Shown here: positions 1-64,000 of the stretch, piece by piece | Layout of the letters: every line of letters begins with the position of its first letter | Position numbering within the stretch: position 1 is the stretch's first letter | Assembly: GCA_016845065.1 (NCBI GenBank) | Contig: JAERTG010000023.1 | Location: 54,055 to 118,054, forward strand | Reading direction: 5' to 3' | DNA length: 64,000 bases | DNA from: Fidelibacterota bacterium | GTDB lineage: Bacteria; Fidelibacterota; UBA8477; JABMPR01 | Notes under the pieces: generated by a model | Database searches by the model: none | The model's input: the letters and a program-made list of their open reading frames with translations, nothing else | What the model was told of the DNA's origin: nothing | Position numbers and translations under genes: made by a program

Positions 1-1003
1 CCTCTTCTGGTGCTGATCGAAACACGCCCCCTCTACCTGCAATCAGCAGATCATTGTTTATTACATCGATGTCGGTGATAAATGAGTAATCAAAGGCGAT
101 ATCACGAATAGCCTCATCATATGAAAAGGCTGTGCTGTCCATGAAAGTGAGTCCAGCTCTTCCACCAATCACAAGTTGTTCATCATAGACGCTCATTGCT
201 ATTACGTCAGGTGAAAGAAGCCCAAACGGCAAGCTGGAAAAATTACCACCAACAATTTTTTGGTGAAAGATGCCCATTCCGTATGTAGAGAGAAATGAAT
301 CGCCAACAGTTCTATCACCTGTAAGAGATGAAACCTCCCCTAAGGAGTTTCTAGGATGACCATCCAGGTGCAGTTTGCCGTCAGAATCGAATGATCCAGC
401 TTCCACTGTCTGAACTGGAAGAGACTCGTACACATCATTCAAACTTGAAGAAATGGAATGGATCCAATCCACATTATCCCAGTTAATATCTAGATCATGA
501 TTTGAGCCCCAGGTTTCAAACGTTCCTGCGGCTTTTGAAAAGAGTGCGGAGTGTCTATCACCACTTTCAGGTGAGGTCGCCGAAACAATGAAATATCTTT
601 CGGAACTCCCTATATCATAACTGCCTGAAAAATTAGGATCAACCGGCAATGGCATTCTCGACATCCAACCTGAAAGTTCGTCATAAGTAAACACATAGTC
701 TGGTGTTACAATCCACACGTCCTGAGTAACTGCATTCTGCCATACCAGTAAAACCGGATATTGACTCAATCCATTGCTGGCAGTGATGGGTTCAAGCCAC
801 TCACCCTTGTGATGGCTGTACACAAGAACTCCATCTTCGACAGCGAAATAGACATTCCAGGTGCTGTAATAGCTGTGGTTGACATGCTTGCCAGCTGGAA
901 AACTGACAAAAGTACCTCTCTCATAAACATGTTGAGAAAAAACACCTATATCCAGGAATAACAACAGCAAGACATGGAGAATTAGAGATCGTAGGAGAGA
1001 CAT
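1..1003 (-). CDS. Secreted beta-propeller-like protein, runs off the left edge (partial)
   Basis: Manual translation from ATG at 1003 (MSLLRSLILHVLLLLFLDIGVFSQHVYERG...) stays open to the window edge. It has a signal-peptide-like N-terminus and propeller-blade-like segments (VYFAVEDGVLVY, VWIVTPDYVFTY, FLSTYGMGIF, LVIGGRAGLTF). Absent from the ORF track because no stop lies in the window. Confidence 0.7.
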   Translation of the reverse strand, partial: MSLLRSLILHVLLLLFLDIGVFSQHVYERGTFVSFPAGKHVNHSYYSTWNVYFAVEDGVLVYSHHKGEWLEPITASNGLSQYPVLLVWQNAVTQDVWIVTPDYVFTYDELSGWMSRMPLPVDPNFSGSYDIGSSERYFIVSATSPESGDRHSALFSKAAGTFETWGSNHDLDINWDNVDWIHSISSSLNDVYESLPVQTVEAGSFDSDGKLHLDGHPRNSLGEVSSLTGDRTVGDSFLSTYGMGIFHQKIVGGNFSSLPFGLLSPDVIAMSVYDEQLVIGGRAGLTFMDSTAFSYDEAIRDIAFDYSFITDIDVINNDLLIAGRGGVFRSAPEE

Positions 1004-1052
1004 ATTTTTTCCCGGGATTGAGATATCAGTATGTGACAACAAATAAAGGGGT

Positions 1053-1685
1053 TTAATCTGATTCAGTCAGATAAATGGCCAGGATTGCATATGCCAGGAT
1101 ACCTAAACCGATGGATCCAAGGGTAGCAACTGCCCAAAAAATACGGATGATATTGGAATCAATGTCAAAGTATTGCCCTATACCCCCACAAACACCGGAT
1201 ATTTTTCGGTCCGAGCGTGATTTGTAGAGTTTTTTCTGAGGGGGAAATATCTCTTCCATCGATGGTGTTGTCTCATCATCCCCATCACTATTGAAATACA
1301 GATAGAGCCCGAGACCAATAATCAATACCGGCCAAAGGACATGACCCATGGCCAAGGCTATCCCAGCAAAAATGCCTGCAATCGGCCCTACAATACCAAA
1401 TAATAACAGGACTCCTGCTATTACCATGATAATGCCCCAGAATCTATTAGAATAAGTCTCGGTGCTTACTTCCGATGGAGATTCCACTTCATTTTCTTCA
1501 AGCTCAGGCCTTTTTGGAATAATGAGCATGGCGATGAGATATGCTACTATTCCAGTTCCACCGAATATTACGAGAACCACCCACATGAGCCGTATGATAA
1601 CAGGGTCTACGTTGAAATACTCTCCTATCCCACCACAAACACCTTCAAACACTTTATCTTTATTGGATTTGTATAGTCTATTCAT
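1053..1685 (-). CDS. pspC: PspC-domain membrane protein (two PspC domains flanking a TM region)
   Basis: Two copies of the PspC signature (RLYKSNKDKVFEGVCGGIGEYFNVDP; KLYKSRSDRKISGVCGGIGQYFDIDS). Likely start MNRLYKS at 1685; the ORF track extends to 1727. Confidence 0.85.
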   Translation of the reverse strand: MNRLYKSNKDKVFEGVCGGIGEYFNVDPVIIRLMWVVLVIFGGTGIVAYLIAMLIIPKRPELEENEVESPSEVSTETYSNRFWGIIMVIAGVLLLFGIVGPIAGIFAGIALAMGHVLWPVLIIGLGLYLYFNSDGDDETTPSMEEIFPPQKKLYKSRSDRKISGVCGGIGQYFDIDSNIIRIFWAVATLGSIGLGILAYAILAIYLTESD

Positions 1686-1701
1686 GTTTTTCTCTTTTCC
1701 C

Positions 1702-2379
1702 TCAGTTTTCCTGTGAATTTCGATCAATTTCTTTAACTGATCCCTTTACAAGGGGAACAAACCTCACAGGATCTTTTCTTATTTTTGTAATTTCACCATT
1801 TATCTTCTTATATACCCAAACGTATTGCTCTGCTTTCCCCTCTGGAGCAACAAGGATGCCCCCCTCTTTCAAATTGTCAAAGATATGTTCAGGTATCTTT
1901 GGAGGGCTGGCCCATAGAATGATACGGTCATAAACTGTGCCCTTCTTTAAATGTTCCCAGGCACTGGCATGGATGAAATCAATGTTTGAAAGATGAAGCT
2001 GGTCAATGATGTCCTGTGAATGCCCAAGCAATTCACCGTACACTTCCATTGCCGTTACGTGATGGCATAGCTTCGCCATAAGCACTGTAGCATATCCACT
2101 GCCACTACCAATCTCAAGAACGCTATGGTTGTCTTGCAGTTCAAGATAGCTCAGCATCAAAGCGACAACATACGGTTGACTGATGGTCTGCCCAGATTTT
2201 ATGGGAAGGGGTTGATCATCGTAGGCATGATCCGGCGGGATGTGAGGAACAAACAAATGCCGGGGAACCTCCTTGAATGCCTCCAGAATAGCAGGCTGAA
2301 GTATACCTCTTTTCATGAGCTGGGTTGAAACCATTTCATGTCGGAGGTCTCGTGTATCTCCACTCTCGTTAAGTGACAT
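1702..2379 (-). CDS. pcm: Protein-L-isoaspartate O-methyltransferase
   Basis: VPRHLFVP, AYDDQPLPI, GQTISQP, VLEIGSGSGY (SAM motif I), VRFVPL. Confidence 0.93.
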   Translation of the reverse strand: MSLNESGDTRDLRHEMVSTQLMKRGILQPAILEAFKEVPRHLFVPHIPPDHAYDDQPLPIKSGQTISQPYVVALMLSYLELQDNHSVLEIGSGSGYATVLMAKLCHHVTAMEVYGELLGHSQDIIDQLHLSNIDFIHASAWEHLKKGTVYDRIILWASPPKIPEHIFDNLKEGGILVAPEGKAEQYVWVYKKINGEITKIRKDPVRFVPLVKGSVKEIDRNSQEN

Positions 2380-2524
2380 GGCTGCAATTTAATCGTTTTC
2401 CTTACCCAAGCATTAACTTATCGAAAAACATTAATTTCTGGTCGAGGTTCAATTATATTTTGGGATATTTCCAGGGTCAGCACCAAAGCAGATCATTACC
2501 ATTTAATATGGGGAGATTTCAAAT

Positions 2525-2821
2525 ATGGATATCGGGAAACAATTGAGACTTGTGCGGGAAGCACATCAGATTCTACAGAAGGATCTCGCCACAAGTGCAG
2601 GTCTAGACAAAAGCTATATTAGCAAGCTTGAGCGCGGTTTAGCAGATCCAACCTTTTCAACTCTGTCAAAAATATCAAAGGCCTACAATCTCTCAGTTGC
2701 CCACATGCTGAATTATGGGAGCGAGGAAACATTCAGTCTAGATATTGACGCAGCCCTTGACGCACTTAAGACTTTAAAATACAACATGGTAAATGTTGAG
2801 ATTAATATTAAACCTCTTTAG
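2525..2821 (+). CDS. XRE/Cro-C1 family HTH transcriptional regulator
   Basis: LRLVREAHQILQKDLA...LDKSYISKLERGLADPTFSTLSKI is a typical HTH_3 pattern. Confidence 0.85.
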   Translation: MDIGKQLRLVREAHQILQKDLATSAGLDKSYISKLERGLADPTFSTLSKISKAYNLSVAHMLNYGSEETFSLDIDAALDALKTLKYNMVNVEINIKPL

Positions 2822-2877
2822 CATTAACACTCTACAGAATTAATCTTCCGGTTATCAAAAAACAGGCTAGCTATCGC

Positions 2878-3246
2878 CTATTTATAGCGATATTCAAATG
2901 GAATTGCGTAGGTCAATGCAACTGGAATCCCATTCTGCATTGCTGGCTTCCATTGCGTATTCAAGACTGCATTAACAGCAGATCGGTCAAAGTTTGATCC
3001 ACCACTCTGGGTAACCCGTATGTCTGAGACATTGCCTTGGATGTCAACATGAAAACTCAGTATGACATCGGCATTATTACGGACGATACGATCAAAAGTT
3101 GGGTAAACAATGTTACGTGCCAATGCTTTCATCCCGCCCACAGGCATGGGATTACAACATTTCTTTTCAGCCTGTGGTTCAGCCATCAATTGTGTTACAC
3201 CAACTAATAGTATCAAGGCAGTTATGTAGCGTTTCATTCTGTTCAT
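2878..3246 (-). CDS. Small exported protein consisting of a TonB C-terminal domain
   Basis: Signal peptide, then P.GG..AL..NIVYP...V.LSF.VD..G.V..I.V..S....FD..AV.AV....W.PA.Q.G.PV. Confidence 0.85.
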   Translation of the reverse strand: MNRMKRYITALILLVGVTQLMAEPQAEKKCCNPMPVGGMKALARNIVYPTFDRIVRNNADVILSFHVDIQGNVSDIRVTQSGGSNFDRSAVNAVLNTQWKPAMQNGIPVALTYAIPFEYRYK

Positions 3247-3297
3247 GATAATCCCCTCTAAAAGTTTGTTATGCCATTAAACATAGACCTCTCTAAC

Positions 3298-3312
3298 ACA
3301 AGTGACATGCCA
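3298..3312 (-). promoter_or_regulatory. Sigma-54-like -24/-12 promoter upstream of the TonB-domain gene
   Basis: Minus strand TGGCATG-TCAC-TTGT about 50 nt upstream of the ATG. The -12 is GT rather than GC. Confidence 0.45.
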
Positions 3313-3577
3313 TTTTTATGGAAGTAATGTTATCATACTGATATTATTGCACTAACCGTGTTGTTATCTCTATTAGAAGTTGTCAATTGCTATTAGCATA
3401 TGATCTGATAATATATCAATATGATATAGACCTACCGGCTTTTAAAGTACCTGGAGTAGCATATTTTGGGTTATCAACTCCAAGGTCAATATTTAGAGGG
3501 AAAAATAGTTTGCCCCGCCAATGACGAGATTTATATTCACGCCGCTTTTAAGCCATCTCTGATGGCAGACAGCTTTA

Positions 3578-3650
3578 GCGAGAGTAGCTCAGTTGGTAGA
3601 GCTCCACGTTGCCAACGTGGTTGTCGCCGGTTCGAGTCCGGTCTCTCGCT
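3578..3650 (+). tRNA. tRNA-Gly(GCC)
   Basis: Acceptor GCGAGAG/CTCTCGC, D-arm AGCTCAGTTGGTAGAGC, anticodon arm CCACG-TTGCCAA-CGTGG, T-loop GTTCGAG. CCA not encoded. Confidence 0.97.
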
Positions 3651-3651
3651 C

Positions 3652-3686
3652 AAAAAAAAGAGGCTGAATTTTCAGCCTCTTTTTTT
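3652..3686. terminator. Bidirectional intrinsic terminator
   Basis: A-tract AGAGGCTGAA-TT-TTCAGCCTCT T-tract, between the converging tRNA-Gly and selenoprotein genes. Confidence 0.9.
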
Positions 3687-3705
3687 ATACATTTTTTTTA
3701 TCTAG

Positions 3706-4857
3706 TTAATGCCCCTTGTGATTGTCCTTTTCAGCCTTCTTGGTCTCATCAGGCATATAATCCTTAACAATCATGGCAATTTCAGGTGTATCCTCAATTT
3801 TATCATTTAATGGGATCGGTTCCAAGAAGTAGCTGTTTTTTAACTTCTTGATTAAATCCACGTTGGTCTTGCGTTCATCCCGAAGACGTGCGATAAGTTT
3901 TAACCTATTTTCATCTTCAGCAAAATGCTCTTCCAGAGTCATCCCCTCTTCCAGGCCTCTGGACATTGCTTTTAGACGATTATCCGCAAACTTGATACGC
4001 GTGTATTGAGAACTCACATTTTTCATTTGACTGACAGGATCAACATTCCTTATCCTCAACACACCTGCATACTTCCCCTGTTTACCAATTCGGATAATGG
4101 TGGTACCGTCCTTCTGTTTTGGATTTCTTTGTAATGATCCTGTCTTGGATCTAATTACAAAATTAATGCCCTTTACCTCTGCGACAACAGACCGTTCTAA
4201 TTTGTCATCCCCGTTGGTCATGAGAAAAATCAGATCCACCTTATCTTTTATTTCATCAATTGCATTTTGAGCAGCCTCAATGGGGTCTGAAAAAGCAAAT
4301 TCCTTTACTCTGGGATCTCCCTTGGTGATACCAATGAAACCCAGGGTCTGGTCATGGGTCTCGACAATGGTATATGGTTCAAAAAGAAATTTATTTGTAT
4401 TGGCATCTTTGGTGTTCGCTGAAATGATGGGGAAATTGGCTAGATCGTTCATCTCGAGAATGAAGTCTAGGCCTCCGGCCAGATCATTTGTCCCCACATT
4501 CATAACCTGACATTCCATGATGTTGTAGGATGCAATGATGGCCCTGGCTGTTTCTTTCAAATGATCACGTTGCGCTTCAGCAACATAAGGATGCTTGAAT
4601 AATGCATCTCCTGCGTCCACAAGATAGACTGCCTCTGTTTCAGCAAGTCCTTTCATAATTGTATGCTTCCTGGCGAGACCGCCAAGTGGATTAGAGCGTC
4701 AGCCGCAGGGTCCTACTTCCCCATCATTACTGGCTGCAACCATAAGCGTGAATTCATTTGCATTATATGAAGGATTGGTAGACTCACTTTTACATCCCAC
4801 TGCCACGAGGGTAATGAGCATGAGCATCAATCCTGATTGTTTGAGAAGTAGCTTCAT
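3706..4857 (-). CDS. UshA/5'-nucleotidase-like metallophosphoesterase-fold selenolipoprotein (383 aa, Sec at codon 53)
   Basis: RBS AGGA, ATG at 4857, lipoprotein signal (MKLLLKQ...LVAVG-C), then GEVGPCG-UGA(4699-4701)-RSNPLGGLARK in frame with the 316-aa ORF carrying VDAGD and FPIISAN motifs. A SECIS-like hairpin follows the UGA. Confidence 0.88.
4669..4686 (-). promoter_or_regulatory. Putative bacterial SECIS element
   Basis: CUUGGCG-GUCU-CGCCAGG: 7-bp stem starting 13 nt after the UGA, with a 4-nt apical loop beginning with G. Confidence 0.75.
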
Positions 4858-4870
4858 TGTTTATCCTGTT

Positions 4871-6178
4871 TCAACCTTTATTCATAAGTGCTTCAATTTC
4901 AGATATCTCTTTAGGAACAGCTGCTGTGAGGTTTTTGTTCCCGGACTCAGTAATAAGAATATCATCTTCAATTCGTATACCAATACCCTTGAACTTCTCA
5001 GGTGCCTTGGATTTTGAATTGACATAAATACCAGGTTCTACTGTAAATACCATGCCTGGTTTAAGCTCGATGGATTCTCCATCAGCCATGTAATTTCCCA
5101 TATCATGGACATCCAAACCCAGCCAATGGCCGGTGTTGTGCATGAAATAGTCTTCATAACTTTTATTTTCGATAACCTCATCAGGGGTACCATCCAATAA
5201 ACCGATTTCAATCATTCCCTCCACCAGAAGTCTCAAATCAATATTATGAAGTTCCTTAAAGGTGACACCAGGTTTAGAGGCTTCAATTACTGCCTTCTGG
5301 GCTTTAAGAACTACTCCATATATGGCCTTTTGGGCTTCAGAGAAATTCCCATTCGCAGGGAAGGATCTGGTGATATCTGCAGCATACATGTCATATTCGG
5401 CAGCAGCATCAATGAGAATCATATCACCATCAACTATCTGATCACGATTTTTTATGTAATGCAAGACTGTAGCGTTGTCGCCAGCTCCAACAATGGAGGT
5501 GTAGGCAGGTCCCGCACTTCCTTCGTGAACAAAATGGCTTTCCAACACAGCTTGTAGTTGATACTCAAACATTCCGGGAGAACAGGCCTTCATGGCTTTC
5601 GAATGGGCATCGGCAGAGATATCGGCAGCCTTTTGTAGAAGCCCTATTTCGTGTTCATCCTTAATCAGTCTCATACCATGGGTGAGCGTACCAACGGATT
5701 CAAGTCCTACTGGACCTCCGCCTCTCCTCTGTACATCTTTGCGAACCTGACCCACATAATCCAACATCTTGTACTGGTGTTCTTTATCGTGATTCAAGTT
5801 GGTGTAAACTTTGGACGAGGACTTCATCGCAGCCAGTGTAGCCGTTTCGAATTCTGCGATATCAAGAGCTTGATCGGATTTATATTTTTTTACCGTTTCA
5901 TCAAAACTGAGTCTCCAGCCTGTCCACACCTCTTTTTTAGGATCCTGTGGAAGTACAAACAATGTGAATGGATTTTCCTTGTTATTTGGATCTATGATGC
6001 AAGCTGCGCCAGGTTCCGTATACCCCGTGAGATAAAAGAAGTCCGAATCCTGTCTGTATGGGTATTCAGTATCATTGGTACGTATTTGTTCAGGTGCCCC
6101 TTTCAGGATCGCAACACCCTTACCCATAAGTTTTATTAAGTTTTGTCTGCGTTTATTGTAAATGTCACTCTTAAACAT
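4871..6178 (-). CDS. pepP: Xaa-Pro aminopeptidase (aminopeptidase P, M24B)
   Basis: YRQDSDFFYLTG, LHY, LIDAAAE..MYAADITRSFP, HNTGHWLGLDVHD, FTVEPGIY, GIRIEDDI. Confidence 0.95.
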   Translation of the reverse strand: MFKSDIYNKRRQNLIKLMGKGVAILKGAPEQIRTNDTEYPYRQDSDFFYLTGYTEPGAACIIDPNNKENPFTLFVLPQDPKKEVWTGWRLSFDETVKKYKSDQALDIAEFETATLAAMKSSSKVYTNLNHDKEHQYKMLDYVGQVRKDVQRRGGGPVGLESVGTLTHGMRLIKDEHEIGLLQKAADISADAHSKAMKACSPGMFEYQLQAVLESHFVHEGSAGPAYTSIVGAGDNATVLHYIKNRDQIVDGDMILIDAAAEYDMYAADITRSFPANGNFSEAQKAIYGVVLKAQKAVIEASKPGVTFKELHNIDLRLLVEGMIEIGLLDGTPDEVIENKSYEDYFMHNTGHWLGLDVHDMGNYMADGESIELKPGMVFTVEPGIYVNSKSKAPEKFKGIGIRIEDDILITESGNKNLTAAVPKEISEIEALMNKG

Positions 6179-6376
6179 ATGGCTTCAATGCTCCTTTTAT
6201 AAGACCATGAAAATAAATTGAGGGACCTCTCAGGACAAGGTACAACTTTGTCGATTCCTTATCCTCTCCCAAGGTAGTTTCCGGGCATATGGTCAATCTA
6301 TTCCAATTGGTTTAACCCATGCTGCTCTTTAGATTGATTAGTGATGAACACACGAATCGAAGGAAATTGCATATAA

Positions 6377-8296
6377 ATGAGTACCCACTTCACCGAGTCA
6401 CTTGAAACCCTAACCTCCTATCAGCGCTATAAAAGTCGCGTGGTACACATTGGCGACGTACCCCTGGGTGGCGATTATCCCATTCGAGTGCAATCCATGA
6501 CAAATACTGATACCATGGATACTCTGGCCACTGTTGAGCAGACCATCCGTCTGGTGGATGCAGGTTGTGATTATGTGCGAATTACTGCTCCCAGTGTCAA
6601 GGAAGCCCAAAACCTGGCTGTGATAAAAGCAGAATTGAGAAAGCGGGGATATACTGTTCCTCTTATTGCCGATATACATTTTGTTCCCAGAGCAGCTGAG
6701 GAAGCTGCCAAACTGGTTGAAAAAGTGCGTGTTAATCCAGGAAATTATGTGGATCGGAAAAAATTTCAGGAGTTGGAGTATAATCAAAGTGAGTATCAGG
6801 CTGAACTTGATCGCATAGAGGAGAGATTTAACCCTCTTGTTAAATTGTGTCGGGATGAGGGAACGGCCATGCGCATTGGCTCTAACCATGGGTCATTGTC
6901 AGATAGAATTCTGAGCCACTATGGTGACACGCCGCAGGGTATGGTTGAGTCAGCGATGGAATTCGTACGAATTTGTGCTTCAAACAGTTTCCACGATCTT
7001 GTCATTTCTATGAAAGCCAGCAATACCCGTATTATGATTCAGGCATATCGGCTGTTGGTGCACCAGATGAATAAGGAGGGCTATAATTACCCCCTTCATC
7101 TCGGTGTGACAGAGGCAGGTGATGGGGATGATGCCCGTATCAAATCATCCCTTGGAATCGGGTCTCTCCTACGTGATGGACTAGGTGATACTATCAGGGT
7201 TTCGTTGACGGAAGCCCCTGAAGCGGAAGTCCCAGTAGCACTTTCAATTATAAAATCCATTGAGACACTTCCCCAACATGCGTCAATTGAACCTTTATCC
7301 AATTTGCCTATCAATTTGTTTGAGTACCAACGTAGGAACACCCAGGCAACTGCATCCATTGGTGGGGATCATGTTCCAGTGGTAATAGCTGATCTATCTG
7401 ATATGAAAGATGTCACCGATAATCAATTGATCTCAGCAGGATACAATTTTGATCTCATGACTAACACATGGAGAAGCGGTGATCAAGGCGCTGATATTCT
7501 CTATTTTGGCGAGAATAATCCAGATATTCAACTTTCAGGTAATCCATTAACACTCTATGATTCAGAGACTTGGGGTGGTTTGGATACTTGGGATAACAGT
7601 TTTCCTTTATTCACGTTGAAATCATATTCAGCGTCACCGATGAAACATGATGTCGCTAATTTCATACAGATTTCTAATGATACTCCTATACCTGAACTCC
7701 CTAAGGAATCAAACATTGTCTGGCTGCTTAGTTCTTCCAATGAGCATCAGATTGCTGATCTGAGGCAATTTATTCTTGAGTTAATCAACCATGGTATTCA
7801 ACAACCAGTTATCCTGCAAAATCGAATCAATGATGAAGACCGAGATGGATTTGTACTTTCTGCAGCTGCTGAAATCGGGTCTTTATTGAATGACGGACTT
7901 GCAGATGGTGTTTGGTTGCGATCCAATTTGCTTGTGACCAAAGATTTGAATGAAATAGCCTTTGGCATCCTTCAGGCTAGCCGCAGTCGGATGACCAAGA
8001 CGGAGTATATCGCATGTCCCTCCTGCGGCAGAACGCTTTTCGACCTGGAAGATGTAACAGCTCAAATCCGGGACAGGACCAGTCATTTGAAAGGTGTCAA
8101 GATTGGAATTATGGGTTGTATAGTTAATGGCCCAGGTGAAATGGCAGATGCAGATTTTGGCTATGTCGGGACGGGTCCGGGTAAAGTATCATTGTATCGC
8201 GGACAGATGGTGGTTCAACCACACGTTCCCCAGATTGAGGCCGTTGATGCTCTGATAGATTTGATTAAAAGTGAAGGCTTTTGGGTTGATCCATAA
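6377..8296 (+). CDS. ispG: HMBPP synthase, long three-domain form
   Basis: RVQSMT, PLIADIHF, RVNPGN, RIGSNHGSLS, YPLHLGVTEAG, GLGDTIRVSL, ACPSCGRT, IMGCIVNGPGE. Confidence 0.97.
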   Translation: MSTHFTESLETLTSYQRYKSRVVHIGDVPLGGDYPIRVQSMTNTDTMDTLATVEQTIRLVDAGCDYVRITAPSVKEAQNLAVIKAELRKRGYTVPLIADIHFVPRAAEEAAKLVEKVRVNPGNYVDRKKFQELEYNQSEYQAELDRIEERFNPLVKLCRDEGTAMRIGSNHGSLSDRILSHYGDTPQGMVESAMEFVRICASNSFHDLVISMKASNTRIMIQAYRLLVHQMNKEGYNYPLHLGVTEAGDGDDARIKSSLGIGSLLRDGLGDTIRVSLTEAPEAEVPVALSIIKSIETLPQHASIEPLSNLPINLFEYQRRNTQATASIGGDHVPVVIADLSDMKDVTDNQLISAGYNFDLMTNTWRSGDQGADILYFGENNPDIQLSGNPLTLYDSETWGGLDTWDNSFPLFTLKSYSASPMKHDVANFIQISNDTPIPELPKESNIVWLLSSSNEHQIADLRQFILELINHGIQQPVILQNRINDEDRDGFVLSAAAEIGSLLNDGLADGVWLRSNLLVTKDLNEIAFGILQASRSRMTKTEYIACPSCGRTLFDLEDVTAQIRDRTSHLKGVKIGIMGCIVNGPGEMADADFGYVGTGPGKVSLYRGQMVVQPHVPQIEAVDALIDLIKSEGFWVDP

Positions 8297-8430
8297 AAAT
8301 TGAGCTTTCAGTCAGTATTGAATGCATTTTCACTGAATAAGTTGTCAATTTTCACGATTATTTTTTTGTATACTGTATTTAAATCTTAGCTTAGATTTAG
8401 GCTATTATTAATAAACCACTAGGAAATTCT

Positions 8431-9294
8431 ATGAGGAACACTCTTTTTTGCGTCGCAGTTTTCACATTATCTCTGTTCCAGCCCTCATTTGCTCAAGAAG
8501 CCCGAAACCTTGACACTGCTGAAGAGCATGTAGCATTTGCCCAAAGTATTTACTGGTCTGCTCTCACTCCCTCTGAAAAGCAGACCTTTCTATTCGCATA
8601 TATTTCCAGTGCCTATGAAATGCGTAAGCTTGTAAATTCCACTATTGCAACCTCTCCTCGTAATACACACCAGTTTAATGAGGAAATTGATAATTTATTT
8701 GTAATCTGGCAAAACCTTTTGGTTATGGAAGACAATGGCGATGCGGCCATGGATGAATTCATCGGTTGGATTGATCTCTATTTCGAAATTGATGCAAACA
8801 AGTCCACGGCCTTTATCAATGCCATAAAATACGCACACCAGAAGATTAAATCTGAAGATAAATCCGTCCTGGAATTATTCTGGGGAAAAACAACTGCTCC
8901 TGACTCCCGATTACCCAAGGATGAGGTTCTTGAACAAAAGGCGATCGAACGAAAAATTGCCGCTTCTGAGGCCAGGAAAAGCGTGGACTCAGCAGCCGAA
9001 ATCGATCCACCCATGGCATACAAACCCCTGGGAGCAACACCTACCACGGCCTTCGTACTGACTGAGGAAGAGCTGAGAATTGTTGCACTCGCAGTGGAGA
9101 CCGAATGCCTGAATAAGAATCAACCTGACGCTTTGCAGGACCCTGTCAGGCTCGAATCTCTCGCCCGTAGGCATGGCTTTGAAAGCATGTCTGCCTTTAA
9201 CTTCAAGTTTTCACATGCTCAATCAAATGAAGAGAGATGGAAATACATGAATAAACTTATCATTGAGCAGGCCTTCGATCAGAATTGTATGTAA
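8431..9294 (+). CDS. Hypothetical exported, mostly helical protein
   Basis: RBS AGGA, signal peptide ending SFA-Q, 287-aa ORF filling the ispG-comM gap. No family recognised. Confidence 0.7.
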   Translation: MRNTLFCVAVFTLSLFQPSFAQEARNLDTAEEHVAFAQSIYWSALTPSEKQTFLFAYISSAYEMRKLVNSTIATSPRNTHQFNEEIDNLFVIWQNLLVMEDNGDAAMDEFIGWIDLYFEIDANKSTAFINAIKYAHQKIKSEDKSVLELFWGKTTAPDSRLPKDEVLEQKAIERKIAASEARKSVDSAAEIDPPMAYKPLGATPTTAFVLTEEELRIVALAVETECLNKNQPDALQDPVRLESLARRHGFESMSAFNFKFSHAQSNEERWKYMNKLIIEQAFDQNCM

Positions 9295-9431
9295 GCTCAT
9301 GTTCCATATCTTGATTTAAAGAAAATGTCCAGCTAACCAGGTACATTCTCACCCGTTTCACCTCATATCCTTAAACACATAAAAGGTCCTCGGATCTTTC
9401 AATTCTCTCATTCTTCAAAAAGGAGTATGCT

Positions 9432-10967
9432 ATGCTGGCACGCGTTTTAAGCAGTTCACTAATTGGAATAGACCCATATCTGGTCGAAGTGGAGGTTAAT
9501 GTTGAGGGCCACGCCTTCCGCTACTCAACTGTCGGACTGCCAGAATTGGCGGTAAGAGAAAGTAAAGACAGGGTGATATCTGCCATTAAGAATAGTGGGT
9601 TCAGATTCCCACCCAAGGCATATACAATAAATCTTGCACCTGCTGATATTAAAAAAGAGGGATCAGCCTTTGACCTCCCCATTGCCATTGGCATTCTCGC
9701 TGCCTTGGGGATAGTTATTCATGAAGATCTCGAGGATTATGTACTCATGGGTGAATTGTCCCTGGATGGGACTCTACGGGGCGTAAAAGGGGCTCTACCC
9801 TCAGCAGTAGGGGTACATGAGCATGAGATGAAGGGACTCATCCTACCTGCTCAGAATGCCCGTGAGGCTGCTGTAACTGGGAACATCGATGTCATACCGG
9901 TTAACACCCTGTTAGAGGCCATCCGCTTTCTCAATGGTGAACAATTAATTGAGCCTGTTGAGGTCAATGCGAATCAATTGTTTTCCGAAGCACAGTCTTA
10001 TCCTGTTGATCTGGCTGATGTCAGAGGTCAGGCTCATGTGAAGCGTGCACTTGAGGTGGCTGCAGCCGGAGGACATAACGTCCTCATGATAGGTCCTCCC
10101 GGTTCTGGAAAAACCATGCTGGCTAAACGATTTCCGACCATTCTGCCACAAATGACTCTGGATGAAGCCCTGGAAACCACTAAGATTCATTCTATTGCAG
10201 GGATGGTTAAGACTGAAGGACTAGTTGCTACAAGACCATTCAGATCACCCCATCATACCATTTCCGATGCTGCATTGGTTGGTGGCGGACGAATTCCACG
10301 ACCTGGAGAGGTGAGCTTGGCGCATCACGGTGTCCTTTTTCTGGATGAGTTACCTGAGTTTCAGAAAAATGTCCTGGAGGTGTTACGACAGCCCCTTGAA
10401 AACACTGAAGTTACTATCAGTCGGGCCAGTATGAGTCTTACATACCCTGCTAATTTCATCCTTTTGAGTGCCATGAATCCCTGCCCATGTGGTTACAGCA
10501 GTGATCCAAGACATGAGTGTACCTGCAGTAGTGTGGGTATCCAAAAGTATATGGCCAAAATATCTGGTCCTTTGCTAGACAGAATTGACCTTCATATTGA
10601 AGTTCCTGCCATTCCTTTTGAGGAGCTATCCAGCAAACAAGATGGAGAATCATCGTATGATGTAAGAGAACGCGTCCAAATGGCCAAAGATACCCAAATC
10701 AAACGCTTTGAAAATGAGCCCCATATTCATTCCAATGCTGATATGCCTCCCAAAATGATTAGGGGTCTCTGCAAAGTTGATGGTGATTCCGCTTCCTTGC
10801 TCAAATCCGCTATCTCAAACCTGGGTTTGAGTGCTCGCGCCTATGACCGTATTCTCAAGGTCTCGCGGACTATTGCTGATTTATCTGGGCGTCCAAACAT
10901 AAGTGCTGAGCATATATCAGAAGCCATACAGTATCGGACTCTGGATCGGCAGCTTTGGATGGCGTAG
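9432..10967 (+). CDS. comM: YifB/ComM Mg-chelatase-like AAA+ ATPase
   Basis: VGLPELAVRESKDRV, INLAPADIKKEGSAFDLPIA, GPPGSGKT, RPFRSPHH, LFLDELPEF, AMNPCPCG, SARAYDRILKVSRTIADL. Confidence 0.95.
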   Translation: MLARVLSSSLIGIDPYLVEVEVNVEGHAFRYSTVGLPELAVRESKDRVISAIKNSGFRFPPKAYTINLAPADIKKEGSAFDLPIAIGILAALGIVIHEDLEDYVLMGELSLDGTLRGVKGALPSAVGVHEHEMKGLILPAQNAREAAVTGNIDVIPVNTLLEAIRFLNGEQLIEPVEVNANQLFSEAQSYPVDLADVRGQAHVKRALEVAAAGGHNVLMIGPPGSGKTMLAKRFPTILPQMTLDEALETTKIHSIAGMVKTEGLVATRPFRSPHHTISDAALVGGGRIPRPGEVSLAHHGVLFLDELPEFQKNVLEVLRQPLENTEVTISRASMSLTYPANFILLSAMNPCPCGYSSDPRHECTCSSVGIQKYMAKISGPLLDRIDLHIEVPAIPFEELSSKQDGESSYDVRERVQMAKDTQIKRFENEPHIHSNADMPPKMIRGLCKVDGDSASLLKSAISNLGLSARAYDRILKVSRTIADLSGRPNISAEHISEAIQYRTLDRQLWMA

Positions 10968-10970
10968 TAG

Positions 10971-13900
10971 TCATAGGGTTTTTGGATTGGGTGGAGATAA
11001 CGTTTTTTGGCTCCCATGGTGCAGCATTTTTGCCTGAGGACGACCGATTTGGCGTGCCACTTTAACTTTATCAAGAAACTCTATATGCTTGACTGTCAGA
11101 GAGATGGCCCCGAAGTCCTCTTCTACAAGGCCATGCAGTAGATACGGGCGAGCATTACTGAGCATGCGACAAAATTTCCGATAAACCTCTGGGAAGAACA
11201 CAGTCTCGTATATGGCCGTGGTGTCCTCAAAGCTGATGAATTCCATGGGCTCATCGTTCTTTGTGTGAACCACTTTCCCTGTGATAAGCCACCCAATAAC
11301 AGGAATCTCCTTCCCAACATACTTCCGTAGATCACAGGCCTGTACATAGGACAGATGCTGCAACAGCTTTGTGTATAGGCTTAAGGGGTGCCGAGAAATA
11401 AGGAAACCCAGGACGTCAGCCTCATGTATGAGCATTGTTTTTTCAGAATATGCTCCTGTGTCAGGGATATAGTAACTGTCTTGCTCATTTAGATCCAGCA
11501 AGGATGCTGGTTTCTCCCGACGACGCTGGCTGGCTCTGGCCTGATAGAGCTGCCACATGAGTTTGGGACGCGCTTCCATGCCTTCTACCCCATCAAAAGC
11601 GCCAGCTTTGATGAGAATACGGACATCAGACTGATCTAATTCAGGCATACGCCTCAGAAATGTCTCAAATGACAGAAATCGACCATTGGATTCACGTTCA
11701 GCAACAATGTACTCCAAAGCAGCCCGCTTAATCCCCTTCAGTTGCATAAACCCAATCTGCACCCAATCATTCAGACCAGTATGTCGGATCTCTGAGTTAT
11801 TGATGCTGGGCAGCAAAACTTTCAAGCCAAGCCGACGTGCCTCAGAGTAATAGCCAAAGGTAGAGTAGTAGCCACCCAGGTTGGTCATGACCGATGCGAT
11901 AAACTCCGCTGGATAGTGGGCTTTCAGATAGGCCGATTTAAATGATACCAAAGCATATGAGGCGGAATGAGGTTTACAAAAAGAGTATCCTGAAAAGGAC
12001 ATTATCATTTCCCAGAGTGTCTCGATAATGCTGTCTTCTACGCCATTCTTGCGTGCTCCACTGACAAATTTCTCACAATAATCACGGAGCTTGGCCTCTT
12101 TGTGCTTCTTGGACATAACCTTACGTAATTCGTTACCTTCATCTGCGCTAAAACCGGCAAGACGCATGGCAACCTTGGTTACGTCCTCCTGGTATACCAT
12201 TATACCATAGGTCTCTTTGAGGGTTTGATCAAGTAAGGGATGAAGCGGATCATAGTCACCACCATGGAGGCGACGGACAAATTCTCTGATCCATTTGTTG
12301 GCTGCTGGTCGGATGATACTGGAGGCAATGACCAGGTTTTCATAATCACCGGTTTGCATCTTGCTCAGCAGTTGGCGAGTCGCTGGTGACTCTACATAGA
12401 AGCAGCCCATAGTACGGGCAGTACGGATAAGCTCCTGCGTCCGTAAATCTTCCAGGGGATTAAGCTTCCAGTATGGTATATCCACACCATAGTGTTCATG
12501 GACATCGGCTAGGATATCTCGAATCACAGCCAGTGAACGGTTGCCAAGGAGATCAATTTTGATCAACCCAAAGTCTTCTGCCTGATCTTTCTCCCACTGG
12601 ATGATCTGAACCCCTTTGGGCGCACGCTGAATGGGTACATAGCTGCGGATTTCCTGGGGTGTCAGGACAACTCCCCCGGGATGTACACTCAAATGCCTGG
12701 GAAACCCCGCAAGATAGAAGCCATTACGGATTATCTCAGGCCAGGGATCCTTGAGGTCAAGATCACTGAGCAAGGGATTGCTGGCCAGCTCCTCAAACGG
12801 ATCGCTGACATACCAGAGATGGGACAGACGCTTGGTTACAATGCCAATCTCACTCTCAGTCAAACCATGTACCTTGGCAACCTCCCGAATGGCAGCTCGC
12901 GCCTTGAAGGTCACATGATTACAGATCATGGCTGAATGGGAATCACCATAGGTATCAAAGGTATACTGCAAAACATCGTCACGAGTGTCCCAGGGAAAAT
13001 CCACATCAATATCTGGTGGGTCTTTGCGCCCAGGTGACAGGAAACGTTCAAAGAAGAGATTATGGCGAATGGGATCGACATGAGTGATTTTTAGTGTATA
13101 GGCAACAATACTTGCAGCAGCACTCCCCCGCCCGCAAGTGATTGGTGACTGCTTGACGATATCCTGAACTGTGAGGAAGTAATTGGAAAAGCGTTTCTCC
13201 TTAACGGTTTTTAGCTCGTGCTCAATGCGGTCTCGGATGTGATCTGTCATGTTGCCATAGCGTTCCTGAGCACCCAGGTAGACTCGATTCTTGAGTTCCT
13301 GATAGTCCCTGCTATCATTTGAGTCAGGAAAAATAAAGTTGTCCAGTGGTGGCCTCCAGCGACATTTCTCAGCAATCTCTCTGGTACGATCCAGGGCTTC
13401 CTCTGCAAAGGGCAGTACATCAAGTGTTTCAGCACGACTATGGAGGTAGTTATCAATAGGAATGAGCTCTTCTTCAGGCAAGCGTGACAGTTTGGTATTC
13501 AGGTTGATGGCGCGCATGATACGATGGAGTTGATGTCCCCGTGGCGAGCCCATGTAGGCGGGGATGTTGGCCACAGTTGGGAAACCTTTCTCACGAGCCC
13601 AATGGTACAAGCTGTAACTCCCTGATTCCAGAGAGACATACACATCCCTGGAGCGGTAAGCCTCTAGCAGATCGCGATCCTGGGTCAGCATGACTAACCC
13701 TTCCAGGCGTCCTGTGAGACGCTTAAGTAAATCGAAGTCTTCTTCAGCGTGACGCTGACTGATGAGGCGACAGAGGTTGGAGTAACCTGTGATATCTTTG
13801 ACCAATAGAACAGACTTGCGTTTCTGCGCATCATCCAATGTTGCCCCAACAATCATATCCAGACCCCGCTCCAGTGCTGTCTGATAGAGGAAAACCATAC

Positions 13901-14030
13901 CATAGAGGTTATTGGTGTCAGCAATGGCAAATTTCGTGTAGCCCTTTTTGACCACAAAATCGCAGAGATGTTTGGGAGAAAGCGTTCCCCTGAGTAAAGA
14001 GTAATGGCTATGGACTTCGAGAGGGATCAT
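10971..14030 (-). CDS. dnaE2: Error-prone DNA polymerase III alpha subunit (DnaE2/ImuC type)
   Basis: PHP start HSHYSLL, GRGSAA, FFERFLS, catalytic PPDIDVDF, SVHPGG, KIDLLG, GYSFCKPHS, C-terminal OB fold. Likely start MIPLEVH at 14030; the ORF track extends to 14081. Lies in an operon with lexA and a PolY gene. Confidence 0.9.
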   Translation of the reverse strand: MIPLEVHSHYSLLRGTLSPKHLCDFVVKKGYTKFAIADTNNLYGMVFLYQTALERGLDMIVGATLDDAQKRKSVLLVKDITGYSNLCRLISQRHAEEDFDLLKRLTGRLEGLVMLTQDRDLLEAYRSRDVYVSLESGSYSLYHWAREKGFPTVANIPAYMGSPRGHQLHRIMRAINLNTKLSRLPEEELIPIDNYLHSRAETLDVLPFAEEALDRTREIAEKCRWRPPLDNFIFPDSNDSRDYQELKNRVYLGAQERYGNMTDHIRDRIEHELKTVKEKRFSNYFLTVQDIVKQSPITCGRGSAAASIVAYTLKITHVDPIRHNLFFERFLSPGRKDPPDIDVDFPWDTRDDVLQYTFDTYGDSHSAMICNHVTFKARAAIREVAKVHGLTESEIGIVTKRLSHLWYVSDPFEELASNPLLSDLDLKDPWPEIIRNGFYLAGFPRHLSVHPGGVVLTPQEIRSYVPIQRAPKGVQIIQWEKDQAEDFGLIKIDLLGNRSLAVIRDILADVHEHYGVDIPYWKLNPLEDLRTQELIRTARTMGCFYVESPATRQLLSKMQTGDYENLVIASSIIRPAANKWIREFVRRLHGGDYDPLHPLLDQTLKETYGIMVYQEDVTKVAMRLAGFSADEGNELRKVMSKKHKEAKLRDYCEKFVSGARKNGVEDSIIETLWEMIMSFSGYSFCKPHSASYALVSFKSAYLKAHYPAEFIASVMTNLGGYYSTFGYYSEARRLGLKVLLPSINNSEIRHTGLNDWVQIGFMQLKGIKRAALEYIVAERESNGRFLSFETFLRRMPELDQSDVRILIKAGAFDGVEGMEARPKLMWQLYQARASQRRREKPASLLDLNEQDSYYIPDTGAYSEKTMLIHEADVLGFLISRHPLSLYTKLLQHLSYVQACDLRKYVGKEIPVIGWLITGKVVHTKNDEPMEFISFEDTTAIYETVFFPEVYRKFCRMLSNARPYLLHGLVEEDFGAISLTVKHIEFLDKVKVARQIGRPQAKMLHHGSQKTLSPPNPKTL

Positions 14031-14031
14031 A

Positions 14032-14406
14032 TCATTGGAGTCCGCTGTCAGGATGTGGCTGGATAGATCTCTGATAAGCAATCAATTTTGGTCTTAAAGC
14101 ATCATAGCCACGCTCAAAGCGTTTTACCTCGGACTCCTGCAGATATTTGAGTTCCCTGGCAACCAGTAGCTGGGCATAAATCTCATTCAGAGCCCCCAGG
14201 GCAACATCTACGGCGTGCTGACGATCCTTGGTCGTACGTCTGGAGGTTCCCTCTGCCAGAATAGCCGGGATACTCACTGCAGCACGTTGAAGCTCAGCAG
14301 TCATCCCCAAACGCTCTTTATCCGGGAATTGTGAGGTAATTGTATAAATGTATTTGGCCATGAGTATTGCACGCTGGAAGACATCCAGCCCCTTGAAGGT
14401 TGCCAT
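14032..14406 (-). CDS. Four-helix-bundle protein (23S rRNA-IVP / Avd-like family)
   Basis: FKGLDVFQRA...IY.IT..FP..E..G.T.EL.RAAVSIP..LAEG..R.T.KD......ALG.L.E...QL. Confidence 0.88.
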   Translation of the reverse strand: MATFKGLDVFQRAILMAKYIYTITSQFPDKERLGMTAELQRAAVSIPAILAEGTSRRTTKDRQHAVDVALGALNEIYAQLLVARELKYLQESEVKRFERGYDALRPKLIAYQRSIQPHPDSGLQ

Positions 14407-14407
14407 C

Positions 14408-15631
14408 CTATGCCCTGACTGGACTGTGTATGATACTGTTTCTGGTATCCAGTGCTACGGGCTCTGTGAGTCCAAACCGTATGACAGGATAACCATGTCG
14501 GGCTCGCAGCTTGTCCATGGCCTGATGCAAATCGCCATGTTTGGCAGCATCTGGATCAATCGCCCTGGAAAAGAGACTGATCTGTTGGGCAGCCTGTATG
14601 AGATTCTCAAAACCAATGGAGAGATAGCGGACTCGAGTACGCCGTTCAAAGAGTTGCTCAAAGATTTTCCGGGTATGATAGAACATGAGATATTCTTTGT
14701 GTGTTGCCTCAGGAAGGCGCACAGTACGCGTAGCAATCTTGCTGTCAGAATAGCGGCAAAAGATGCGAAAGCTATTGACCTTCTTGTTCTTCTGACGCAA
14801 ACGGGTGCAACCACTTTCAATGAGGTAATAGACAACTCCCATAATCAATTGATCATCGTTGCTATCCTCACTGAAGGTGTACTCCTCTTTTATCTCTAAA
14901 CGCTGCTCAGGAGGCATTACAGGGCTTAGATCAATACCCAGAGCCCTCTGATGCAAGGTCAGGGCATTCTTACCGATGACCAGAATCAACTTATTGATGG
15001 GAACTGCTGCCAGCATACCGATACTGGTCAGATTCAATTCTTCCAGAAGTACCTGATCGGTGCTATGACCAATACCTGGTAGCATCTTGAGTTCCAGAGG
15101 ATCCAGAAAGGTGCGTTCGTTACCAGGTAGAACATCAAATAGTTCAGCATATTGACGGATGTAACGAGCTGCCACAGATGAAACCAGTTTGTTGACAGAG
15201 ATACCGATACTGGAAGTCAGACGAAATGATTCGCGAATATCCTTGTGAATGCGATAGGCACTGTCCTTGATGCGTCCCAGCAAGCGTGTGGTACCCGTCA
15301 TATCAATGGCAACCTGCCCATAGCGGATGGGTTCAACATAGGGTGAATACCGAGAAACCTGGCTGGTAATGGCATTCATTGCGCGTTGGTAAAGTTCTGG
15401 ATTGGAATCCACTACGATAAGACGATGTTCCAGCTTAAGCGCCTGTCCCAAAAGCATACCCCGGTGTATGCCTTCCTGACGGGCTTCTCCAGAAGCCGAT
15501 AACACGATTGCCCGTCCTCCAGATCCAGATGCCACTACCACAGGTCGATCTCGATAACTGCTATGGACAGCCTGTTCTACCGTAGCTGGAAATGATGGAA
15601 CTTCTATGTGTAGAACATCTTTCATGGTCAA
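14408..15631 (-). CDS. imuB: ImuB-like, probably catalytically inactive Y-family polymerase
   Basis: IMS fold (RPVVV, SASGEAR.EGI.RGM, SIGIS.NKL, LPGIG). The DinB catalytic motifs are degenerate (HIEVPSF for HIDMDAF; RYGQVAID for SIDEAYLD). Beta-clamp motif QISLF. Start TTG 15631 or ATG 15625. Confidence 0.85.
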   Translation of the reverse strand: MTMKDVLHIEVPSFPATVEQAVHSSYRDRPVVVASGSGGRAIVLSASGEARQEGIHRGMLLGQALKLEHRLIVVDSNPELYQRAMNAITSQVSRYSPYVEPIRYGQVAIDMTGTTRLLGRIKDSAYRIHKDIRESFRLTSSIGISVNKLVSSVAARYIRQYAELFDVLPGNERTFLDPLELKMLPGIGHSTDQVLLEELNLTSIGMLAAVPINKLILVIGKNALTLHQRALGIDLSPVMPPEQRLEIKEEYTFSEDSNDDQLIMGVVYYLIESGCTRLRQKNKKVNSFRIFCRYSDSKIATRTVRLPEATHKEYLMFYHTRKIFEQLFERRTRVRYLSIGFENLIQAAQQISLFSRAIDPDAAKHGDLHQAMDKLRARHGYPVIRFGLTEPVALDTRNSIIHSPVRA

Positions 15632-15638
15632 AAGTCCC

Positions 15639-15706
15639 AGAGTTGAAGGTCAAAGGATAAAAAGCAGAAATGAGGATTCAGAGAACAGGAAGTAAACAGT
15701 ACTTCC
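15639..15706. repeat. Degenerate 7-bp periodic array (9 units) ending in a hairpin
   Basis: AGAGTTG AAGGTCA AAGGATA AAAAGCA GAAATGA GGATTCA GAGAACA GGAAGTA AACAGTA; hairpin GGAAGTA-AACAG-TACTTCC. Confidence 0.6.
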
Positions 15707-15718
15707 CTGAGAGCAAAT

Positions 15719-15925
15719 CTAACCGGCCAGGCGGTTGGTGGCGGCAATCTCATAGTGAATCACAGGAGCTGCTGGACGGACAGGCCTGGTTTGTTTCTTT
15801 GGTGCAGGGACAGTGGCCGAAAGCCCAGCTACTCCATGGGATACTGAGGACAATACGGCTCTGGTTCTTCCCCGGGGACCACGAAACAGGCTGGAGACGG
15901 GCTGAGGTATTGAGTTGTATCGCAT
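15719..15925 (-). CDS. Small basic Pro/Arg-rich hypothetical protein (68 aa) in the usual imuA position
   Basis: ATG preceded by AAAAGGA-TCACAT; co-oriented between lexA and imuB. Confidence 0.55.
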   Translation of the reverse strand: MRYNSIPQPVSSLFRGPRGRTRAVLSSVSHGVAGLSATVPAPKKQTRPVRPAAPVIHYEIAATNRLAG

Positions 15926-15956
15926 ATGTGATCCTTTTTGATGTTCGCTATTTTTG

Positions 15957-16565
15957 TTATGCCTGGTATTGCCTTAACAGACCGACAACAACACCTTTGA
16001 GTGCAAAGTCATCGTCTTCTTCCACCTGGATGGGTTGATACTGACCGGAACGATTGCATGGACGCAGTGTGACCCCACCAGAATGCAGATCCAGCTTTTT
16101 GACTGTGGCTTCTCCATTGATGGTGGCAACTACAATCTGACCGCTTTCAGCTTTGGGTTGGGGTTTTACAATGATAACATCACCATCTTCAATGTTGGCA
16201 TCCATCATGGAATCTCCACGAACCCGCAATGCAAAATTATTGGTTCCCTTGAGGAGATAACTCGGCACTTCTACTGGCTCAGGAATCTCAATCGCCTCAA
16301 TGGGAATACCAGCAGTGACCTGTCCCAGGATATCCAGAACAACCGTCTCTCCTACCAGACCAGTTAACCGAATATTGCGGGCAGCATTGCTCTTATCAAA
16401 GGAGATGTAGCCTCTTTCACGTAGAATATTCAGTTTCTTCTGGATAGAGAAATTGGAATTCAATCCAAAGAATTCCCGTATCTCAGAAATAGTTGGCGCC
16501 ATCTGATGGTTCTGAATGAACTGTGAGATGTATTCGTAGAGTTCGCGCTGTTTTTTGGTTAGCAT
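15957..16565 (-). CDS. lexA: SOS repressor LexA
   Basis: N-terminal wHTH (LTKKQ...PTISEI...G..S...L..L...GYI), A-G cleavage site (VTAGIP), VRGDSM serine and ATVKK lysine. Confidence 0.95.
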   Translation of the reverse strand: MLTKKQRELYEYISQFIQNHQMAPTISEIREFFGLNSNFSIQKKLNILRERGYISFDKSNAARNIRLTGLVGETVVLDILGQVTAGIPIEAIEIPEPVEVPSYLLKGTNNFALRVRGDSMMDANIEDGDVIIVKPQPKAESGQIVVATINGEATVKKLDLHSGGVTLRPCNRSGQYQPIQVEEDDDFALKGVVVGLLRQYQA

Positions 16566-16810
16566 GCTCTTACTCCATGGGTGACATCAACATATAAATT
16601 TGTGCTTTGTGTCTCACTATATCGTGCAACAGTAGCCAAAGCATCAGGTTGGAGAAACTCATGATCGACAGTCTTCTCTACCATGGTGGCAGGAGTTATG
16701 TCGACAAGATCAAAAACTTCTATGGCATGCTGAGTTAATCGTTCCCCACGCCCAAAGTTTCTACGATTCTGATGCAATTTCTTCTCGGTTTTCCATTCAG
16801 TATTCTTCAT
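16559..16810 (-). CDS. Hypothetical 83-aa protein, first gene of the lexA operon
   Basis: ATG at 16810 lies directly after the promoter, and its stop overlaps the lexA start by 7 nt. Confidence 0.55.
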   Translation of the reverse strand: MKNTEWKTEKKLHQNRRNFGRGERLTQHAIEVFDLVDITPATMVEKTVDHEFLQPDALATVARYSETQSTNLYVDVTHGVRAC

Positions 16811-16816
16811 GCATCC

Positions 16817-16845
16817 AATATAGGTGTACAAAAGGTGTATATCAA
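16817..16845 (-). promoter_or_regulatory. Sigma-70-type promoter with a candidate LexA operator in the spacer
   Basis: TTGATA-(17 nt TACACCTTTTGTACACC)-TATATT-GGATGC-ATG; direct repeat TACACCT with 11-bp period. Confidence 0.75.
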
Positions 16846-16866
16846 GTAAATGATGTATTTTGATAT

Positions 16867-16896
16867 AAAAAAAGCCCCGCAGAGGATGCGAGGCTT
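16867..16896 (-). terminator. Intrinsic terminator ending the giant-protein cluster
   Basis: AAGCCTCGCA-TCCTC-TGCGGGGCTT followed by a T-tract on the minus strand. Confidence 0.85.
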
Positions 16897-16919
16897 AGTA
16901 AAACGAGTGTAGCAAAGGG

Positions 16920-17501
16920 TTATTTAAATTCGATAGACACAATCCGCCCATTCATATCAAATACAGCAACACCATTGTCATAAAGCCAGACCTGATTGGT
17001 TTCATCTACAATGTATCTCTCAATGGGATCACCATACTGGCGATAAATACGTTCCTGATCAGAGCCTTTGATCAAAATGGGTGGTGCAGTATCGTTGCCC
17101 CCATTATCACCATTAGTCATAATACCATGTTCTTTCACCAGGGCCAATTCCTGCTCCATGGCTTCCAGATTGAGAACAATCGAGTCCAATTGAGCGACCA
17201 TACCTGGTGGCATACCTTTTCCACTGGAATTAACGGCTTTTTTCAGAATCTTGATCTGTTTCACGATGACAGGAATCTGCTTCCCAAGTTTGCTCTGATT
17301 TTTTTTGAGGGTGGCAACATCCTTTTCAAGCGCTTTAATTTTTGAGATTGCCATCTTCTGGAACTTATCATTCTTGTCAAAGAGTGTTTTAAGCTTTTGA
17401 TCCACTTCCGTATTAGCGGCATTGGATGAACAATTCCACATGAACATCGAAATCATGGTAAGCGTTAATAATATTTTCAGTGACTTCATCATTCTTCCCA
17501 T
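16920..17501 (-). CDS. Lipoprotein with coiled coil and small C-terminal alpha/beta (BamE/SmpA-like) domain
   Basis: Signal peptide with MWN-C lipobox, heptad-rich middle, and C-terminal G.D.E.I...YGDP.......WLY......FD..G.I..I. Confidence 0.75.
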   Translation of the reverse strand: MGRMMKSLKILLTLTMISMFMWNCSSNAANTEVDQKLKTLFDKNDKFQKMAISKIKALEKDVATLKKNQSKLGKQIPVIVKQIKILKKAVNSSGKGMPPGMVAQLDSIVLNLEAMEQELALVKEHGIMTNGDNGGNDTAPPILIKGSDQERIYRQYGDPIERYIVDETNQVWLYDNGVAVFDMNGRIVSIEFK

Positions 17502-17542
17502 CTTAGTGAACGTATTAACTCTGGTTGGCTAAACCAAAATAG

Positions 17543-18142
17543 CTATAAATCCTGTAATGTCTCGATCTTTTTAATGAGTTCTGCCCGTCCCTCATTGGTA
17601 GTGATATCAACCATAAAGTCCTCATCTAAATTCTGGACCCACGCAAGTGCAGCAGCGAAATCTCCCGTAGCATAATTTGCGGCGGCCAACATAATAGTGA
17701 TTTCGGCGTAATCTATGCGCCAGTTGTGGGTGAACTCGAAGACAGGTCGAAATTCAATGAGCTCTTCACCCCTAGAAATAGCCCTTACATAATCACCCGT
17801 GACATGATAGCTCAAGGCAATACCAGCCAGCATTTCAAAGCGAACCTGACTACTATCAATGGTGATGAGGTCAAGACCACTATTAAAGAAGGTGATTGCC
17901 GTATCCGGACTGTTAAACTCAATATAGCACCATCCAGCACCATTGTAACCATCTATGTACTGGGCATCCATATCCAGACCCTCCTGAAAATGAGCCAATG
18001 CACTTACGAACTCACGTTCAGCATATAAAGTCCATCCATATTCTACGAAATCATCGACTTCTGGTTCAATTTTCTCACGGCATCCAAAGAGACTCGTAAG
18101 TAGGATCAGCGCAAACAACCAATTCATTTTATTCATATTCAC
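17543..18142 (-). CDS. TPR-containing lipoprotein
   Basis: LFG-C lipobox; TPR-like helices (GW.LY...F..A...F...L; YNGAGWCY). Confidence 0.8.
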   Translation of the reverse strand: MNMNKMNWLFALILLTSLFGCREKIEPEVDDFVEYGWTLYAEREFVSALAHFQEGLDMDAQYIDGYNGAGWCYIEFNSPDTAITFFNSGLDLITIDSSQVRFEMLAGIALSYHVTGDYVRAISRGEELIEFRPVFEFTHNWRIDYAEITIMLAAANYATGDFAAALAWVQNLDEDFMVDITTNEGRAELIKKIETLQDL

Positions 18143-18147
18143 ACCTC

Positions 18148-21100
18148 CTACCTTAGAACCAGCATTTTGACAGTTTTCGCATACCCCTTGCCCGTCATCA
18201 TTCGAGCGAAGTAAATACCACTACTTACTTGCTGACCCTGATCATTCAGGCCGTTCCAGGTAATTGAGTAACTACCAGGCTGAATTTGTGTATCCATAAG
18301 ATTGCGAACTTCCTGCCCTCTGATATTGTAAACACTAAATCGAATATTCTGATTTAAGCCATCCAGAAAGCCAATATCAAAATCGATTGATGTGGAAGGA
18401 TTAAATGGATTCGGGTAGTTTTGTGACAATTGGCTCTTATCAGGAACAATAATTGTCCTTGGTCCCAATTTGAAAGCACCCATTGTAGCCGTCCATGCCC
18501 TCACTCGTTCACCGTCTGATACAGATGCGAGTTCATTATATTCACCCGCTGCATCCCGAAGATAGATGGCCTGATCATTCTCCAGCGCAGGCATACTCAC
18601 TAATACAGGTTCAGCGAGAACCACCCCATCTGTAAGGACTTTGTAACTGGCATTATCATTAGCGCTCAGCATAGAGTCCAGTACTGCAATCCTCGTTGAT
18701 TTTGCGGCGCTGTTTGAATTTCCCTTGATCTCAAATTGAGCATCGGGACTGCGCGCTAACCATCCACTGCCTTGCTTAATCAAACTGACAGTGACATTTA
18801 CCGTGATGGTGGTATCTCCAACCCAGTTCGACGCATAAACTTCAAAAGCATTGAGACCTTCCTCTGCTACTTGAACCACTGCTACATAGCTGAAAGTATC
18901 AACTGTAGTGAGCTCAACATCGAGACCAGAATGAGTCACAGTAAGCGAATCAATCATACCCAGACTATCCACAATCATCATTTCATAATACGATGGATAA
19001 CCCCTGTTTTTGTAAAAGGCGATGACAGGTGTGGGTACATCAAAGATGTCCATGGACACCGTAACAGTAATTGTATCCTGTAATGGATCATTTGTTAGAA
19101 TCCGGAACTGGCCACCATATCCACCAACTGTGAATGCAGATGGATTGATATTGAACGCAATAACAGCACTCGTGTCATATTCTATTGTCCCTGTCTCCGA
19201 TGGAAGTGATATCCATTCCGGTGTATCCAATAACGACCATCGTAAATCGGTCAGGCCAAGATTACTCATAGTGAATGAGGTATCAATATTGGTCAGTCGC
19301 TCAATGTCTACGGCAATGCTATCCGTATCAAGCGATGCAAATGCTGACGAAGTCGTCACATGGAACGTATCAGCAATTGCTGATGTATCGGCTTGATCCA
19401 AAGCCCGGACAAACCATTCGATGGTACTTGATGGGAAATCCATCTCAGAAACATCAACGGTGATGGTTGTATCCCCGGTTGCCAGCATGGTATCATAGTC
19501 CGTACCCTCGAGGTTGATTCGATAAGTCACAGGGTTGTCTTCAATATCAAAGGCAGTTGTCCATGTAAAGGACAGTGACAAACCGTCTGCAGGGACGAGT
19601 TGAGTTGAATCCGCTGGTAGCAGTAGGGTAACCGGCTCAGGGGCATCATTTGTTTCAAGTACGCGATGCGAGATAAGAATGGAGTCCATTTCATCATAAT
19701 AATCCTGCACATATGCTGTAAAGGAGTGATCTCCAACAGCTGAATCAACTGGCAGCCAGGTTATTTCACCGGTGAGTGAATCAATGGCGAGCCCTGGCGG
19801 AGCATTAGTTGACAGGCTCCAGGTTAGCGTATCAGCACTAATTGATCCCACATCCGGATCATCCACAACGAAGAATCTGGAATATTCAGAGTCTTCAGCA
19901 GAGGAATCCGTATATGTACTATCATCAACAAATTCTGGGGCTGTATTGATAACAAATTGAAATGTATCAAGAGTTGCAGTAAATAATGGATCATCGAACG
20001 GCCATTGATGATTTCCGGCAACATCATATCCAAGGAGGGTAATAATGTAATCTTCACGATTGCCCAAGGAGTCTGCTGCCAAATCATATTCCCAGGTTCC
20101 AGCACCCAGAACCAGATCAAAGCGAGTCGTATCAACACCATTCCACTGGGTACCATCCCAATAAAAACTATCTGAATCACGCTGGAGCATGAGTTCTACA
20201 TTGTCCATCCCGGACAATTCATCGCTGAAGGTTCCACTTAGCGTTCCTGGCCAGGCATCAATAAAATAATAAGGTTCCATATCACTGGTAGTCACTGGCA
20301 AGATCAAGTCAGCTGTGATAGCCGGTGTACTCAAGATCTCTGATATGTTTCCTGCTACATCCATAGCGCGTACATTCAAGAAATACGTGTCACCATGTGT
20401 ATAGCTCATGAGTGTATCAGTGGATGTGGTAAGAAGGGAGTCCCAATTCAGGAAGTCATCTAGGCCTGCTGTGTTACCAATCGAAAAATCATAATATGCC
20501 ACACCGGAAACAGCATCAGTAAAAGGAATCCAACTTGCCTCTAAAGTGTCTTCAGCATTAATGTATTCATCGCTTGTGGTACCATTGGACAGGAAGAACA
20601 CTGGTAACGCTGGCAGCTGATCCATAATCATAATATCTTCCAACCAAGCACCTGTGGTATCGTTGCCACGCCCATCAACTATAGTGATTCTTAGGTCAAT
20701 AGGCTGCCCCTCTGTACTTATGGATAAGGCTTCTAGGTCAACTGAATCTATCGATGCAACAATTTCTGTCATATTGTTTGAGTCTATTGATATGGAGTCA
20801 ACAAGTATGCCTGGTGCATCATTACCAATACGACCTTCAACCTGTATGTAGCCCAAAAACAGAGAACTATCAGCTGCAACAGGAGTTAAGACCGTAATAT
20901 CAATTCCCGAGTTCGTAGAATTCCAGTAGCCTTCAACAATATTTCCACCAATTGTAGTGGTATCTGAAACCACAGGTAGTTCAGGACCCTGAAAGTCCAC
21001 AACCAACTCATTCGCACTTTCTGTGCCTTCAACCTGATTTCCTGCGATATCTAACAGATCAGCGCTAACAACGATCCCAGCATTGGGTCCAAAACCTGAT

Positions 21101-24100
21101 AAACCGCTAAGAAATGCATGATCCAATGTCATGGTGAGGGTTGTATTTCTATTCACGATTGCTACGGTATCCACATGCTCTGGAATGACTGGTATAGGAG
21201 GCACAGCAAGCATATTTTGCATTCCAACTCGAATAATCGCCTGTCCCCCCTCAAGACTTTCATCATCGGCGATAGGTATCTCGAGAGATATACCGGTATT
21301 GGTATTGTTGTACGCATTCTCCCTAATTACACCACCTGTTGAAATCAACGGTCCACATGTGAATGGTGCAGGACCATTTGTGTCGATGATAATGACATCT
21401 GTCGCTGTTGTGCCAATAGTCTCATTTCCTGCACGATCCTGAACGAGAATCCGTGTATAGAGATTGGAATCGTCGAAATCAGCGAGTGCTTCCAGATCGG
21501 CTGCAGCAATCCGAATCGTATCATCAAATGTCGGTATAGTGAAAGAGTCCGGTAATACCGCATAGTAGGGGTTTTCTGCAAAGGTGGCCCCTATTGACAT
21601 TTCTACCTGGAAGAAACCATCTACCAATGTTGGATCAGCAATGGTGTTGACCGGGATTGTCAAGAGCAGACTATCAGAGGTAGCATTCCACCGTAAAGGA
21701 GAAACATTCTCCCCTTTAATAGTGAATTCAGAAATGTCAGGTGCTGTTGGCAAGGTCTGATCTATGATTAGAGTAGTTGCACTGGTTGCTGAAACGGTTT
21801 CATTTCCAGCAATATCTGTAATGATATACCTGAATTCTAGAGTAAGACCATCTGTAAAACCAGTCACGGTTTCAAGATCAGCTTTCAGAAGGGTAAAGGT
21901 CTGATCAGCAACCAGGGAGCTGATATCTAATTCAGGCGTGTATGTTTCAAAGTTACCATCACCTGGAACAATATTCCCTGCTATCTTGATATTTCCATCA
22001 ATGAGAGATGGATCCCCAGTATCAATGGGGATAGTGATTTCCAAAGCTGTATTGTCTGCATTCCAATATCCCTCATTGGAATAATCCCCCTGTGGGATCA
22101 GTTCCGTGAAGGCGTTGGCTGTAGGCACTATTTCATCCACAGTCAGCGTTGTTGGACTTGGATTTAGAGTGGTTGAATTTCCAGCTACGTCAGTGACAAT
22201 TGCATCAAAAGTGAGGACTCTATCCTCACCGTAGAATGCCAGACCTTCCAAGACGGTTCTTTCTACAGATAATGTTACATCTTCTAAGGCATCGATATCG
22301 TGGGGAGCTAATATGTTCTCGGCAGTGAAGGCATCGACAGTAGCTCTGAGCTGAATTTGTCCACCCTCAAGTGAGGCATCGGAGAGCTCAATTGGAATTG
22401 TGACATCAACACCAGAATTTGTTGAATTGAAATAGCCTGTTACAACTGAATTCTCAGTAGCTACTACAGTTCCCAGAGCGACTGTTGTTGGATAAGTATA
22501 ATCAACATGAACTGTGTTCAGACCGATAGTTCCGGTTGACTCATTTCCAGCTTGATCTGTGACGATTGCACGGAATGACAACTCATCGTCATCTGCCGCT
22601 CCATAAGTTGTAATGTTAGCTGCACTCAATGTGATATCGTGGTTTCCATCTACTGCACTTATGGTGGAATCATCTCCAATAATAGCAAAGCTATTGGCAT
22701 TGTCTATATCGGCTTCTAATTGGATGGTTCCGCCGATCAAAGTGGCGTCATCATCAAGAGGAATTGAAACCACCAGACTTGTATTGGTGTCATTCCAATA
22801 ACCGGTGTACACATTGCCCCCAATAACGTTTAGGAGACCTGTAGTAGGTGTTGTCGGAGCAGTTTGGTCAATAGTTAAGCTAACCCCACTGGTAGCGCCT
22901 GGTGTCTCATTTCCAGCATAATCCGTGAAAACACCACGTATCTGAATGGTCCCTCCTGCCTCATACCCTGCCAGTTCATTTTGAAAATGCGACCTTGTCA
23001 GACTGAGAGTAATAGGATTTGTACCAACATCCTCTGTATCACCTATGATAGAAAAATCATTGGCGTCAATGCGAGCTTCCAGATGTGCGGTTCCACCATC
23101 TAGTGAGGGGTCACTACCATTGTATGGGAGAAGTACTTCTACACCCGTATTGAGGATATTCCAATAGCCCGTTACCACTGGAGCTCCCAGGGTTAAGATG
23201 TTTCCAGTAGCTACCTCAAAGGGGAATATCCCATCTACCAGAATATCATTATTATCACCAAGGTTTTGTCCACTTGGGATAGCAGTATCGAGATCATTTC
23301 CAGCATCATCCTGAAGCGTACCAGCCGATAACGTAATAGATTGGACTGTCAGATCTGCGCTCTCTTCATTTTCAGCCACAGTATAAGTAGCGATAGCTGT
23401 GCTTGATGCTGAAATTGAAGTAATGGAAACGGTTTGACCTGTATCAAACAGAACATCCAAGGAGCCTAATGCAGAAAGTGTTAATGCTTCATTAAACTCA
23501 ATTTCTACATCAACCGTTTCATCCACACCTAAAGTATCTGTTACGATAGCTGCACTGATACTGCTAATTGTAGGAAACTCACCATCAATGGTGATACTAC
23601 TATTATCAGCGAGATTCTCGCCAAATGGGAGCGAAAAGTCAACTTCATTACCTGCATCATCCACCAACTGACCAGCAGAGGCAGTAACGGAAATAACGGT
23701 GAGGGGATCTGCAGTCACACCTTCAACAATACTCAATGTAAAGGGTAAAACCTGCTCATCAGTAATGGTGTTGTCAGTGAGAATTTCTTCTGCAACGGTG
23801 TTAAGAGTAACGGACATCTCTCCGCTCTCCAGACTCACTTCTTCAGATAAATTAATGGTAACGTTGACATCCTGACCAACACTGTATGAACCATCATTGG
23901 TCGTGGAGGTTATCTCTGTTATCGTTGGGTCAACTTCATCAACTACAAAATCGATATAGGGCAGTGTCGCTACAGTAGTGTTGCCAGCAATATCAGTTAT
24001 AAGTGCAGTAATAGAGAAGGTCTGGTCTTCACCATATCCAACCATACTTTCGATATCGGTATCATCCAGGAGGATGGTTTTCGGTGTATTCCTCGCATCA

Positions 24101-27100
24101 ATTGTTGAGGCACTACCCAGATTCACCAAGTCATTTGAGGCTACCCGACCCTGAATTTGGAGTGTACCACCATCTCCATCTGTGAGACTAGCATCATCGG
24201 GGATATTCACAATGACACTCATCCCTTCATTATCCTCATTCCAATAATTATCTACAATATTTCCACTTGTTGTTGTTGTAGTTGCCGAAACCATGGTGAA
24301 GGCAAGCGGATCAATTCCATCAATAATGAAGTCATAACCATCGGCGAGATTGGTCATTCCAGCTAGAGTTGCCATATTTGAAACATCATTTCCAGCTGCA
24401 TCTTGAAGCGTTCCAGCTCCCAAAAGAGAAATTCCTGATATGCTCAAGTCTGAGGATTCATCACCAGCAAGAACAGTATAATCCAAGGTGGCTGTAAGCG
24501 AGTTGGAAATACTGGTGATGTTTAAATCAGTCGTACTGGAATTAATATCCAGAACCAGGGTCTCTCCTCCAGACAGTGTAACTGCTTCACTAAAGGTGAC
24601 AATAAGACCAACTGTACCATCCTTACCCACGGGTGTAGCATCATCAGTCCCGGAAGTTATACTCACTATTGTAGGTATAATGCCATCGACCACGATTGTA
24701 CTATTATCATCTAAATTAGAATTTGTTGGAATCGTACGATCCAAGTCGTTTCCAGCAGCATCTCGGAGGCTACCTCCCAGGAGCGTCACACCTATTACTG
24801 AAAGATCATCGCTAGAATTATCTTCCTGAACAGTATAGGTCCCACTGGCAGTCGTGCTGTAATCAAAAGCGCTAATTACAAAGGTCTCATCTGTAGTACC
24901 AGTCTCCAGCTCGAGCTGCAGGTTATCACCAATCAATTTGACAGCTTCAGAAAATGTTGCTATAACATTAATATCATCAGTTGGAATGAAGGGGCCATTT
25001 CCTGAATCTGAAGTAAAACTCAGGATTGTGGGCACTTCTGTATCCACAGTGATCTCATTCGCACTGGCAGACCCAACCGCGCTAGTATTTCCGGCTTTAT
25101 CTGTCACTACGGCCACGATTTTTAATACTGCATCCTCCGTGTATCCAGGAAAGGCTTCAAGGGTTGCTTCTGGCACAGCCAGTGTATGATTACCGGACGA
25201 AGTAATAGATTGGGCAGTCCACAGATTCACAGCATCATTTACATCGGCAGACCAGTACCCTTTTAACTGGATGGTTCCACCACCATTGATCAAGCTTGCA
25301 TCAGCTGGAATGGGAACAATTACATCCAGGAATTCATTGGTATTATTCCAATAATCCGTCACCACATTTTCAACGCGGGCTACAACAGTTCCAACATCAA
25401 CAGACGCTGGGATGTTTCCGTCTACCACTATGGTTCGATCACTATTAATATTGGTGGGAATGGTGACCAGATTGACACTATTCCCAGCAGCATCTTGAAT
25501 CGTACCAGTCGTTGTAAGTGGACTTTCAGCCAACAATGCAGAGCTGGCATCCCCTGAACCAACTGTATAGTCTGCCGAAGCGGTGGTCGAGCTTGAGAAA
25601 GCGCTAATGTTTGCTGTTCCTCCTCCATCAAGGTTAACGACCAGGTCAGCACCAGCCAGGGTAACAGCCTCACTGAACTCAACTGTTACATTGATTACAT
25701 CATCAATTGCATAGTCGCCAGCTGCGGTGGTTGATGTAATACTTACTATGGTAGGCACGATACCATCAACAACGATATTACTATTGTCATCTAAGTTTGA
25801 ATTTGTAGGGAGGGTACGATCTACATCATTTCCTGCAGCATCCCGGAGACTACCGCCAAGAAGAGACACGTTTATTACTTCCAGATCATCACTGGCGTTA
25901 TCCGTCTGAACCGTATAGGTTCCGCTAGCTGTCGTATTGTAATCGAAGGCACTGATAATGAAAGTTTCATCAGTAGTACCAGTTTCTAACTCGAGCTGCA
26001 GATTATCACCAATCAGTTTGACGGCCTCAGAAAATGTTGCTATGACATTAATATCATCGGTTGGAATGAAGGGGCCATTTCCTGAATCTGAAGTAAAACT
26101 CAGTATTGTGGGGACTGTCGTATCAACTGTGATCTCATTCGCACTGGCACTCCCAACTGCACTCGTATTTCCAGCCTTATCTGTGACAACAGCCACGACC
26201 TTTAATACTGCATCTTCCGCAAACCCTGGGAAAGCTTCCAGAGTTAACTGAGGCACTGCCAGTGTCATGTTTCCCGATGAACTAATTGATTGTGCATCCC
26301 ATAAATCCGCAGCATCATTTACGTCTGCTGACCAATATCCTTTTAGCTGTACTGTTCCACCGCCACCTGTTAAGCTGGCATCCGCTGGGATGGGAACAAT
26401 CACATCTAAATATTCATTGGTACTATTCCAATAATCCGCAAGAACATTTTCAACCCGTGCAACTACAGTTCCGACATTCACGGCAGCCGGGATATTTCCA
26501 TCAACCACGATTGTTCTATCACTATTGATATTGATGGGGATGGTAACAAGATTAACAGCATTACCTGCTGCATCAACAATAGTCCCCCCTGTTGTTAGTG
26601 GACTATTTGCAGATAAACTTGAACTTGCGTCTCCTGAACCAACTGTATAGTCAGCTGTAGCGGTAGTTGAGCTACTGAAGACCCCGATGTTGGCGGTACC
26701 GCCTGCATCTAGTGTAACGACGAGATCTGCTCCTGCCAGAGTTACTGCCTCGCTGAATTCCACTGTTACATTTATGACATCATCAATAGCATAGTCGCCA
26801 GCGGAAGTTGTTGATGTGATACTGACAATAGTGGGTACGATACCATCAACCACAATATTGCTATTGTCGTCTAAATTCGAATCAGAAGGAACTGTGCGGT
26901 CCACATCATTTCCAGCTGCATCTCGAAGACTTCCCCCCAGCAAGGTTATGCTGTTTACAGAAAGATCGGAGCTTTCATTGTCTTCCTGAACCGTATATGT
27001 ACCGCTCGCGGTTGTACTGTAATCAAAAGCACTGATGATAAACGTTTCATCTGGTGTACCTGTTTCTACCTCAAGCTGAAGGTTGTCACCAATTAATTTT

Positions 27101-29415
27101 ACTGCCTCAGAAAATGTTGCAATCACAACAATATCATCAGCTGGCTTGAAAGGACCATTTCCTGAGCTCGATGTTAAACTTTGGATCGTTGGCACTACCG
27201 TATCGATGGTAATCTCATTGGCACTGGCGGTTCCGACTGTGCTGGTATTACCAGCCTTATCTGTGACAACAGCCACAACTTTTAATACTCCACCTTCTGT
27301 GTATCCAGGAAAAGTTTCTAATGTAGCTTCTGGTACAGCAAGCGTGTGATTTCCAGAGGAACTTATAGTTTGGGCGGTCCACAGATCTACGGCATCATTT
27401 ACATTTCCAGACCAATATCCCTTCAATTGAATGGTTCCACCCCCATTGATCAGGCTGGCGTCAGCTGGAATGGGTACAATTACATCCAGAAAGTCATTAG
27501 TGCTGTTCCAATAGTCCGTAACAACATTTTCAACACGGGCCACAACCGTTCCGACATTAACGGCAGCAGGAATATTCCCATCAATTACCAGAGAACTATT
27601 ATCACCCAGATTGTTCCCACCAGGTAAGTCTTCATCCAAATCATTTCCAGCCCCATCAGTTAAATTTCCACCTGTCACATTCACTTCCGAAACAGTTAGG
27701 TCTGAACTGGCATCCCCATCTGCAACGGTGTAGGTACCTGTGGCTGAGGTTCCACTAACACTTGTAATCTGCACGGTGGTCCCAACATCAAGCACCAGAT
27801 CCAGAGAACCGGCACTTAAGGTGAGTGATTCATCAAAATTAATGGTTATTTCAACCTCAGCATCAATTGCCAGGTCACCGGTAGATGGTGAAGAAGTAAT
27901 TGATGTAATCGTTGGATATACACCATCAATTTCGATTGCTTTATTATCTTTTAAATTGGAATTCGTAGGCAAGCCATAGGTTGCATCATTTCCGGCTGCG
28001 TCACGTAATGTACCGCCTAGAGAGCTGAGACTTTTAACGGTTAAATCATTGCTTACATTACCTTCAGCGACTGTATAATCTGCTGACGCTGATGAACTAC
28101 TTGCGAAGGCTGAAACTACAAAAGTTTCATCTGTGCCACCCGTTTCCAGTTCAATTTGAAGATTGTCTCCCACCAGAGTCACTGATTCGGAAAACGTTAG
28201 ATCCACATCTATTACATCTGCAATACCATAGGTGCCATTGGCCTTATCCGAGGTTATGTTTGTAACGGTTGGAGCTGTCTGATCGATTGTGATTTCATTA
28301 TCACTCTCCGTTCCCACAGAACTCGTATTTCCAGCCTTATCAGTAACGAGAGTCACGACCTTTAACACACCCGATTCCGTGAAACCTCCAAACGCCTCCA
28401 AAGTTGCCTTTGGAATGGAAACGGTCATATCACCCGTCGCACCTATAGTTTCGGGATCACCCAGGTTTTGTGCCGTATTTACATCTGCACCCCAATAACC
28501 TTTAATTTGCACTGAACCCTGAACCAGACTGGCATCACCTGGTATGGGGACGGTCACGCTTAAGGATGTGTTAGAACTATTCCAGAAATCAGTTGCAACA
28601 GGTGCCCCGACGGCAACTACGGTACCTACATTGACTGCTGCAGGAATATTGCCATCCACGACGATGGCTTCATTATCATCCAGGTTTTGCCCTCCAGGGA
28701 TGGATAGATCTGCATCGTTTCCTGCTGCGTCTCTCAACTCACCGGAAGATTTGGTTAAACTGTTCACACTCAAGTCGGAACTTTCATCACCCTCAACAAC
28801 AGTATATGAAGTTGTTGCCGTAAGGCTGGATGAAAAACTGGATATGGTTACGGTCTGGTCAGGCGTACCTGTCTCCACAACAATTTGGATATTCCCCGTA
28901 GAACTCACTGTTTCTGAAAACGTTGTTATGATATCTACACTTTCGCCGATGGAATAATCGCCGGCTGCTGCATCTGAAGTAAGGCTAACTACACTGGGAG
29001 CTGTTTGGTCAACTACGATGGCTGTTGATGTACATGTGACAGTATCCACAGGTACATTTGAGCCGTTTCTAAATTCAACATAAATATGAAATGTCTCCGT
29101 ATCAGACAGGGGATCTGTTGTCTCAATATCAGTTGCAGTAAGTGAAAAACTGAGCTGCTGACCCGTACTCGCCCCACCCTGGGCTGAGACCGACCCAAAC
29201 TGAATGTAGCCAGCACCATCAACACTGATGTAAGTCTTAAAACTAACAATGCCAACTTCCCAGGATTGCGCTTGAACCGTTGCTCCTGTATTTGAAGCAT
29301 TCCAATATCCGGATACAACTGGATCACCAGCAACCGTAAAGGAATTCGTAGCAAAGGCCGATGAGATTGAAATCAGTGCGAGTATTAGTGTTACAAATGA
29401 CCTATGGAATCGCAT
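18148..29415 (-). CDS. Giant (~3,750 aa) acidic secreted Ig-like repeat protein with T9SS type-A / FlgD-Ig C-terminal domain
   Basis: Probable start MRFHRSF (RBS GGAG; the ORF track begins at 29478), signal peptide ending AFA, many D.AGN Ig-like repeats, FN3- and cadherin-like segments, and C-terminal QNYPNPFNPST...YNIRGQEV...WNG....SSGIYF...KMLVLR. Confidence 0.9.
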   Translation of the reverse strand: MRFHRSFVTLILALISISSAFATNSFTVAGDPVVSGYWNASNTGATVQAQSWEVGIVSFKTYISVDGAGYIQFGSVSAQGGASTGQQLSFSLTATDIETTDPLSDTETFHIYVEFRNGSNVPVDTVTCTSTAIVVDQTAPSVVSLTSDAAAGDYSIGESVDIITTFSETVSSTGNIQIVVETGTPDQTVTISSFSSSLTATTSYTVVEGDESSDLSVNSLTKSSGELRDAAGNDADLSIPGGQNLDDNEAIVVDGNIPAAVNVGTVVAVGAPVATDFWNSSNTSLSVTVPIPGDASLVQGSVQIKGYWGADVNTAQNLGDPETIGATGDMTVSIPKATLEAFGGFTESGVLKVVTLVTDKAGNTSSVGTESDNEITIDQTAPTVTNITSDKANGTYGIADVIDVDLTFSESVTLVGDNLQIELETGGTDETFVVSAFASSSSASADYTVAEGNVSNDLTVKSLSSLGGTLRDAAGNDATYGLPTNSNLKDNKAIEIDGVYPTITSITSSPSTGDLAIDAEVEITINFDESLTLSAGSLDLVLDVGTTVQITSVSGTSATGTYTVADGDASSDLTVSEVNVTGGNLTDGAGNDLDEDLPGGNNLGDNSSLVIDGNIPAAVNVGTVVARVENVVTDYWNSTNDFLDVIVPIPADASLINGGGTIQLKGYWSGNVNDAVDLWTAQTISSSGNHTLAVPEATLETFPGYTEGGVLKVVAVVTDKAGNTSTVGTASANEITIDTVVPTIQSLTSSSGNGPFKPADDIVVIATFSEAVKLIGDNLQLEVETGTPDETFIISAFDYSTTASGTYTVQEDNESSDLSVNSITLLGGSLRDAAGNDVDRTVPSDSNLDDNSNIVVDGIVPTIVSITSTTSAGDYAIDDVINVTVEFSEAVTLAGADLVVTLDAGGTANIGVFSSSTTATADYTVGSGDASSSLSANSPLTTGGTIVDAAGNAVNLVTIPININSDRTIVVDGNIPAAVNVGTVVARVENVLADYWNSTNEYLDVIVPIPADASLTGGGGTVQLKGYWSADVNDAADLWDAQSISSSGNMTLAVPQLTLEAFPGFAEDAVLKVVAVVTDKAGNTSAVGSASANEITVDTTVPTILSFTSDSGNGPFIPTDDINVIATFSEAVKLIGDNLQLELETGTTDETFIISAFDYNTTASGTYTVQTDNASDDLEVINVSLLGGSLRDAAGNDVDRTLPTNSNLDDNSNIVVDGIVPTIVSITSTTAAGDYAIDDVINVTVEFSEAVTLAGADLVVNLDGGGTANISAFSSSTTASADYTVGSGDASSALLAESPLTTTGTIQDAAGNSVNLVTIPTNINSDRTIVVDGNIPASVDVGTVVARVENVVTDYWNNTNEFLDVIVPIPADASLINGGGTIQLKGYWSADVNDAVNLWTAQSITSSGNHTLAVPEATLEAFPGYTEDAVLKIVAVVTDKAGNTSAVGSASANEITVDTEVPTILSFTSDSGNGPFIPTDDINVIATFSEAVKLIGDNLQLELETGTTDETFVISAFDYSTTASGTYTVQEDNSSDDLSVIGVTLLGGSLRDAAGNDLDRTIPTNSNLDDNSTIVVDGIIPTIVSITSGTDDATPVGKDGTVGLIVTFSEAVTLSGGETLVLDINSSTTDLNITSISNSLTATLDYTVLAGDESSDLSISGISLLGAGTLQDAAGNDVSNMATLAGMTNLADGYDFIIDGIDPLAFTMVSATTTTTSGNIVDNYWNEDNEGMSVIVNIPDDASLTDGDGGTLQIQGRVASNDLVNLGSASTIDARNTPKTILLDDTDIESMVGYGEDQTFSITALITDIAGNTTVATLPYIDFVVDEVDPTITEITSTTNDGSYSVGQDVNVTINLSEEVSLESGEMSVTLNTVAEEILTDNTITDEQVLPFTLSIVEGVTADPLTVISVTASAGQLVDDAGNEVDFSLPFGENLADNSSITIDGEFPTISSISAAIVTDTLGVDETVDVEIEFNEALTLSALGSLDVLFDTGQTVSITSISASSTAIATYTVAENEESADLTVQSITLSAGTLQDDAGNDLDTAIPSGQNLGDNNDILVDGIFPFEVATGNILTLGAPVVTGYWNILNTGVEVLLPYNGSDPSLDGGTAHLEARIDANDFSIIGDTEDVGTNPITLSLTRSHFQNELAGYEAGGTIQIRGVFTDYAGNETPGATSGVSLTIDQTAPTTPTTGLLNVIGGNVYTGYWNDTNTSLVVSIPLDDDATLIGGTIQLEADIDNANSFAIIGDDSTISAVDGNHDITLSAANITTYGAADDDELSFRAIVTDQAGNESTGTIGLNTVHVDYTYPTTVALGTVVATENSVVTGYFNSTNSGVDVTIPIELSDASLEGGQIQLRATVDAFTAENILAPHDIDALEDVTLSVERTVLEGLAFYGEDRVLTFDAIVTDVAGNSTTLNPSPTTLTVDEIVPTANAFTELIPQGDYSNEGYWNADNTALEITIPIDTGDPSLIDGNIKIAGNIVPGDGNFETYTPELDISSLVADQTFTLLKADLETVTGFTDGLTLEFRYIITDIAGNETVSATSATTLIIDQTLPTAPDISEFTIKGENVSPLRWNATSDSLLLTIPVNTIADPTLVDGFFQVEMSIGATFAENPYYAVLPDSFTIPTFDDTIRIAAADLEALADFDDSNLYTRILVQDRAGNETIGTTATDVIIIDTNGPAPFTCGPLISTGGVIRENAYNNTNTGISLEIPIADDESLEGGQAIIRVGMQNMLAVPPIPVIPEHVDTVAIVNRNTTLTMTLDHAFLSGLSGFGPNAGIVVSADLLDIAGNQVEGTESANELVVDFQGPELPVVSDTTTIGGNIVEGYWNSTNSGIDITVLTPVAADSSLFLGYIQVEGRIGNDAPGILVDSISIDSNNMTEIVASIDSVDLEALSISTEGQPIDLRITIVDGRGNDTTGAWLEDIMIMDQLPALPVFFLSNGTTSDEYINAEDTLEASWIPFTDAVSGVAYYDFSIGNTAGLDDFLNWDSLLTTSTDTLMSYTHGDTYFLNVRAMDVAGNISEILSTPAITADLILPVTTSDMEPYYFIDAWPGTLSGTFSDELSGMDNVELMLQRDSDSFYWDGTQWNGVDTTRFDLVLGAGTWEYDLAADSLGNREDYIITLLGYDVAGNHQWPFDDPLFTATLDTFQFVINTAPEFVDDSTYTDSSAEDSEYSRFFVVDDPDVGSISADTLTWSLSTNAPPGLAIDSLTGEITWLPVDSAVGDHSFTAYVQDYYDEMDSILISHRVLETNDAPEPVTLLLPADSTQLVPADGLSLSFTWTTAFDIEDNPVTYRINLEGTDYDTMLATGDTTITVDVSEMDFPSSTIEWFVRALDQADTSAIADTFHVTTSSAFASLDTDSIAVDIERLTNIDTSFTMSNLGLTDLRWSLLDTPEWISLPSETGTIEYDTSAVIAFNINPSAFTVGGYGGQFRILTNDPLQDTITVTVSMDIFDVPTPVIAFYKNRGYPSYYEMMIVDSLGMIDSLTVTHSGLDVELTTVDTFSYVAVVQVAEEGLNAFEVYASNWVGDTTITVNVTVSLIKQGSGWLARSPDAQFEIKGNSNSAAKSTRIAVLDSMLSANDNASYKVLTDGVVLAEPVLVSMPALENDQAIYLRDAAGEYNELASVSDGERVRAWTATMGAFKLGPRTIIVPDKSQLSQNYPNPFNPSTSIDFDIGFLDGLNQNIRFSVYNIRGQEVRNLMDTQIQPGSYSITWNGLNDQGQQVSSGIYFARMMTGKGYAKTVKMLVLR
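24660..28620 (-). repeat. Intragenic tandem repeat with 1080-bp (360-aa) period
   Basis: Lines starting at 24961, 26041, 27121 and 28201 align; GGGGCCATTTCCTGAATCTGAAGTAAAACTCAG recurs exactly 1080 bp apart. Boundaries are approximate. Confidence 0.9.
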
Positions 29416-29474
29416 AATTGCTCCAATTTTTCCAAATATATTTTGGGAATAGCTATTGTCAGTTTGGCTTAATT

Positions 29475-30227
29475 TCATAATTCAAACCCCATCGAAAGTC
29501 TTAATTCGGCCCACCAGGAGGAGCCAATTAATTCAATATCTGTTATAAGGACACCGCGTGTCCCCACGCGTAAAAAAGTATTTTTTGTCGGGCGAAACCT
29601 GTATCCCAGTTCCAACATGCTCCCAATTTCAGAGTCCCAGAAACCAAAACCAAATGCTGCACTGGACTGATCACCGATTGCAGAGGCCTGGAGGATGTAA
29701 GCCAAACCAGCAAAGGTTCCACCCTGAGGATAGGTATTCTCAAAACTAAATGTAGAAACTTCGAACAAAAAATAGAGTGGAATACTTTCCACATAAACCT
29801 CATACGGCAACTTAACTGCCATGCCCGCATCTATATACGAATACCAGGATTCAAGTTGACCGGATACGCTGTACGGTGAAGACATATTGAAGGAAAGGTA
29901 AGATCCGTTCAATCTGCTATTTTTAAAAATACCAGGTGCTGGGCCTCTCACTGCTTTACGTTTTCTACCCTGGTCTACTTCCTCTGGAATATCTTCTGGT
30001 ACGACTTCTGCTTTTTCATCGCTACCATATAGTTCTTTTACAAGAGCTTCATAATCATAGTCCGTGTTTCCAGAACCATTTTGTCCATCACCGAAAACCA
30101 GAGATGTATCCTGTGTCCCCGCTTCATTCTGATCAGAATTATCCTGAGCCATGATTGGAGTTGATACTATTAGATAGAAACCAAGCGACAGCAGGGTCAA
30201 CATGTTTAGCCGTTTCAGCATGGTCAA
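29475..30227 (-). CDS. Exported protein, acidic N-terminus and beta-barrel-like C-terminus (paralog 2)
   Basis: Signal peptide (IMA-Q), amphipathic beta strands, ends LRLSMGFEL; similar to the upstream neighbour. Confidence 0.75.
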   Translation of the reverse strand: MTMLKRLNMLTLLSLGFYLIVSTPIMAQDNSDQNEAGTQDTSLVFGDGQNGSGNTDYDYEALVKELYGSDEKAEVVPEDIPEEVDQGRKRKAVRGPAPGIFKNSRLNGSYLSFNMSSPYSVSGQLESWYSYIDAGMAVKLPYEVYVESIPLYFLFEVSTFSFENTYPQGGTFAGLAYILQASAIGDQSSAAFGFGFWDSEIGSMLELGYRFRPTKNTFLRVGTRGVLITDIELIGSSWWAELRLSMGFEL

Positions 30228-30251
30228 ATATTCTCGCTCAATCCTACTTGA

Positions 30252-31121
30252 TTACCAGAACTTTATACCAGCGGTAAACCTGGGTTCCAACCACCAGCTA
30301 GATCCAATTGGTTCAATGTTATAGGCCCAGTTCCAGCGATAGCCTGCTGAGAAAAATAGAGAATGATATTGATATGAGTACCCAAGCCCAGCCATCGCTC
30401 CAAAGGTGGGAGTGAACATACCGAGACCCAACTCGAGTTCAGCCCCGTATATTTCAGCTCTGGCCAAGGGCATAACTGAAAACCCCTTAAATTCGCCACC
30501 TACTGGAAACGAATTGACAAAATTGAAGCTGGAGATATCCACAGAGAAGGAAAGTTCAACTGGCTCAAAAGTGAAATGCCATGGAAGTTCTGTTGTCAAA
30601 GAAACATCCATATAAGAGAACCAGGTATTTAATTCCTCTGGCACCACCTGTGGCGAATAGAATGATAGCGTGAAGCCTGTGTCCTCAAGAATAGTACCCT
30701 TGACATATTTACCCAATTCCAGGGGGTGGTCTGTAACATCTTCCAGAATATCCCCCTCAGCTGTTCGGGTGATCAAGCTCTCATAATCATCATCTGAATC
30801 AATACCCCACTCATCCACTTCAGTTGTGTCGACCTCAGCTTCTTCTTCCGTATCCTCTTCTTCCCCAAAGTCTCCAAAAAAATCATCTTCACTGGATACA
30901 TCAGTTTCCGAATCTGCTTCATCATCAGTCTCAAAAGAGAAGTCGTCGCCTCCAAGATCAAATTCATCCCCAAACAGGAGGCTATCACCTTCAGAGTCAC
31001 CAAACAAATCTTCTTCCTGTCCATAGAGATTCGGCGAAAAAAGCGTAAGTATCAATAGTCCTAAAACAACTACCGAAAACTTCGAAACCTGATGTGTAAA
31101 TTTGCTGAAATACAAAAGCAT
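30252..31121 (-). CDS. Exported protein, very acidic N-terminus and beta-barrel-like C-terminus (paralog 1)
   Basis: Signal peptide (LYG-Q), D/E/F low-complexity tract, alternating aromatic strands (GLGYSYQY, FSAGYRWNW), ends FTAGIKFW. Confidence 0.75.
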   Translation of the reverse strand: MLLYFSKFTHQVSKFSVVVLGLLILTLFSPNLYGQEEDLFGDSEGDSLLFGDEFDLGGDDFSFETDDEADSETDVSSEDDFFGDFGEEEDTEEEAEVDTTEVDEWGIDSDDDYESLITRTAEGDILEDVTDHPLELGKYVKGTILEDTGFTLSFYSPQVVPEELNTWFSYMDVSLTTELPWHFTFEPVELSFSVDISSFNFVNSFPVGGEFKGFSVMPLARAEIYGAELELGLGMFTPTFGAMAGLGYSYQYHSLFFSAGYRWNWAYNIEPIGSSWWLEPRFTAGIKFW

Positions 31122-31394
31122 AATACTCTGTACCCTTATATTGGTCTTTAGACCATTTTTTATTAATCGTGAAATTTATGATAACTCAAGTTTGAAACAA
31201 GTCTTTACGTGGAAGTGTGATCTAGGAAACACCTTGTCTATCAAGCGCTAATCTTGGGTTGCTTCAAGGAGAATCTTGATACCGAAGCATACATTTATTT
31301 CGTAATCATTTTGTGGACTTGACAATTAGCTTTTGTGAATGGAAAGTACGGAAATATATTGCCTGCCGCTTGAGATATCAGGCAGTTGAAATAT

Positions 31395-31479
31395 GGAGAG
31401 GTGGCCGAGTGGCTTAAGGCGCACGCTTGGAAAGCGTGTGTACGGCAACGTACCGTGAGTTCGAATCTCACTCTCTCCG
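31395..31479 (+). tRNA. tRNA-Ser(GGA)
   Basis: GGAGAGG/TCTCTCC acceptor, CACGC-TTGGAAA-GCGTG anticodon arm, long variable arm GTACG-GCAA-CGTAC, T-arm GTGAG-TTCGAAT-CTCAC. Confidence 0.97.
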
Positions 31480-31534
31480 CACCATCTGTACAGGATCTTA
31501 TATTCGAACTATCATGGAATGGTAGCTTTACTTG

Positions 31535-31603
31535 GTGAGTTCGAAACGAAACGAAGTGTAGTAAGACGAGGGCATCGCCCGCAGTCAATCTCACTCTCTC
31601 CGC
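31535..31603 (+). repeat. Duplicated tRNA-Ser 3' end interrupted in the T-loop
   Basis: GTGAGTTCGAA (31535-31545) + 41-bp insert + AATCTCACTCTCTCCGC (31587-31603); both parts are identical to 31455-31480. Confidence 0.85.
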
Positions 31604-31606
31604 TTA

Positions 31607-31646
31607 AAACAAGAAAGACCCCGTAAAAACGGGGTCTTTCTTGTTT
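31607..31646. terminator. Bidirectional intrinsic terminator
   Basis: Perfect inverted repeat AAACAAGAAAGACCCCGT-AAAA-ACGGGGTCTTTCTTGTTT between converging transcripts. Confidence 0.9.
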
Positions 31647-31686
31647 GCATGTCTCTAACACCCGACTTAAGTCTGGTGTTAGTAAA

Positions 31687-32457
31687 CTACTGAGGCTTTA
31701 GCCAACTCTCCAAAATTTTTCCATCCCCTGCAATATTTATTAACTGCTGTTGAAGGATCTCCAAGGGTGCCAAAGGATTAGCAAATATTTTTCCCAGGAA
31801 AAGGGGTTTGCTATCATGCAAGTATACCCCAAGACGAGGAATAAAACTGCCTCCCCATTTTGGTAATCCAGTTAGTGGGTAAGAAATCGCAACCTTTTCG
31901 TATCCAGCATCTTCAATCTGGATCAATAGATCTGAATTCCAGGCATTAAACGGTGGACAAAAGGTACTCACTTCACTGCCAATCTGGTCCTCAATGTGTT
32001 TCTTTGAACTCACCAGTTCATCCTGAATTTTCTTGTGATCCATAGAAATGAGACGTCGGTGGGTTTTCCCATGGGACCCAATCTCCCACCCTTTCTCATG
32101 AAGACCGCGGAGTTCAGACCAATTCATATGGCTGATTTGTTTGCTTTCAGGGAAATAATCCCAGCTATTTTTTTTCCCTACATAGTCAGTAATGGCGAAA
32201 ACGGTTGCCACGCCACCCACTTCATCCAAAACGGGAGCGGCAAATTCATTAACACATGAGTATCCATCGTCAAATGTGACCAAAATCTGGTTTAATTTTG
32301 GATCAAAATCATTGATCCGGGAAAATGAAAAACCCAGACGCCGGAGTTCCAGCATCTGGGTTCTGAATTGATGCGGTGTTGTTGTCGTTACTCCCCACTC
32401 AAATTTTTCAGAGACCTTGTGATAGACGAGGCCCCTGTTATAAACAGGGAATGACAA
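31687..32457 (-). CDS. Polysaccharide deacetylase (CE4/NodB family)
   Basis: VYHKV, VTFDDGY, WEIGSHGKTH, EL..SK..IE, FCPPF. Confidence 0.9.
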   Translation of the reverse strand: MSFPVYNRGLVYHKVSEKFEWGVTTTTPHQFRTQMLELRRLGFSFSRINDFDPKLNQILVTFDDGYSCVNEFAAPVLDEVGGVATVFAITDYVGKKNSWDYFPESKQISHMNWSELRGLHEKGWEIGSHGKTHRRLISMDHKKIQDELVSSKKHIEDQIGSEVSTFCPPFNAWNSDLLIQIEDAGYEKVAISYPLTGLPKWGGSFIPRLGVYLHDSKPLFLGKIFANPLAPLEILQQQLINIAGDGKILESWLKPQ

Positions 32458-32460
32458 AAT

Positions 32461-33576
32461 TTAACTCAAAACCTGGTCTAAGGGCGTGTACTCCAGTCCA
32501 AAGGCTTCCGCGACTGCTTCGCATGTTACTTTACCATCGACCATGTTCAAACCAAGAGCAAAGCCATCATCTGACTTGAGAGCTGTTTCAACACCATTGT
32601 TGGCAAGTTTGATCACGTATGGCAGGGTGGCATTTGTCAAAGCAATGGTCGAAGTATATGGCACAGCACCGGGCATATTTGCCACACAGTAGTGCACCAC
32701 ACCGTCAACCACGAAGGTTGGATCTTCATGTGTAGTTGGTTTACAAGTCTCAACACAACCACCCTGATCAACGGCGACATCAACAATTACTGAGCCTTTT
32801 TTCATCAGACTGAGCATATCGCGAGTGATGAGTCGGGGAGCCTTTGCCCCTGGCAGAAGTACTGCACCAACTACGAGATCAACTTCAGGCAATAGCTCAC
32901 GAATGTTAGCAGGAGATGAATAAATTGTGGTGACATTTTTTGGCATAAAATCATCCAGGTCACGAAGACGATCCAGATCAATATCCATGATATAAACCTG
33001 AGCGCCCATTCCAGCAGCAATCTTTGTGGCATGGGTTCCAACAATACCACCACCCAAAACCATGACAGTTCCAGGTTTCACTCCAGGAACACCGCCTAAG
33101 AGCACACCGCGTCCTCCGCTCTTGTGCTCTAGAAAACGTGCGCCTTCCTGAGTTGCCATGCGACCTGCAACTTCACTCATAGGTTCCAATAACGGTAAAT
33201 TTCCCGCCCTATTTTCTACGGTTTCATAAGCAACTGCCCAGGCGTTGGTTTCGAGGAAACCCTTTGTGAGCGCTTCATCAGCAGCAAAATGAAAATAGGT
33301 GAAAACGATTTGTCCAGGTCTTGTCCGGGCGATTTCTACAGCCTGAGGTTCTTTAACTTTTACAATCATCTCAGCATTAGCCCAGATTTTGTCAACATCA
33401 GGTTCTATCGTAGCACCAGCATTAACATACATCTCATTTGAAAAGCCACTGTTGATACCACCGTTGTCCTCTACGATGACTTTGTGACCGTTGGCAACCA
33501 ACGATTCAACGCCACCTGGAGTCATTGCAATACGATTTTCATTCGTTTTTATTTCTTTGGGTACTCCGACGATCAT
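32461..33576 (-). CDS. ald: Alanine dehydrogenase
   Basis: MIVGVPKEIKTNENR, KVKEP, FTYFH, LLEPMSEVAGR, GGGIVG, DVAVDQGGC, YCVANMPGAVP. Confidence 0.97.
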   Translation of the reverse strand: MIVGVPKEIKTNENRIAMTPGGVESLVANGHKVIVEDNGGINSGFSNEMYVNAGATIEPDVDKIWANAEMIVKVKEPQAVEIARTRPGQIVFTYFHFAADEALTKGFLETNAWAVAYETVENRAGNLPLLEPMSEVAGRMATQEGARFLEHKSGGRGVLLGGVPGVKPGTVMVLGGGIVGTHATKIAAGMGAQVYIMDIDLDRLRDLDDFMPKNVTTIYSSPANIRELLPEVDLVVGAVLLPGAKAPRLITRDMLSLMKKGSVIVDVAVDQGGCVETCKPTTHEDPTFVVDGVVHYCVANMPGAVPYTSTIALTNATLPYVIKLANNGVETALKSDDGFALGLNMVDGKVTCEAVAEAFGLEYTPLDQVLS

Positions 33577-33660
33577 ATTCGCCTCCTATGATAATACTTG
33601 GACGGTTGTGCATGTCCACGTTCGAAAACCTCGAACTCGAACTCCCCTCGGGACGGTCCT

Positions 33661-34902
33661 CTAGACTGCGTTAGCCGGTTCCAAAATGCTAGTAAAAAAC
33701 CTATCCGGATTGAACAATTCTCGTGCCAAGACTTGAATTCTCTCCACATCAATCGCTTCAATCTTTTTAAGAAATTTGTCTAGACCGATATTTTCACCAT
33801 AATATATCTGCTGACGACCCAGACGCATCATACGTCGCTCCATGGATTCATCACCCATGACGATTCCTGATTTATATTGTGCTTTTACCATTTCCAGCTC
33901 AGCATCACTCACTGGATCTTTGACCATTTTTTCAAGCTCAGTATGGGTTAGCTCAACTGCAAGATCTCGTTTTGTTGGATCGGTAGCGAGGTAAACACCA
34001 AAAGATCCCGTATCACGATACAGATTCACAAAAGAAAATATTTGGTAGGCAACACCATGGGCTTCCCTGATGTTCTGAAACAACCTAGAACTCATTCCCC
34101 CACTTAGAATGGAATTGAGTACAGCGATATCATAGCGTCGCTCGTCAAAAACAGAAAAAATTGGGAGGCCAGTGATAAGGTGACTTTGCTGAATATCCTT
34201 GGTTCTGGTTTCTTTACCCGGGACATAGCTTGTGTCTACAATTGGCTCAAACTGATTTGCACCGGAACCAGGACGATCGTATCTATCCTCAATCAGCTTG
34301 ACAAGTACTTCATGATCCACATACCCAGCAGCTACAATTATTGTATTCTCAGGGCTGTAGTTTTGATCCAAATAGGCAGTTAAGGCTTCAGCTGTAAATC
34401 CCTTGATGGATGTCTCATTTCCCAGAATGGGTTTCCCGATGGAGTTCTCAGGATAGAGAAATTTTTCAAATGTATCAAATGCCAGCTCTTCCGGAACATC
34501 TCTGCTGTCTCGTAATTCATCCAGAACTACAGATTTTTCGCGCTCTATTTCAGCGAGAGGAAAAGTGGGGTGAAGCAATAAATCTGAGAGAACATCAACT
34601 GCATCCTCCAGATATTCACTGAGAAATCTGGCATGATAACAGGTATACTCCTTGGTAGTGAAGGCGTTGAGATGTCCACCTACACTCTCCAATGAAGATG
34701 CTATTTCAAAAGTAGACCGATTTTTGGTCCCCTTAAAAACAGTGTGCTCAAGAAAGTGTGAGATGCCAGCAAGGGGTTCAGGTTCATAACGACTCCCAGC
34801 ACGTACCCAGATGCCTAAAGCCACCGAACGGACTGTGTCCACCGTTTCTGTAACGATGGTCAGCCCGTTCGATAGTGTCGTTTGCTTACGAAGTGACGTC
34901 AC
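33661..34902 (-). CDS. M16B (pitrilysin/MPP-like) zinc peptidase
   Basis: GSRYE, HFLEH (HxxEH), NAFT.KEYTCY, GMSSRLFQ.IRE; usual position downstream of pnp. Confidence 0.93.
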   Translation of the reverse strand: MTSLRKQTTLSNGLTIVTETVDTVRSVALGIWVRAGSRYEPEPLAGISHFLEHTVFKGTKNRSTFEIASSLESVGGHLNAFTTKEYTCYHARFLSEYLEDAVDVLSDLLLHPTFPLAEIEREKSVVLDELRDSRDVPEELAFDTFEKFLYPENSIGKPILGNETSIKGFTAEALTAYLDQNYSPENTIIVAAGYVDHEVLVKLIEDRYDRPGSGANQFEPIVDTSYVPGKETRTKDIQQSHLITGLPIFSVFDERRYDIAVLNSILSGGMSSRLFQNIREAHGVAYQIFSFVNLYRDTGSFGVYLATDPTKRDLAVELTHTELEKMVKDPVSDAELEMVKAQYKSGIVMGDESMERRMMRLGRQQIYYGENIGLDKFLKKIEAIDVERIQVLARELFNPDRFFTSILEPANAV

Positions 34903-34911
34903 TTCAGTAAT

Positions 34912-37098
34912 TTACCGACGATTGTTATCCCGACGACCACGATCACGGCCACCGCCTCTGCCACCGCGATTGTTATCACGCTGCGGACGAGGTCTCTTAG
35001 GTGGTTCGACCCAGCCTTCTGGTTTTTCGAGAAGTGCTTTACGACTTAAGTTATAGCGTCCGCTGTCGTCAACTTCCATCAGTTTTACTTTAACGGTGTC
35101 ACCAACATTGAGAACATCTTCAACCTTTTCTACGCGTGCATATTCCAGATCACTAATATGAATCAGTCCTTGCTTGCCCGGTAGAAATTCAACAAAAGCG
35201 CCAAATGACATGAGGCGTACCACTTGGGCTTCAAACTCTTCACCTGCTACAGGTACCCGAACGATTCCGTTAATACGATCAGCAGCAGCTTCGGCACCCT
35301 CAGCGGTTTCTGCAAAGACAAAAACAATACCTTCCTGGTCGATCTCGACAGTTGCGCCGGTATCAGCCTGGATAGCTTTGATGATTTTGCCCTGTGGTCC
35401 AATAACATCTCCAATCTGATCAGGTTTGATACGGATTGTGATAAATCTTGGAGCATGTGGAGACAGTTCTTCACGTGCAGCTGGCATAGCAGATTCCATG
35501 ATATCAATGATGTGCTCACGACCTTCTTTTGCCTGCAGCAAAGCTTCGGTCATGAGTTCTGCACTGATACCTTCAATCTTGAGGTCCATCTGAATAGCAT
35601 TAATACCATCTTTGGTACCTGTAACCTTGAAATCCATATCACCATAGTGATCTTCATCTCCAAGGATATCAGAAAGGACAGAAAAGCGTTTTCCGTCACT
35701 GATGAGGCCCATGGCGATACCAGCAACTGTTTTCTTGGTGGGAACACCAGCATCCATAAGTGCCAATGAGCCTCCACAAACACTTGCCATTGAGGATGAG
35801 CCATTTGACTCTAGAATCTCGGATACAAGACGTACGGTATATGGGAAGTCTTCCTTTCCGGGTAGGAAAGGTCGAAGACTCCGTTCTGCCAGGTTACCAT
35901 GACCAATTTCACGACGACCAGTAAAACCAATACGACCTGTCTCACCCACACAATATGGTGGGAAGTTATAATGCAGATAGAATGATTTTTTGTAGTCCTG
36001 ATCAATATTGTCTATGATCTGTTCATCTAATTTGGTGCCGAGTGTTGTAACTACCAATGCCTGGGTTTCACCTCTGGTAAACAGAGCTGATCCATGAACT
36101 CGTGGTAAGACACCAACTTCAGCAGTGATCTTACGGATTTCCTTTAATCCACGACCATCAACTCGACTACCCTTGGCCATAATTCTTTCACGAATATTGG
36201 CTTTGAGACGTTTATCAAAAACTTCTCCTACCACTTTGAGATGGTCTGGATATGTTTCTTCGTATTTTGCAACGAATTCGTCTTTGGCAGCTCCACGTGC
36301 ATCCTGTCGTTCTGACTTAAGTACGATTGAGTTCAATTCAGTAAGAACACCTTCATCAATCGCAGAATCGACATCAGCAATGATAGCTTCCTTCGTCTCA
36401 TCCACTTTGAGTTCGCGTTTTACAGGTTTGATCTCATCAATGATACTCTGTTGGAAGGCTACAACTTCAGAAATTGCCTTTTGGGCAAAGACGAGAGCTT
36501 CAACCATAACTTCTTCAGATACTTCATCAGCTTCACCTTCAACCATGACAACATCAGTCGCTGTACCAGTAATGGTAATATCCATTTCTGATTCTTCGGC
36601 CTGGGCGTAGGTTGGGTTGAGGATAAGTTCTCCATCGATACGACCGACGTGAACTGAAGCTACAGGGCCATTCCAAGGGATATCGGAGATAGACAGGGCA
36701 AATGAGGCACCAATCGTACCTAATGCATCAGCGGTGTTTTCACCATCACTTGAAACCACAGTAATCATAACCTGAGTTTCATTATTAAAGCTATCGGGGA
36801 AAAGCGGACGAATAGGTCTATCCGTCATTCGAGAACTGAGAATTTCTTTCTCAGATGGTCTTGCTTCTCTTTTGAAAAAACCACCGGGAATTTTTCCACC
36901 GGCATAAGCCTTTTCTCTATATTCAACTTGCAGTGGGAAAAAGTCCCTGCTATTGTCTTCATGTTTTGATGCAGTAGCTGCCACCAGGACAGATGTCTCA
37001 CCATAAATGGCGAGCACGGAGCCACCAGCTTGTCTGGCCATGCGACCTGTTTCTAGACTAAGCGTACGTCCGCCCAGCATCATTTCTTTTTTAATCAA
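34912..37098 (-). CDS. pnp: Polynucleotide phosphorylase
   Basis: DFFPL.V.Y.EK, HGSALFTRGETQ, RREIGHG, ESNGSSSMASVC, GDMDFKV, KH and S1 domains. TTG start. Confidence 0.98.
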   Translation of the reverse strand: MIKKEMMLGGRTLSLETGRMARQAGGSVLAIYGETSVLVAATASKHEDNSRDFFPLQVEYREKAYAGGKIPGGFFKREARPSEKEILSSRMTDRPIRPLFPDSFNNETQVMITVVSSDGENTADALGTIGASFALSISDIPWNGPVASVHVGRIDGELILNPTYAQAEESEMDITITGTATDVVMVEGEADEVSEEVMVEALVFAQKAISEVVAFQQSIIDEIKPVKRELKVDETKEAIIADVDSAIDEGVLTELNSIVLKSERQDARGAAKDEFVAKYEETYPDHLKVVGEVFDKRLKANIRERIMAKGSRVDGRGLKEIRKITAEVGVLPRVHGSALFTRGETQALVVTTLGTKLDEQIIDNIDQDYKKSFYLHYNFPPYCVGETGRIGFTGRREIGHGNLAERSLRPFLPGKEDFPYTVRLVSEILESNGSSSMASVCGGSLALMDAGVPTKKTVAGIAMGLISDGKRFSVLSDILGDEDHYGDMDFKVTGTKDGINAIQMDLKIEGISAELMTEALLQAKEGREHIIDIMESAMPAAREELSPHAPRFITIRIKPDQIGDVIGPQGKIIKAIQADTGATVEIDQEGIVFVFAETAEGAEAAADRINGIVRVPVAGEEFEAQVVRLMSFGAFVEFLPGKQGLIHISDLEYARVEKVEDVLNVGDTVKVKLMEVDDSGRYNLSRKALLEKPEGWVEPPKRPRPQRDNNRGGRGGGRDRGRRDNNRR

Positions 37099-37112
37099 AA
37101 TATCTCCAATTC

Positions 37113-37382
37113 CTATTTACGTATACCAAGCTTATTAATTAAAGCTTTGTATTCAGCTGCATCAGTCTTCTGGATGTAGCGTAGCAGGCGGCGACGTTGC
37201 CCAACCATTTTGAGCAAGCCGCGGCGGCTGTGGTGGTCTTTCTTGTAGGCTTTCAAGTGCTCTGTCAGATTTCTAATCTGAGTCGTGAGAATGGCAACCT
37301 GAACACTCGTTGATCCAGTATCCTTCTCATTTTCGCCATATTCTTTGACGAGAGCAGCCTTTTCTTCTTTTGTTATTGACAT
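37113..37382 (-). CDS. rpsO: 30S ribosomal protein S15
   Basis: [13 protein letters not shown]....[20 protein letters not shown]; start MSIT at 37382 after GGAGG. Confidence 0.98.
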
Positions 37383-37392
37383 GTGTCCTCCT

Positions 37393-38352
37393 TCAGACAT
37401 CCCGATAATTTTCGATTATCGCTATACACGTTTTCTTATCATTTTCTAATTGTATTATTAAATCGTCCACACTGGAAAATTTCTTCTCATCTCTCAATTT
37501 TTGTAAAAACTCAAGAATCACATCTTGATCATACAAATTTTCTTTCCCTGCTGGAATGTTAAAGAGGTTCACTTCAATCGTGATCTCATTGCCATTTTTA
37601 AAGGTTGGGCGAACCCCAACGTTACACATTCCAAAACTGGAAAATTCATCCGTCTTGACCCGGGCAAGATACACGCCCTTGTTTGGTATCAACTTGTTTT
37701 CCGCATGCGGATCAATATTCGCAGTTGGAAAATTGAGACTCTGTCCCCTCTCGTCACCATGCACTACTGTGCCATATATTGTGTAGGCATGACCCAACAT
37801 GGCATTGGCCAGATCCAATCGATCAGATTCAATGTGATCCCTGATGAGCGTGCTGCTTACAGGCAGATTCTCATTATTAATAGGACCGACAACACTAACA
37901 TTGTATCCTTTGTCCTCACCACGGAGTCTTAACCATTCAGCATCCCCGGCACGGTTGTGACCAAAGCGATGATCATAGCCCACTACCACATGCTTGACCC
38001 TCAGTGTATCCTCAAGAACCCGCTCGGCAAACTCATCTGCAATCATGCTCGAGAATCCACGATTAAAGTCAAGCACAAGCAGGTAATCCACAGGAGCATA
38101 TTGCTCGATGAGAGATGCTCTCTCTTCAATTCCTGTTAATAATCGAATTGGCCTCAGGTCACTGTCCCTCAACAATTCTTGTGGATGAGGGTGAAAAGTA
38201 ATGACTACAGAAGGCAATCCTCGTTCGTGCGCCTCAGAGATACAACTTGAGATCAGCGTCTGATGACCACGATGTATACCATCAAAGCTTCCGATAGTAG
38301 CAACGCTACCGCTCAGCTCAGGAAAATCTTCTATGCAGCGGATGATTTCCAT
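37393..38352 (-). CDS. ribF: Bifunctional riboflavin kinase / FAD synthetase
   Basis: [50 protein letters not shown]. Confidence 0.97.
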
Positions 38353-38999
38353 TTTTCAATAAACTCTGGTATGCTCAAGGCATCCTCTATGCGATAGTCG
38401 CCAATCGCTGTTCTTTTCAATTCTTTAACATGGGCCAGGGTACCAAGTTTATGAGCAATATCTTCTGCCAAAACCCGGATATAGGTTCCCCTACCACATC
38501 TCACACAAATATTTAACTGATCGCTTGTCCATGATTTAAGCTCAATGTCATAAATCATGACCGTGGAAGGTTTGCGTTCTACAACCTGACCCTTGCGAGC
38601 CAGTTTGTATAATTTCTTGCCATCAACTTTTTTAGCAGAATACATGGGAGGGATCTGTGTAATTTCACCACTGAATTCTGCCAATGCCCCAAGAATCTTA
38701 GCTTCTGTGAGCTCTGGGATTGATGATGTTTCAATCACCTCACCTGTTCGATCGCCGGTATCAGTCTTATTTCCAAATAAGATTTCAGCATCATATGTCT
38801 TGGGCATATCCATGAATTCATTTTGACGTTTGGTATTTTTTCCCGTTAATACGATAAGTACACCTGTAGCAAATGGATCCAGTGTGCCGGCGTGACCGAC
38901 TTTTTTGATCCTGGTAGTGTACCGTACTTTTCGGACAACGTCAAAGCTGGTCCAATCCATAGGCTTGTTAATATTGATGATATGCTCACTGGGGATCAT
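38331..38999 (-). CDS. truB: tRNA pseudouridine(55) synthase
   Basis: NKP..WTSFDVV, KVGHAGTLDPFATGVL, QIPPMYSA.K..G..LY.LAR, GTYIR. Confidence 0.97.
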   Translation of the reverse strand: MIPSEHIININKPMDWTSFDVVRKVRYTTRIKKVGHAGTLDPFATGVLIVLTGKNTKRQNEFMDMPKTYDAEILFGNKTDTGDRTGEVIETSSIPELTEAKILGALAEFSGEITQIPPMYSAKKVDGKKLYKLARKGQVVERKPSTVMIYDIELKSWTSDQLNICVRCGRGTYIRVLAEDIAHKLGTLAHVKELKRTAIGDYRIEDALSIPEFIEKWKSSAA

Positions 39000-39331
39000 A
39001 GATCTTTCAAGACCCGATTCATTTTATCAGCATACCCTAGTGAGTCGTCAATAAAAAACTTTAGTTCAGGTACATATTTTAGTGGGACTTCCTTCCCAAC
39101 ATGAAAACGAACCCGACTATTGTGCTGTTCTAAGGTTTTAAAGGTGAAGGCTACATCTTCATCACTACCATATATGGAGAAGTACACATAAGACATTTTG
39201 AGGTCAGGAGTCATTTTTGCTTTGGTGACAGAAACAAATCCTGGGGTTGCATTTGCCAGATTGAGGATCAAGTATTCAGCTACAGCGGCTCTGATAGCCT
39301 CTGCGACCCGTTTTTGTCTTGCAATACCCAT
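38996..39331 (-). CDS. rbfA: Ribosome-binding factor A
   Basis: R..RVAE.IR, MTPDL, LKYVPEL.F..D.S; lies between infB and truB. Confidence 0.93.
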   Translation of the reverse strand: MGIARQKRVAEAIRAAVAEYLILNLANATPGFVSVTKAKMTPDLKMSYVYFSIYGSDEDVAFTFKTLEQHNSRVRFHVGKEVPLKYVPELKFFIDDSLGYADKMNRVLKDL

Positions 39332-39353
39332 TTATTTCACTTTATCCGAAGGG

Positions 39354-41888
39354 TCACTTTTTCTTTTCAGAAGCTTCCAATTTGCGTTTGATGATTTCTT
39401 CTGAATAGAATTCCATGATGTCACCGACCTTAATTTTGCTAAAATCCTTCAGTGAAATTCCACATTCATTGCCTTCCATCACTTCCTTGACTTCGTCCTT
39501 GAAGCGTTTGAGGGCATTCAACTCACCGTTGAATAGTGTCTCACCATCACGAATGAGTCGAACTTTGGCATTCCGACGAACAACACCTTCAGTAACCATA
39601 GAACCTGCAATGATCCCAATCTTAGGAATCTTGAAAAGATCAGTGACTTCTGCTTTACCAATTTCATTTTCAACCACATCAGGTTCCAGCAAACCCTCTA
39701 GAGCTTGGAAGACATCATCGACTGCTGCATAAATCACATCATAGTAGCGAATTTCAACATCATCTGCCTTGGCTAGAAGTTTGGCATTACTATCAGCAGT
39801 CACATTAAAACCGACGATAATTGCATCTGAAGCTGCAGCGAGTAGTACATCCGACTCTTTAATCATTCCAATTCCTCGGTGAATGATGCGTACGGCAACT
39901 TCATTTGTGGCCATTTTCATGAATGAATCAGCTAGGGCTTCAATAGAACCATCCACATCTCCCTTGATCAGGAGAGGAACTTCTTTAACCTTTCCCTCGG
40001 AGATCTGCAGCGAGATTTGATCCAATGTCATATGGCGCATACGTTTGAAGTCTTGTTCTCTACGCAAGGAACGACGCTGCTCACTGACCTCACGTGCTTC
40101 CTTATCATTTTTCATGACAATCAGGTTATCACCTGCACGTGGTACATCGCTAAATCCAAGAATTTCTACTGGAGTTGATGGTCCTGCACTTTTAATTCTC
40201 TTGCCATGATCATCTTTAAGGGCACGAACCCGACCAGAGTAATCACCGCAAACAAAGGGATCTCCAATTTTGAGTGTTCCCCTACTCACCAGAACGGTTG
40301 CCAGTGCTCCAACACCCTTATCAAGTTTTGATTCAACTACGATTCCCCGGGCTTTGCCTGATGGATTCGCTTTCAGATCAAGAACTTCTGCCTCAAGAGC
40401 AACAGTTTCCAGCAATTCGTCAATATTCGTTCCCATCTTAGCGGAAATCTCAACATCGGGAATCTTGCCACCCCAACTTTCAACCAACATGTCACGTTCC
40501 GAGAGTTCGCGTCGAACTCGTTCGGCATCAGCGCCTTGTACATCCATTTTATTTATGGCAAACACAATGGGGACACCAGCTGCCTTTGCATGGTCAATAG
40601 CTTCAATGGTTTGCGGCATCACAGCATCATCAGCCGCGACAATAATGATAACGATATCTGTAACTTGAGCTCCGCGAGCACGCATTGCTGTAAAGGCTTC
40701 GTGACCCGGCGTATCAAGGAAGGTGATTAGCTTATCATCACCAACAGAAACAGAATAGGCTCCGATATGCTGGGTGATACCACCAGCTTCGCCAGATATC
40801 ACATTGGCTTCTCGGATATAATCCAGGAGTGAAGTTTTTCCATGGTCAACGTGACCCATGATAGTTACTACAGGTGGACGAGGTTTGAGATCAGCTTCAT
40901 CCACTTCTTCAAGAGCAATCTCTTCATCCATGGTTGTAACTGTATTGTCTTCAAAAACAACGGCTACTTCAAATTCCTCAGCCAGGAGCTCAATGGTATC
41001 TTTATCAATTCTTTGATTGATTGTCACCATCATGCCCATATCCATACACTTACTGATTATATCAGCAACATCAATTTCTATTAGATCAGCAAAATCATGG
41101 ACGGAAACAAATTCGGAGACACGATAGGCTTGATCCTCGGTCATTTCCTCCTGTTTTCCATCTCTACGACGTTTACGCTTTTTCCCTGTATCAAGCGAAG
41201 TCATAACCTTCTTAATAGAGGCATCAACTTCTTTCTGATCAAAGGTGCGGCGTTTTTTAGCAGGTTTGCCCTTGCCCTTTGGGGCAGTCGCTTTCACAAC
41301 GTGCTTAATCTTACGCTCAATTTTCTTGGCGATTATTTTATCTGTGGTGGATTCTTCTGTCTTCTTATCAGGATCTTCACCAGGACGAAGGATAGTGGGC
41401 TTAGCAGCCTTTTTGGCACTCTTCTGGCGTTCAAGTTCCTCACGCTCTTTGGCAGCTTGGGCTTCAGCGAGTTTGCGATTCTCTTCTTCCTCAAGGTCGC
41501 GCTTGGCCTGTGCAATTGCTTCTTTGCGATCCTCTTCCGCCTTGCGTTTGGCATCTTCTATCTCTTGACGACGCTGTTCTTCAGCATCCCGCCTTGAACG
41601 ATCTTCCTCTTCCCGAGCAATTTTTTCTTCTTCAGCTTTGCGGATGCGTTCTTCTTCTTCAATCCGACGCTGCTCTTCAAGGGCTTTGCGATCTACTTCT
41701 TTCTGATCCAACTCAATTTGATAGAGATCAGATGCAAAGTTTTTGAGAATCAGATTGTGAGTTTCTTCATCTACAGGACTCATATGATTGGTCACATCAA
41801 GACCTTGATCCTTGAGAAAAGTCACTATCTCGCTATGAGAGATATTAATCTGCTTTGCAATTTGGTATATTCGTTTTGGTTTATCCAA
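39354..41888 (-). CDS. infB: Translation initiation factor IF-2
   Basis: RPPVVTIMGHVDHGKT, GGITQHIGA, DTPGHEAF, INKMD. Probable TTG start at 41888 after GAGG; the ORF track starts at 41906. Confidence 0.98.
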   Translation of the reverse strand: MDKPKRIYQIAKQINISHSEIVTFLKDQGLDVTNHMSPVDEETHNLILKNFASDLYQIELDQKEVDRKALEEQRRIEEEERIRKAEEEKIAREEEDRSRRDAEEQRRQEIEDAKRKAEEDRKEAIAQAKRDLEEEENRKLAEAQAAKEREELERQKSAKKAAKPTILRPGEDPDKKTEESTTDKIIAKKIERKIKHVVKATAPKGKGKPAKKRRTFDQKEVDASIKKVMTSLDTGKKRKRRRDGKQEEMTEDQAYRVSEFVSVHDFADLIEIDVADIISKCMDMGMMVTINQRIDKDTIELLAEEFEVAVVFEDNTVTTMDEEIALEEVDEADLKPRPPVVTIMGHVDHGKTSLLDYIREANVISGEAGGITQHIGAYSVSVGDDKLITFLDTPGHEAFTAMRARGAQVTDIVIIIVAADDAVMPQTIEAIDHAKAAGVPIVFAINKMDVQGADAERVRRELSERDMLVESWGGKIPDVEISAKMGTNIDELLETVALEAEVLDLKANPSGKARGIVVESKLDKGVGALATVLVSRGTLKIGDPFVCGDYSGRVRALKDDHGKRIKSAGPSTPVEILGFSDVPRAGDNLIVMKNDKEAREVSEQRRSLRREQDFKRMRHMTLDQISLQISEGKVKEVPLLIKGDVDGSIEALADSFMKMATNEVAVRIIHRGIGMIKESDVLLAAASDAIIVGFNVTADSNAKLLAKADDVEIRYYDVIYAAVDDVFQALEGLLEPDVVENEIGKAEVTDLFKIPKIGIIAGSMVTEGVVRRNAKVRLIRDGETLFNGELNALKRFKDEVKEVMEGNECGISLKDFSKIKVGDIMEFYSEEIIKRKLEASEKKK

Positions 41889-41977
41889 TCGTTCCTCTTT
41901 CCTCATCCCTTTTAAGCAGAAACATCTGAGCCCTGCGAAACCGGAGACAATCTAAAACTGTTTCCAGTAGCAGTTCC

Positions 41978-43270
41978 CTAGTCTTTTTCCTCACCGGAGG
42001 TGTCTACTTCCACAACTTCTTCGATGACTTCAACTTTTACCTCAACTTTATCCATCAGTGCTGTCATAAACTCATCGAGTGATTTTTCTCCAAGACCCTT
42101 CAACGCCAGCAAGGCGTCTTTGCTGGTATTGACAACTTCATTTACCGTATCAATGCCATTTTCAGCAAGAATTGAGACAACTCGCTTTGGTAGTCCCTCA
42201 ACCTCTTCTAGATATACCTCAACGACCACTGGACCCTCAACCTCACTTCGTGATTTTGCATCAATCTCAAAACCAGTCACTTTAGAAGCGAGTCGGACAT
42301 TTTGTCCATTCTTTCCAATGGCAATTGAAATATCTTCAGCCTCAAACAAAGCCAGGGCTCTGTGATTTTCGTAATCTATGGTTACGCGATATGGCTTAGC
42401 AGGAGAAAGGGCTCGGGTTACAAGCAATTGGGGTTCTGATGTATAATTGATGATATCAATTTTTTCACCATTTAATTCCCGAACAATGACCTGGATTCGG
42501 CTTCCCTTCATACCTACACATGCACCAACAGCATCAATTCGCTTGTCATGAGACTCAACGATGATTTTGGTACGGTCACCAGGTTCTCTGAATAGTGTGC
42601 GAATATCAATGATGCCATCTTCAATTTCTGGCACTTCATTTTTGAACAACTTGTGCAGGAAGCTTGGGTCAGCACGGGATATAATGATTTCTGGACCACG
42701 CTTATCAGAACGAACTTCTTTAATGATAGCACGAACGCTGTCACCACGACGGTAGCGTTCACTATAGATCTGTTCCTCGCGGGGCATTTTGAGCTCGGCC
42801 TTGTCAATATTCACAAAGAGAGCATCACGTCGGATTTGATGAATTTCACCGATAATGATCTCACCAACACGGCTTGAGTAGTCACGATAAATCTGATCAC
42901 GCTCAAATTCTTGAATTTTCTGAGCCATGACGTGACGAGCAAAGGTGATCAAGCGACGTCCAAATGTTGCTGGATCCACAACATCAATAAAGGGGTCTCC
43001 AATCTCAAGATCAGGAGCTATTTCCTGTGCAGTCTTGACATCCACTTCAAAATCAGGATCGTCAACTACTTCAACGACCTCTTTTTCCTGGTAGATTTCA
43101 ATCTCACCCTTATCCATGTTGACAATTACGTCAAAGTTGTCAACGTTTCCGTATTTCTTCTGAATCAAAGCTTCAAAGATTTCTTTTATGATATCAGCCA
43201 ACTCTTTGCGGTCGATATCTTTATCCTTTGCCAGCTGGATAAACGATTCAATGATAATTTTACTGATCAA
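41978..43270 (-). CDS. nusA: Transcription elongation factor NusA
   Basis: FGR, S1 domain, EVPEI, REPG.RTK, GACVGMKGSR, AIGKNGQNVRLA, C-terminal HhH. Confidence 0.97.
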   Translation of the reverse strand: MISKIIIESFIQLAKDKDIDRKELADIIKEIFEALIQKKYGNVDNFDVIVNMDKGEIEIYQEKEVVEVVDDPDFEVDVKTAQEIAPDLEIGDPFIDVVDPATFGRRLITFARHVMAQKIQEFERDQIYRDYSSRVGEIIIGEIHQIRRDALFVNIDKAELKMPREEQIYSERYRRGDSVRAIIKEVRSDKRGPEIIISRADPSFLHKLFKNEVPEIEDGIIDIRTLFREPGDRTKIIVESHDKRIDAVGACVGMKGSRIQVIVRELNGEKIDIINYTSEPQLLVTRALSPAKPYRVTIDYENHRALALFEAEDISIAIGKNGQNVRLASKVTGFEIDAKSRSEVEGPVVVEVYLEEVEGLPKRVVSILAENGIDTVNEVVNTSKDALLALKGLGEKSLDEFMTALMDKVEVKVEVIEEVVEVDTSGEEKD

Positions 43271-43286
43271 GGGGTCAATCCTCCTT

Positions 43287-43742
43287 CTACCATCGCATAT
43301 TTACTTTGCCATGAATGACATCATCCATATCCAGGACCATTTCCTCATCAGCTACTTTGATAGTAAGTGATTCGTCTGTGGCTGATACTATTTCGCCATC
43401 CAGGGGGTTCTGCATCGCTTCAGAGCGATGTTCAATTTTCATAGAGTGCCCGGATAATCGATTAAAATGACGGGCCAATTTTACAGGAAAACTCGCACCG
43501 GGTGAGGTGACTTCGACAGAAACCTTCTCAATATCTAATCCGGGGAGTATAAGATTATTATGAATGGATCGATTGATACGAGCCAATTGGTCGATGGTGA
43601 TACCGGAATCACTGTCACACTTTGCAATGAGCTGGAACCCACCCCGTGATGCATTCATTTTTGCATCAACGAGGAAAATGTCCTCAGCATCTTCAAAGCA
43701 ATGCTCTATTCCGGCTTTTATTTCTTCATCGGTCCAATTCAC
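43287..43742 (-). CDS. rimP: Ribosome maturation factor RimP
   Basis: D...GITID, VEVTSPG; first gene of the nusA-infB operon. Confidence 0.88.
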   Translation of the reverse strand: MNWTDEEIKAGIEHCFEDAEDIFLVDAKMNASRGGFQLIAKCDSDSGITIDQLARINRSIHNNLILPGLDIEKVSVEVTSPGASFPVKLARHFNRLSGHSMKIEHRSEAMQNPLDGEIVSATDESLTIKVADEEMVLDMDDVIHGKVNMRW

Positions 43743-43771
43743 TTCGCGTCTTCATACCCTTTACAAATAAA

Positions 43772-43797
43772 CAAAGTGGGTCATTCAACCCACTTTG
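43772..43797 (-). promoter_or_regulatory. rimP-leader-like attenuator hairpin
   Basis: CAAAGTGGG-TTGAATGA-CCCACTTTG plus T-rich tail upstream of rimP; promoter TTGCAA-N17-TATATT lies just upstream. Confidence 0.7.
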
Positions 43798-43848
43798 CGG
43801 GCGAAATATATTCGGGGAGAGCCCTGATTGCAAGTTCAATAATTGCAA

Positions 43849-44517
43849 TTATTTCTCCAACACTTTGCCTTCTAAATATTTGACCTGTTCCAGGAATTTT
43901 CCTGTCGGTTTTCCATCTAAAAGTTCTTTAACAATTTTATCGGCATCGATGACATTTCCATCAGCCATATATGAGTAACCTGTCTGGAGCATCGCATACT
44001 CAGAAACTACACCCTCTTTTAGGGCTCCAACCTCACTGTAAAGAGAGGCTGCTTCACTATAATTCTCTTCTTTTTCGAGGATATATGCCAATTTCAATGT
44101 TCCAGCCAGCATGAGTTGTTTATCTGAACTGTTCGCCAGGGTAGTGAACAAATCTCTGGCACCATCAAGATCATTTGCCTGCAATCTTGCTACACCGAGT
44201 TGGTAGGTAGCCTGAGATATGGCCTCATTATCACCATATTCGTTCACAACGTTTTCGAGTTCTGCAAGGACGTTTTCATCCACGCCGATAGCTGCAGCTA
44301 TAGTAGCCTTCGTGCTAGCCAGCATGGCTTCGCTTCGTGTGGTTTCCATGCTATTCATCCAACCCCACCCTAAAACGATAATTACGACTACCGCTACTGC
44401 TCCAGATATGATCTGCTTGCTATTCTCTTCATAGAACTGCTGTCCCTTTTCAAGAGTATCCAGCAGTGGATCGTGCTTTAGTTCTTTTTTTGTTATTTTC
44501 TTTTTTGGCGTCAACAT
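43849..44517 (-). CDS. YfgM-like membrane-anchored TPR protein
   Basis: Basic N-terminus, a single TM helix, then TPR-like helices. Confidence 0.75.
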   Translation of the reverse strand: MLTPKKKITKKELKHDPLLDTLEKGQQFYEENSKQIISGAVAVVVIIVLGWGWMNSMETTRSEAMLASTKATIAAAIGVDENVLAELENVVNEYGDNEAISQATYQLGVARLQANDLDGARDLFTTLANSSDKQLMLAGTLKLAYILEKEENYSEAASLYSEVGALKEGVVSEYAMLQTGYSYMADGNVIDADKIVKELLDGKPTGKFLEQVKYLEGKVLEK

Positions 44518-44588
44518 CGGATATCATATCCCTTCAAAATTACTATTGTCAATAATGAACCCTGGCTCCGGCCTCATGGGTTATTTCG

Positions 44589-44662
44589 TACCCCTGAGGT
44601 GATTCGAACACCTGACCTACGCTTTAGGAAAGCGTTGCTCTATCCTGCTGAGCTACAGGGGC
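44589..44662 (-). tRNA. tRNA-Arg(CCT)
   Basis: GCCCCTG/CAGGGGT acceptor, ACGCT-TTCCTAA-AGCGT anticodon arm, GTTCGAATC T-loop. Confidence 0.96.
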
Positions 44663-44753
44663 ATCATGGTTTAAAAAAAGCACGCCAATATAAACGAGCA
44701 TACATGGGCACAAAAGGGATTTACTCGGAAAGATTATACCGTCCAGAATAAAC

Positions 44754-44780
44754 AAAAGACCGGTGAAAACCGGTCTTTTT
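44754..44780. terminator. Intrinsic terminator
   Basis: AAAAGACCGGT-GAAA-ACCGGTCTTTT, downstream of the LiaF-like gene. Confidence 0.85.
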
Positions 44781-44806
44781 GAGTAATTGATTCTAGTCTG
44801 AGGTGA

Positions 44807-45508
44807 TCAAGTTCTAATCTCTAAACCTCCAAATGCAACTGTGCAGTTTAGCGTAATGTTCACTGCACCCTCAGCTCCACCCTTAGATTTATCCTCAACT
44901 CCCCCAAAAATAGGTGTTCCGGTGACGATTACATTCCAGTCGTCAGGAACCCGAATCTCAGCACCGCCAAACAAGGCGGTAACATTGACTACACAGCCTG
45001 TATCGATGGCCTTTGCTTCAGTCAAATCAATCTCAACCCCTCCAAAAAGTGCCATAACATTTGCACCTTTAAACGCCTTACTGTGGACCTTCTTTTCAAC
45101 TCCTCCAAAGATGGCCGTAGCATTTATAAAATCATCATCCTCTGATGATACTGTGGAAAAGGACAACCCAGGTTTACCCTTGGATTTTAACAGCATGGAC
45201 ACGCCAACATAGAGTATTGCTAATGGCCAAAGCTTAAATATGCTACCCCAATTGATGAAATCAAGGGTGGCAGATAACAACACGAGACCAACTATAAACA
45301 AAATTGATCCGTTGCGACGATCATCACTTTTTAACTTTAAAAATCCTGCTACAATCAGAATCACTGGCCACCACTCGCTTAAAAAATGACCGAGATGCAT
45401 GATATTTAAACTTTGCAATAGAAAGATCGCTCCGATGGCTATGATAACAATGGCAATCCATGATTGTTGGTTACTTTTCCCAGGTAACTTTTCAGTCATT
45501 TTATTCAA
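44807..45508 (-). CDS. LiaF-like envelope-stress membrane protein
   Basis: Four TM helices with WP motifs plus repeated (A/T)(I/L)FGG.E beta-solenoid motifs and I.VP.DW.V. Confidence 0.85.
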   Translation of the reverse strand: MNKMTEKLPGKSNQQSWIAIVIIAIGAIFLLQSLNIMHLGHFLSEWWPVILIVAGFLKLKSDDRRNGSILFIVGLVLLSATLDFINWGSIFKLWPLAILYVGVSMLLKSKGKPGLSFSTVSSEDDDFINATAIFGGVEKKVHSKAFKGANVMALFGGVEIDLTEAKAIDTGCVVNVTALFGGAEIRVPDDWNVIVTGTPIFGGVEDKSKGGAEGAVNITLNCTVAFGGLEIRT

Positions 45509-45557
45509 CTCCTATATTCATGTATTTCGATTTGTGAAAATACGCTCAAAACCCGTT

Positions 45558-46352
45558 TTAGCCCAAAGGTATTTTAAGTGAAAGCACAATATTCGAACGA
45601 TTCCCCTGACTCTTCAGCAAAACCTGGCTTTGATTAGTATCCTCACCGAATCGTTTGAGCTCCTGATGAGTAACCACCCATGCAATTATTGATCCTGATA
45701 TTGCACCAGTGAGGATATCAGAAAAATAATGCATATCACCGGCAACTCTCAAATAGGCTATTAATCCTGCAATTCCGGTTAATGATGACCAGATTGCAGA
45801 TTTATAATCAGGATAACTGCGACTTAGAATTATGGAGTTTGCTACGGCCTGAGAAAAGGCAACGCTACTGTGGCCACTATAAAATGATGCAAAGTCCTTG
45901 GCACCTTCTGATGGTCGAGTCTTGTAGTAACTATATGGTCGTTCTCTGGCTGCAGATATCTTCAATATGTTTGTCATGACACTATTTGCAGCAAAGACAC
46001 GAGCATTTATCAGGAGGGCCAGTTCTGTATCATCAGCTAGCCCAGGTCCCCAGAGTAGACTTGACATACTCACCCCATATATGAGTCTATCACTCCAGGT
46101 TCTAGCCTTATCCTGTTTGTTAGTCCCAACCCACAATCGATCGCGCATATACCTGTCAATAGAATTTGGCGTACTAAGTCGAGGAGTCTCTGGAATTAGA
46201 TGGTTTTTTCCAAATACTTCCAGCCCCAGAGCAAAGCCCAATTCAGAACCTGTGATAAGCCAATCACTCCTAGATATCTCCTGAGCATGGTTTGGAGTGT
46301 TCCACAGAATGATTGCGATAAAGATAAAAAATATTTTTACTTTGGATTTAAT
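45558..46352 (-). CDS. PAP2-family phosphatase, probable AUU start
   Basis: K..AARERP, SFYSGH, LRVAGDMHYFSD motifs. The frame extends 37 codons past the TTG at 46241 to an ATT at 46352 and encodes a signal peptide. Confidence 0.85.
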   Translation of the reverse strand: MKSKVKIFFIFIAIILWNTPNHAQEISRSDWLITGSELGFALGLEVFGKNHLIPETPRLSTPNSIDRYMRDRLWVGTNKQDKARTWSDRLIYGVSMSSLLWGPGLADDTELALLINARVFAANSVMTNILKISAARERPYSYYKTRPSEGAKDFASFYSGHSSVAFSQAVANSIILSRSYPDYKSAIWSSLTGIAGLIAYLRVAGDMHYFSDILTGAISGSIIAWVVTHQELKRFGEDTNQSQVLLKSQGNRSNIVLSLKIPLG

Positions 46353-46384
46353 TCAGAGTCTCCCGTAAAGTTACTTCAATTCAG

Positions 46385-47248
46385 TTACTTAAGTAAAACA
46401 TCCATCATGATTTTATGTCCACCAATTAGCTTGGAATGATCAAACATAAGCGCGCCTTGCAAACTTGAATGACACTCGCACTTTCGTTGATGATCATGAT
46501 TAATAATGGTGTCTCTGAGTAATTTCAGAGCGCTTTCAAGACTTTCACTGTATCGTTTAAGTAGCTGAGGTACAGTTACATGCTGGCTTGGATCATCCAT
46601 CCAGCAATCATAATCTGTCGGGATTGCTATAGTTGAGTAGCACATCTGTGCTTCACGGGCTAGAAAGGCTTCGGGGATATTTGTCATACCAACCAAATCA
46701 CAACCGGCTGCATCGCGTAGGAAGAAACTCTCCGCTCGTGTTCCGAGTCTGGGACCATCAACACACCCGTAGGTTAAATTGTTATGTATGGGCAAATTTA
46801 AAGACTGTCCAGAACTAAATATCTGACTTCTAAGTGTGCTGCAAACTGGTTCTGATGAAGTGATATGAGCTACAAGTCCATCTCCAAAAAAACTTTTGGG
46901 TCGTCCATCCTTTACATAATCAAAGTATTGGGAAGGGAGGGCAAATTCGCCTGGTCTTATCTCCTCTCTAAGACTTCCAGTCGCTGAAAAGGAAATTAAT
47001 CGCTTGACACCCACTGATTTGAGCGCCCATATATTTGCCCTATAATTTACTTCAGAGGGTAAAAGCTGATGAGATTCACCATGTCGGGGCAAAAAGGCAA
47101 TGTCCTTCTCACCCACGCTTCCAAATGAAAGTTTTGCAGAGGGCTCACCAAATGGAGTTCCAACTACCTGGCTATCTAGTACCTTCATCCAGTTTATCTC
47201 GTAAAGACCGGTACCACCGATTATCCCCAACATCAATTTTTCTCCCAT
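46385..47248 (-). CDS. mtnP: S-methyl-5'-thioadenosine/inosine phosphorylase
   Basis: GIIGGTG, TPFGEPS, FLPRHG..H...P..VNYRANIWAL, GPRL.TRAES, VGMT..PEA.LARE, TDYDCW. Confidence 0.92.
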   Translation of the reverse strand: MGEKLMLGIIGGTGLYEINWMKVLDSQVVGTPFGEPSAKLSFGSVGEKDIAFLPRHGESHQLLPSEVNYRANIWALKSVGVKRLISFSATGSLREEIRPGEFALPSQYFDYVKDGRPKSFFGDGLVAHITSSEPVCSTLRSQIFSSGQSLNLPIHNNLTYGCVDGPRLGTRAESFFLRDAAGCDLVGMTNIPEAFLAREAQMCYSTIAIPTDYDCWMDDPSQHVTVPQLLKRYSESLESALKLLRDTIINHDHQRKCECHSSLQGALMFDHSKLIGGHKIMMDVLLK

Positions 47249-47337
47249 GATTCGGATCAGAAAGTGAAGATTAATTTTAAAGGTTTAATCTAATCCCTAA
47301 ATGAGTGAGTAGTATCTTTTTCCCTACCAGCAGGGCT

Positions 47338-47637
47338 TTACGCCTGGTTTGGAACTGCTTGAGGTGCAGATATCAGGGATAAACGTGTGCGGAATGTTTC
47401 TGCCGAAAAGGATCCCAGAAACCAAAGTTTGTTATTAACCCATATTGAGGGTGTAATCCCACCTAAGGTTCGACGATTGTCACCACTTTCAGCAATATCT
47501 ACGACGCGTACGATCATTTCAGGGAATTGTTCACGGCATAGTAGCAAAGATTTTAGGGTCTTATAACTGAAGTTGCATCCCTCACGGACTATTATTTCAA
47601 CTCGGATAAGATCTGACTCAGTAATGATTTTTTCCAT
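47338..47637 (-). CDS. Small thioredoxin/glutaredoxin-fold protein (CxxS)
   Basis: VEII..EGCNFS, VVDI, TPSIWVN....F.G. Confidence 0.7.
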   Translation of the reverse strand: MEKIITESDLIRVEIIVREGCNFSYKTLKSLLLCREQFPEMIVRVVDIAESGDNRRTLGGITPSIWVNNKLWFLGSFSAETFRTRLSLISAPQAVPNQA

Positions 47638-47669
47638 GGCAGAATCTAGATAGCCCGTGGAAGGTTGAC

Positions 47670-47685
47670 TGTCATTTTGCAGACA
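47670..47685. promoter_or_regulatory. Crp/Fnr-family binding site (class II position)
   Basis: TGTCA-TTTTGC-AGACA centred 40.5 bp upstream of the ATG at 47637, with -10 TAGATT. Confidence 0.65.
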
Positions 47686-47708
47686 TGTTCGTGGAATACA
47701 ATGTGGAC

Positions 47709-48392
47709 TCAGGTCTCCAATTGGTCAAGGTCACCCTTAAGTTGTAGAAATCGTCGGGAAAACTTAATAACGTCTCTTTCTGCTAATTCATTCAATACTT
47801 GATTTACGGTTTGCCTGGCTGTGGCAGTAAGATCAGCGATCTCCTGGTGTGTTAGAAAGGGTCGCACCATCCAACCGTCGACCATCTTTTTGCCAAAAGT
47901 CTCAACATAGCGATGCAGGAATGAGGTAATTCTTTGGCTTGCATTTTTAAACACTAAATCTTCAACGTGTGCCTGGATCTTCCGCAATCGCCAGCCAATG
48001 AACTTGTTTACACTCATGGTCAATTTAGGACTTTTCTCCATGAGATCTTGAAAATCGCGTTTATCCATTGCACATACGACAGCATCTTCCACAACCTCAG
48101 CAATATTGTCATGGGTATCCTGACCCAGAATAGCACTTTCCCCAAATATTTCTCCAGGTCCCAGCAGTTGGAGGGTCGTCGTTTTACCATCTTCTGAGAG
48201 TCGATATATCTTAATTTTTCCAGTTTTAAGAAAATATATAGTGTTTGATGCATCTTCTGGGAAATAGATAATTTCCTTTTTTGAGTTATTTTGCATTGAA
48301 GTATTCTCGGCAAGTTCCATCATCATCTTGGGACTCATCCCTTCAAGCATATTGAAATTCTGCAAATACCATAATTTGGTTTTTTCAGCCAT
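47709..48392 (-). CDS. Crp/Fnr family transcriptional regulator
   Basis: cNMP-binding fold (G.IKI..., L.PGEIFGE) and HTH LTHQEIADL...ARQTV. Confidence 0.93.
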   Translation of the reverse strand: MAEKTKLWYLQNFNMLEGMSPKMMMELAENTSMQNNSKKEIIYFPEDASNTIYFLKTGKIKIYRLSEDGKTTTLQLLGPGEIFGESAILGQDTHDNIAEVVEDAVVCAMDKRDFQDLMEKSPKLTMSVNKFIGWRLRKIQAHVEDLVFKNASQRITSFLHRYVETFGKKMVDGWMVRPFLTHQEIADLTATARQTVNQVLNELAERDVIKFSRRFLQLKGDLDQLET

Positions 48393-48538
48393 GATGTATT
48401 GGTCTCCTATCTTCTTTGAGGAATCATTTCAAGGAACAGTTTCTGCCATCGCAGATTATCAACTTCAATTATTCGATTCCTGATTGGTGATATAATAGTT
48501 GAACGACCTATTTATTCAAACTGAATGTTGGGGATACA

Positions 48539-48566
48539 GAAACGGCTCCTCAGAGGGAGCCGTTTC
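48539..48566. terminator. Terminator-like hairpin after tpl
   Basis: GAAACGGCTCCT-CAGA-GGGAGCCGTTTC. Confidence 0.75.
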
Positions 48567-48591
48567 AATAACACATTTTAGTAAATCAGGT

Positions 48592-50076
<1,485 letters not shown>

Positions 50077-50115
50077 TTAAGGGATAGTTTCTTTATCAAG
50101 CTCGGTGAATTACCA

Positions 50116-50131
50116 AGCAAGAAGCGTTCCA
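50116..50131 (-). promoter_or_regulatory. Sigma-54 promoter for tpl
   Basis: TGGAACG-CTTC-TTGCT with exact GG-N10-GC spacing, about 140 nt upstream of tpl. Confidence 0.7.
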
Positions 50132-50197
50132 TGAATTTTGTAATTTTGAGATAATTGAATTACGGTCGTAAGAGCAGTATGAAGTGACCTCTCCCAC

Positions 50198-50698
50198 TTA
50201 AAGAATGGGCTGATCGGATGAAACCAATGGAAAGGGAATACTAATTGTCGCATCATCCAAATAAAGCATATAAATGGAGCTGGCGGGGAGCGTTTCTCGT
50301 TTCATCGAGACACCTGTAAAATATTGAATTTGATCTGCACTGACATCAAGTATGATACTGGGAATGCGAGTCCCATCATTCAATTCTATTACATCGCCGA
50401 GGGCATTGGGGTCTTTTCCTTTTAAGAGAGAGTGTAAATCCAGGTTCATATTGGTCTCCAGGTATTGAACATTAATTCTACTGACTATTTGCATGGAGGC
50501 ATCCCCATGATTGTGAAAGTAGTAATAGGTTTCGTCGGAATAAATCAGCCGTCCCTCAATGGCTTCCTTATCGAGATCAATAAACTCTATTGACATATCT
50601 TCATTTTCAGTGCCCTCTACATAGTCGAGATTCACAGGTTTCGCAGAAAGAGTTACAGAAGAGAGAACAAGAATGAGTATATGTTTCACTGTTTTCAT
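50198..50698 (-). CDS. Hypothetical exported protein with two small beta-rich repeats
   Basis: RBS AAGGA, signal peptide ending LSA; internal similarity IEGRLIYSDE..YYF / IPSIILDVSADQIQYF. Confidence 0.7.
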   Translation of the reverse strand: MKTVKHILILVLSSVTLSAKPVNLDYVEGTENEDMSIEFIDLDKEAIEGRLIYSDETYYYFHNHGDASMQIVSRINVQYLETNMNLDLHSLLKGKDPNALGDVIELNDGTRIPSIILDVSADQIQYFTGVSMKRETLPASSIYMLYLDDATISIPFPLVSSDQPIL

Positions 50699-50936
50699 GG
50701 CTACTTCCTTTCAACTAGACCTGCAATGGGTCCGACTGGAGTTATGATAGCCTATTCACAGAGATGGTTCAATCAGGCTTACCCTATTGTTTTAGGTAGA
50801 TTTACCCTATAGGAAATAAAATCTAAATGGACTTTTGAGTTGAATCAGTGAGATTGGGATATGCAAGAATCCCCTTCCATTTTGAGTTTAACATCCTGGG
50901 AGGGGATTTGAATAACTAGAGCTTAGTCTATTTGAA

Positions 50937-52502
50937 TTACCACCAGATCGTATATAGGACAGCCAGAATAGCAAAGATTCCAATTGACCCAACATTGAAG
51001 ACTGTATCAGTGTGAAAAAGATCTTTGTCAATCTTGATAGCTTTGTCTGAGACACCTTTTTTCTCAATTAAGGTAATTGCAACAACAATTGCACTCAGGA
51101 TTAGAAAGACCACACCCATGCGATTCAGAAATGGCAGAGCAGGGATAAAGAATTTGATGGTCAGAGACAATGGAATTGTGAGAACTGCGGCCCAAACGGC
51201 TGAATTAGCTGTTGCCTTTTTCCAAAATAATCCAAAAATGAATATTGCAAAGATTCCAGGACTAATAAACCCGGTGAATTCCTGAATGAATTGGAAGGCT
51301 TGCTCTAAACTGGACAGGGATGGAGCAATAATTACTGCGACAATCAGTGCCACTGCACTGGTCATGCGACCAACCAATACCAGACGTCCCTCAGAAGCAT
51401 CCTTATTGATAATTTGTTTGTATATGTCCATTGAAAAGATTGTTGCAGTACTGTTGACCATCGAGCTTAATGACGAAACGATGGCTGCAATCAAGGCAGC
51501 GAACGCCAAACCCTTTAATCCAGTTGGTACAAACGTACTGAGGAGCCATGGATAAGCCTCATCGGGTTTAGCTAAATCCGCGCTTAGTGCAAATGCTACG
51601 ATTCCTGGAATAACAACAATGAGAGGGGTCAATATCTTGAGATACCCACCAAACATGAGTCCACGCTGAGCCTCTTTGATGTCCTTGGCTGCCAAAGCTC
51701 GCTGGATAATGTACTGATTGCATCCCCAGTAAAAGAAATGCGCCATCCACATACCACCTAACAGTACTCCAAGCCCAGGCAATTCAGCATAGTTTGGATT
51801 GGACTTATCCAATATCATGTCAAATTTTTCTGGTACCTTCGACACAAGGTCACTAAAACCTGCGAAAGCACCGTTGCCACCACTTACTTGATCAAGAGCG
51901 AAATAAGTGGTAACCAGACCACCGACGATGAGAATGAGAACCTGAACCACATCTGTCCATACAACTGCCTTCAATCCTCCATAAATAGTGTATAGAGCAG
52001 AGAACAATGCCAATCCAGCGATACCCCAAATAAGTGGTACACCAAGGATAGTTCTCAATGCTAGAGCTCCCAGGTAGAGCACTGATGTCAAGTTGACAAA
52101 CACATAAAGCAAGAGCCAGAATACAGCTAATCCAGTCCTAACACGACTATCATATCTGATTTCCAATAATTGTGGCATGGTATAAATACCCTCTTTTAGA
52201 AAGATGGGTAGGAAATATTTTGCAACCACAATAAGTGTGATGGCAGCGGTCCATTCATACGTCGCAATACCCAGCCCGATTACGTAACCGGATCCAGACA
52301 TTCCAATATACTGCTCGGCTGATATATTTGCCGCAATGAGTGAAAAACCGATGGCCCACCATGGTAAGGCTTTACTGGCCAGGAAATAGTCGCTCGAATT
52401 CTTCTGGTGTCCCTTTTTCTCCCGGGACACATACAACCCCAAACCTACAATGAAGACGATGTAACTGATGAAAACAACATAATCCAGTGTTGAAAAATGC
52501 AT
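50937..52502 (-). CDS. Sodium:solute symporter, vSGLT-like sugar transporter
   Basis: DYFLA...LPWWAIG.SLIAANISAEQ.IGMSGSG, GGLKAV.WTDVVQ, YWGCNQYIIQR.LAA, AAIVSSL.SM.NS. Confidence 0.93.
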   Translation of the reverse strand: MHFSTLDYVVFISYIVFIVGLGLYVSREKKGHQKNSSDYFLASKALPWWAIGFSLIAANISAEQYIGMSGSGYVIGLGIATYEWTAAITLIVVAKYFLPIFLKEGIYTMPQLLEIRYDSRVRTGLAVFWLLLYVFVNLTSVLYLGALALRTILGVPLIWGIAGLALFSALYTIYGGLKAVVWTDVVQVLILIVGGLVTTYFALDQVSGGNGAFAGFSDLVSKVPEKFDMILDKSNPNYAELPGLGVLLGGMWMAHFFYWGCNQYIIQRALAAKDIKEAQRGLMFGGYLKILTPLIVVIPGIVAFALSADLAKPDEAYPWLLSTFVPTGLKGLAFAALIAAIVSSLSSMVNSTATIFSMDIYKQIINKDASEGRLVLVGRMTSAVALIVAVIIAPSLSSLEQAFQFIQEFTGFISPGIFAIFIFGLFWKKATANSAVWAAVLTIPLSLTIKFFIPALPFLNRMGVVFLILSAIVVAITLIEKKGVSDKAIKIDKDLFHTDTVFNVGSIGIFAILAVLYTIWW

Positions 52503-52838
52503 GCGTGAACCCTTTTCATTTTGTTTAGTCCGTGCTGACTGAGTTGATGAGAAATCAGTCGAAACCCGTCGATTTTACTATCGATTTATAATTCCATCAT
52601 GCCACAGCACAAACATCAGGCCACAACGATAATGGTATTACGTAAGCCCTGGGGGTTGTTTTCTCTTCATTTTATTATCATATTCATAAAATTGATTATC
52701 AATATGAATAAGTATTGTGGATATGGTAGGAAGTGATCCTGTTAAATGATTAATTAGAACCTATCAACCAGAGGTGATTTGGTGATGTTCTATTCAGTTA
52801 TACTTGCGGATTTATGTTTAACTCAGGAATCAAAAACC

Positions 52839-53252
52839 TTATCCTGCATTGACTCGATTGACAACAGCCATCAAATCTTCAGTATTGAATGGTTTATTTA
52901 TTGAATCGTCTGCTCCAAGAATCATGGCTTCCTTCAAGTAGGAATCAACATAGCCAGTCATAGCAATAATTTTGACAGTCCTGGATAGTTTTCGAATTTT
53001 TCTTATGGTTTCAATGCCCTCGACTCGTGGCATGACAATATCTGTGATAACAATGTCAGTTGGATTGCTTTCGAACAAGGCAATACCCTCTCGGCCATCA
53101 TTGGCAGTGAGTACGTCATATCCCTGTTCATCAAAAAAGGTGATTAAGACTTCCCTGATGGATTGTTCATCATCGACAATTAGGATAGTTTTATGCTGAT
53201 CGTTCTGTTTTGGCAATTCTGAGACTCTCTCCTCTATTTTTTTTGCATTCAA
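52839..53252 (-). CDS. Single-domain response regulator (CheY-like)
   Basis: ILIVDDE, ITDIVMP, AMTG, KPF. Exact start uncertain. Confidence 0.9.
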   Translation of the reverse strand: MNAKKIEERVSELPKQNDQHKTILIVDDEQSIREVLITFFDEQGYDVLTANDGREGIALFESNPTDIVITDIVMPRVEGIETIRKIRKLSRTVKIIAMTGYVDSYLKEAMILGADDSINKPFNTEDLMAVVNRVNAG

Positions 53253-53324
53253 ACCGTTCCATAATTACTCTGATTTGTGGAGCTTTGAAAGGACTAATCT
53301 TGTTTCCAAGAGGAGTCTAATGTC

Positions 53325-53339
53325 TCAAATCACGTGCCA
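53325..53339 (-). promoter_or_regulatory. Sigma-54-like promoter for the single-domain response regulator
   Basis: TGGCACG-TGAT-TTGA: perfect -24 element, -12 GA instead of GC. Confidence 0.5.
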
Positions 53340-53387
53340 AACTTAATTTTTGCTTGCTTTATGGGTGAATAAATTAAAGTTTGGGGC

Positions 53388-54761
53388 ATGGTCGCCATCC
53401 ATATCATTGATGATGACACCGAGGTCAGAGAGGTCTTAAGAGAACTCTTTGAAACGGATGATTATGAGGTATCTACCTTCAATTCAGCAGAAGATGCGCA
53501 CCCCTACATACTCCGTGAAAATCCTGATCTGATTTTATTAGATATCGGGTTACCAGGGATGGATGGTCTTACCTATCTCGAGAAGCTCAAGACTGAATTC
53601 GAAGATGTGGAAGTTATCATGATCACTGGTCAAGCAGATATTCGTTCAGCGATCCGAGCAATAAAGTTAGGAGCCATGGATTATATCCGTAAACCAATTG
53701 ATCCTGATGAATTAAAGATCCAGGTCAATCACGCCATTGACCGGAGAAAGAAACGTGAACAACTAAACTATCTTCAGATAAAGAGTCATCTTCAGTTTGG
53801 TGATATTGTGGGTACCAGTGAACCCATGCAAAAAGTTTATCAGTTTATCTATCAGGTGGCTGAATCTTCAAAAACAACGGTACTTATCCGTGGTGAAACT
53901 GGTACTGGCAAAGGACTCGTAGCCCGGTCAATACATTACCAGAGTCCTCGGGCTAAGCAGCCATTCATTGAAGTGAATTGTTCAGCGATCCAACCCAGTT
54001 TGCTTGAGTCAGAATTATTCGGACATGAAGCTGGTGCTTTCACAGACGCTAAAAACAGAAAAAAAGGGCTACTGGAATTAGCCCATGATGGAACTTTCTT
54101 TCTGGATGAGGTTGGTGACATGAACCTGGCATCACAATCCAAACTACTGAAGGTACTGGAAGAAAAGACTTTTCGACGTGTTGGTGGAACAAAAGAGATT
54201 AAAATTGATGCTCGCATAATTAGTGCATCATCTCGAGATTTGATGCAATTGGTTGAACAAAAAAAATTCAGAGCTGATTTATATTACCGCCTAAATGTTG
54301 CTTCGGTTCGGCTCCCAGCACTTCGTGAACGGGGTGATGATATCCTTGTTTTAGCCAATTACTTCCTTGATTTTTTCAATAAAGAATTTAATCGCAGTAT
54401 CCGTAATATTTCCCCTGCTGCTCAGAAAATGCTGATTGGACATTCATGGGTGGGGAATGTCCGAGAGATCCGAAATGTCATTGAGAGGGCAGTGCTGTTT
54501 GAGCAGAGTGATGTTCTTTCATCTGAAACGATCAGCCTCCAACAGGTATCCAGTGCTGAAGGGACGCCGGCACAGGTGGTTCCTGATTTAAATCAAGAAT
54601 ATCAACTCCCTGATGAAGGTATATCACTTGAGGAGTTTGAACAGCACTTGTTGCAGCAAGCCCTTGATCGGGCTGGTGGGAATAAAACAAGGGCTGCCGC
54701 CTTACTTGGTCTTAGCAGAGAGACCATGAAATACAGGCTAAAAAAGTTTAACCTTTCCTAA
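53388..54761 (+). CDS. NtrC/AtoC-family sigma-54 activator (REC-AAA+-HTH)
   Basis: IIDDD, LLDIGLP, GETGTGK, LLESELFGHE.GAFTDA, FLDEVG, FRADLYYRL, W.GNVRE, Fis-type HTH. Confidence 0.96.
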   Translation: MVAIHIIDDDTEVREVLRELFETDDYEVSTFNSAEDAHPYILRENPDLILLDIGLPGMDGLTYLEKLKTEFEDVEVIMITGQADIRSAIRAIKLGAMDYIRKPIDPDELKIQVNHAIDRRKKREQLNYLQIKSHLQFGDIVGTSEPMQKVYQFIYQVAESSKTTVLIRGETGTGKGLVARSIHYQSPRAKQPFIEVNCSAIQPSLLESELFGHEAGAFTDAKNRKKGLLELAHDGTFFLDEVGDMNLASQSKLLKVLEEKTFRRVGGTKEIKIDARIISASSRDLMQLVEQKKFRADLYYRLNVASVRLPALRERGDDILVLANYFLDFFNKEFNRSIRNISPAAQKMLIGHSWVGNVREIRNVIERAVLFEQSDVLSSETISLQQVSSAEGTPAQVVPDLNQEYQLPDEGISLEEFEQHLLQQALDRAGGNKTRAAALLGLSRETMKYRLKKFNLS

Positions 54762-54805
54762 TTGAATTGTTGATTCAGATGACTGAGAAGTGAATAAGTG
54801 GGGCC

Positions 54806-55528
54806 ATGAAAGATAAGCTAAATAACATACAAATTGATCATCTTGATATCGAAGGATACGAGGAATTGATGGAGTTGGTCTTCGCCTATACTGCCACTGC
54901 CCATGATTTTGGGTTCACTCACAAGATGAATAATCGCTTCACTTCTCTTTCCATGAATGCATCCTTCTTAAAACAGGCCCTAGAGAACAAAGACTATGAA
55001 AAAGCTTTGGCAAGAGCCACTCAGGTCTCTGACTCCATTAGTAATCTGGTCAAATATTCCCAGGAATTGATGAGCACTGACTTAATAAACTCAAACAGTA
55101 AGCAGTTCGAGTTCCCAGGTATAATCTCTACCGTTGTGGAAAAGCTCATTAAACTCCCAACATTTGCCAACATTGAGATTGAGTTGGACCTTTTCCCAGA
55201 AGTAGTGAAAACCACTTCTAACCCTGGGATAATTTGGGTTTTTCTCTATGCCTTCTTTAAGCACGTGAAACGCTATAAAGTTGATGGTCCCGTCTCTCTG
55301 CGTACGAGTTACGATGATAAGAATAATAAGTACATTATCCAAACTGACGTAAAGGAGATTTTGAAAGTTCCAGGAGACACTCATAAGGGGTCGAGTATAG
55401 CGATCCCATCCGCTGGCGAAGTTCCCTTTCGCTATTTAGCCCGGGTGATCAGAAACGTTTCCACCAAGTTTGAATTGATCCATCGAACTGAGCGACCCCT
55501 CACCCTGGAACTCAAACTTACTCTTTAG
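54806..55528 (+). CDS. Degenerate histidine-kinase-like protein (H-box-like, no G-boxes)
   Basis: GFTHKMNNRFTSL resembles an H-box, followed by two helices and an alpha/beta region lacking N, G1 and G2 boxes. Confidence 0.55.
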   Translation: MKDKLNNIQIDHLDIEGYEELMELVFAYTATAHDFGFTHKMNNRFTSLSMNASFLKQALENKDYEKALARATQVSDSISNLVKYSQELMSTDLINSNSKQFEFPGIISTVVEKLIKLPTFANIEIELDLFPEVVKTTSNPGIIWVFLYAFFKHVKRYKVDGPVSLRTSYDDKNNKYIIQTDVKEILKVPGDTHKGSSIAIPSAGEVPFRYLARVIRNVSTKFELIHRTERPLTLELKLTL

Positions 55529-55541
55529 ATTTTCCAGTTAT

Positions 55542-55589
55542 TGGGTCATATAAACCGGTTTTTTCACCCGCTATGGTTTATATGCCCCA
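55542..55589. promoter_or_regulatory. Inverted-repeat cluster: candidate enhancer sites or terminator
   Basis: TGGGTCATATAAACC ... GGTTTATATGCCCCA (15-bp arms, one mismatch), with a related central copy. Confidence 0.55.
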
Positions 55590-56100
55590 CACTTTTTTCT
55601 CTAATTGTTTCATCTCCAGCAGAATAAATCATCTCAATCTCGCATGAAGAACATTTAATAATCCGATTTCCTCTATTCTCACCATCTACCGGAAAACCAC
55701 CTTAAAACATTCATTTACAGCACTGTAGATGTAATAGTACTCCTCAAGTATCTCTTAAAGCACCCCTTATTTTGCATTATTTCAACCCAATATCAGGGTA
55801 AAATTTGATCATTTTCAAAGTCTGGCATGAAAATTGGCTTGCTATAGTAAGCCGAATCATAGTATCTTCTGTCTATTGCTTAAAGTTTTGCATTAAGAAA
55901 CTCGTGAAAATACTATTGATTCGAAGAGGCTGGCTTTGTAGAAGTACATCTTCGAAACAAGATGGATCTCGCGATTGTGGAATCTAGACCCTTTCGCCTG
56001 CCTCGCATATGAGGAAAAGAAAAATTTGCTACACTCGTTAACGATAGAAGAATTCGTTAATGATTAATCATATGGTAAATGTTTAGGAAGGAATTGTCTC

Positions 56101-56712
56101 ATGAAACATGGAAATTGGTTGCGGAATACAGTATTGGCCTTCACGGTCTTAATACTCCAATTCTGTTCTGTAAATCCATTGGCTCCAGAAATGAATGGTG
56201 GAGAGAATGGAATCCCGCAAGATCAGATCACCTGGGTGAATTGGAATCCTGAAACTATAGCTGAGCTTGAAGGGGCATTAGATGGAGCACTACCTCGTCG
56301 TGCCAGGGGTTATGAATCAAAAAAGATTCATAGCCAACGTGGGGGTACTGTTGGTGGGCGTTCAACATTTGGTAATTTTGTTGAAGTGCCAGAGGATGCT
56401 TTCGATGAACGCAAATTGGACATAAGTGTCCGCGTGCTTCATGTGAATGCAGGTGGTCAGACGGCTGCTGGTGTGGAATTTTTACCAAGCAGGAACTACG
56501 ATGCAGATGTAAGAATTACTCTCAGTTGGGAATTTCTTGATGTTGAAGGAGATGACTGGGAAAGTCTAAATCTACAGCCCTACTATAGTGAAGACCAAGG
56601 TGTAACATGGTTTCCTGTAGAAGATTTCAGTATCAATGCTGATGACAGGACAATCAGCTTTAGTATTGATCACTTCACCCAGTATGGGTGGGCTCTGGAC
56701 GAGGATGATTAA
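56101..56712 (+). CDS. Lipoprotein with ZU5-like beta-sandwich domain
   Basis: LQF-C lipobox; GG.V......V.VP.DAF...VEFLP......V.ITL...IDHFTQYG. Confidence 0.7.
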   Translation: MKHGNWLRNTVLAFTVLILQFCSVNPLAPEMNGGENGIPQDQITWVNWNPETIAELEGALDGALPRRARGYESKKIHSQRGGTVGGRSTFGNFVEVPEDAFDERKLDISVRVLHVNAGGQTAAGVEFLPSRNYDADVRITLSWEFLDVEGDDWESLNLQPYYSEDQGVTWFPVEDFSINADDRTISFSIDHFTQYGWALDEDD

Positions 56713-56780
56713 GCGAGCCATAAGGCGTGTCCAACTATTTACTACTATGCAAACACACATAAATAAAGAAGACATAAATT

Positions 56781-58019
56781 ATGGGTGACAAGAATTTACA
56801 ATCATTCCTAAGCGCTGTCCACAAGCTGGCAGTAGAAAGATGTGGGCAAGATTTTGCCGACTATCTGATACAGCTGCGAGCGGAGCGGGAAAGACTGCTT
56901 AAGAAGAGTTGGAAGAAAACTACACCTAAGACTCTGGTGAGCAAGGGTGAAGTGTTCCGCGAGATCGATTTTGATACGATCCAGCTTCATTCCTCAAAGT
57001 TCCTGGACGAACGGCAATATCTTGAATTGCTTTATGAAATTGCAAAGATTGCGATTCCCTATGGCCAATTTCACAAAGCACAACAACTGCTTCTGACCTT
57101 AAAGGATCATTCTGATCTGGCAAGCGACGATCACTTTGCCGTACAAGTCCACCAACGTCTGGGCGATATTTCTTTCTATCTATCAGATTTCAATACCAGC
57201 TTAACTGAGTATGAGCTGTGTATGGACTATTATAAGAAGCTCAAGAATCCTCAACGACTGGCTGGAATCATGCTTTCAGCAAGTGTTGTTCTGGTCGAAA
57301 AGGGGGAGGTTGAACGAGCAGAGATATTGATGCAGGAAGCCAAAGCTCTGGCTACTGAATATCAGCTCAAGAAAATGTTGATCAAAATCAACATGAACCT
57401 GGGTAACATTTACCATATGAGGGGTTCCTATGATGACTCATTGAACCATTTGAAGCAGACTCTAGAGCTTCTGGATGAGAACAATGATAGTACCCTTCGC
57501 GCAAGAATACTGCATAACATCGGGCTAGCCTACAAGGCTAAGCACGAGGATGAGAAAGCATTGGATCTCTTTAACGAGAGTATTGATCTTTCCACCACTG
57601 CAGAGAATACCTACATGAAGAGCCTCACTTATCTGGAGAAATCCGAACTCTTATATCGTCAGGATGATTTGTCAGCTGGAACAGCTCTGGCTACATCCGC
57701 GTTTCAAGCCTTTTCACAGTTTGGTGATCGACTCAGCATAGGTGAAACCTATAAAATCCTTGGTATGATCTCCGGAAAACGGAAGAAATACCGAACTGCA
57801 CAGGCATTCCTGGAAAACAGTCTCAGAATTTGTAGAGACCACAATAAACCACTGAATGTCGGCCAAACGCAGGTTGAGCTTGCCCATCTCTTTTTGGACC
57901 AGGGAGACACGGAAAAAGCCATCAACTTGCTGAAAGAGGCCAAAGCTAGTTTCGTGGATTTACATGCATTGGATAGAGTTACAGAGGTTGAGGGAGAGTT
58001 ATCTACCATAACCACGTAA
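56781..58019 (+). CDS. TPR (MalT/Rap-like) repeat protein
   Basis: Multiple TPRs (NMNLGNIYHMRG.YD.SL; LHNIGLAY; YKILG). Confidence 0.85.
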   Translation: MGDKNLQSFLSAVHKLAVERCGQDFADYLIQLRAERERLLKKSWKKTTPKTLVSKGEVFREIDFDTIQLHSSKFLDERQYLELLYEIAKIAIPYGQFHKAQQLLLTLKDHSDLASDDHFAVQVHQRLGDISFYLSDFNTSLTEYELCMDYYKKLKNPQRLAGIMLSASVVLVEKGEVERAEILMQEAKALATEYQLKKMLIKINMNLGNIYHMRGSYDDSLNHLKQTLELLDENNDSTLRARILHNIGLAYKAKHEDEKALDLFNESIDLSTTAENTYMKSLTYLEKSELLYRQDDLSAGTALATSAFQAFSQFGDRLSIGETYKILGMISGKRKKYRTAQAFLENSLRICRDHNKPLNVGQTQVELAHLFLDQGDTEKAINLLKEAKASFVDLHALDRVTEVEGELSTITT

Positions 58020-58065
58020 CGCTCCAGGCTGTTCCTATGGATTACAAAACCTAGTTAGCAGTTAT

Positions 58066-58107
58066 CAGACCTACCCCAAGCTCAAGATTGAGTTTCGGGT
58101 AGGTCTG
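58066..58107. other. Long intergenic stem-loop
   Basis: CAGACCTACCC-C-AAGCTCAA-GA-TTGAGTTT-C-GGGTAGGTCTG. Confidence 0.6.
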
Positions 58108-58240
58108 CGGGTTTCAGTATGAACCTGATTTCTATCAACTTCCCCAAGGTAATTTCTTGCTTAATAATATTAAAAAGTCAAATTATCCAATTGATCAGAC
58201 TGCTGTCACGCAGTCTGTTTAACCAATTATAAGGTAGGCA

Positions 58241-59707
58241 ATGAAGCCTCAAGACAACAAACTAAACCTTCAGGATGTCCTGGATCATTTAACAGATATG
58301 ATCGCCTTAACGGATGCAGACTACAGTATCATAGATGCAAATCGTTCTGCAAATATCATTATTGGTCAGGGAAATGAGCTGACTGGTCAGAAATGTCATA
58401 AGGTTATTCATGATAAGAATCACCCCTGTGATAACTGTCCCCTACCTGAATCTCTGGAATCTGGAAGCCTGATAAATTCCAATTACTTTGATGCACGCTA
58501 TGGAGAATTCTTTGAAGAGCGAACGCATCCTATCGTTGATGAGGATGATCAGTTCAAGGGGTTCATAATTACGTTGCGTAATATTAGTGACATTAGAGCA
58601 GCTGAAGACGAATCAGCTCAGTCCCGTAGATTGGCATCAATAGGCAAATTAACGGCAGGGGCTGCCCACGACTTTAACAACGTTATGGCTGAGCTCATGG
58701 GTCAGATCAGATTTATCAAAAAGACTGCCAAAGATCCTACTCTGGTTAAACAGCTAGACATTCTTGAGGGGTCTACCAGAACTGGTTCTGATACGATTCG
58801 GCGCATGCTTGATTTTGCGAGTGGTGGAAGAGTTACAGAAAAAGAAAATTTGGAAACCGCCAATCTCATGCAGAATGTTGTGTACATGACTCAGGCGAGG
58901 TGGATGGAAGTTGAGCAGAAGGAAGGCATCATTATTTCTACCATCAATGAATTTGAACCTGATCTATATATAGCAGGGAGTAAATCAGAAATAATCAATG
59001 CTGTCACCAACCTGATCTTCAATGGTGTAGATGCCATGCCAGATGGCGGTGTCTTAACCCTATCAAATTCTGAGAAAAATGGTAAAGTGTTAATCAGCGT
59101 TCAGGACACTGGGACTGGGATGACTGAGGAAGTACGCAATCGAATTTTCGATCCATTTTTCAGCACAAAGGGAAGTTCTGGTACAGGACTTGGTTTAAGT
59201 GAAGTTTATGGAACCATAAAACGTCACGATGGGGAGATTCTGGTTGAAAGTGAAGTCGGTGTGGGTACTACCATAAGTCTCGTCTTCGACAAGGTTGAGG
59301 CCATGTCAGTGGAGGTGCCAGTTCAGGCAATTGAAGTTCCTCCCATCAGAATTCTAGCAGTGGATGATAATGAATTCATTACTGAGATGCTTACAGAATT
59401 ACTCACTGACGAAGGTCACACGGTTTCTACATATACGTCTACAACTGAAGCCCTCGATGCATTCACAAAAAACGAATACGATCTGGTGATCACAGACATG
59501 GAAATGCCTGAAATGGGTGGTCGTGAATTCGCGGAGGTGATCAAATCACACCAACCAGACATGCCCGTTCTCTTGCTATCGGGATGGCCCATCTTTCTAG
59601 AGGAAGAGCCCAATCTGGCAGAATTCATAGATTTTGCCCTGGCGAAACCTTTTACTGTTGAGGATATTCAGAATGTCATTTTACAGGCACTCAAACTACG
59701 GGACTAA
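58241..59707 (+). CDS. Cytoplasmic hybrid sensor kinase (PAS-HisKA-HATPase-REC)
   Basis: AHDFNN, NL.FNG.DAM, DTG.GM, FDPFFSTK, GTGLGL; C-terminal VDDN...TD.EMP...KPF. Confidence 0.95.
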   Translation: MKPQDNKLNLQDVLDHLTDMIALTDADYSIIDANRSANIIIGQGNELTGQKCHKVIHDKNHPCDNCPLPESLESGSLINSNYFDARYGEFFEERTHPIVDEDDQFKGFIITLRNISDIRAAEDESAQSRRLASIGKLTAGAAHDFNNVMAELMGQIRFIKKTAKDPTLVKQLDILEGSTRTGSDTIRRMLDFASGGRVTEKENLETANLMQNVVYMTQARWMEVEQKEGIIISTINEFEPDLYIAGSKSEIINAVTNLIFNGVDAMPDGGVLTLSNSEKNGKVLISVQDTGTGMTEEVRNRIFDPFFSTKGSSGTGLGLSEVYGTIKRHDGEILVESEVGVGTTISLVFDKVEAMSVEVPVQAIEVPPIRILAVDDNEFITEMLTELLTDEGHTVSTYTSTTEALDAFTKNEYDLVITDMEMPEMGGREFAEVIKSHQPDMPVLLLSGWPIFLEEEPNLAEFIDFALAKPFTVEDIQNVILQALKLRD

Positions 59708-60834
59708 TTGTTTCCATTTTTAGTCAGGTTTATCATTTCAGATCCTGCTAAAAGGAATGCACCAGCTCCATAGGCATGCGTATCATCAAAAGTCACATCG
59801 CGCGGATCCATTCCTATATCTTGCACCCAACCTATCTTACCATCGCCATGAAGAGCCCGAGTCAAGGCAGACCACCCGTTTTCTACAACAGGTAAATACT
59901 CATTACTCTCTAGATAACCTTGGTTTATCCCCCAGGCCAAAGCATAGACAATAAACCCAGTTCCACTACTTTCAGGATTCGGATATTCATCTGGATCCAA
60001 AAGACTCGACCGCCAGAACCCATCAGCTCCCTGGAGGTCTTTCAGAGACATTGCCAGCGTTTTAAATAATTCTATGTAAGACTCACGCTGTTTGTCCGCT
60101 TCGGGGAGATATGGTATGATTCGCGACAATCCCGCTATTACCCACCCATTACCTCTTGACCAAAACACCTTTTCCCCATGTTTTGAGCGACGATAGAAGT
60201 AGCGCTTGTCACGAAAGAACAGACCAGAGTTGCGATCAAATAGGTATTCAGCCGTGTCCCAATACATCTCGTGCAAATACTTAGAGTACTTCTTATTGCC
60301 AGTAGCGCTAGCCAGCTGCGCAAGCGTCGGTGGTGACATAAAAAGAGCATCGCACCACCACCAATCTTCTCGTCCAGGCTTAGAGGTCGCTATTAATTGG
60401 TCATAGACAGCCCTGGTAGCCTTGATATGACTCACATTCTTCGTCCTGGAGTATAGGCTCAGGTAAACTGAACCACAGGCATGATCCTCTGCATAACGTG
60501 TTCGGGGTCCAAGTGCATATTTGTTGCTTTCTGACCAATTAATAGCATGATTATAATAGAAGTCATCGTCAGTAGCCTGATAAGCTGCCATAACACCAAT
60601 AAAAAATGTTGAAGATACCCACCCAGATGGAGAGTGTTGATCTGACATGCGCCCTTGGATGGGATTTTCAAATTCGAATTGCGCAACACTTCGCATTTGG
60701 GACTTCATATCATCAATTTTTTGAATTTGATCTAGACTGAGATACTTCTGTCCCAGCAGCTGTGGGAGTGTCAATACAGTTATCATCACCACTATGCTAA
60801 TTCTTGTAGCCCCTATTTGCCTTAGATTAGTCAT
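59704..60834 (-). CDS. GH105/GH88 unsaturated glycuronyl hydrolase, exported
   Basis: WWWCDALFM.PP, LF.RD, FWSRGNGWV, LQ..DG.W, E.SGT, YG.GAFLLA. Confidence 0.92.
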   Translation of the reverse strand: MTNLRQIGATRISIVVMITVLTLPQLLGQKYLSLDQIQKIDDMKSQMRSVAQFEFENPIQGRMSDQHSPSGWVSSTFFIGVMAAYQATDDDFYYNHAINWSESNKYALGPRTRYAEDHACGSVYLSLYSRTKNVSHIKATRAVYDQLIATSKPGREDWWWCDALFMSPPTLAQLASATGNKKYSKYLHEMYWDTAEYLFDRNSGLFFRDKRYFYRRSKHGEKVFWSRGNGWVIAGLSRIIPYLPEADKQRESYIELFKTLAMSLKDLQGADGFWRSSLLDPDEYPNPESSGTGFIVYALAWGINQGYLESNEYLPVVENGWSALTRALHGDGKIGWVQDIGMDPRDVTFDDTHAYGAGAFLLAGSEMINLTKNGNN

Positions 60835-61104
60835 GAATTACCACTTTTTCTTTCTAATTCTATCATACCAACTCATTGGTTAAGTTCAATTACCTCTTTA
60901 TCACTTTACTGAATTTACAGCTCATTTAGCAGCTTTTATGCAGATTTTTCTGGGCTGATGTGATCAAGAGGACAATATACATAAGATGCTTCAATCCTCA
61001 GATCTCTTTTACCAGGATTCGAGGTGTGGAAGACAAAATACCGCAAGAAAAGTCTATCAAAAGACCAATGTACTAACTTGAGATATGTTTTCAAGCAACC
61101 CATA

Positions 61105-62397
61105 TCACCCAGCACAACAGATATCGTAGCTTGTGCCACTCCCGCAGGGACAGGGATCCTTCCCTTGTGGATTCAAAGATGGAAACCCTGCATCTTTTTC
61201 CTTCATCCACTGCATAATGTTCTCAGAGGGTTGTCGAAGTCTAAATAACTCCTCTAATACACCCAATTCCGACCGTATGGATGTAAAAAAATATTTATAT
61301 CCATTGCAGAGGTAGTTCAATCCGGGATCTCCATTTGAGCAGGTCATAAATCTGTTCTTGGGACATTCTCCATGGCATAAATCCAAGACATTGCATTCGC
61401 GACAATCCTTTGGAAGTTTCTCAAGCTTGTCTTTTCCAAACTGAATTTGAATAGGTGCTTGAATCATTCCCATGAGGGGTGTTTCCATAATATTGCCCAG
61501 GAGATGCTGAGGAAAAACGTGGTGGTCACATGGATATAAATCGCCATTATGTTCAATCGCTAGAGCACGACCACAAGTCGCATTCCAAATGCACACACCT
61601 GCTGGCATATTCATTTGATTTGCTAGAGCTGATTCAAACTGCTGGATGAATATGTTTCCCACATCTTCCCTCACCCAGCGCTGAAATATTTTCTCCAGAA
61701 AACGACCGTACAAATCGCCATTTACTGACCATTCTGACATCTCGATGTGTGCTCCCTCTCCAGGGGCTACCGATTCACCGTTCTGATTTTTACGTTCTAC
61801 AATAGGAATAAATTGCCAGTAAACACTTCCTGAAGATTTTAGGAAGTCATAAACTTCATCTGCGTAAGATTGATTCAATGCATTCACCACAGTCAGGGTG
61901 TTATAGGTGACTTCGTGTGCCTTGAGGAGTTCCAATGCTCTCATGACCTGATCAAAGCTGCCCTCTCCACCTCGGTCTATGCGGTAAGTATCGTGCAGTT
62001 CTTTCGGACCATCTATTGAAAGCCCGACCAGAAAATTATTCTCCTTGAAAAATCTACACCAGGCTTCATTTAGAAGAATTCCATTTGTTTGAAATCCGTT
62101 CTCAATTCGTTTTGATCCCGCATACATTTCTTGTAAACGAACAATTTCCTGAAAATACTCCAATCCTAAGAGAGTCGGCTCTCCCCCTTGCCAGGTGAAA
62201 TGTACTGGGTCAACATTGTGGCCTTCAATCTTTTGGCGAATTAATGTTTCCAGGACATCAGAATCCATTCGGAAGTCCTTTACCTCTGGATAAATCTTCT
62301 CTTTCTCCAGATAAAAACAATAGGTACAATCAAGGTTGCAACTGGGTCCGACTGGCTTTGCTATGATATTGAATGGATGTGAAGGATTAATCATCAT
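61105..62397 (-). CDS. Anaerobic sulfatase maturase (radical SAM/SPASM) with C-terminal SEC-C motif
   Basis: KP....CNLDCTYCFY, WQGGEPTL, QTNG, SIDGP, GD.Y.CDH, C..C.....C.GECPK.R, CPCGSG..Y..CC. Confidence 0.93.
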   Translation of the reverse strand: MMINPSHPFNIIAKPVGPSCNLDCTYCFYLEKEKIYPEVKDFRMDSDVLETLIRQKIEGHNVDPVHFTWQGGEPTLLGLEYFQEIVRLQEMYAGSKRIENGFQTNGILLNEAWCRFFKENNFLVGLSIDGPKELHDTYRIDRGGEGSFDQVMRALELLKAHEVTYNTLTVVNALNQSYADEVYDFLKSSGSVYWQFIPIVERKNQNGESVAPGEGAHIEMSEWSVNGDLYGRFLEKIFQRWVREDVGNIFIQQFESALANQMNMPAGVCIWNATCGRALAIEHNGDLYPCDHHVFPQHLLGNIMETPLMGMIQAPIQIQFGKDKLEKLPKDCRECNVLDLCHGECPKNRFMTCSNGDPGLNYLCNGYKYFFTSIRSELGVLEELFRLRQPSENIMQWMKEKDAGFPSLNPQGKDPCPCGSGTSYDICCAG

Positions 62398-62481
62398 AAG
62401 ATTTTTTTAGTGAATATTACCGTGCAGTACTCATCGTTGATTATGTAGCTAGACTTAGATCTCCATTGGACCGGAGTTATG

Positions 62482-62555
<74 letters not shown>

Positions 62556-62692
62556 ATATTTGTGTCAATGAATGAAACCACCGACACATTTTTCTTCTGT
62601 CAAACTCCTGTAGCCTGAAAGACTTAGACCGGAGGTAATGTCCGGCGTTTATACGCGCCGAAAGGTATTAGTCATACCAGCACATGCAAAAT

Positions 62693-63580
62693 CTAATTCA
62701 GGCTGTTCTCAGCCGATTTAACCGTATTGGATAGCAACATGGCAATGGTCATAGGACCCACACCGCCAGGAACAGGGGTAATTGCTGCACATTTTTTGGA
62801 AACAGCTGAAAAATCGACATCCCCGACCAGACGATATCCCTTTTCAGTACTATCATCCTCTACGCGGTTAATTCCGACATCGATGACAACTGCACCATCC
62901 CTCACCATATCGGCAGTAATGAATTCTGGGACACCAGCTGCAGCGATCAAAATATCAGCCTGTCTCGTATGCAATCCCATATCCGGGGTTCTCGTGTGAA
63001 CCAGGGTCACAGTTGCATTCCCCAAATCCTTTTTTTGGATCATGAGGTTTGCCATGGGTTTGCCCACAATATTTGATCGACCTACGACAACAACGTGTTT
63101 GCCGGCAGTTTCGATTTTGTAAAATTTCATAATTTCCAGAATACCGGCTGGGGTGCATGAAACAAAACCATCCAAATCAAGCACCAGCTTTCCTACACTG
63201 ACAGGGTGGAAGCCGTCAACATCTTTGGCAGGATCTATACTTTCTATGATCAATTGTGAGTCAATATGCTTAGGCAGTGGCAATTGAACCAAAATTCCAT
63301 GAACTGAGGGATCATCATTGAGTTGCTTCACGACATCGAGAAGCTCGGCCTGGGATGTTCCTTTATCCAGTCGTAGGACATTTGAGTTAAAACCTAGCTT
63401 GGCACTCTGGCGCTCCTTGGAGCGCACATAAACCTGAGAAGCTGGATCTTCACCAACCAGAACCGCTGTGAGTCCCGGAGCTATGCCCTTCTCCTTTAAC
63501 TCTAATATCCGATTCTTTAAATCTGATTTTACAGCTAGGGAAACTTCTTTCCCACTCAGAATAAGTGGACTATTTGGCAA
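62693..63580 (-). CDS. folD: Methylene-THF dehydrogenase/cyclohydrolase
   Basis: [48 protein letters not shown]. Probable TTG start at 63580 after AGGAG. Confidence 0.97.
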
Positions 63581-64000
63581 GCGCTGTACTCCTAGATTCA
63601 CGGATTACAACAACCTTGATCTGACCTGGATAGGTCATCTCAGCTTCAATGCGTCCAGCAATTTCACTACTCAAGGTTTGGGCTTTGTTGTCATCAATCT
63701 TATCACTTTCAACCATGACGCGTACCTCACGACCCGCTTGAATAGCATATGATTTAGAAACACCATCAAATCCTGTAGCGATTCCCTCAAGGTTCCTCAG
63801 ACGCTTGATGTAGCTTTCCAAAGTATCTCCACGAGCTCCGCGACGAGAACCACTAATGGCATCTGCTGACTGAACCAGTGCTGAAATTGGTCCTGTCATA
63901 GGGACTTCTTCATGGTGGGACTCAATGGCATTGATAACGGCATCAGGCTCACCAAATTTACGGGCATATTCACCACCAATTAATGCGTGGGTCCCATCAG
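63570..64000 (-). CDS. rny: Ribonuclease Y, 3' part (5' end outside the window)
   Basis: [40 protein letters not shown]. Confidence 0.95.

What the first reader, a model, noticed from the sequence alone, without database searches (positions are those of the whole stretch)
3706..4857. Hidden selenoprotein: exported UshA-like lipoprotein with CxU motif and SECIS
Seen: the 316-aa ORF lacks its N-terminus. Reading through one UGA (4699-4701) adds a complete RBS/ATG, a lipoprotein signal peptide and the motif GEVGP-C-G-U-RSNPLGGLAR. A 7-bp hairpin with a GUCU loop follows, with the loop starting 20 nt after the UGA. Known: bacterial SECIS elements lie just 3' of the UGA with a G at the start of a small apical loop, and UshA-like CxU/CxC proteins are a described but functionally uncharacterised selenoprotein family. 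Inference: the organism has Sec machinery and exports a membrane-anchored selenoprotein, which standard callers would truncate or label a pseudogene.
Basis: partly seen in the sequence, partly recalled or inferred. Interest (0 to 1): 0.85.

Follow-up and report, generated by a model that had tools for sequence, protein, structure and literature searches.

The report
Missed exported selenoprotein, UshA-like family
A gene that annotators cut short at a UGA codon really encodes a full-length, exported, selenocysteine-containing lipoprotein of an already described but functionally unknown family, and it is conserved across almost the whole marine phylum that this genome belongs to.

Summary
On the minus strand, 3706-4857 is one 383-codon gene with an in-frame UGA at 4699-4701. 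The genome has tRNA-Sec, selA, selB and a Sec-containing selD. In 73 of 73 related genomes fetched because they were flagged with one TGA, that TGA sits at this column. Sixteen stop-free relatives have Cys there, 14 of them in families where selA was not found. The hairpin is supported by comparison. Synonymous sites of its nine codons are frozen in Sec forms (0.137 against 0.797 elsewhere) but not in Cys forms that encode the same peptide, and stem pairs change in a compensatory way. The protein is a UshA/CD73-fold lipoprotein. Four of the five metallophosphoesterase motifs are degenerate, and Cys-Gly-Sec follows the first motif, so it is probably not a nucleotidase. It is a relative of NCBIfam NF041198 that scores below the cut-off because it lacks the cytochrome c tail. 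The family has been in print since 2008. This is a real but known kind of gene; its function is still open.

The parts
3706..4857 (-). Complete coding sequence of the selenoprotein: 383 codons plus a TAA stop at 3708-3706
   Evidence: Read-through translation. Full-length matches over query residues 1-383, each with one TGA, in relatives.
4864..4867 (-). AGGA, a Shine-Dalgarno-like site 6 nt upstream of the ATG at 4857-4855. The upstream pepP gene stops at TGA 4873-4871.
   Evidence: Read directly from the sequence. Its function is inferred.
4792..4857 (-). Signal peptide with a lipobox-like VAVGC. Cys22 (4794-4792) is the predicted lipidation site.
   Evidence: A lipobox-like pattern was found by regex in 29 of 30 Sec-form orthologues, and by eye (FYGC) in the 30th. 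No dedicated predictor was run.
4699..4707 (-). Cys51-Gly52-Sec53 (TGC GGC TGA). The Sec codon is 4701-4699.
   Evidence: TGA at this column in 73 of 73 fetched TGA-bearing loci, and Cys in 16 of 16 stop-free relatives.
4669..4686 (-). SECIS hairpin CUUGGCG-GUCU-CGCCAGG, which overlaps the codons for L58 G G L A R63
   Evidence: The core GGCGGTCT is present in 69 of 73 Sec loci and 1 of 13 Cys loci. Synonymous sites are frozen. Stem pairs change in a compensatory way.
3653..3686 (.). Palindromic G+C-rich hairpin between an A run and a T run. It is an intrinsic-terminator-like site shared with the convergent tRNA-Gly (3578-3651, + strand).
   Evidence: One search listed it on the + strand. Action on the minus strand is inferred from the symmetry seen.
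4871..6178 (-). Upstream neighbour, Xaa-Pro aminopeptidase (Peptidase_M24 plus AMP_N). It ends 13 nt before the selenoprotein's ATG and is probably co-transcribed.
   Evidence: A gene confirmed by Pfam as the same kind lies upstream on the same strand in L063 and L068. ORFs of similar size lie there in L053, L059, L060 and L062 but were not scanned. It is absent in L064, L065, L067 and L069.

Best explanation
This is a genuine selenoprotein gene. Shown or strongly supported: the UGA at codon 53 is decoded as selenocysteine. SelB carrying Sec-tRNA(Sec) would bind the hairpin that starts 12 nt after the UGA and has the conserved apical GGUCU. Inferred from the sequence pattern: the product is exported through its signal peptide, lipidated at Cys22, and tethered to a membrane facing the periplasm. 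Supported by the model and by motif comparison: the mature protein keeps the UshA/CD73 metallophosphoesterase fold, but four of the five signature motifs are degenerate. DxH has become S-N-D, GNHE has become G-T-N-D, the lone His has become Asn, and GHxH has become R-S-K-T. Only the GD motif (D81-A-G-D84) is kept, and there is no 5'-nucleotidase C-terminal domain. Inferred, at roughly 40% confidence: the protein is not a nucleotidase, and Cys51-Gly-Sec53, on the loop just after the first motif at the mouth of the former metal pocket, is the working site. That site would be a selenenylsulfide redox couple, or a ligand for a soft metal or a chalcogen. Full members of the family carry a multihaem cytochrome c tail, which points to electron transfer. 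This clade lacks the tail and would need a separate partner.
For: The frame is continuous through one TGA. The Sec machinery is complete: tRNA-Sec at 72 bits (gathering score 47) with anticodon tca, selA, selB, and selD with its own TGA. TGA is otherwise a normal stop. It ends 9 of 38 long frames in the window, including pepP. Phylum survey: 175 of 201 genomes have a relative at E <= 1e-10, and 129 of the 141 good-quality ones do. TGA is at the column in 73 of 73 fetched loci, which were chosen because they were flagged with one TGA. Cys is at the column in 13 of 13 stop-free loci and in 3 of 3 loci of family f6. selA was found in 149 of 201 genomes, and in none of families f5 (0/2), f6 (0/33) and f11 (0/13). 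Those three families hold 14 of the 16 Cys forms. The region upstream of the UGA is conserved as protein while its codons vary freely. The ATG of the 316-aa ORF is not conserved: I, L, Q or V stand there in relatives. Normalised codon entropy of the nine hairpin codons is 0.137, against 0.797 for 103 other conserved columns in 30 Sec genes (Mann-Whitney p = 7e-7). In 13 Cys genes that encode the same PLGGLARK it is 0.732 against 0.638. Compensatory pairs: U-A 17 and G-C 7 at one pair, and six standard pair types with no mismatch among 20 at another. The covariation score exceeds 500 of 500 shuffles for both pairing registers. AF2 model: mean pLDDT 89.9, pTM 0.84. Foldseek: CD73 6xue_A at E 3e-21, and UshA and 3ivd_A at TM 0.53-0.61. 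The motif degeneracy is read from the profile alignment to 3ivd. Pfam gave no PF00149 or PF02872 hit at E <= 1. NF041198 scores 219.2 bits over model positions 2-377 of 519. The tail of that model is cytochrome-like.
Against: No experiment shows selenium in this protein. The hairpin in the single sequence is no more stable than its shuffles (z = -0.12), and no Rfam family matches it. The two pairing registers were assigned by which one gives the longer stem, so the per-register pair tables are partly circular. On the pooled alignment each register is matched by a one-column slide, which is the other register. Three TGA-form genomes gave no selA hit: G076, G150 and G143, which are 86, 71 and 82% complete. 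I cross-checked this by hand from the tables. Two Cys forms lie in genomes that do have selA (G031, G153). The functional part rests only on motif loss, motif position and the domain make-up of relatives. I could not measure distances in the model because no coordinates were available. Gene neighbourhood gives no functional hint.
Confidence: 0.9

Rival explanations
1. The gene is a pseudogene, or the UGA is an assembly or sequencing error. In that case only the 316-aa ORF, or nothing, is made.
For: All 45 close database gene calls are truncated forms of 216-329 aa. The single-sequence hairpin is not significant.
Against: The same TGA is at the same column in 73 of 73 fetched genomes, down to about 27% identity, with the upstream 52 codons conserved as protein. 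The internal ATG is not conserved. Contigs of two runs are identical over 3650-4900, though those runs may be the source.
Confidence: 0.01
2. The organism reads TGA as an ordinary sense codon (Trp or Gly, as in NCBI tables 4 or 25), so the residue is not Sec.
For: Four database proteins, P0047-P0050, show W at this column.
Against: TGA ends 9 of 38 long frames in the window, including the adjacent pepP. The nearest genomic relatives of P0047 (56-58% identity) have TGA opposite that W, so the W probably comes from gene calling with another code; that is an inference. Stop-free relatives have Cys, never Trp or Gly. Dedicated Sec machinery is present.
Confidence: 0.01
3. UGA-53 is passed by near-cognate read-through (Trp or Cys), or is a regulated stop that yields a 52-residue lipopeptide. 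The hairpin would then be a translational pause or attenuator and not a SECIS.
For: No direct evidence of Se incorporation. No Rfam SECIS match.
Against: The TGA form goes with selA and the Cys form with its absence across families. The hairpin core GGCGGUCU is lost in 12 of 13 Cys forms. Hairpin spacing and a G-first small loop fit the bacterial SECIS rules as I recall them from the bSECISearch papers; I did not re-read them here.
Confidence: 0.03
4. The protein is a working periplasmic 5'-nucleotidase or phosphodiesterase like UshA, and the Cys-Gly-Sec plays only an accessory or regulatory part.
For: Fold match to CD73 and UshA at E 3e-21. Profile hits to nucleotidases at E 4e-29. Some sources name the truncated relatives 2',3'-cyclic-nucleotide 2'-phosphodiesterase. 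The GD motif and several acidic residues are kept.
Against: There is no PF00149 hit at E <= 1 and no PF02872 substrate-binding domain. Motifs I, III, IV and V, which carry the metal ligands and the catalytic His, are replaced across the clade. The motif meanings are recalled textbook knowledge. The Sec/Cys pair is the best-conserved feature, as expected for a catalytic residue.
Confidence: 0.1

Closest known systems
NCBIfam NF041198, UshA_like_PCGU, 'UshA-like (seleno)protein'
   Same: The P-C-G-U/C motif followed by SNPLGG. The UshA-like domain and the helical region after it align to model positions 2-377 at E 9e-65. Both have an N-terminal signal sequence.
   Different: The score is 219.2 bits, below the curated cut-off of 275. 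All six forms of this clade that were scanned (five from genomes of the phylum plus database protein P0047) score 175.8-219.2. Model positions of about 398-512, a multihaem cytochrome c554-like tail present in P0052 (287.3 bits) and P0053, are absent here. The gene ends at a terminator next to a tRNA gene.
'COG0737, UshA-like' CxU selenoprotein family of marine metagenomes (GOS analysis, PMC2398784; reviews PMC9312934 and PMC13188914)
   Same: The CxU motif, COG0737/UshA homology and marine origin. It is listed among the 20 major marine selenoprotein families, and its function is unknown. I saw passages only.
   Different: The passages I saw name no host phylum and give no SECIS, architecture or active-site analysis. 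I could not confirm that the GOS sequences are this short form.
E. coli UshA and human CD73 (ecto-5'-nucleotidases)
   Same: The N-terminal metallophosphoesterase fold (Foldseek E 3e-21 to 1e-20, TM 0.53-0.61). Both are exported.
   Different: About 18-20% identity. Motifs I, III, IV and V are degenerate and there is no C-terminal nucleotide-binding domain. Cys-Gly-Sec has no counterpart; 3ivd has Y-K-V there.
SoxB thiosulfohydrolase (TIGR04486; PDB 4uwq, 2wdc)
   Same: Weak homology in the same superfamily (E 3.5e-13; 4.6e-12). It is periplasmic and acts on a cysteine-bound sulfur species, which makes sulfur or selenium chemistry on this fold conceivable. That last point is recalled knowledge.
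   Different: 48.7 bits against a cut-off of 550. SoxB keeps a dimanganese site (recalled). There is no Sox context here.
E. coli fdhF-type bacterial SECIS
   Same: A hairpin shortly after the UGA with a small apical loop containing GGUC/GUCU. This is recalled, not tested here.
   Different: Here the element is also the code for the conserved peptide PLGGLARK. It occurs in two pairing registers that go with Ala or with Pro/Ser at one codon.

Membership tests
Bacterial selenoprotein gene (SelB/SECIS-dependent UGA decoding) | An in-frame UGA conserved in orthologues, with coding conservation on both sides | tested here: met
   73 of 73 fetched TGA loci have it at the column. The upstream codons are under protein-level constraint.
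Bacterial selenoprotein gene (SelB/SECIS-dependent UGA decoding) | Cys-containing homologues aligned to the UGA | tested here: met
   16 of 16 stop-free relatives have Cys there. P0052-P0054 have PCGC.
Bacterial selenoprotein gene (SelB/SECIS-dependent UGA decoding) | A SECIS hairpin just 3' of the UGA, conserved as a structure | tested here: met
   All 47 distinct cores form 3-8 bp stems, and 46 of them have 4 bp or more. Synonymous sites are frozen. Compensatory pairs are seen. The single-sequence z-score is not significant, and there is no Rfam hit.
Bacterial selenoprotein gene (SelB/SECIS-dependent UGA decoding) | selA, selB, selC and selD in the genome | tested here: met
   all four are above the curated cut-offs.
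Bacterial selenoprotein gene (SelB/SECIS-dependent UGA decoding) | Selenium in the protein | not testable with these tools
   Needs 75Se labelling or mass spectrometry.
NCBIfam NF041198 UshA_like_PCGU | Whole-protein HMM score at or above the curated cut-off of 275 bits | tested here: not met
   219.2 bits. Five other forms of this clade score 175.8-214.8.
NCBIfam NF041198 UshA_like_PCGU | The P-C-G-U/C motif in a UshA-like domain | tested here: met
   GPCGU at residues 49-53. C51 and G52 are nearly invariant in alignment A2.
NCBIfam NF041198 UshA_like_PCGU | A C-terminal multihaem cytochrome c region (model positions of about 398-512) | tested here: not met
   The match ends at model position 377. 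CxxCH-rich tails are seen only in P0052-P0054. A stand-alone cytochrome elsewhere in the genome matches that part of the model.
NCBIfam NF049981 UshA-like selenoprotein family 2 (CxxU) | HMM score at or above 140 bits and a CxxU motif | tested here: not met
   36.6 bits. The motif here is CxU.
Metallophosphoesterase / 5'-nucleotidase (PF00149 plus PF02872, UshA NF007109) | The five signature motifs with the metal ligands and the catalytic His | tested here: not met
   Only the GD motif is kept. No PF00149 hit at E <= 1. NF007109 scores 48.5 bits against a cut-off of 600.
Metallophosphoesterase / 5'-nucleotidase (PF00149 plus PF02872, UshA NF007109) | The overall N-domain fold | tested here: met
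   Foldseek E 3e-21, TM 0.53-0.61, on a model with pLDDT 89.9.
Metallophosphoesterase / 5'-nucleotidase (PF00149 plus PF02872, UshA NF007109) | The C-terminal nucleotide-binding domain PF02872 | tested here: not met
   No hit. The protein ends at residue 383.
Bacterial lipoprotein | A signal peptide ending in a lipobox with an invariant Cys | tested here: inconclusive
   The pattern is present here (VAVGC) and in 29 of 30 Sec-form orthologues by regex. No LipoP or SignalP run was possible. The Cys forms of family f11 lack the Cys and look like plain secreted proteins.

The most novel reading that the evidence does not exclude
The protein is a former phosphoesterase whose dimetal centre has been given up and replaced by a Cys-Gly-Sec site. 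That would make a new kind of periplasmic redox or chalcogen/metal-handling catalyst on the UshA fold. It would be a near-universal envelope component of one of the ocean's most abundant uncultured phyla (175 of 201 sampled genomes). Selenium would be swapped for sulfur only in lineages where selA was not found.
Probability: 0.3. Interest if true: 0.6.

Novelty: new member of a known kind. Interest (0 to 1): 0.35.

Why it matters
In practice, this gene and its orthologues are filed in public databases as truncated hypothetical proteins of 216-329 aa, or with W at the Sec position. The curated NCBIfam model that would rescue them scores this clade below its cut-off because the clade lacks the cytochrome tail. 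I infer that automatic annotation will keep missing them across a whole phylum. In biology, a selenoprotein present in 175 of 201 sampled genomes of this marine phylum ties the group's envelope physiology to selenium supply. It also gives a clean natural experiment: Sec with a SECIS, against Cys without one, in lineages with and without selA. The function of the UshA-like CxU family is still unknown. The degenerate metal site and the cytochrome-fused relatives narrow the search to redox or ligand chemistry at Cys-Gly-Sec.

Tried and rejected
Rfam scan of 4550-4800 at E <= 10: no match.

Single-sequence folding significance: none.

Pfam on the read-through protein gave only an insignificant Hydrolase_6 hit.

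Gene neighbourhood gave no functional lead. I saw pepP upstream in several families, and a LIM/DA1-like protein, PCMT, PspC or an FMN dehydrogenase in others.

Expression: no RNA holder was listed.

Run X3 laid nothing, which is no proof of absence.

The pooled-alignment pair counts cannot separate the two registers, because each is a one-column slide of the other.

I considered and rejected a split-gene reading in which the stand-alone cytochrome at G000:C112:5817-6266 is the missing tail. It lies on another contig, and I have no evidence of linkage.

I did not ask for supplements. Those of PMC2398784 and PMC13188914 may hold the sequences and taxa of the UshA-like family, and could show whether this short form was already listed.

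Print searches for a link between this phylum and selenoproteins and for the family showed no paper on this protein in this phylum. I judged this from the listings only.
Full report
WHAT IS THERE. On the minus strand, a 52-codon ORF (4699-4857) and a 316-codon ORF (3706-4656) lie in one frame and are separated only by TGA 4699-4701. Reading that TGA through gives a 383-residue protein. The start has AGGA at 4867-4864, six bases before the ATG at 4857. The N-terminus is a signal peptide ending in VAVGC, with Cys22. Residues 46-63 read GEVGPCGURSNPLGGLAR. The gene ends with TAA at 3708-3706. A palindromic terminator-like hairpin follows at 3653-3686, and then a convergent tRNA-Gly. The upstream gene is an Xaa-Pro aminopeptidase whose own stop codon is TGA, 13 bases before the ATG.

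IS THE UGA READ AS SEC? The window lies in a 4.05-Mb assembly that is 93% complete. Record titles of close relatives place it in Candidatus Neomarinimicrobiota, the Marinimicrobia or SAR406 group.

- The assembly holds a tRNA-Sec (72 bits against a gathering score of 47; ARAGORN calls it tRNA-SeC with anticodon tca). It also holds selA (517.7 bits), selB (347.9 bits) and selD (370.2 bits, itself with one in-frame TGA in a ...AAGU AGK... context).
- TGA is otherwise an ordinary stop codon: it ends 9 of 38 long frames in the window.
- In a sample of 201 genomes of the phylum, 175 have a relative at E <= 1e-10 (129 of the 141 good-quality ones; 76 of 78 genera). Almost all listed matches carry exactly one in-frame TGA.
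- I fetched 73 such loci, including the window's own. They were chosen because they were flagged with one TGA, so the test is of position and not of frequency. In 73 of 73 the TGA aligns with codon 53, down to about 27% protein identity.
- The 13 listed matches that cover the column without a stop all have Cys there. Twelve read C-G-C. One divergent sequence is aligned less surely.

SEC AND CYS FORMS FOLLOW THE SEC MACHINERY. selA was found in 149 of the 201 genomes, and in none of families f5 (0/2), f6 (0/33) and f11 (0/13). Eleven of the 13 Cys forms come from f11 and f5. Three f6 genomes that I checked also have Cys (CGC twice, CDC once). Two Cys forms sit in genomes that do have selA (G031, G153). 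Three TGA forms sit in incomplete genomes where selA was not found (G076, G150, G143; 86, 71 and 82% complete). I made this last cross-check by hand from the tables.

THE TWO-GENE READING FAILS. The 52 codons upstream of the UGA are conserved as protein while their synonymous sites vary freely. The ATG that starts the 316-aa ORF is not conserved: Ile, Leu, Gln or Val stand there in relatives. Contigs of two runs are identical to the window over 3650-4900. Those runs may be the source of this DNA, so this is weak support.

IS THE HAIRPIN A SECIS? On its own it is not convincing. The 71-nt stretch folds no better than its shuffles (z = -0.12), and no Rfam family matches. The comparison with relatives decides the question.

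- In 30 Sec-form genes, the nine codons that make up the hairpin (N-P-L-G-G-L-A-R-K) have a mean normalised codon entropy of 0.137. The 103 other conserved, degenerate columns of the same genes have 0.797 (Mann-Whitney p = 7e-7).
- In 13 Cys-form genes that encode the same peptide, the values are 0.732 and 0.638. The nucleotides are therefore frozen only where a UGA has to be recoded.
- The core GGCGGTCT stands at bases 19-26 (counted from the U of UGA) in 69 of 73 Sec loci and in 1 of 13 Cys loci. The one Cys locus is G031, which has selA, and it looks like a recent Sec-to-Cys change.
- All 47 distinct Sec cores can form a stem of 3-8 pairs around this core, and 46 of them have 4 or more. Of 12 distinct Cys cores, 9 give 0-2 pairs and 3 give 4-5.
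- Two pairing registers occur. One has the loop GUCU, where the codon after Leu is Ala GCC. The other has the loop GGUCU, where that codon is Pro or Ser (NCN).
- Within the registers there are compensatory changes. Pair 18-31 is U-A in 17 cores and G-C in 7, with 3 mismatches; this is Leu CUU to CUG together with Arg AGG to CGG, both synonymous. Pair 18-30 takes six standard pair types with no mismatch among 20 cores.
- One caveat applies. Registers were assigned by the longer stem, which is partly circular. On the pooled alignment each register beats 500 of 500 shuffles in covariation score, but it is matched by the one-column slide that is the other register.

WHAT KIND OF PROTEIN IS IT? NCBIfam's best match is NF041198, UshA_like_PCGU, 'UshA-like (seleno)protein'. 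It scores E 9e-65 and 219.2 bits, below the curated cut-off of 275, and covers model positions 2-377 of 519.

- The missing part of the model is a multihaem cytochrome c region. Database relatives P0052-P0054 have PCGC and CxxCH-rich tails with Pfam cytochrome domains.
- P0052 passes the cut-off with 287.3 bits. A stand-alone cytochrome elsewhere in this genome matches model positions 400-511.
- All six forms of this clade that I scanned score 175.8-219.2 bits.
- An AlphaFold2 model built on a 35-sequence alignment is confident (mean pLDDT 89.9, pTM 0.84; residues 51-60 average 78). Its best structural matches are CD73, E. coli UshA and the putative nucleotidase 3ivd (E 3e-21 to 1e-20, TM 0.53-0.61).
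- A profile search of PDB sequences agrees: 3ivd at 4e-29, and SoxB only at 5e-12.

THE ACTIVE SITE IS DEGENERATE. In the profile alignment to 3ivd, the nucleotidase shows the classical motifs TNDLH, DAGD, GNHE, LIHEG and GHAH. This protein has A-S-N-D, D81-A-G-D84, G-T-N-D, M-T-N-G and R-S-K-T at the same places. The meaning of these motifs as metal ligands and catalytic His is recalled textbook knowledge. Pfam finds neither PF00149 nor the C-terminal nucleotide-binding domain PF02872. Cys51-Gly-Sec53 lies six to eight residues after the first motif, where 3ivd has Y-K-V. I therefore think the protein is not a nucleotidase and that Cys-Gly-Sec is its working site. The site would be a selenenylsulfide redox pair or a ligand for a soft metal or chalcogen. 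The haem tails of the full family members hint at electron transfer. This functional reading is inference, at about 40%. I could not measure distances in the model.

EXPORT. A lipobox-like pattern precedes a Cys at residues 21-30 in 29 of 30 Sec-form orthologues by regex, and in the 30th by eye (FYGC). The Cys forms of family f11, which have genomes of about 1 Mb, have a plain signal peptide without that Cys. No dedicated predictor was available.

WHAT IS KNOWN. The GOS selenoproteome paper (PMC2398784, passages seen) lists 'COG0737, UshA-like' with motif CxU among the 20 major marine selenoprotein families. It lists the family as one of three without a typical Cys-based redox motif. Two reviews (PMC9312934 and PMC13188914, passages seen) list it with COG0737 or NF041198, and list a second family NF049981 with CxxU. 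This protein does not belong to that second family (36.6 bits against a cut-off of 140). Searches that paired the phylum's names with selenocysteine or selenoprotein showed no paper on this protein in the listings.

ANNOTATION IN PUBLIC DATABASES. The 45 close database hits are all 216-329 aa and cover 55-83% of the query; those that are named are mostly 'hypothetical protein'. Four more distant hits are full length with W at the Sec column. The nearest genomes have TGA opposite that W. I infer that these come from gene calls made under a code that reads TGA as Trp.

VERDICT. The gene is a real selenoprotein missed by annotation. It belongs to a known but functionally uncharacterised family, in a short form without the cytochrome tail that falls below the curated model's cut-off. 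Interest is moderate to low (0.35) because the family has been in print since 2008.

Noticed in passing
G000:C50:180859-181779 (locus L018): The genome's selD carries an in-frame TGA (context AAGU-AGK) followed by a hairpin UCCAGG-GGA-CCUGGA. Selenophosphate synthetase is therefore itself a selenoprotein here. Its hairpin does not share the GGUCU loop.
   Followed up: partly
L065:115-1317 (-) and L067:155-1363 (-): In related genomes the divergent neighbour is a protein of about 400 aa with LIM domains and a DA1-like peptidase domain (Pfam E 4e-17 to 2e-18). As far as I recall, these domains are mostly known from eukaryotes.
   Followed up: no
L071 (G031:C40:8269-9773): This is a Cys form (TGC) in a genome that has selA. 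It still keeps the SECIS core GGCGGTCTTGCCAGG and looks like a recent Sec-to-Cys replacement.
   Followed up: partly
database proteins P0047-P0050: These are full-length relatives from short metagenome contigs, printed with W at the Sec column. The nearest genomes have TGA there, so the W is probably an artefact of gene calling under a code that reads TGA as Trp.
   Followed up: yes
window 4661-4692: In run X1, two extra contig fragments of 31-32 bases, each with one differing letter, lie exactly on the SECIS region at depths of 43-60. The host contig has depth 37. This fits the element being shared almost unchanged by other populations in the sample.
   Followed up: no
window 2878-3246 (-) and 2525-2821 (+): A small 122-aa protein with a TonB C-terminal domain (Pfam E 3.5e-16), and an XRE-like 98-aa ORF that I did not scan, lie just beyond the tRNA-Gly.
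   Followed up: no
L025: A contig titled as an uncultured Lentisphaeria MAG carries an orthologue 76% identical to the window's protein, with the same TGA. The label or the binning may be wrong.
   Followed up: no
window residue 232 of the protein (codon at 4164-4162): The window's protein has Asn where at least 90% of the aligned relatives have Asp (D232 is nearly invariant in alignment A2).
   Followed up: no

Follow-up and report, generated by a model that had tools for sequence, protein, structure and literature searches.

The canonical mutasome cassette is lexA-imuA-imuB-dnaE2, in which ImuA is a RecA-like protein. A second kind has been described in which modules of an inactive Y-family polymerase (iPolY) and DnaE2 lack ImuA but carry a motif resembling the RecA N-terminus (RecA-NT), and it has been proposed that RecA acts there as third subunit instead of ImuA; in the sections of the two papers drawn upon here, this putative DnaE2B-iPolY-RecA mutasome is the DinB2-DnaE2 type of S. 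coelicolor and the DinB2-like type of G. bemidjiensis (Timinskas & Venclovas 2019, PMC6511836; NAR 2026, PMC12926913). The window, i.e., the whole stretch of 64,000 nucleotides analyzed here, contains a locus that is probably a vertically inherited three-gene SOS operon, lexA-iPolY-dnaE2, of this published kind, with RecA playing the part of ImuA, and carrying as additions a passenger four-helix gene and two genus-specific small ORFs.

The comparison with both systems can be stated briefly. As in the published parts of the DnaE2B-iPolY-RecA descriptions, an inactive Y-family polymerase without ImuB-C lies in a DnaE2 operon, where lexA is often present as well; imuA is missing from the genome, and a RecA-NT-like motif comes after a clamp motif. 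The present operon differs in its two small ORFs and passenger gene, and its host phylum, Marinimicrobia, represented by MAGs only, is not named in those parts of the descriptions. With the canonical ImuA-ImuB-DnaE2A cassette it shares the linkage to LexA, a second DnaE and a dead Y-family adaptor that carries a clamp motif; unlike that cassette, it has no ImuA, and its iPolY has no ImuB-C beta-barrel. An ImuA-less architecture of this sort, which the initial annotation had presented as a variant mutasome, is not new, since iPolY-DnaE2(-RecA) is already in print (PMC6511836, PMC12926913).

Gene order, promoter region and base composition

All six ORFs (orf83, lexA, orf68, the Y-family gene, the four-helix gene and the DnaE gene) lie on the minus strand, and their co-orientation was confirmed. 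The features are as follows, in window coordinates.

16872-16896, minus strand: intrinsic-terminator-like hairpin with T-run (10-pair stem, 6 GC pairs, TTTTTAT tail)
16817-16845, minus strand: promoter-like TTGATA-17-TATATT, the spacer of which holds the 17-mer TACACCTTTTGTACACC
16823-16839, minus strand: TACACCTTTTGTACACC, candidate LexA operator, direct repeat TACACC-N5-TACACC
16559-16810/16831, minus strand: orf83/orf90, small genus-specific ORF
15957-16565, minus strand: lexA, the sole S24-peptidase gene of the genome
15719-15925, minus strand: orf68, small basic Pro-rich ORF
14408-15631, minus strand: inactive Y-family polymerase (iPolY; "imuB" in the initial annotation), likely start ATG at 15625
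14570-14587, minus strand: beta-clamp-type motif QQISLF, iPolY residues 349-354; Q350 and F354 invariant in 25 sequences
14468-14542, minus strand: RecA-N-terminus-like motif, iPolY residues 364-388 (...LHQAMDKLRARHGYPVIRFGL); R376 and G380 invariant in 25 sequences
14032-14406, minus strand: four-helix-bundle gene, type 4HB1 (PF05635/TIGR02436), passenger insert
10971-14030/14081, minus strand: second DnaE-type polymerase (DnaE2-like, 1019 aa)

The tight packing that had been claimed for the last three genes was also borne out: imuB terminates at 14408 and is followed by the four-helix start at 14406; the four-helix gene in turn terminates at 14032, ahead of the dnaE2 ATG (MIPLEV) at 14030, leaving gaps of 1 nt. 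This ATG is favored as the dnaE2 start because relatives align to the longer TTG ORF only from its residues 16-18 onward.

Upstream of the operon, the terminator-like hairpin ends the upstream gene orf193 and insulates the operon. Of the terminator and single promoter that had been claimed, the hairpin with its T-run is present, and so is the promoter-like TTGATA-17-TATATT site, although sites of this sort are in general no commoner than in shuffled sequence (10 found versus 11.5 expected). The 17-mer between the -35 and -10 hexamers is, however, identical in 16 genomes, one of them of a second genus, among relatives whose lexA nucleotide identity falls to 77-92%. Its exact sequence occurs once in each of 26 loci, and it is unique in its own genome at 0 mismatches. 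No site matching it was found upstream of recA or dinB in that genome, nor was there a convincing second copy before other repair genes, with only one similar intergenic site elsewhere. The adjoining LexA scored 163 bits on TIGR00498 (cut-off 111) and is the only S24 peptidase of the genome. The 17-mer is a candidate LexA operator; by binding its invariant direct repeat, TACACC-N5-TACACC, LexA would repress the promoter from which it is itself expressed, and DNA damage would then induce the operon.

The suspicion of a raised GC content was substantiated by a windowed scan, in which the operon stood at 47.7%. The genome averages 43.3% (sd 1.55%), and among 3228 windows as long as the operon this value falls at the 99.5th percentile. 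Such a value would suit a horizontally acquired island rather than a native module, but we consider this origin very unlikely. The order orf199-orf193-(orf83)-lexA-iPolY-dnaE2-comM is maintained across the genus and in a second genus, the operon holds the only lexA of the genome, and the adjacent housekeeping gene comM has the same elevated GC (47.3%); any transfer would be ancient. The lexA-iPolY-dnaE2 core itself extends beyond the genus, where iPolY was found in 20 of the 22 genomes, to two sister genera and three further families of the phylum, and would have been inherited vertically in the Marinimicrobia (SAR406) lineage.

The polymerases and the place of ImuA

The Y-family gene matches the IMS and IMS_C profiles. 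Alignment to the active DinB 7yll_A confirmed that its catalytic acids are lost (D9 to E10, D11 to P12, D103 to G105 and E104 to Q106), and every one of the 25 homologues aligned has G105 at the position of the catalytic Asp. The clamp motif reported for "ImuB" is likewise present as QQISLF, with its two invariant residues. The protein is 407 aa long and has no ImuB-C domain; beyond the motif that resembles the N-terminus of the RecA of its own genome, only ~20-27 residues remain, and these vary among relatives. The dead Y-family protein would be an adaptor in which QQISLF binds the beta-clamp and the helix-strand, RecA-N-terminus-like motif in the short tail binds RecA, and which recruits an exonuclease-free DnaE2 for error-prone bypass.

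The DnaE gene matches DNA_pol3_alpha, finger, PHP, HHH_6 and OB. Inspection of the translation verified that PDIDVD and KID are retained and that no SRDF string occurs at the C-terminus, both as initially described. An SRDF motif was there taken to define DnaE2; the portion of the literature covered here contained no statement to that effect. The protein stops just past the OB fold, without the tau-binding tail; at 1019 aa, it lacks the C-terminal tail of the 1147-aa DnaE1 encoded separately in the same genome, a bona fide DnaE1 at 1454 bits (cut-off 1002). The operon protein scored 566 bits on the NCBI error-prone-polymerase model NF004225, below its cut-off of 939, and slightly better, 642 bits, on the DnaE1 model NF004226 (cut-off 1002). 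It is placed in the DnaE2B group on gene context rather than phylogeny. A catalytically dead Y-family polymerase next to a second DnaE is a trait that the locus shares with the canonical ImuA-ImuB-DnaE2 mutasome.

The absence of ImuA was approached by profile search and by gene order. With the ImuA model NF033429, RecA was the sole match in the own genome (93% complete) and in 41 relatives, none of the 41 exceeding the cut-off. This model is narrow and missed the ImuA of Caulobacter in a control, so that the absence rests partly on a weak profile test and partly on gene order. As to the latter, lexA, iPolY and dnaE2 follow directly upon one another in L015, L021 and L022, and no imuA intervenes. 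Furthermore, 37 of the 41 relatives have a single RecA-like gene per genome, and in the own genome RecA scored 555 bits (cut-off 325) and DinB 357 bits (cut-off 256). The initial proposal of a mutasome-type operon without ImuA is supported by the genome search, in which RecA was the only match, and by the imuA-free cassettes.

When the RecA of this genome was co-folded with iPolY residues 340-407, the score was 0.70, as compared with 0.00 for the highest of three controls; the mark applied is attained by 116 of 157 solved complexes versus 2 of 215 mismatched pairs. The runs share at least 89% of their contacts, with a partner pLDDT of at least 60. The predicted interface involves tail residues 364-388 and resembles the solved RecA-RecA contact, and the co-fold pass may reflect that resemblance. 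On this prediction, RecA would take the role that ImuA has in canonical mutasomes.

Two small genus-specific ORFs

The initial annotation also considered that microproteins replace or supplement ImuA. Conservation within the cassettes of the genus was indeed found: the motif of orf68 (N-terminal MRYxS...[FL]RGPRGRTRxVL, with a C-terminal RLAG) occurs in 17 of 18 readable loci, and the orf83 core, ERL[IT]Q[HY]AIE[VI]FDL, in 14 of 16. General substitutes for ImuA they cannot be, since the motif of neither ORF was found in the five loci scanned outside the genus. Both are real, fast-evolving, genus-only ORFs that would be part of the same transcript. Neither gave a family, structure or language-model match, and the five database homologues of orf83 are all Marinimicrobia/FCB hypotheticals.

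One or both could still serve the mutasome or the SOS response as small subunits or regulators particular to this lineage, for example as a UmuD'/YolD/ImuB-C-like companion of the Y-family protein or as a division inhibitor induced by SOS. Their conserved position and motifs would fit this role, as would the third-position bias of orf68 (e.g., 1, 2 and 8 differences by codon position versus L002) and the overlap of the orf83 stop with the lexA start (ATGCTAA), by which orf83 is translationally coupled to lexA. In addition, PolYs are described as recruiting diverse small subunits through short unstructured arms (PMC12926913, in the part drawn upon). On the other hand, the mutasome core works without these ORFs outside the genus, to judge from the five loci, the codon-position bias of orf83 is weak, its substitutions being nearly even over the positions, and the lack of any match also speaks against the idea. 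Overall, we regard such a role as rather unlikely, although it is compatible with the explanation preferred here, namely the lexA-iPolY-dnaE2 operon with RecA in the part of ImuA.

The four-helix gene and its relatives in other operons

The four-helix protein scored 89.5 bits on PF05635 (cut-off 33.8) and 77.4 bits on TIGR02436 (cut-off 24), and matched PDB 2gsc (XCC0516) at E 1.5e-19. It thus stands well above both family cut-offs, like the 23S rRNA IVS proteins (e.g., Coxiella S23p and XCC0516), and the four-helix copies of its relatives are often flanked by complementary arms resembling the IVS stem; unlike those proteins, its gene sits between two protein-coding genes and not in rRNA, and the neighbors of the gene and locus are iPolY, DnaE2, comM and lexA. 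Identity with the Avd of diversity-generating retroelements (DGR) was rejected, the scores being 31.1 bits on NF033474 (cut-off 80) and 17.3 bits on PF22296 (cut-off 40).

The more tempting proposal had been drawn from the analogy with Avd and the DGR reverse transcriptase: an Avd-like four-helix protein would be a working mutasome cofactor, in place of ImuA or in addition to it. Several observations are in its favor: only 1 nt separates the gene from iPolY on one side and from dnaE2 on the other; it is under purifying selection (33 synonymous versus 6 non-synonymous codon changes relative to L002), from which it follows that it encodes a working protein; it is the sole intact PF05635 member remaining in its genome; and it shares a helical-bundle superfamily with Avd, with the weak profile matches just given. 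Moreover, among 20 genomes of the genus, the imuB-dnaE2 junction contains an intact four-helix gene of some type in 13 (the window type, 4HB1, in 8), and three other genomes carry one in the lexA-imuB spacer. Nevertheless, the neighborhood survey, which had been named beforehand as decisive, showed that the gene is not conserved in homologous cassettes. It is missing from all six cassettes outside the genus and from 5 of the 20 junctions inside it; besides the 13 intact cases, four junctions have a RAYT-like gene only, one is empty, one (L041) holds only a decayed remnant, and one meets a contig end. Three four-helix types, a RAYT-like gene, combinations of these or nothing may occupy the junction even between sister genomes, which, on the imuB tree, differ as RAYT+4HB1 versus 4HB1+RAYT, RAYT+4HB1 versus 4HB1b, and 4HB2 versus RAYT; the replacing four-helix types are non-orthologous, at 65% identity, or ~35% for 4HB2. 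The family also resides in unrelated operons of sulfate assimilation, efflux, hydrogenase maturation, rhamnose and purine catabolism, both Avd models stay under cut-off, and no reverse transcriptase, template/variable repeats or other DGR parts were found near the gene. A cofactor role is hence extremely improbable, and replacement of ImuA by this protein was not sustained.

The function of the four-helix protein is probably unrelated to the mutasome. Its family may nonetheless prefer this operon or benefit from it, because the gene is retained under purifying selection in a genome that has hardly any further passengers (a single four-helix fragment, and neither GxxExxY nor RAYT-like genes), and because four-helix genes are so frequent at this junction and in the lexA-imuB spacer across the genus. 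Given the 1-nt gaps around the passenger, translation of dnaE2 probably stays coupled to the upstream genes.

Four-helix copies of PF05635 number 1-9 per genome in 38 of the 41 relatives. Where both neighbors were present, 18 of the 19 copies examined were co-oriented with both, and the host operons include those of cysD-cysN, macA-macB, hypF-hypC, rmlA-rmlC, ygfK-deaminase and ABC transporters; at the corresponding orthologous positions of the own genome there is no insert, only gaps of 18-125 nt. About half of the copies inside operons of relatives are flanked by complementary low-complexity repeats, while no such arms were found at the window copy. Members of the family in this genus probably insert without a promoter, and in the direction of their neighbors, into the junctions of many unrelated operons, and the imuB-dnaE2 junction is probably a hot spot of turnover for such passengers. 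We tentatively entertain, as a serious possibility short of a favored one, that operon junctions are colonized by a guild of IVS-like passenger cassettes, to which PF05635, GxxExxY (TIGR04256) and perhaps RAYT-like genes belong. They would be promoterless and co-oriented, often with site-specific complementary repeats of low complexity, the pairing of which would loop the passenger out of the mRNA in a long stem, in the manner of the 23S rRNA IVS; close relatives would swap them at the imuB-dnaE2 hot spot, and the copy in the window, having shed its arms and gained translational coupling, would be a "tamed" form. In the literature searched, no description of four-helix or GxxExxY genes as passengers within operons was found.

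These results extend the ImuA-free iPolY-DnaE2-RecA type to an abundant, uncultured marine phylum, and correct the tempting but wrong inference of an Avd-like protein as a polymerase cofactor. Close relatives that share the operon with or without inserts also provide a clean natural test set. The side observation on passengers may matter more than the mutasome itself, as small four-helix and GxxExxY genes that act as passengers in operons, complementary repeats flanking about half of them, and that turn over fast at one junction, bear on how operons tolerate and tame selfish inserts.

An ImuA-free operon

Six head-to-tail open reading frames (ORFs) were found on the minus strand between window positions 16845 and 10971, behind a terminator-like hairpin and a promoter-like site corresponding to the terminator and promoter of the initial annotation. 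The four-helix gene is indeed separated from each neighbour by a 1-nt gap. Profile searches named four of the six (LexA, Y-family, four-helix, DnaE), and orf83 and orf68 matched no Pfam or NCBIfam profile.

Features of the operon and its upstream boundary (window coordinates)
16896-16872: hairpin and T-run at the end of the gene upstream of the operon
16845-16817: promoter-like site TTGATA-17-TATATT, downstream of the hairpin
16559-16810, minus strand: orf83; a TTG 21 nt upstream would yield 90 amino acids
15957-16565, minus strand: lexA; TIGR00498, 163 bits (cut-off 111)
15719-15925, minus strand: orf68; no profile match
14408-15631, minus strand: imuB, a Y-family polymerase homologue (iPolY); matches IMS and IMS_C
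14032-14406, minus strand: four-helix-bundle gene; PF05635, 89.5 bits (cut-off 33.8), and TIGR02436, 77.4 bits (24)
10971-14030, minus strand: dnaE2, a DnaE-type polymerase; full DnaE domain set

The raised GC suspected earlier was also borne out, the operon having 47.7% against 43.3 ± 1.55% for the genome (99.5th percentile). A ComM/Mg-chelatase-family gene (9432-10967, plus strand), likewise GC-raised at 47.3%, runs convergently towards dnaE2; the stop codons of the pair are separated by 4 nt, which leaves no space for terminators. Elsewhere in the window, 18148-29478 (minus strand) encodes a repetitive surface protein of 3776 amino acids, the C-terminal segment of which (…NYPNPFNPST…) presumably resembles a T9SS-type sorting domain.

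The genome carries a separate DnaE1 (1454 bits), DinB and RecA, and only one S24 peptidase; the lexA of the operon is the LexA of the cell, and the DnaE encoded here is a second, accessory copy. The absence of ImuA was supported. With the NCBIfam ImuA model, RecA was the sole match, both in the 93%-complete genome of the window and in 41 relatives, none of which scored above the cut-off; since the model is narrow and missed the Caulobacter ImuA in a control, the absence rests more on gene order, i.e., lexA, iPolY and dnaE2 directly adjoin each other in more remotely related phylum members (loci L015, L021, L022). RecA itself was single-copy in 37 of the 41 relatives by protein search.

The iPolY tail and RecA

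Alignment to a structurally solved, active DinB placed E10/P12, G105 and Q106 at the positions of the three catalytic carboxylates in iPolY, in agreement with the earlier reading that the catalytic acids are missing, and the invariance of G105 in 25 aligned homologues from the phylum indicates that the inactivation is old. Past the little finger, two motifs were invariant in all 25. The first, Q350-x-x-x-F354, lies in QQISLF and is the clamp-type motif already recognized; the second, D373-x-x-R376-x-x-x-G380 followed by a β-strand (…LHQAMDKLRARHGYPVIRFG…), mirrors the N-terminus of the RecA of the same genome (…AIELAVSQIERQFGAGAVMRLG…). Merely 20-27 variable residues follow it, so that the ImuB-C domain, the defining feature of true ImuB, cannot fit.

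When residues 340-407 of iPolY were co-folded with RecA, the score was 0.70, compared with 0.00 for the best of three controls. Among solved complexes, 116 of 157 attained the mark of the RecA pair, as did two of 215 mismatched pairs. Contact agreement between runs was at least 89%, the pLDDT of the partner was at least 60, and the predicted RecA contacts fell on tail residues 364-388. It is to be noted that the predicted interface copies the solved RecA-RecA contact, and the pass therefore documents likeness and not proof of binding. RecA is the likely stand-in for ImuA.

Modules of this kind are on record. Timinskas and Venclovas (2019, PMC6511836) described ImuA-less variants, in genomes without imuA, in which DnaE2 is paired with a PolY, either active or inactive, that carries a RecA-NT motif; a standalone ImuB-C is present or absent, and lexA is often included. 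A 2026 survey (PMC12926913) supplies the type name DnaE2B-iPolY-RecA and describes one group from Streptomyces and another of wider distribution. By its gene context, the window operon fits this type; its DnaE scored 566 bits on the NCBI error-prone-polymerase model, below the cut-off of 939. No mention of Marinimicrobia, the phylum concerned here, was found in either paper, the supplements of which may list related taxa. The locus is an example of the known ImuA-free iPolY-DnaE2(-RecA) kind in an unstudied phylum. A distant phylum member (L019, G034:C7:158000-177000) has a PolY that is apparently active (…AHVDMDCFF…, SIDEAYLD) and, some 670 nt away on the other strand, an inactive iPolY followed downstream by dnaE2; all have RecA-NT-like tails.

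Candidate operator and two small riders

The 17-mer TACACCTTTTGTACACC, which separates the -35 from the -10 hexamer, was identical in 16 genomes, one of them of a second genus, while lexA varied between 77 and 92% nucleotide identity across the relatives. The 17-mer is the obvious candidate for the LexA operator, and direct-repeat LexA boxes have been recorded (PMC8565304). A genome-wide scan for TACACC-N5-TACACC returned one exact and 18 one-mismatch sites, plus eight TACAC-N6-TACAC sites. Nine sites outside the operon were examined: seven lay within ORFs of at least 100 amino acids, C173:31683 was outside the listed ORFs, roughly 1 kb beyond the closest, and C10:7348 was intergenic, upstream of an unannotated ORF. 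The upstream regions of recA and dinB contained no clear copy. A LexA regulon could not be drawn; no convincing further operator copies were found upstream of repair genes, so that SOS control of the operon is putative. The sequencing runs that contain the stretch were two DNA seawater metagenomes of one study, one of which may be its source; no RNA run was listed.

Both small ORFs are real, fast-evolving, lineage-specific riders. The orf68 motif, MRYxS…[FL]RGPRGRTRxVL with a C-terminal RLAG, was present in 17 of 18 genus loci with a readable spacer, and its substitutions were skewed to third codon positions. The orf83 core, ERL[IT]Q[HY]AIE[VI]FDL, was found in 14 of 16 readable genus loci; the orf83 stop and the lexA start overlap, substitutions in orf83 were nearly even across codon positions, and just five database homologues were retrieved, all within this group. 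Neither motif occurred in five scanned loci outside the genus, and neither protein had a usable ESM Atlas match. Either may act with the mutasome or in the SOS response. A structured RNA in the lexA-imuB spacer was rejected (fold z-score +0.32).

Four-helix genes as operon passengers

The initial annotation had further proposed that the two microproteins and/or an Avd-like four-helix protein replace or supplement ImuA. The imuB-dnaE2 junction was surveyed in 20 genus genomes in which it was readable or partly readable.

Content of the imuB-dnaE2 junction (4HB1, four-helix type of the window; 4HB1b, variant of 65-79% identity; 4HB2, second type)
G000 (window genome), G013: 4HB1 alone
G011: 4HB1 and 4HB2
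G017, G005: RAYT-like gene and 4HB1
G009: 4HB1 and RAYT-like gene, in reversed order
G012, G022: RAYT-like gene, 4HB1 and 4HB2
G015, G016, G019, G006: 4HB1b
G002: 4HB2 alone
G003, G021, G001, G007: RAYT-like gene alone
G004: RAYT-like gene, then contig end
G020: 4HB1b remnant within a 188-nt gap
G018: empty, 1-nt gap

An intact four-helix gene occupied the junction in 13 of the 20 genomes (the window type in eight) and was absent from all six cassettes outside the genus (G023, G024, G031, G034, G036, G038). Sister genomes in the imuB nucleotide tree were unlike in content, which suggests that content has repeatedly been gained, lost or exchanged. For the four-helix protein, the proposal is not supported by this distribution: the gene is a passenger at a fast-turnover junction, not an ImuA substitute. 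In the genomes that carry it, the gene shows purifying selection, with 33 synonymous and 6 non-synonymous codon changes relative to locus L002. The inserts fit exactly between their neighbouring genes, either overlapping them by ATGA or leaving gaps of 1-3 nt. Three genomes also carry four-helix genes between lexA and imuB. As to Avd, matches were weak (31 bits vs 80; 17 vs 40), which places the protein in the superfamily of Avd but outside the Avd family itself; among solved structures, the closest is XCC0516 (2gsc), an uncharacterised protein.

The RAYT-like gene, a homologue of IS200-like Y1 transposases (L037:1237-1779, L033:1451-2041, L044:7151-7732, L066:55-540 and the imuB-dnaE2 gap of L024), scored 41-55 bits with NF047646 (below the cut-off of 80), has the motif GWDY…MP[DN]H[IV]HG and overlaps the imuB stop with its start (ATGA). 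It is found at the imuB-dnaE2 junction of many relatives. By tblastn, none occurs in the window's genome.

PF05635, the 23S rRNA intervening-sequence (IVS) protein family, was represented by 1-9 genes per genome in 38 of 41 relatives. Among 23 further copies examined in three genomes, 19 had both neighbours on the contig, and 18 of these were co-oriented with both, being located between cysD/cysN, macA/macB, hypF/hypC, rmlA/rmlC, ygfK/deaminase, ABC binding protein/permease, adenine deaminase/xanthine dehydrogenase and others. The orthologous junctions in the window's genome were empty (gaps of 18-125 nt). That genome has one intact copy and, as its only other PF05635 match, a fragment (G000:C94:3825-3941, 45 amino acids, 26.9 bits) that is probably the remains of a passenger. 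Within this genome, the operon's four-helix gene and spacers were unique by blastn, which ruled them out as repeated elements.

Nine of 21 non-mutasome copies had flanks, taken as 100 nt on each side of the gene, that were complementary low-complexity repeats (relatives' loci L048-L067, e.g., L049:4038-4388, L062:4205-4570, L065:4149-4625, L063:3900-4286). These arms are site-specific, such as GAATTCAGAA…/…TTCTGAATTC, (GGGTTTTT)n/AAACCC…, and (GGGTATAA)n with its complement, and their duplex energies lay 3 to 8 standard deviations beyond mononucleotide shuffles (z of -3 to -8). Three of 60 control genes of the same loci attained that level, two of them GxxExxY genes. One mutasome-sited copy, the 4HB2 of L042, had complementary arms; the window copy had none (z +0.6) and no notable flanking repeats.

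GxxExxY (TIGR04256) is a second passenger family. Its genes are likewise small, co-oriented and operon-internal (L049:6492-6905, L063:266-658, L056:5396-5794), two of these three had strongly complementary flanks (z -8.9 and -4.4), and none occurs in the window's genome.

No description of four-helix or GxxExxY cassettes or arms inside operons was found, the literature returned being rRNA-IVS papers and genome notes. The arms are reminiscent of the stem enclosing the intervening sequences of 23S rRNA, the classical home of PF05635, and the Coxiella IVS has been described as a selfish element with an S23p ORF (PMC4990558). Overall, the biology of these passengers is the most interesting lead to come from this locus.

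Follow-up and report, generated by a model that had tools for sequence, protein, structure and literature searches.

A conserved three-gene cassette of outer-membrane barrel, giant secreted protein and TPR lipoprotein in Marinimicrobia: a candidate surface-display system of the T9SS

Introduction

A gene set coding for one or two small outer-membrane barrels, a giant repeat-bearing secreted protein and a TPR lipoprotein is kept together in about half of the phylum Marinimicrobia and has not been described before. The reading considered here, which we hold to be about as probable as all others combined, is that this cassette constitutes a cargo-specific surface-display system of the Marinimicrobia T9SS, in which an exported fibre is served by an anchor and assembly module of its own. 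The ocean bacteria of the Marinimicrobia (SAR406) are abundant and uncultured, their encounter with particles and polymers is largely unknown, and a literature search found no paper on their T9SS. The cassette offers a concrete three-protein hypothesis for the mounting of the largest Marinimicrobia surface protein, and because the barrel (150 aa), the TPR protein (180 aa) and the Ig module (310 aa) are all small, they lend themselves to expression and testing without cultivation of their source.

The source genome is a Marinimicrobia (Marinisomatota) MAG, and all coordinates are positions within the window, the 64,000-nt stretch of contig JAERTG010000023.1 that was analysed.

Conservation of the cassette

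Synteny was assessed on a sample of 56 loci, one from each of 56 of the 85 other genomes matching barrel paralog B. The full triad of barrel(s), giant with its conserved C-terminal module and TPR lipoprotein, in that order, was present at 37 loci. A further 14 consisted of a barrel followed by a large ORF running off the contig or into a run of Ns, while four stopped at the barrel and could not be judged. At the one remaining locus (G133) the giant gene had been split by rearrangement: the barrel and a 281-aa N-terminal piece of the giant were found at 1.60 Mb, beside integrase-like genes, and a 542-aa C-terminal piece (E 5e-64) plus the TPR gene at 2.18 Mb. Of the 38 loci long enough to judge, 37 preserve the gene order, and they span many families.

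An earlier note on this DNA had proposed a five-gene unit whose members should be co-conserved. Co-conservation was found for the genes of the core (37 full triads among 56 loci), and the portion of the proposal that stands is the barrel, the giant and the TPR lipoprotein; the second barrel proved to be a lineage-specific duplication, and the coiled-coil lipoprotein to be limited to one order. The conserved core comprises three genes, those for the barrel, the giant and the TPR lipoprotein.

Counted by hand from match listings over 301 genomes, barrel and TPR lipoprotein occurred together in 97, the barrel alone in 12, a strong TPR match alone in 28 and a match of the weaker TPR tier alone in 17; assembly breaks in the repeat-rich giant gene could explain the barrel-only and TPR-only genomes. 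The barrel was present in 109 of the 301 genomes and 51 of 104 genera, as against 293 genomes and 103 genera for SprA, and this disparity between genera implies that the cassette is cargo-specific rather than core machinery. Since it is missing from half of the genera, it is also dispensable.

Organisation of the locus

All five ORFs were confirmed on the minus strand, co-oriented as previously claimed, with intergenic gaps read from the sequence of 24, 59, 5 and 41 nt, the second being measured to the ATG at 29415, taken as the start of the giant. No RNA run was listed in a search for runs that contain positions 21200-31199. The terminator said to close the operon was recovered as an intrinsic-terminator-like hairpin and T run (16872..16896, minus strand; 10 pairs, 6 GC), located right after the last stop and the best hairpin of this kind in the region. 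The tRNA-Ser(GGA) at 31395-31480 is, as had been noted, divergent from the operon because it lies on the plus strand. A scan for promoters with the sigma-70 consensus was uninformative (37 sites versus 32.5 expected). The flanks are of a housekeeping character, genes for polysaccharide deacetylase, alanine dehydrogenase, M16 peptidase and PNPase lying at one end and the LexA operon at the other; across genomes, the genes neighbouring the cassette differ from one genome to another.

Export signals, assigned by eye from the translations, were evident in all five products, and consisted of three type-I signal peptides plus lipobox cysteines in the products of genes 4 and 5. Pfam and NCBIfam scans gave no enzyme family in any of the five, and the small proteins matched no unrelated known family, both in keeping with the earlier note.

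The giant secreted protein

The giant is encoded by a 3776-aa ORF (18148..29478, minus strand) comprising Ig-like repeats and a type-A CTD. Translation probably begins at the ATG at 29415, where a GGAG stands 5 nt upstream; the resulting product of about 3755 aa has a normal signal peptide (MRFHRSFVTLILALISISSAFA). A start at 29478, that of the longer ORF, would bring an overlap with the stop of the upstream gene. Two kinds of Ig-like repeat occupy residues ~100-2950, and residues 2950-3776 are unique. Self-comparison revealed a super-repeat of ~350 aa at residues 650, 1000 and 1350 with 80-97% identity, and one repeat resembled Big_13 clusters in the Atlas with a score of 0.92, a lead only. 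The repeats of the orthologs belong variously to Big_13, Big_12, Filamin, PKD and fn3, and by sequence the giant matched no solved structure at E <= 0.01.

The sole part common to all giant orthologs is a conserved C-terminal module, the last 312 aa (18151..19086, minus strand), in which two Ig-like domains precede the CTD. An alignment of 38 sequences gave a mean column identity of 52% with 25 invariant columns, and the NYPNPFNP motif was invariant throughout. AlphaFold2 modelled the module as all beta (pLDDT 86.9, pTM 0.77), and Foldseek returned tandem Ig/FnIII chains and PorU. A T9SS-type-A/FlgD-like ending had been proposed for the giant and was corroborated: the type-A C-terminal sorting domain (residues 3688-3774; 18157..18417, minus strand) matched TIGR04183 at 26.1 bits (cut-off 23), and at 33.6 bits in the genome-wide search, while PF13860 (FlgD_ig) scored 28.6 bits (cut-off 27). 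PF18962 reached 20.8 bits, under its cut-off of 27, and an NCBIfam scan of the giant at E <= 0.1 gave the type-A model alone, with no type-B CTD. Among the orthologs the repeats vary while the last ~310 aa are constant, an arrangement that fits a variable stalk on a conserved base.

The outer-membrane barrels

Paralog A (289 aa; 30252..31121, minus strand) consists of a signal peptide ending in LYG ahead of QEED, a linker of ~110 aa that is 41% Asp+Glu and free of Cys, and a C-terminal 8-stranded outer-membrane barrel domain (30255-30719, minus strand). Paralog B (250 aa; 29475..30227, minus strand), the likely start of which is an ATG two codons inside the listed ORF, has the same arrangement, with a signal peptide ending in IMA ahead of QD and a Cys-free linker that is 22% Asp+Glu and bears a conserved DYDYEALVKELYG motif; its barrel domain lies at 29478-29942 (minus strand). 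That the two are paralogs, as had been supposed, was upheld by BLASTP (E 1e-23, 30% identity across the C-terminal ~145 aa).

Their description in the earlier note as barrel-like was borne out by AlphaFold2, Foldseek and structural alignment, which together gave a confident model of an 8-stranded outer-membrane barrel. The paralog B domain of ~150 aa was predicted with eight long strands (pLDDT 93.7, pTM 0.86), and the top Foldseek match was NspA (E 1.2e-4, TM 0.62). Alignment of the model with VIA-align gave Z 16.1 for NspA (rmsd 2.5 Å over 136 aa), 15.5 for OprF and 15.3 for OmpA, the matches to NspA, OprF, OmpA and OmpW spanning Z 16.1 to 13.6 with 116-141 residues aligned. On the strength of these models the domain is assigned to the OmpA-like 8-stranded fold class.

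By way of contrast, no Pfam or NCBIfam family matched the barrel domain. Neither paralog matched PF11751 (PorP/SprF) at E <= 0.1, nor did any of 27 family members at E <= 5, and PF13505 and PF01389 found no match among the paralogs or the family members scanned. The family amounts to just 81 clusters among 1.84 billion representatives, those members bearing an organism name are all Marinimicrobia, and the source genome holds two copies only, both at the cassette locus. The barrels constitute a new outer-membrane barrel family. Look-alikes in the Atlas were small barrel clusters adding nothing past the fold, the top one being commonest in Myxococcota, a lead only.

Cys was absent from all 26 family linkers and from both paralogs, the N-terminal linker was strongly acidic in most members, and the paralogs terminate at the last strand. 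If standard topology is assumed, with both termini periplasmic, 12 of the positions conserved in at least 80% of sequences fall in the barrel's outer half versus three in the inner half, and the corresponding mean major-residue frequencies are 0.46 versus 0.37, a modest difference.

The two lipoproteins

The TPR lipoprotein (199 aa; 17543..18142, minus strand) carries a lipobox of LFG followed by the lipidation Cys, and matched three TPR families above their Pfam cut-offs: TPR_19 (34.5 bits, cut-off 25), TPR_12 (31.0, cut-off 30.1) and TPR_2 (30.2, cut-off 27). Cys21 and Arg22 were invariant in 37 of 37 orthologs, across which the mature protein is acidic, with a median pI of 4.4. In the window 5 nt separate the stop of the giant from the start of the TPR gene, and in many other loci the two overlap by 4 nt; from this spacing the TPR gene is predicted to be translationally coupled to the giant gene.

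The coiled-coil lipoprotein (193 aa; 16920..17501, minus strand) has the lipobox MWNC, with a conserved Cys (FLAC in an ortholog), and a small C-terminal alpha/beta domain; neither Pfam nor NCBIfam gave a family match. It was present in 27 of 30 genomes and all six genera of the window's own order, and at three of the 56 loci fetched outside the window. The position of its gene varies: in family f1 it follows the TPR gene, and in family f2 it immediately precedes the barrels. The protein is thus an accessory limited to the window's own order.

The T9SS of the source genome

A check for sprA, porV and porU, as the earlier note had advised, found all three in the source genome, PorV in the form of PorV-like genes. 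SprA scored 595 bits in an open frame of 2208 aa, PorU 682.8 bits (cut-off 420), and there were nine PorV-family matches, the best at 75.8 bits. The genome contains 140 type-A CTD matches, and its single PF11751 match is on a different contig from the cassette.

Proposed role and alternatives

Starting from the gene content, barrel fold, CTD type, conserved synteny, T9SS and accessory distribution recorded above, we infer a topology, binding partners and an adhesive function as follows. The giant would leave the cytoplasm by Sec, cross the SprA translocon by virtue of its type-A CTD, and end as a long Ig-repeat fibre, an adhesin, on the cell. The 8-stranded barrel would reside in the outer membrane with loops L1 and L2, which form its conserved outer rim, facing outward and gripping the conserved membrane-proximal Ig domains at the C-terminus of the fibre; it would thus act as a dedicated carrier or anchor, as SprF does for SprB, on a different fold and for type-A cargo. 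Its Cys-free N-terminal tail, strongly acidic in most members, would hang in the periplasm, where the TPR lipoprotein, tethered to the outer membrane on its inner side, may aid assembly or stability of the barrel-fibre complex. Complex prediction of the giant's C-terminal module and the TPR lipoprotein with the barrel as partner gave a score of 0.15 and a mark of 0.32, values that speak neither for nor against binding. That the acidic barrel tail might pair by charge with the TPR lipoprotein was considered and rejected: the latter is itself acidic (median pI 4.4), which makes simple pairing of this kind unlikely.

In Bacteroidota, according to PMC12635249, type-A cargo is handled by the general carrier PorV and then released or LPS-linked, dedicated carriers existing for type-B cargo only. 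A dedicated carrier for type-A cargo here would break the known rule, and if true it challenges the Bacteroidota-derived restriction of carriers to type B. Taken further, and with markedly less assurance, the cassette may embody a third way of holding T9SS cargo, in which a type-A CTD protein is retained by a new-family 8-stranded barrel instead of by LPS linkage or a PorP-type carrier, and the barrel tail and TPR lipoprotein couple the fibre to the envelope in a Glt-like manner, as a particle-attachment or traction device. We regard this extended version as doubtful.

The alternative that survives best, itself unlikely, is that the TPR lipoprotein and barrel are export helpers rather than anchors, acting only during biogenesis in the periplasm and outer membrane: a cargo of ~400 kDa would be kept export-competent or docked at the translocon, as by pilotins or TPR chaperones, and the fibre would afterwards be set free, or else attached by PorU in the manner of any type-A cargo. 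The type-A CTD of the giant and the presence of PorU (682.8 bits) are consistent with this, as is the coupling of the TPR gene to the cargo gene. A giant multi-domain cargo plausibly needs aid, and the TPR lipoprotein bears a weak trace of a PilW/PilF-type TPR pilotin (TIGR02521, 14 bits, E 0.027), far under the 154-bit cut-off. However, the other 139 CTD matches of the source genome, including frames >2000 aa, are without an adjoining copy of the barrel family, and the best-conserved barrel residues lie on the presumed outer rim. Moreover, an 8-stranded barrel has no channel, which also led us to reject the barrel as a secretion pore.

Small OmpA-like barrels are common among envelope proteins, as are TPR lipoproteins, and the two could be co-regulated neighbours of the giant that do not bind it, with a general envelope role such as keeping the membrane stable when it bears a giant fibre. 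This we consider improbable, given that gene order is intact in 37 of 38 judgeable loci, that each remnant of the split G133 locus still lies beside its partner gene, and that the barrel family is restricted to the cassette locus in the source genome and to 81 clusters overall.

Least probable is a motility or force platform like Myxococcus Glt or SprB-SprF, in which the barrel(s) and TPR protein would couple the fibre to a moving periplasmic partner through the barrel tail, since, for all that the parts list parallels Glt in its paralogous OmpA-like barrels, TPR protein and lipoproteins (PMC4488436 and PMC9946355), that SprF and PorG likewise link to GldK through periplasmic tails (PMC12635249) and that the top Atlas look-alike cluster, a lead only, is commonest in Myxococcota, no motor or track genes lie within or beside the cassette, its neighbouring genes differ between genomes, and the want of Cys in 26 linkers excludes a disulfide mechanism like that of SprF and PorG.

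Comparison with known systems

The anchored-fibre reading can be set beside four known arrangements. The first is SprB plus SprF of Flavobacterium johnsoniae, likewise a giant repeat T9SS adhesin encoded beside its own small outer-membrane barrel, and SprF too carries a periplasmic tail. Unlike SprB and other type-B cargo, the giant has a type-A CTD (TIGR04183), and unlike SprF the cassette barrel is 8-stranded and matches neither PF11751 nor any NCBIfam model. The tail is N-terminal, mostly acidic and Cys-free here, whereas in SprF, as described in PMC12635249, a C-terminal Cys-X-Cys tail is disulfide-bonded to GldK. The TPR lipoprotein is, moreover, an obligate third member of the cassette, unlike the situation in SprB/SprF.

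PorG is similar in fold only: it too is a predicted 8-stranded outer-membrane barrel that extends into the periplasm and belongs to a T9SS organism. PMC12635249 describes it as a core component on which all export depends, with cysteine in its C-tail. The cassette barrel, by contrast, ends at its last strand, lacks Cys and has the restricted distribution given above (51 of 104 genera versus 103 for SprA; 109 of 301 genomes versus 293), and its identity with PorG was accordingly rejected.

The Glt platform of Myxococcus xanthus (GltA, GltB, GltC, GltK and GltH) resembles the cassette by parts list only, in that one adhesin is served by OmpA-like barrels that are paralogs, together with a TPR protein and a lipoprotein. 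GltA and GltB are paralogous barrels homologous to the OmpA barrel domain and GltC is a TPR protein, all three of which bind one another (PMC4488436), and the platform by which the adhesin CglB is retained includes lipoproteins (PMC9946355). The adhesin here would be a giant T9SS cargo, whereas CglB is a vWA lipoprotein; unlike the arrangement in Glt, the TPR protein of the cassette is itself a lipoprotein, and no Agl/Glt motor genes are nearby.

Finally, the small 8-stranded barrel fold is shared with NspA, the N-domains of OmpA and OprF, OmpX and OmpW. Unlike OmpA-type barrels, the cassette barrels match neither PF13505 nor PF01389, and their extra region is an N-terminal disordered linker instead of a C-terminal peptidoglycan-binding domain; and, in contrast to NspA and the OmpA-type barrels, the cassette barrel family is tied to one gene neighbourhood.

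Organisation and conservation of the locus

All five genes described in the earlier note as a cell-surface assembly were recovered as minus-strand open reading frames (ORFs), with order and gaps as claimed: paralogous barrels A (30252–31121) and B (29475–30227), a 3776-aa giant Ig-repeat protein (18148–29478), a TPR lipoprotein (17543–18142), and gene 5, a coiled-coil lipoprotein (16920–17501). Read from the sequence, successive gaps starting from barrel A are 24, 59, 5 and 41 nt, the second presuming that the giant starts at ATG 29415, which has GGAG 5 nt upstream and yields a normal signal peptide. The previously noted terminator and divergent tRNA were confirmed as a strong terminator-like hairpin (16896–16872) and a tRNA-Ser(GGA) gene (31395–31480). 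Signal peptides and lipoboxes of all five products were assigned by eye. The flanking genes are housekeeping genes, and the cassette is therefore self-contained.

Deployed as a single query, barrel B gave matches in 86 of the 301 sampled genomes of the phylum. Of the 85 apart from the window's own, 56 were examined over a stretch of up to 20 kb surrounding the match; the 29 left out comprise 16 from the genus of the window, four from its order and nine others. When ORFs were scored against three profiles, one each for barrel, TPR protein and the C-terminal 320 aa of the giant, 37 loci exhibited the complete order of barrel(s), giant with conserved C-terminus and TPR lipoprotein, the giant being split into two or three ORFs in three of these and interrupted by masked bases in one. 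A further 14 combined the barrel with a large ORF that exited the contig or the fetched stretch or entered masked bases, and at four the contig ended at the barrel, permitting no judgement. The one exception, the complete genome G133, carries the barrel and a 281-aa N-terminal giant remnant beside integrase-like genes at 1.60 Mb (L032, G133:C1:1598000-1617999) and, ~585 kb from that remnant, a C-terminal one of 542 aa, matching the window's module at E 5e-64, plus the TPR gene at 2.18 Mb (L087:758-2993, G133:C1:2184000-2203999). This is a locus broken by rearrangement and no counter-example; its split appearance suggests inactivation, by rearrangement or by insertion of a mobile element.

By profile, the barrel was present in 109 of the 301 genomes (51 of 104 genera) and the TPR family in 142; a hand tally recorded both genes in 97, the barrel only in 12, a strong TPR match only in 28, and only a weaker, distant TPR tier in 17. 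Mismatches occurred in fragmented metagenome-assembled genomes (MAGs) of families otherwise having both genes, and contigs often end in the repeat-rich giant gene. Absences are soft because most sampled genomes are MAGs, and related genomes are not independent. A second barrel copy is found across the order of the window and in a handful of further lineages. SprA was detected in 293 genomes and 103 of 104 genera; the cassette is thus an accessory, cargo-specific module outside the secretion machine.

Of the claimed five-gene unit, barrel, giant and TPR lipoprotein make up the conserved core. Gene 5 was present in 27 of 30 genomes and all six genera of the window's order; of the 56 loci, it occurred at the three from this order and at no other. 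Its position differs, after the TPR gene in family f1 and directly upstream of the barrels in f2, and linkage kept despite this change suggests that its role is genuine, though restricted to the lineage.

Characterisation of the component proteins

Barrels A and B, paralogous at E 1e-23, are the sole members of their family in the window's genome. Pfam gave no matches for them or for 25 relatives, NCBIfam gave no model match for the pair, and the barrel profile retrieved only 81 clusters at E ≤ 0.001 from 1.84 billion representative proteins. Each barrel protein comprises a signal peptide, a cysteine-free linker and a 150-aa domain, modelled by AlphaFold2 from a 55-sequence alignment as eight long antiparallel strands (pLDDT 93.7, pTM 0.86). 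The top structural match was NspA (Z 16.1, rmsd 2.5 Å over 136 aa), the OprF N-domain, OmpA and OmpW being further best matches, all 8-stranded outer-membrane barrels, and the earlier description as barrel-like is thereby strengthened.

If the usual topology holds and the two termini lie in the periplasm, the linker would be periplasmic; on the same assumption, among positions conserved at ≥80%, 12 lie in the outer half and three in the inner half, and the outer-half motifs near loops L1 and L2, SP..V..W.S..D and F.F.N..P.GG.F.G, would face outward. Among 26 relatives scored, linker Asp+Glu content was 6–57% (median 26%) and aromatic residues reached 24%; acidity was 41% in paralog A and 22% in B. 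The B linker (29970–30060) contains a conserved D-Y-[DE]-x-[AY]-hydrophobic-K-E-L-Y-G and, after it, a basic patch, whereas the A-type linker is purely acidic; each tail may therefore interact with a partner of its own. Weak additional profile matches (E 1e-8 to 1e-12) in ~260-aa open frames outside the cassette (G036:C39:2904-3347, G120:C164:894-1331 and G072:C35:176051-176527, for example) may be small barrels of a distantly related sister family. In the very long proteins P0080, P0111, P0116 and P0127 (1110–3764 aa), the barrel profile aligned to 9–15 short stretches each, probably a repeat or composition artefact.

Residues ~100–2950 of the giant consist of two alternating kinds of Ig-like domain, with a super-repeat of ~350 aa present at residues 650, 1000 and 1350 (24900–28100, residues ~470–1530). 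Its copies are 80–97% identical, which points to recent tandem duplication and makes the gene likely to vary in length and to interrupt assemblies. In orthologs the Ig-type repeats are of other kinds (Big_13, Big_12, Filamin, PKD, fn3), and ortholog lengths among triad loci range from 2040 to 5975 aa. The last ~310 residues align in all orthologs (mean column identity 52%, 25 invariant columns), and were predicted as three beta-sandwich domains (pLDDT 86.9) ending in the C-terminal domain (CTD). Pfam detected only this sorting domain, of type A, in agreement with the T9SS-type-A/FlgD-like C-terminus initially proposed.

In the TPR lipoprotein, TPR matches exceeded the cut-off, the lipobox Cys-Arg was invariant in 37 of 37 orthologs, and the mature protein is acidic. 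A more distant tier (~220 aa, E 1e-21 to 1e-32; including G140:C51:5170-5748, G013:C137:598-1203 and G028:C1:113193-113747) occurs in families f9, f3, f8, f13 and f20, in which the 301-genome profile scan found no barrel of this family, and may mark a barrel-less sister cassette.

All homologs with a name belong to Candidatus Marinimicrobia. In the window's genome, a 4.05-Mb MAG (93% complete), the type-A CTD model matched 140 times, and the SprA, PorV and PorU suggested for inspection were represented by a 2208-aa open frame, nine family matches and a 682.8-bit match, respectively. The best PorV-family match (75.8 bits; G000:C23:36649-37320) lies on the same contig, ~17 kb before the window start. 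PorP/SprF gave one weak match only, on a different contig. Among the papers searched, none gave an account of a T9SS in Marinimicrobia/SAR406.

Proposed role and comparison with known systems

The preferred interpretation, credited with about even chances, is that the giant would leave the cell via the T9SS and form a fibre, its variable Ig stalk carrying adhesion, the dedicated barrel tethering the fibre's conserved base at the outer membrane, and the TPR lipoprotein serving as a periplasmic assembly or stabilising partner. The cassette resembles the dedicated-carrier logic (SprF/PorG) of the Bacteroidota T9SS, but PMC12635249 assigns type-A cargo to the general carrier PorV and an own carrier only to type-B cargo, and the giant's CTD is type A. 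That paper also joins SprF and the 8-stranded PorG to GldK through cysteine tails, whereas the cassette barrel has neither C-tail nor cysteine; nor is it universal among T9SS-bearing genomes (found in 109 of 301, against 293 for SprA). The barrel does not belong to PorP/SprF either. An unlikely alternative reduces barrel and TPR lipoprotein to export helpers. That the genes are mere co-regulated neighbours is decidedly improbable alongside an order kept at 37 loci.

Besides the fibre interpretation's likeness to dedicated carriers, a second working analogy, by parts list rather than sequence, is the Myxococcus Glt platform. There the adhesin CglB is retained jointly by lipoproteins, the TPR protein GltC and two OmpA-like barrels that are paralogs of each other, GltA and GltB (PMC4488436, PMC9946355); that the cassette is itself a motility platform is very unlikely.
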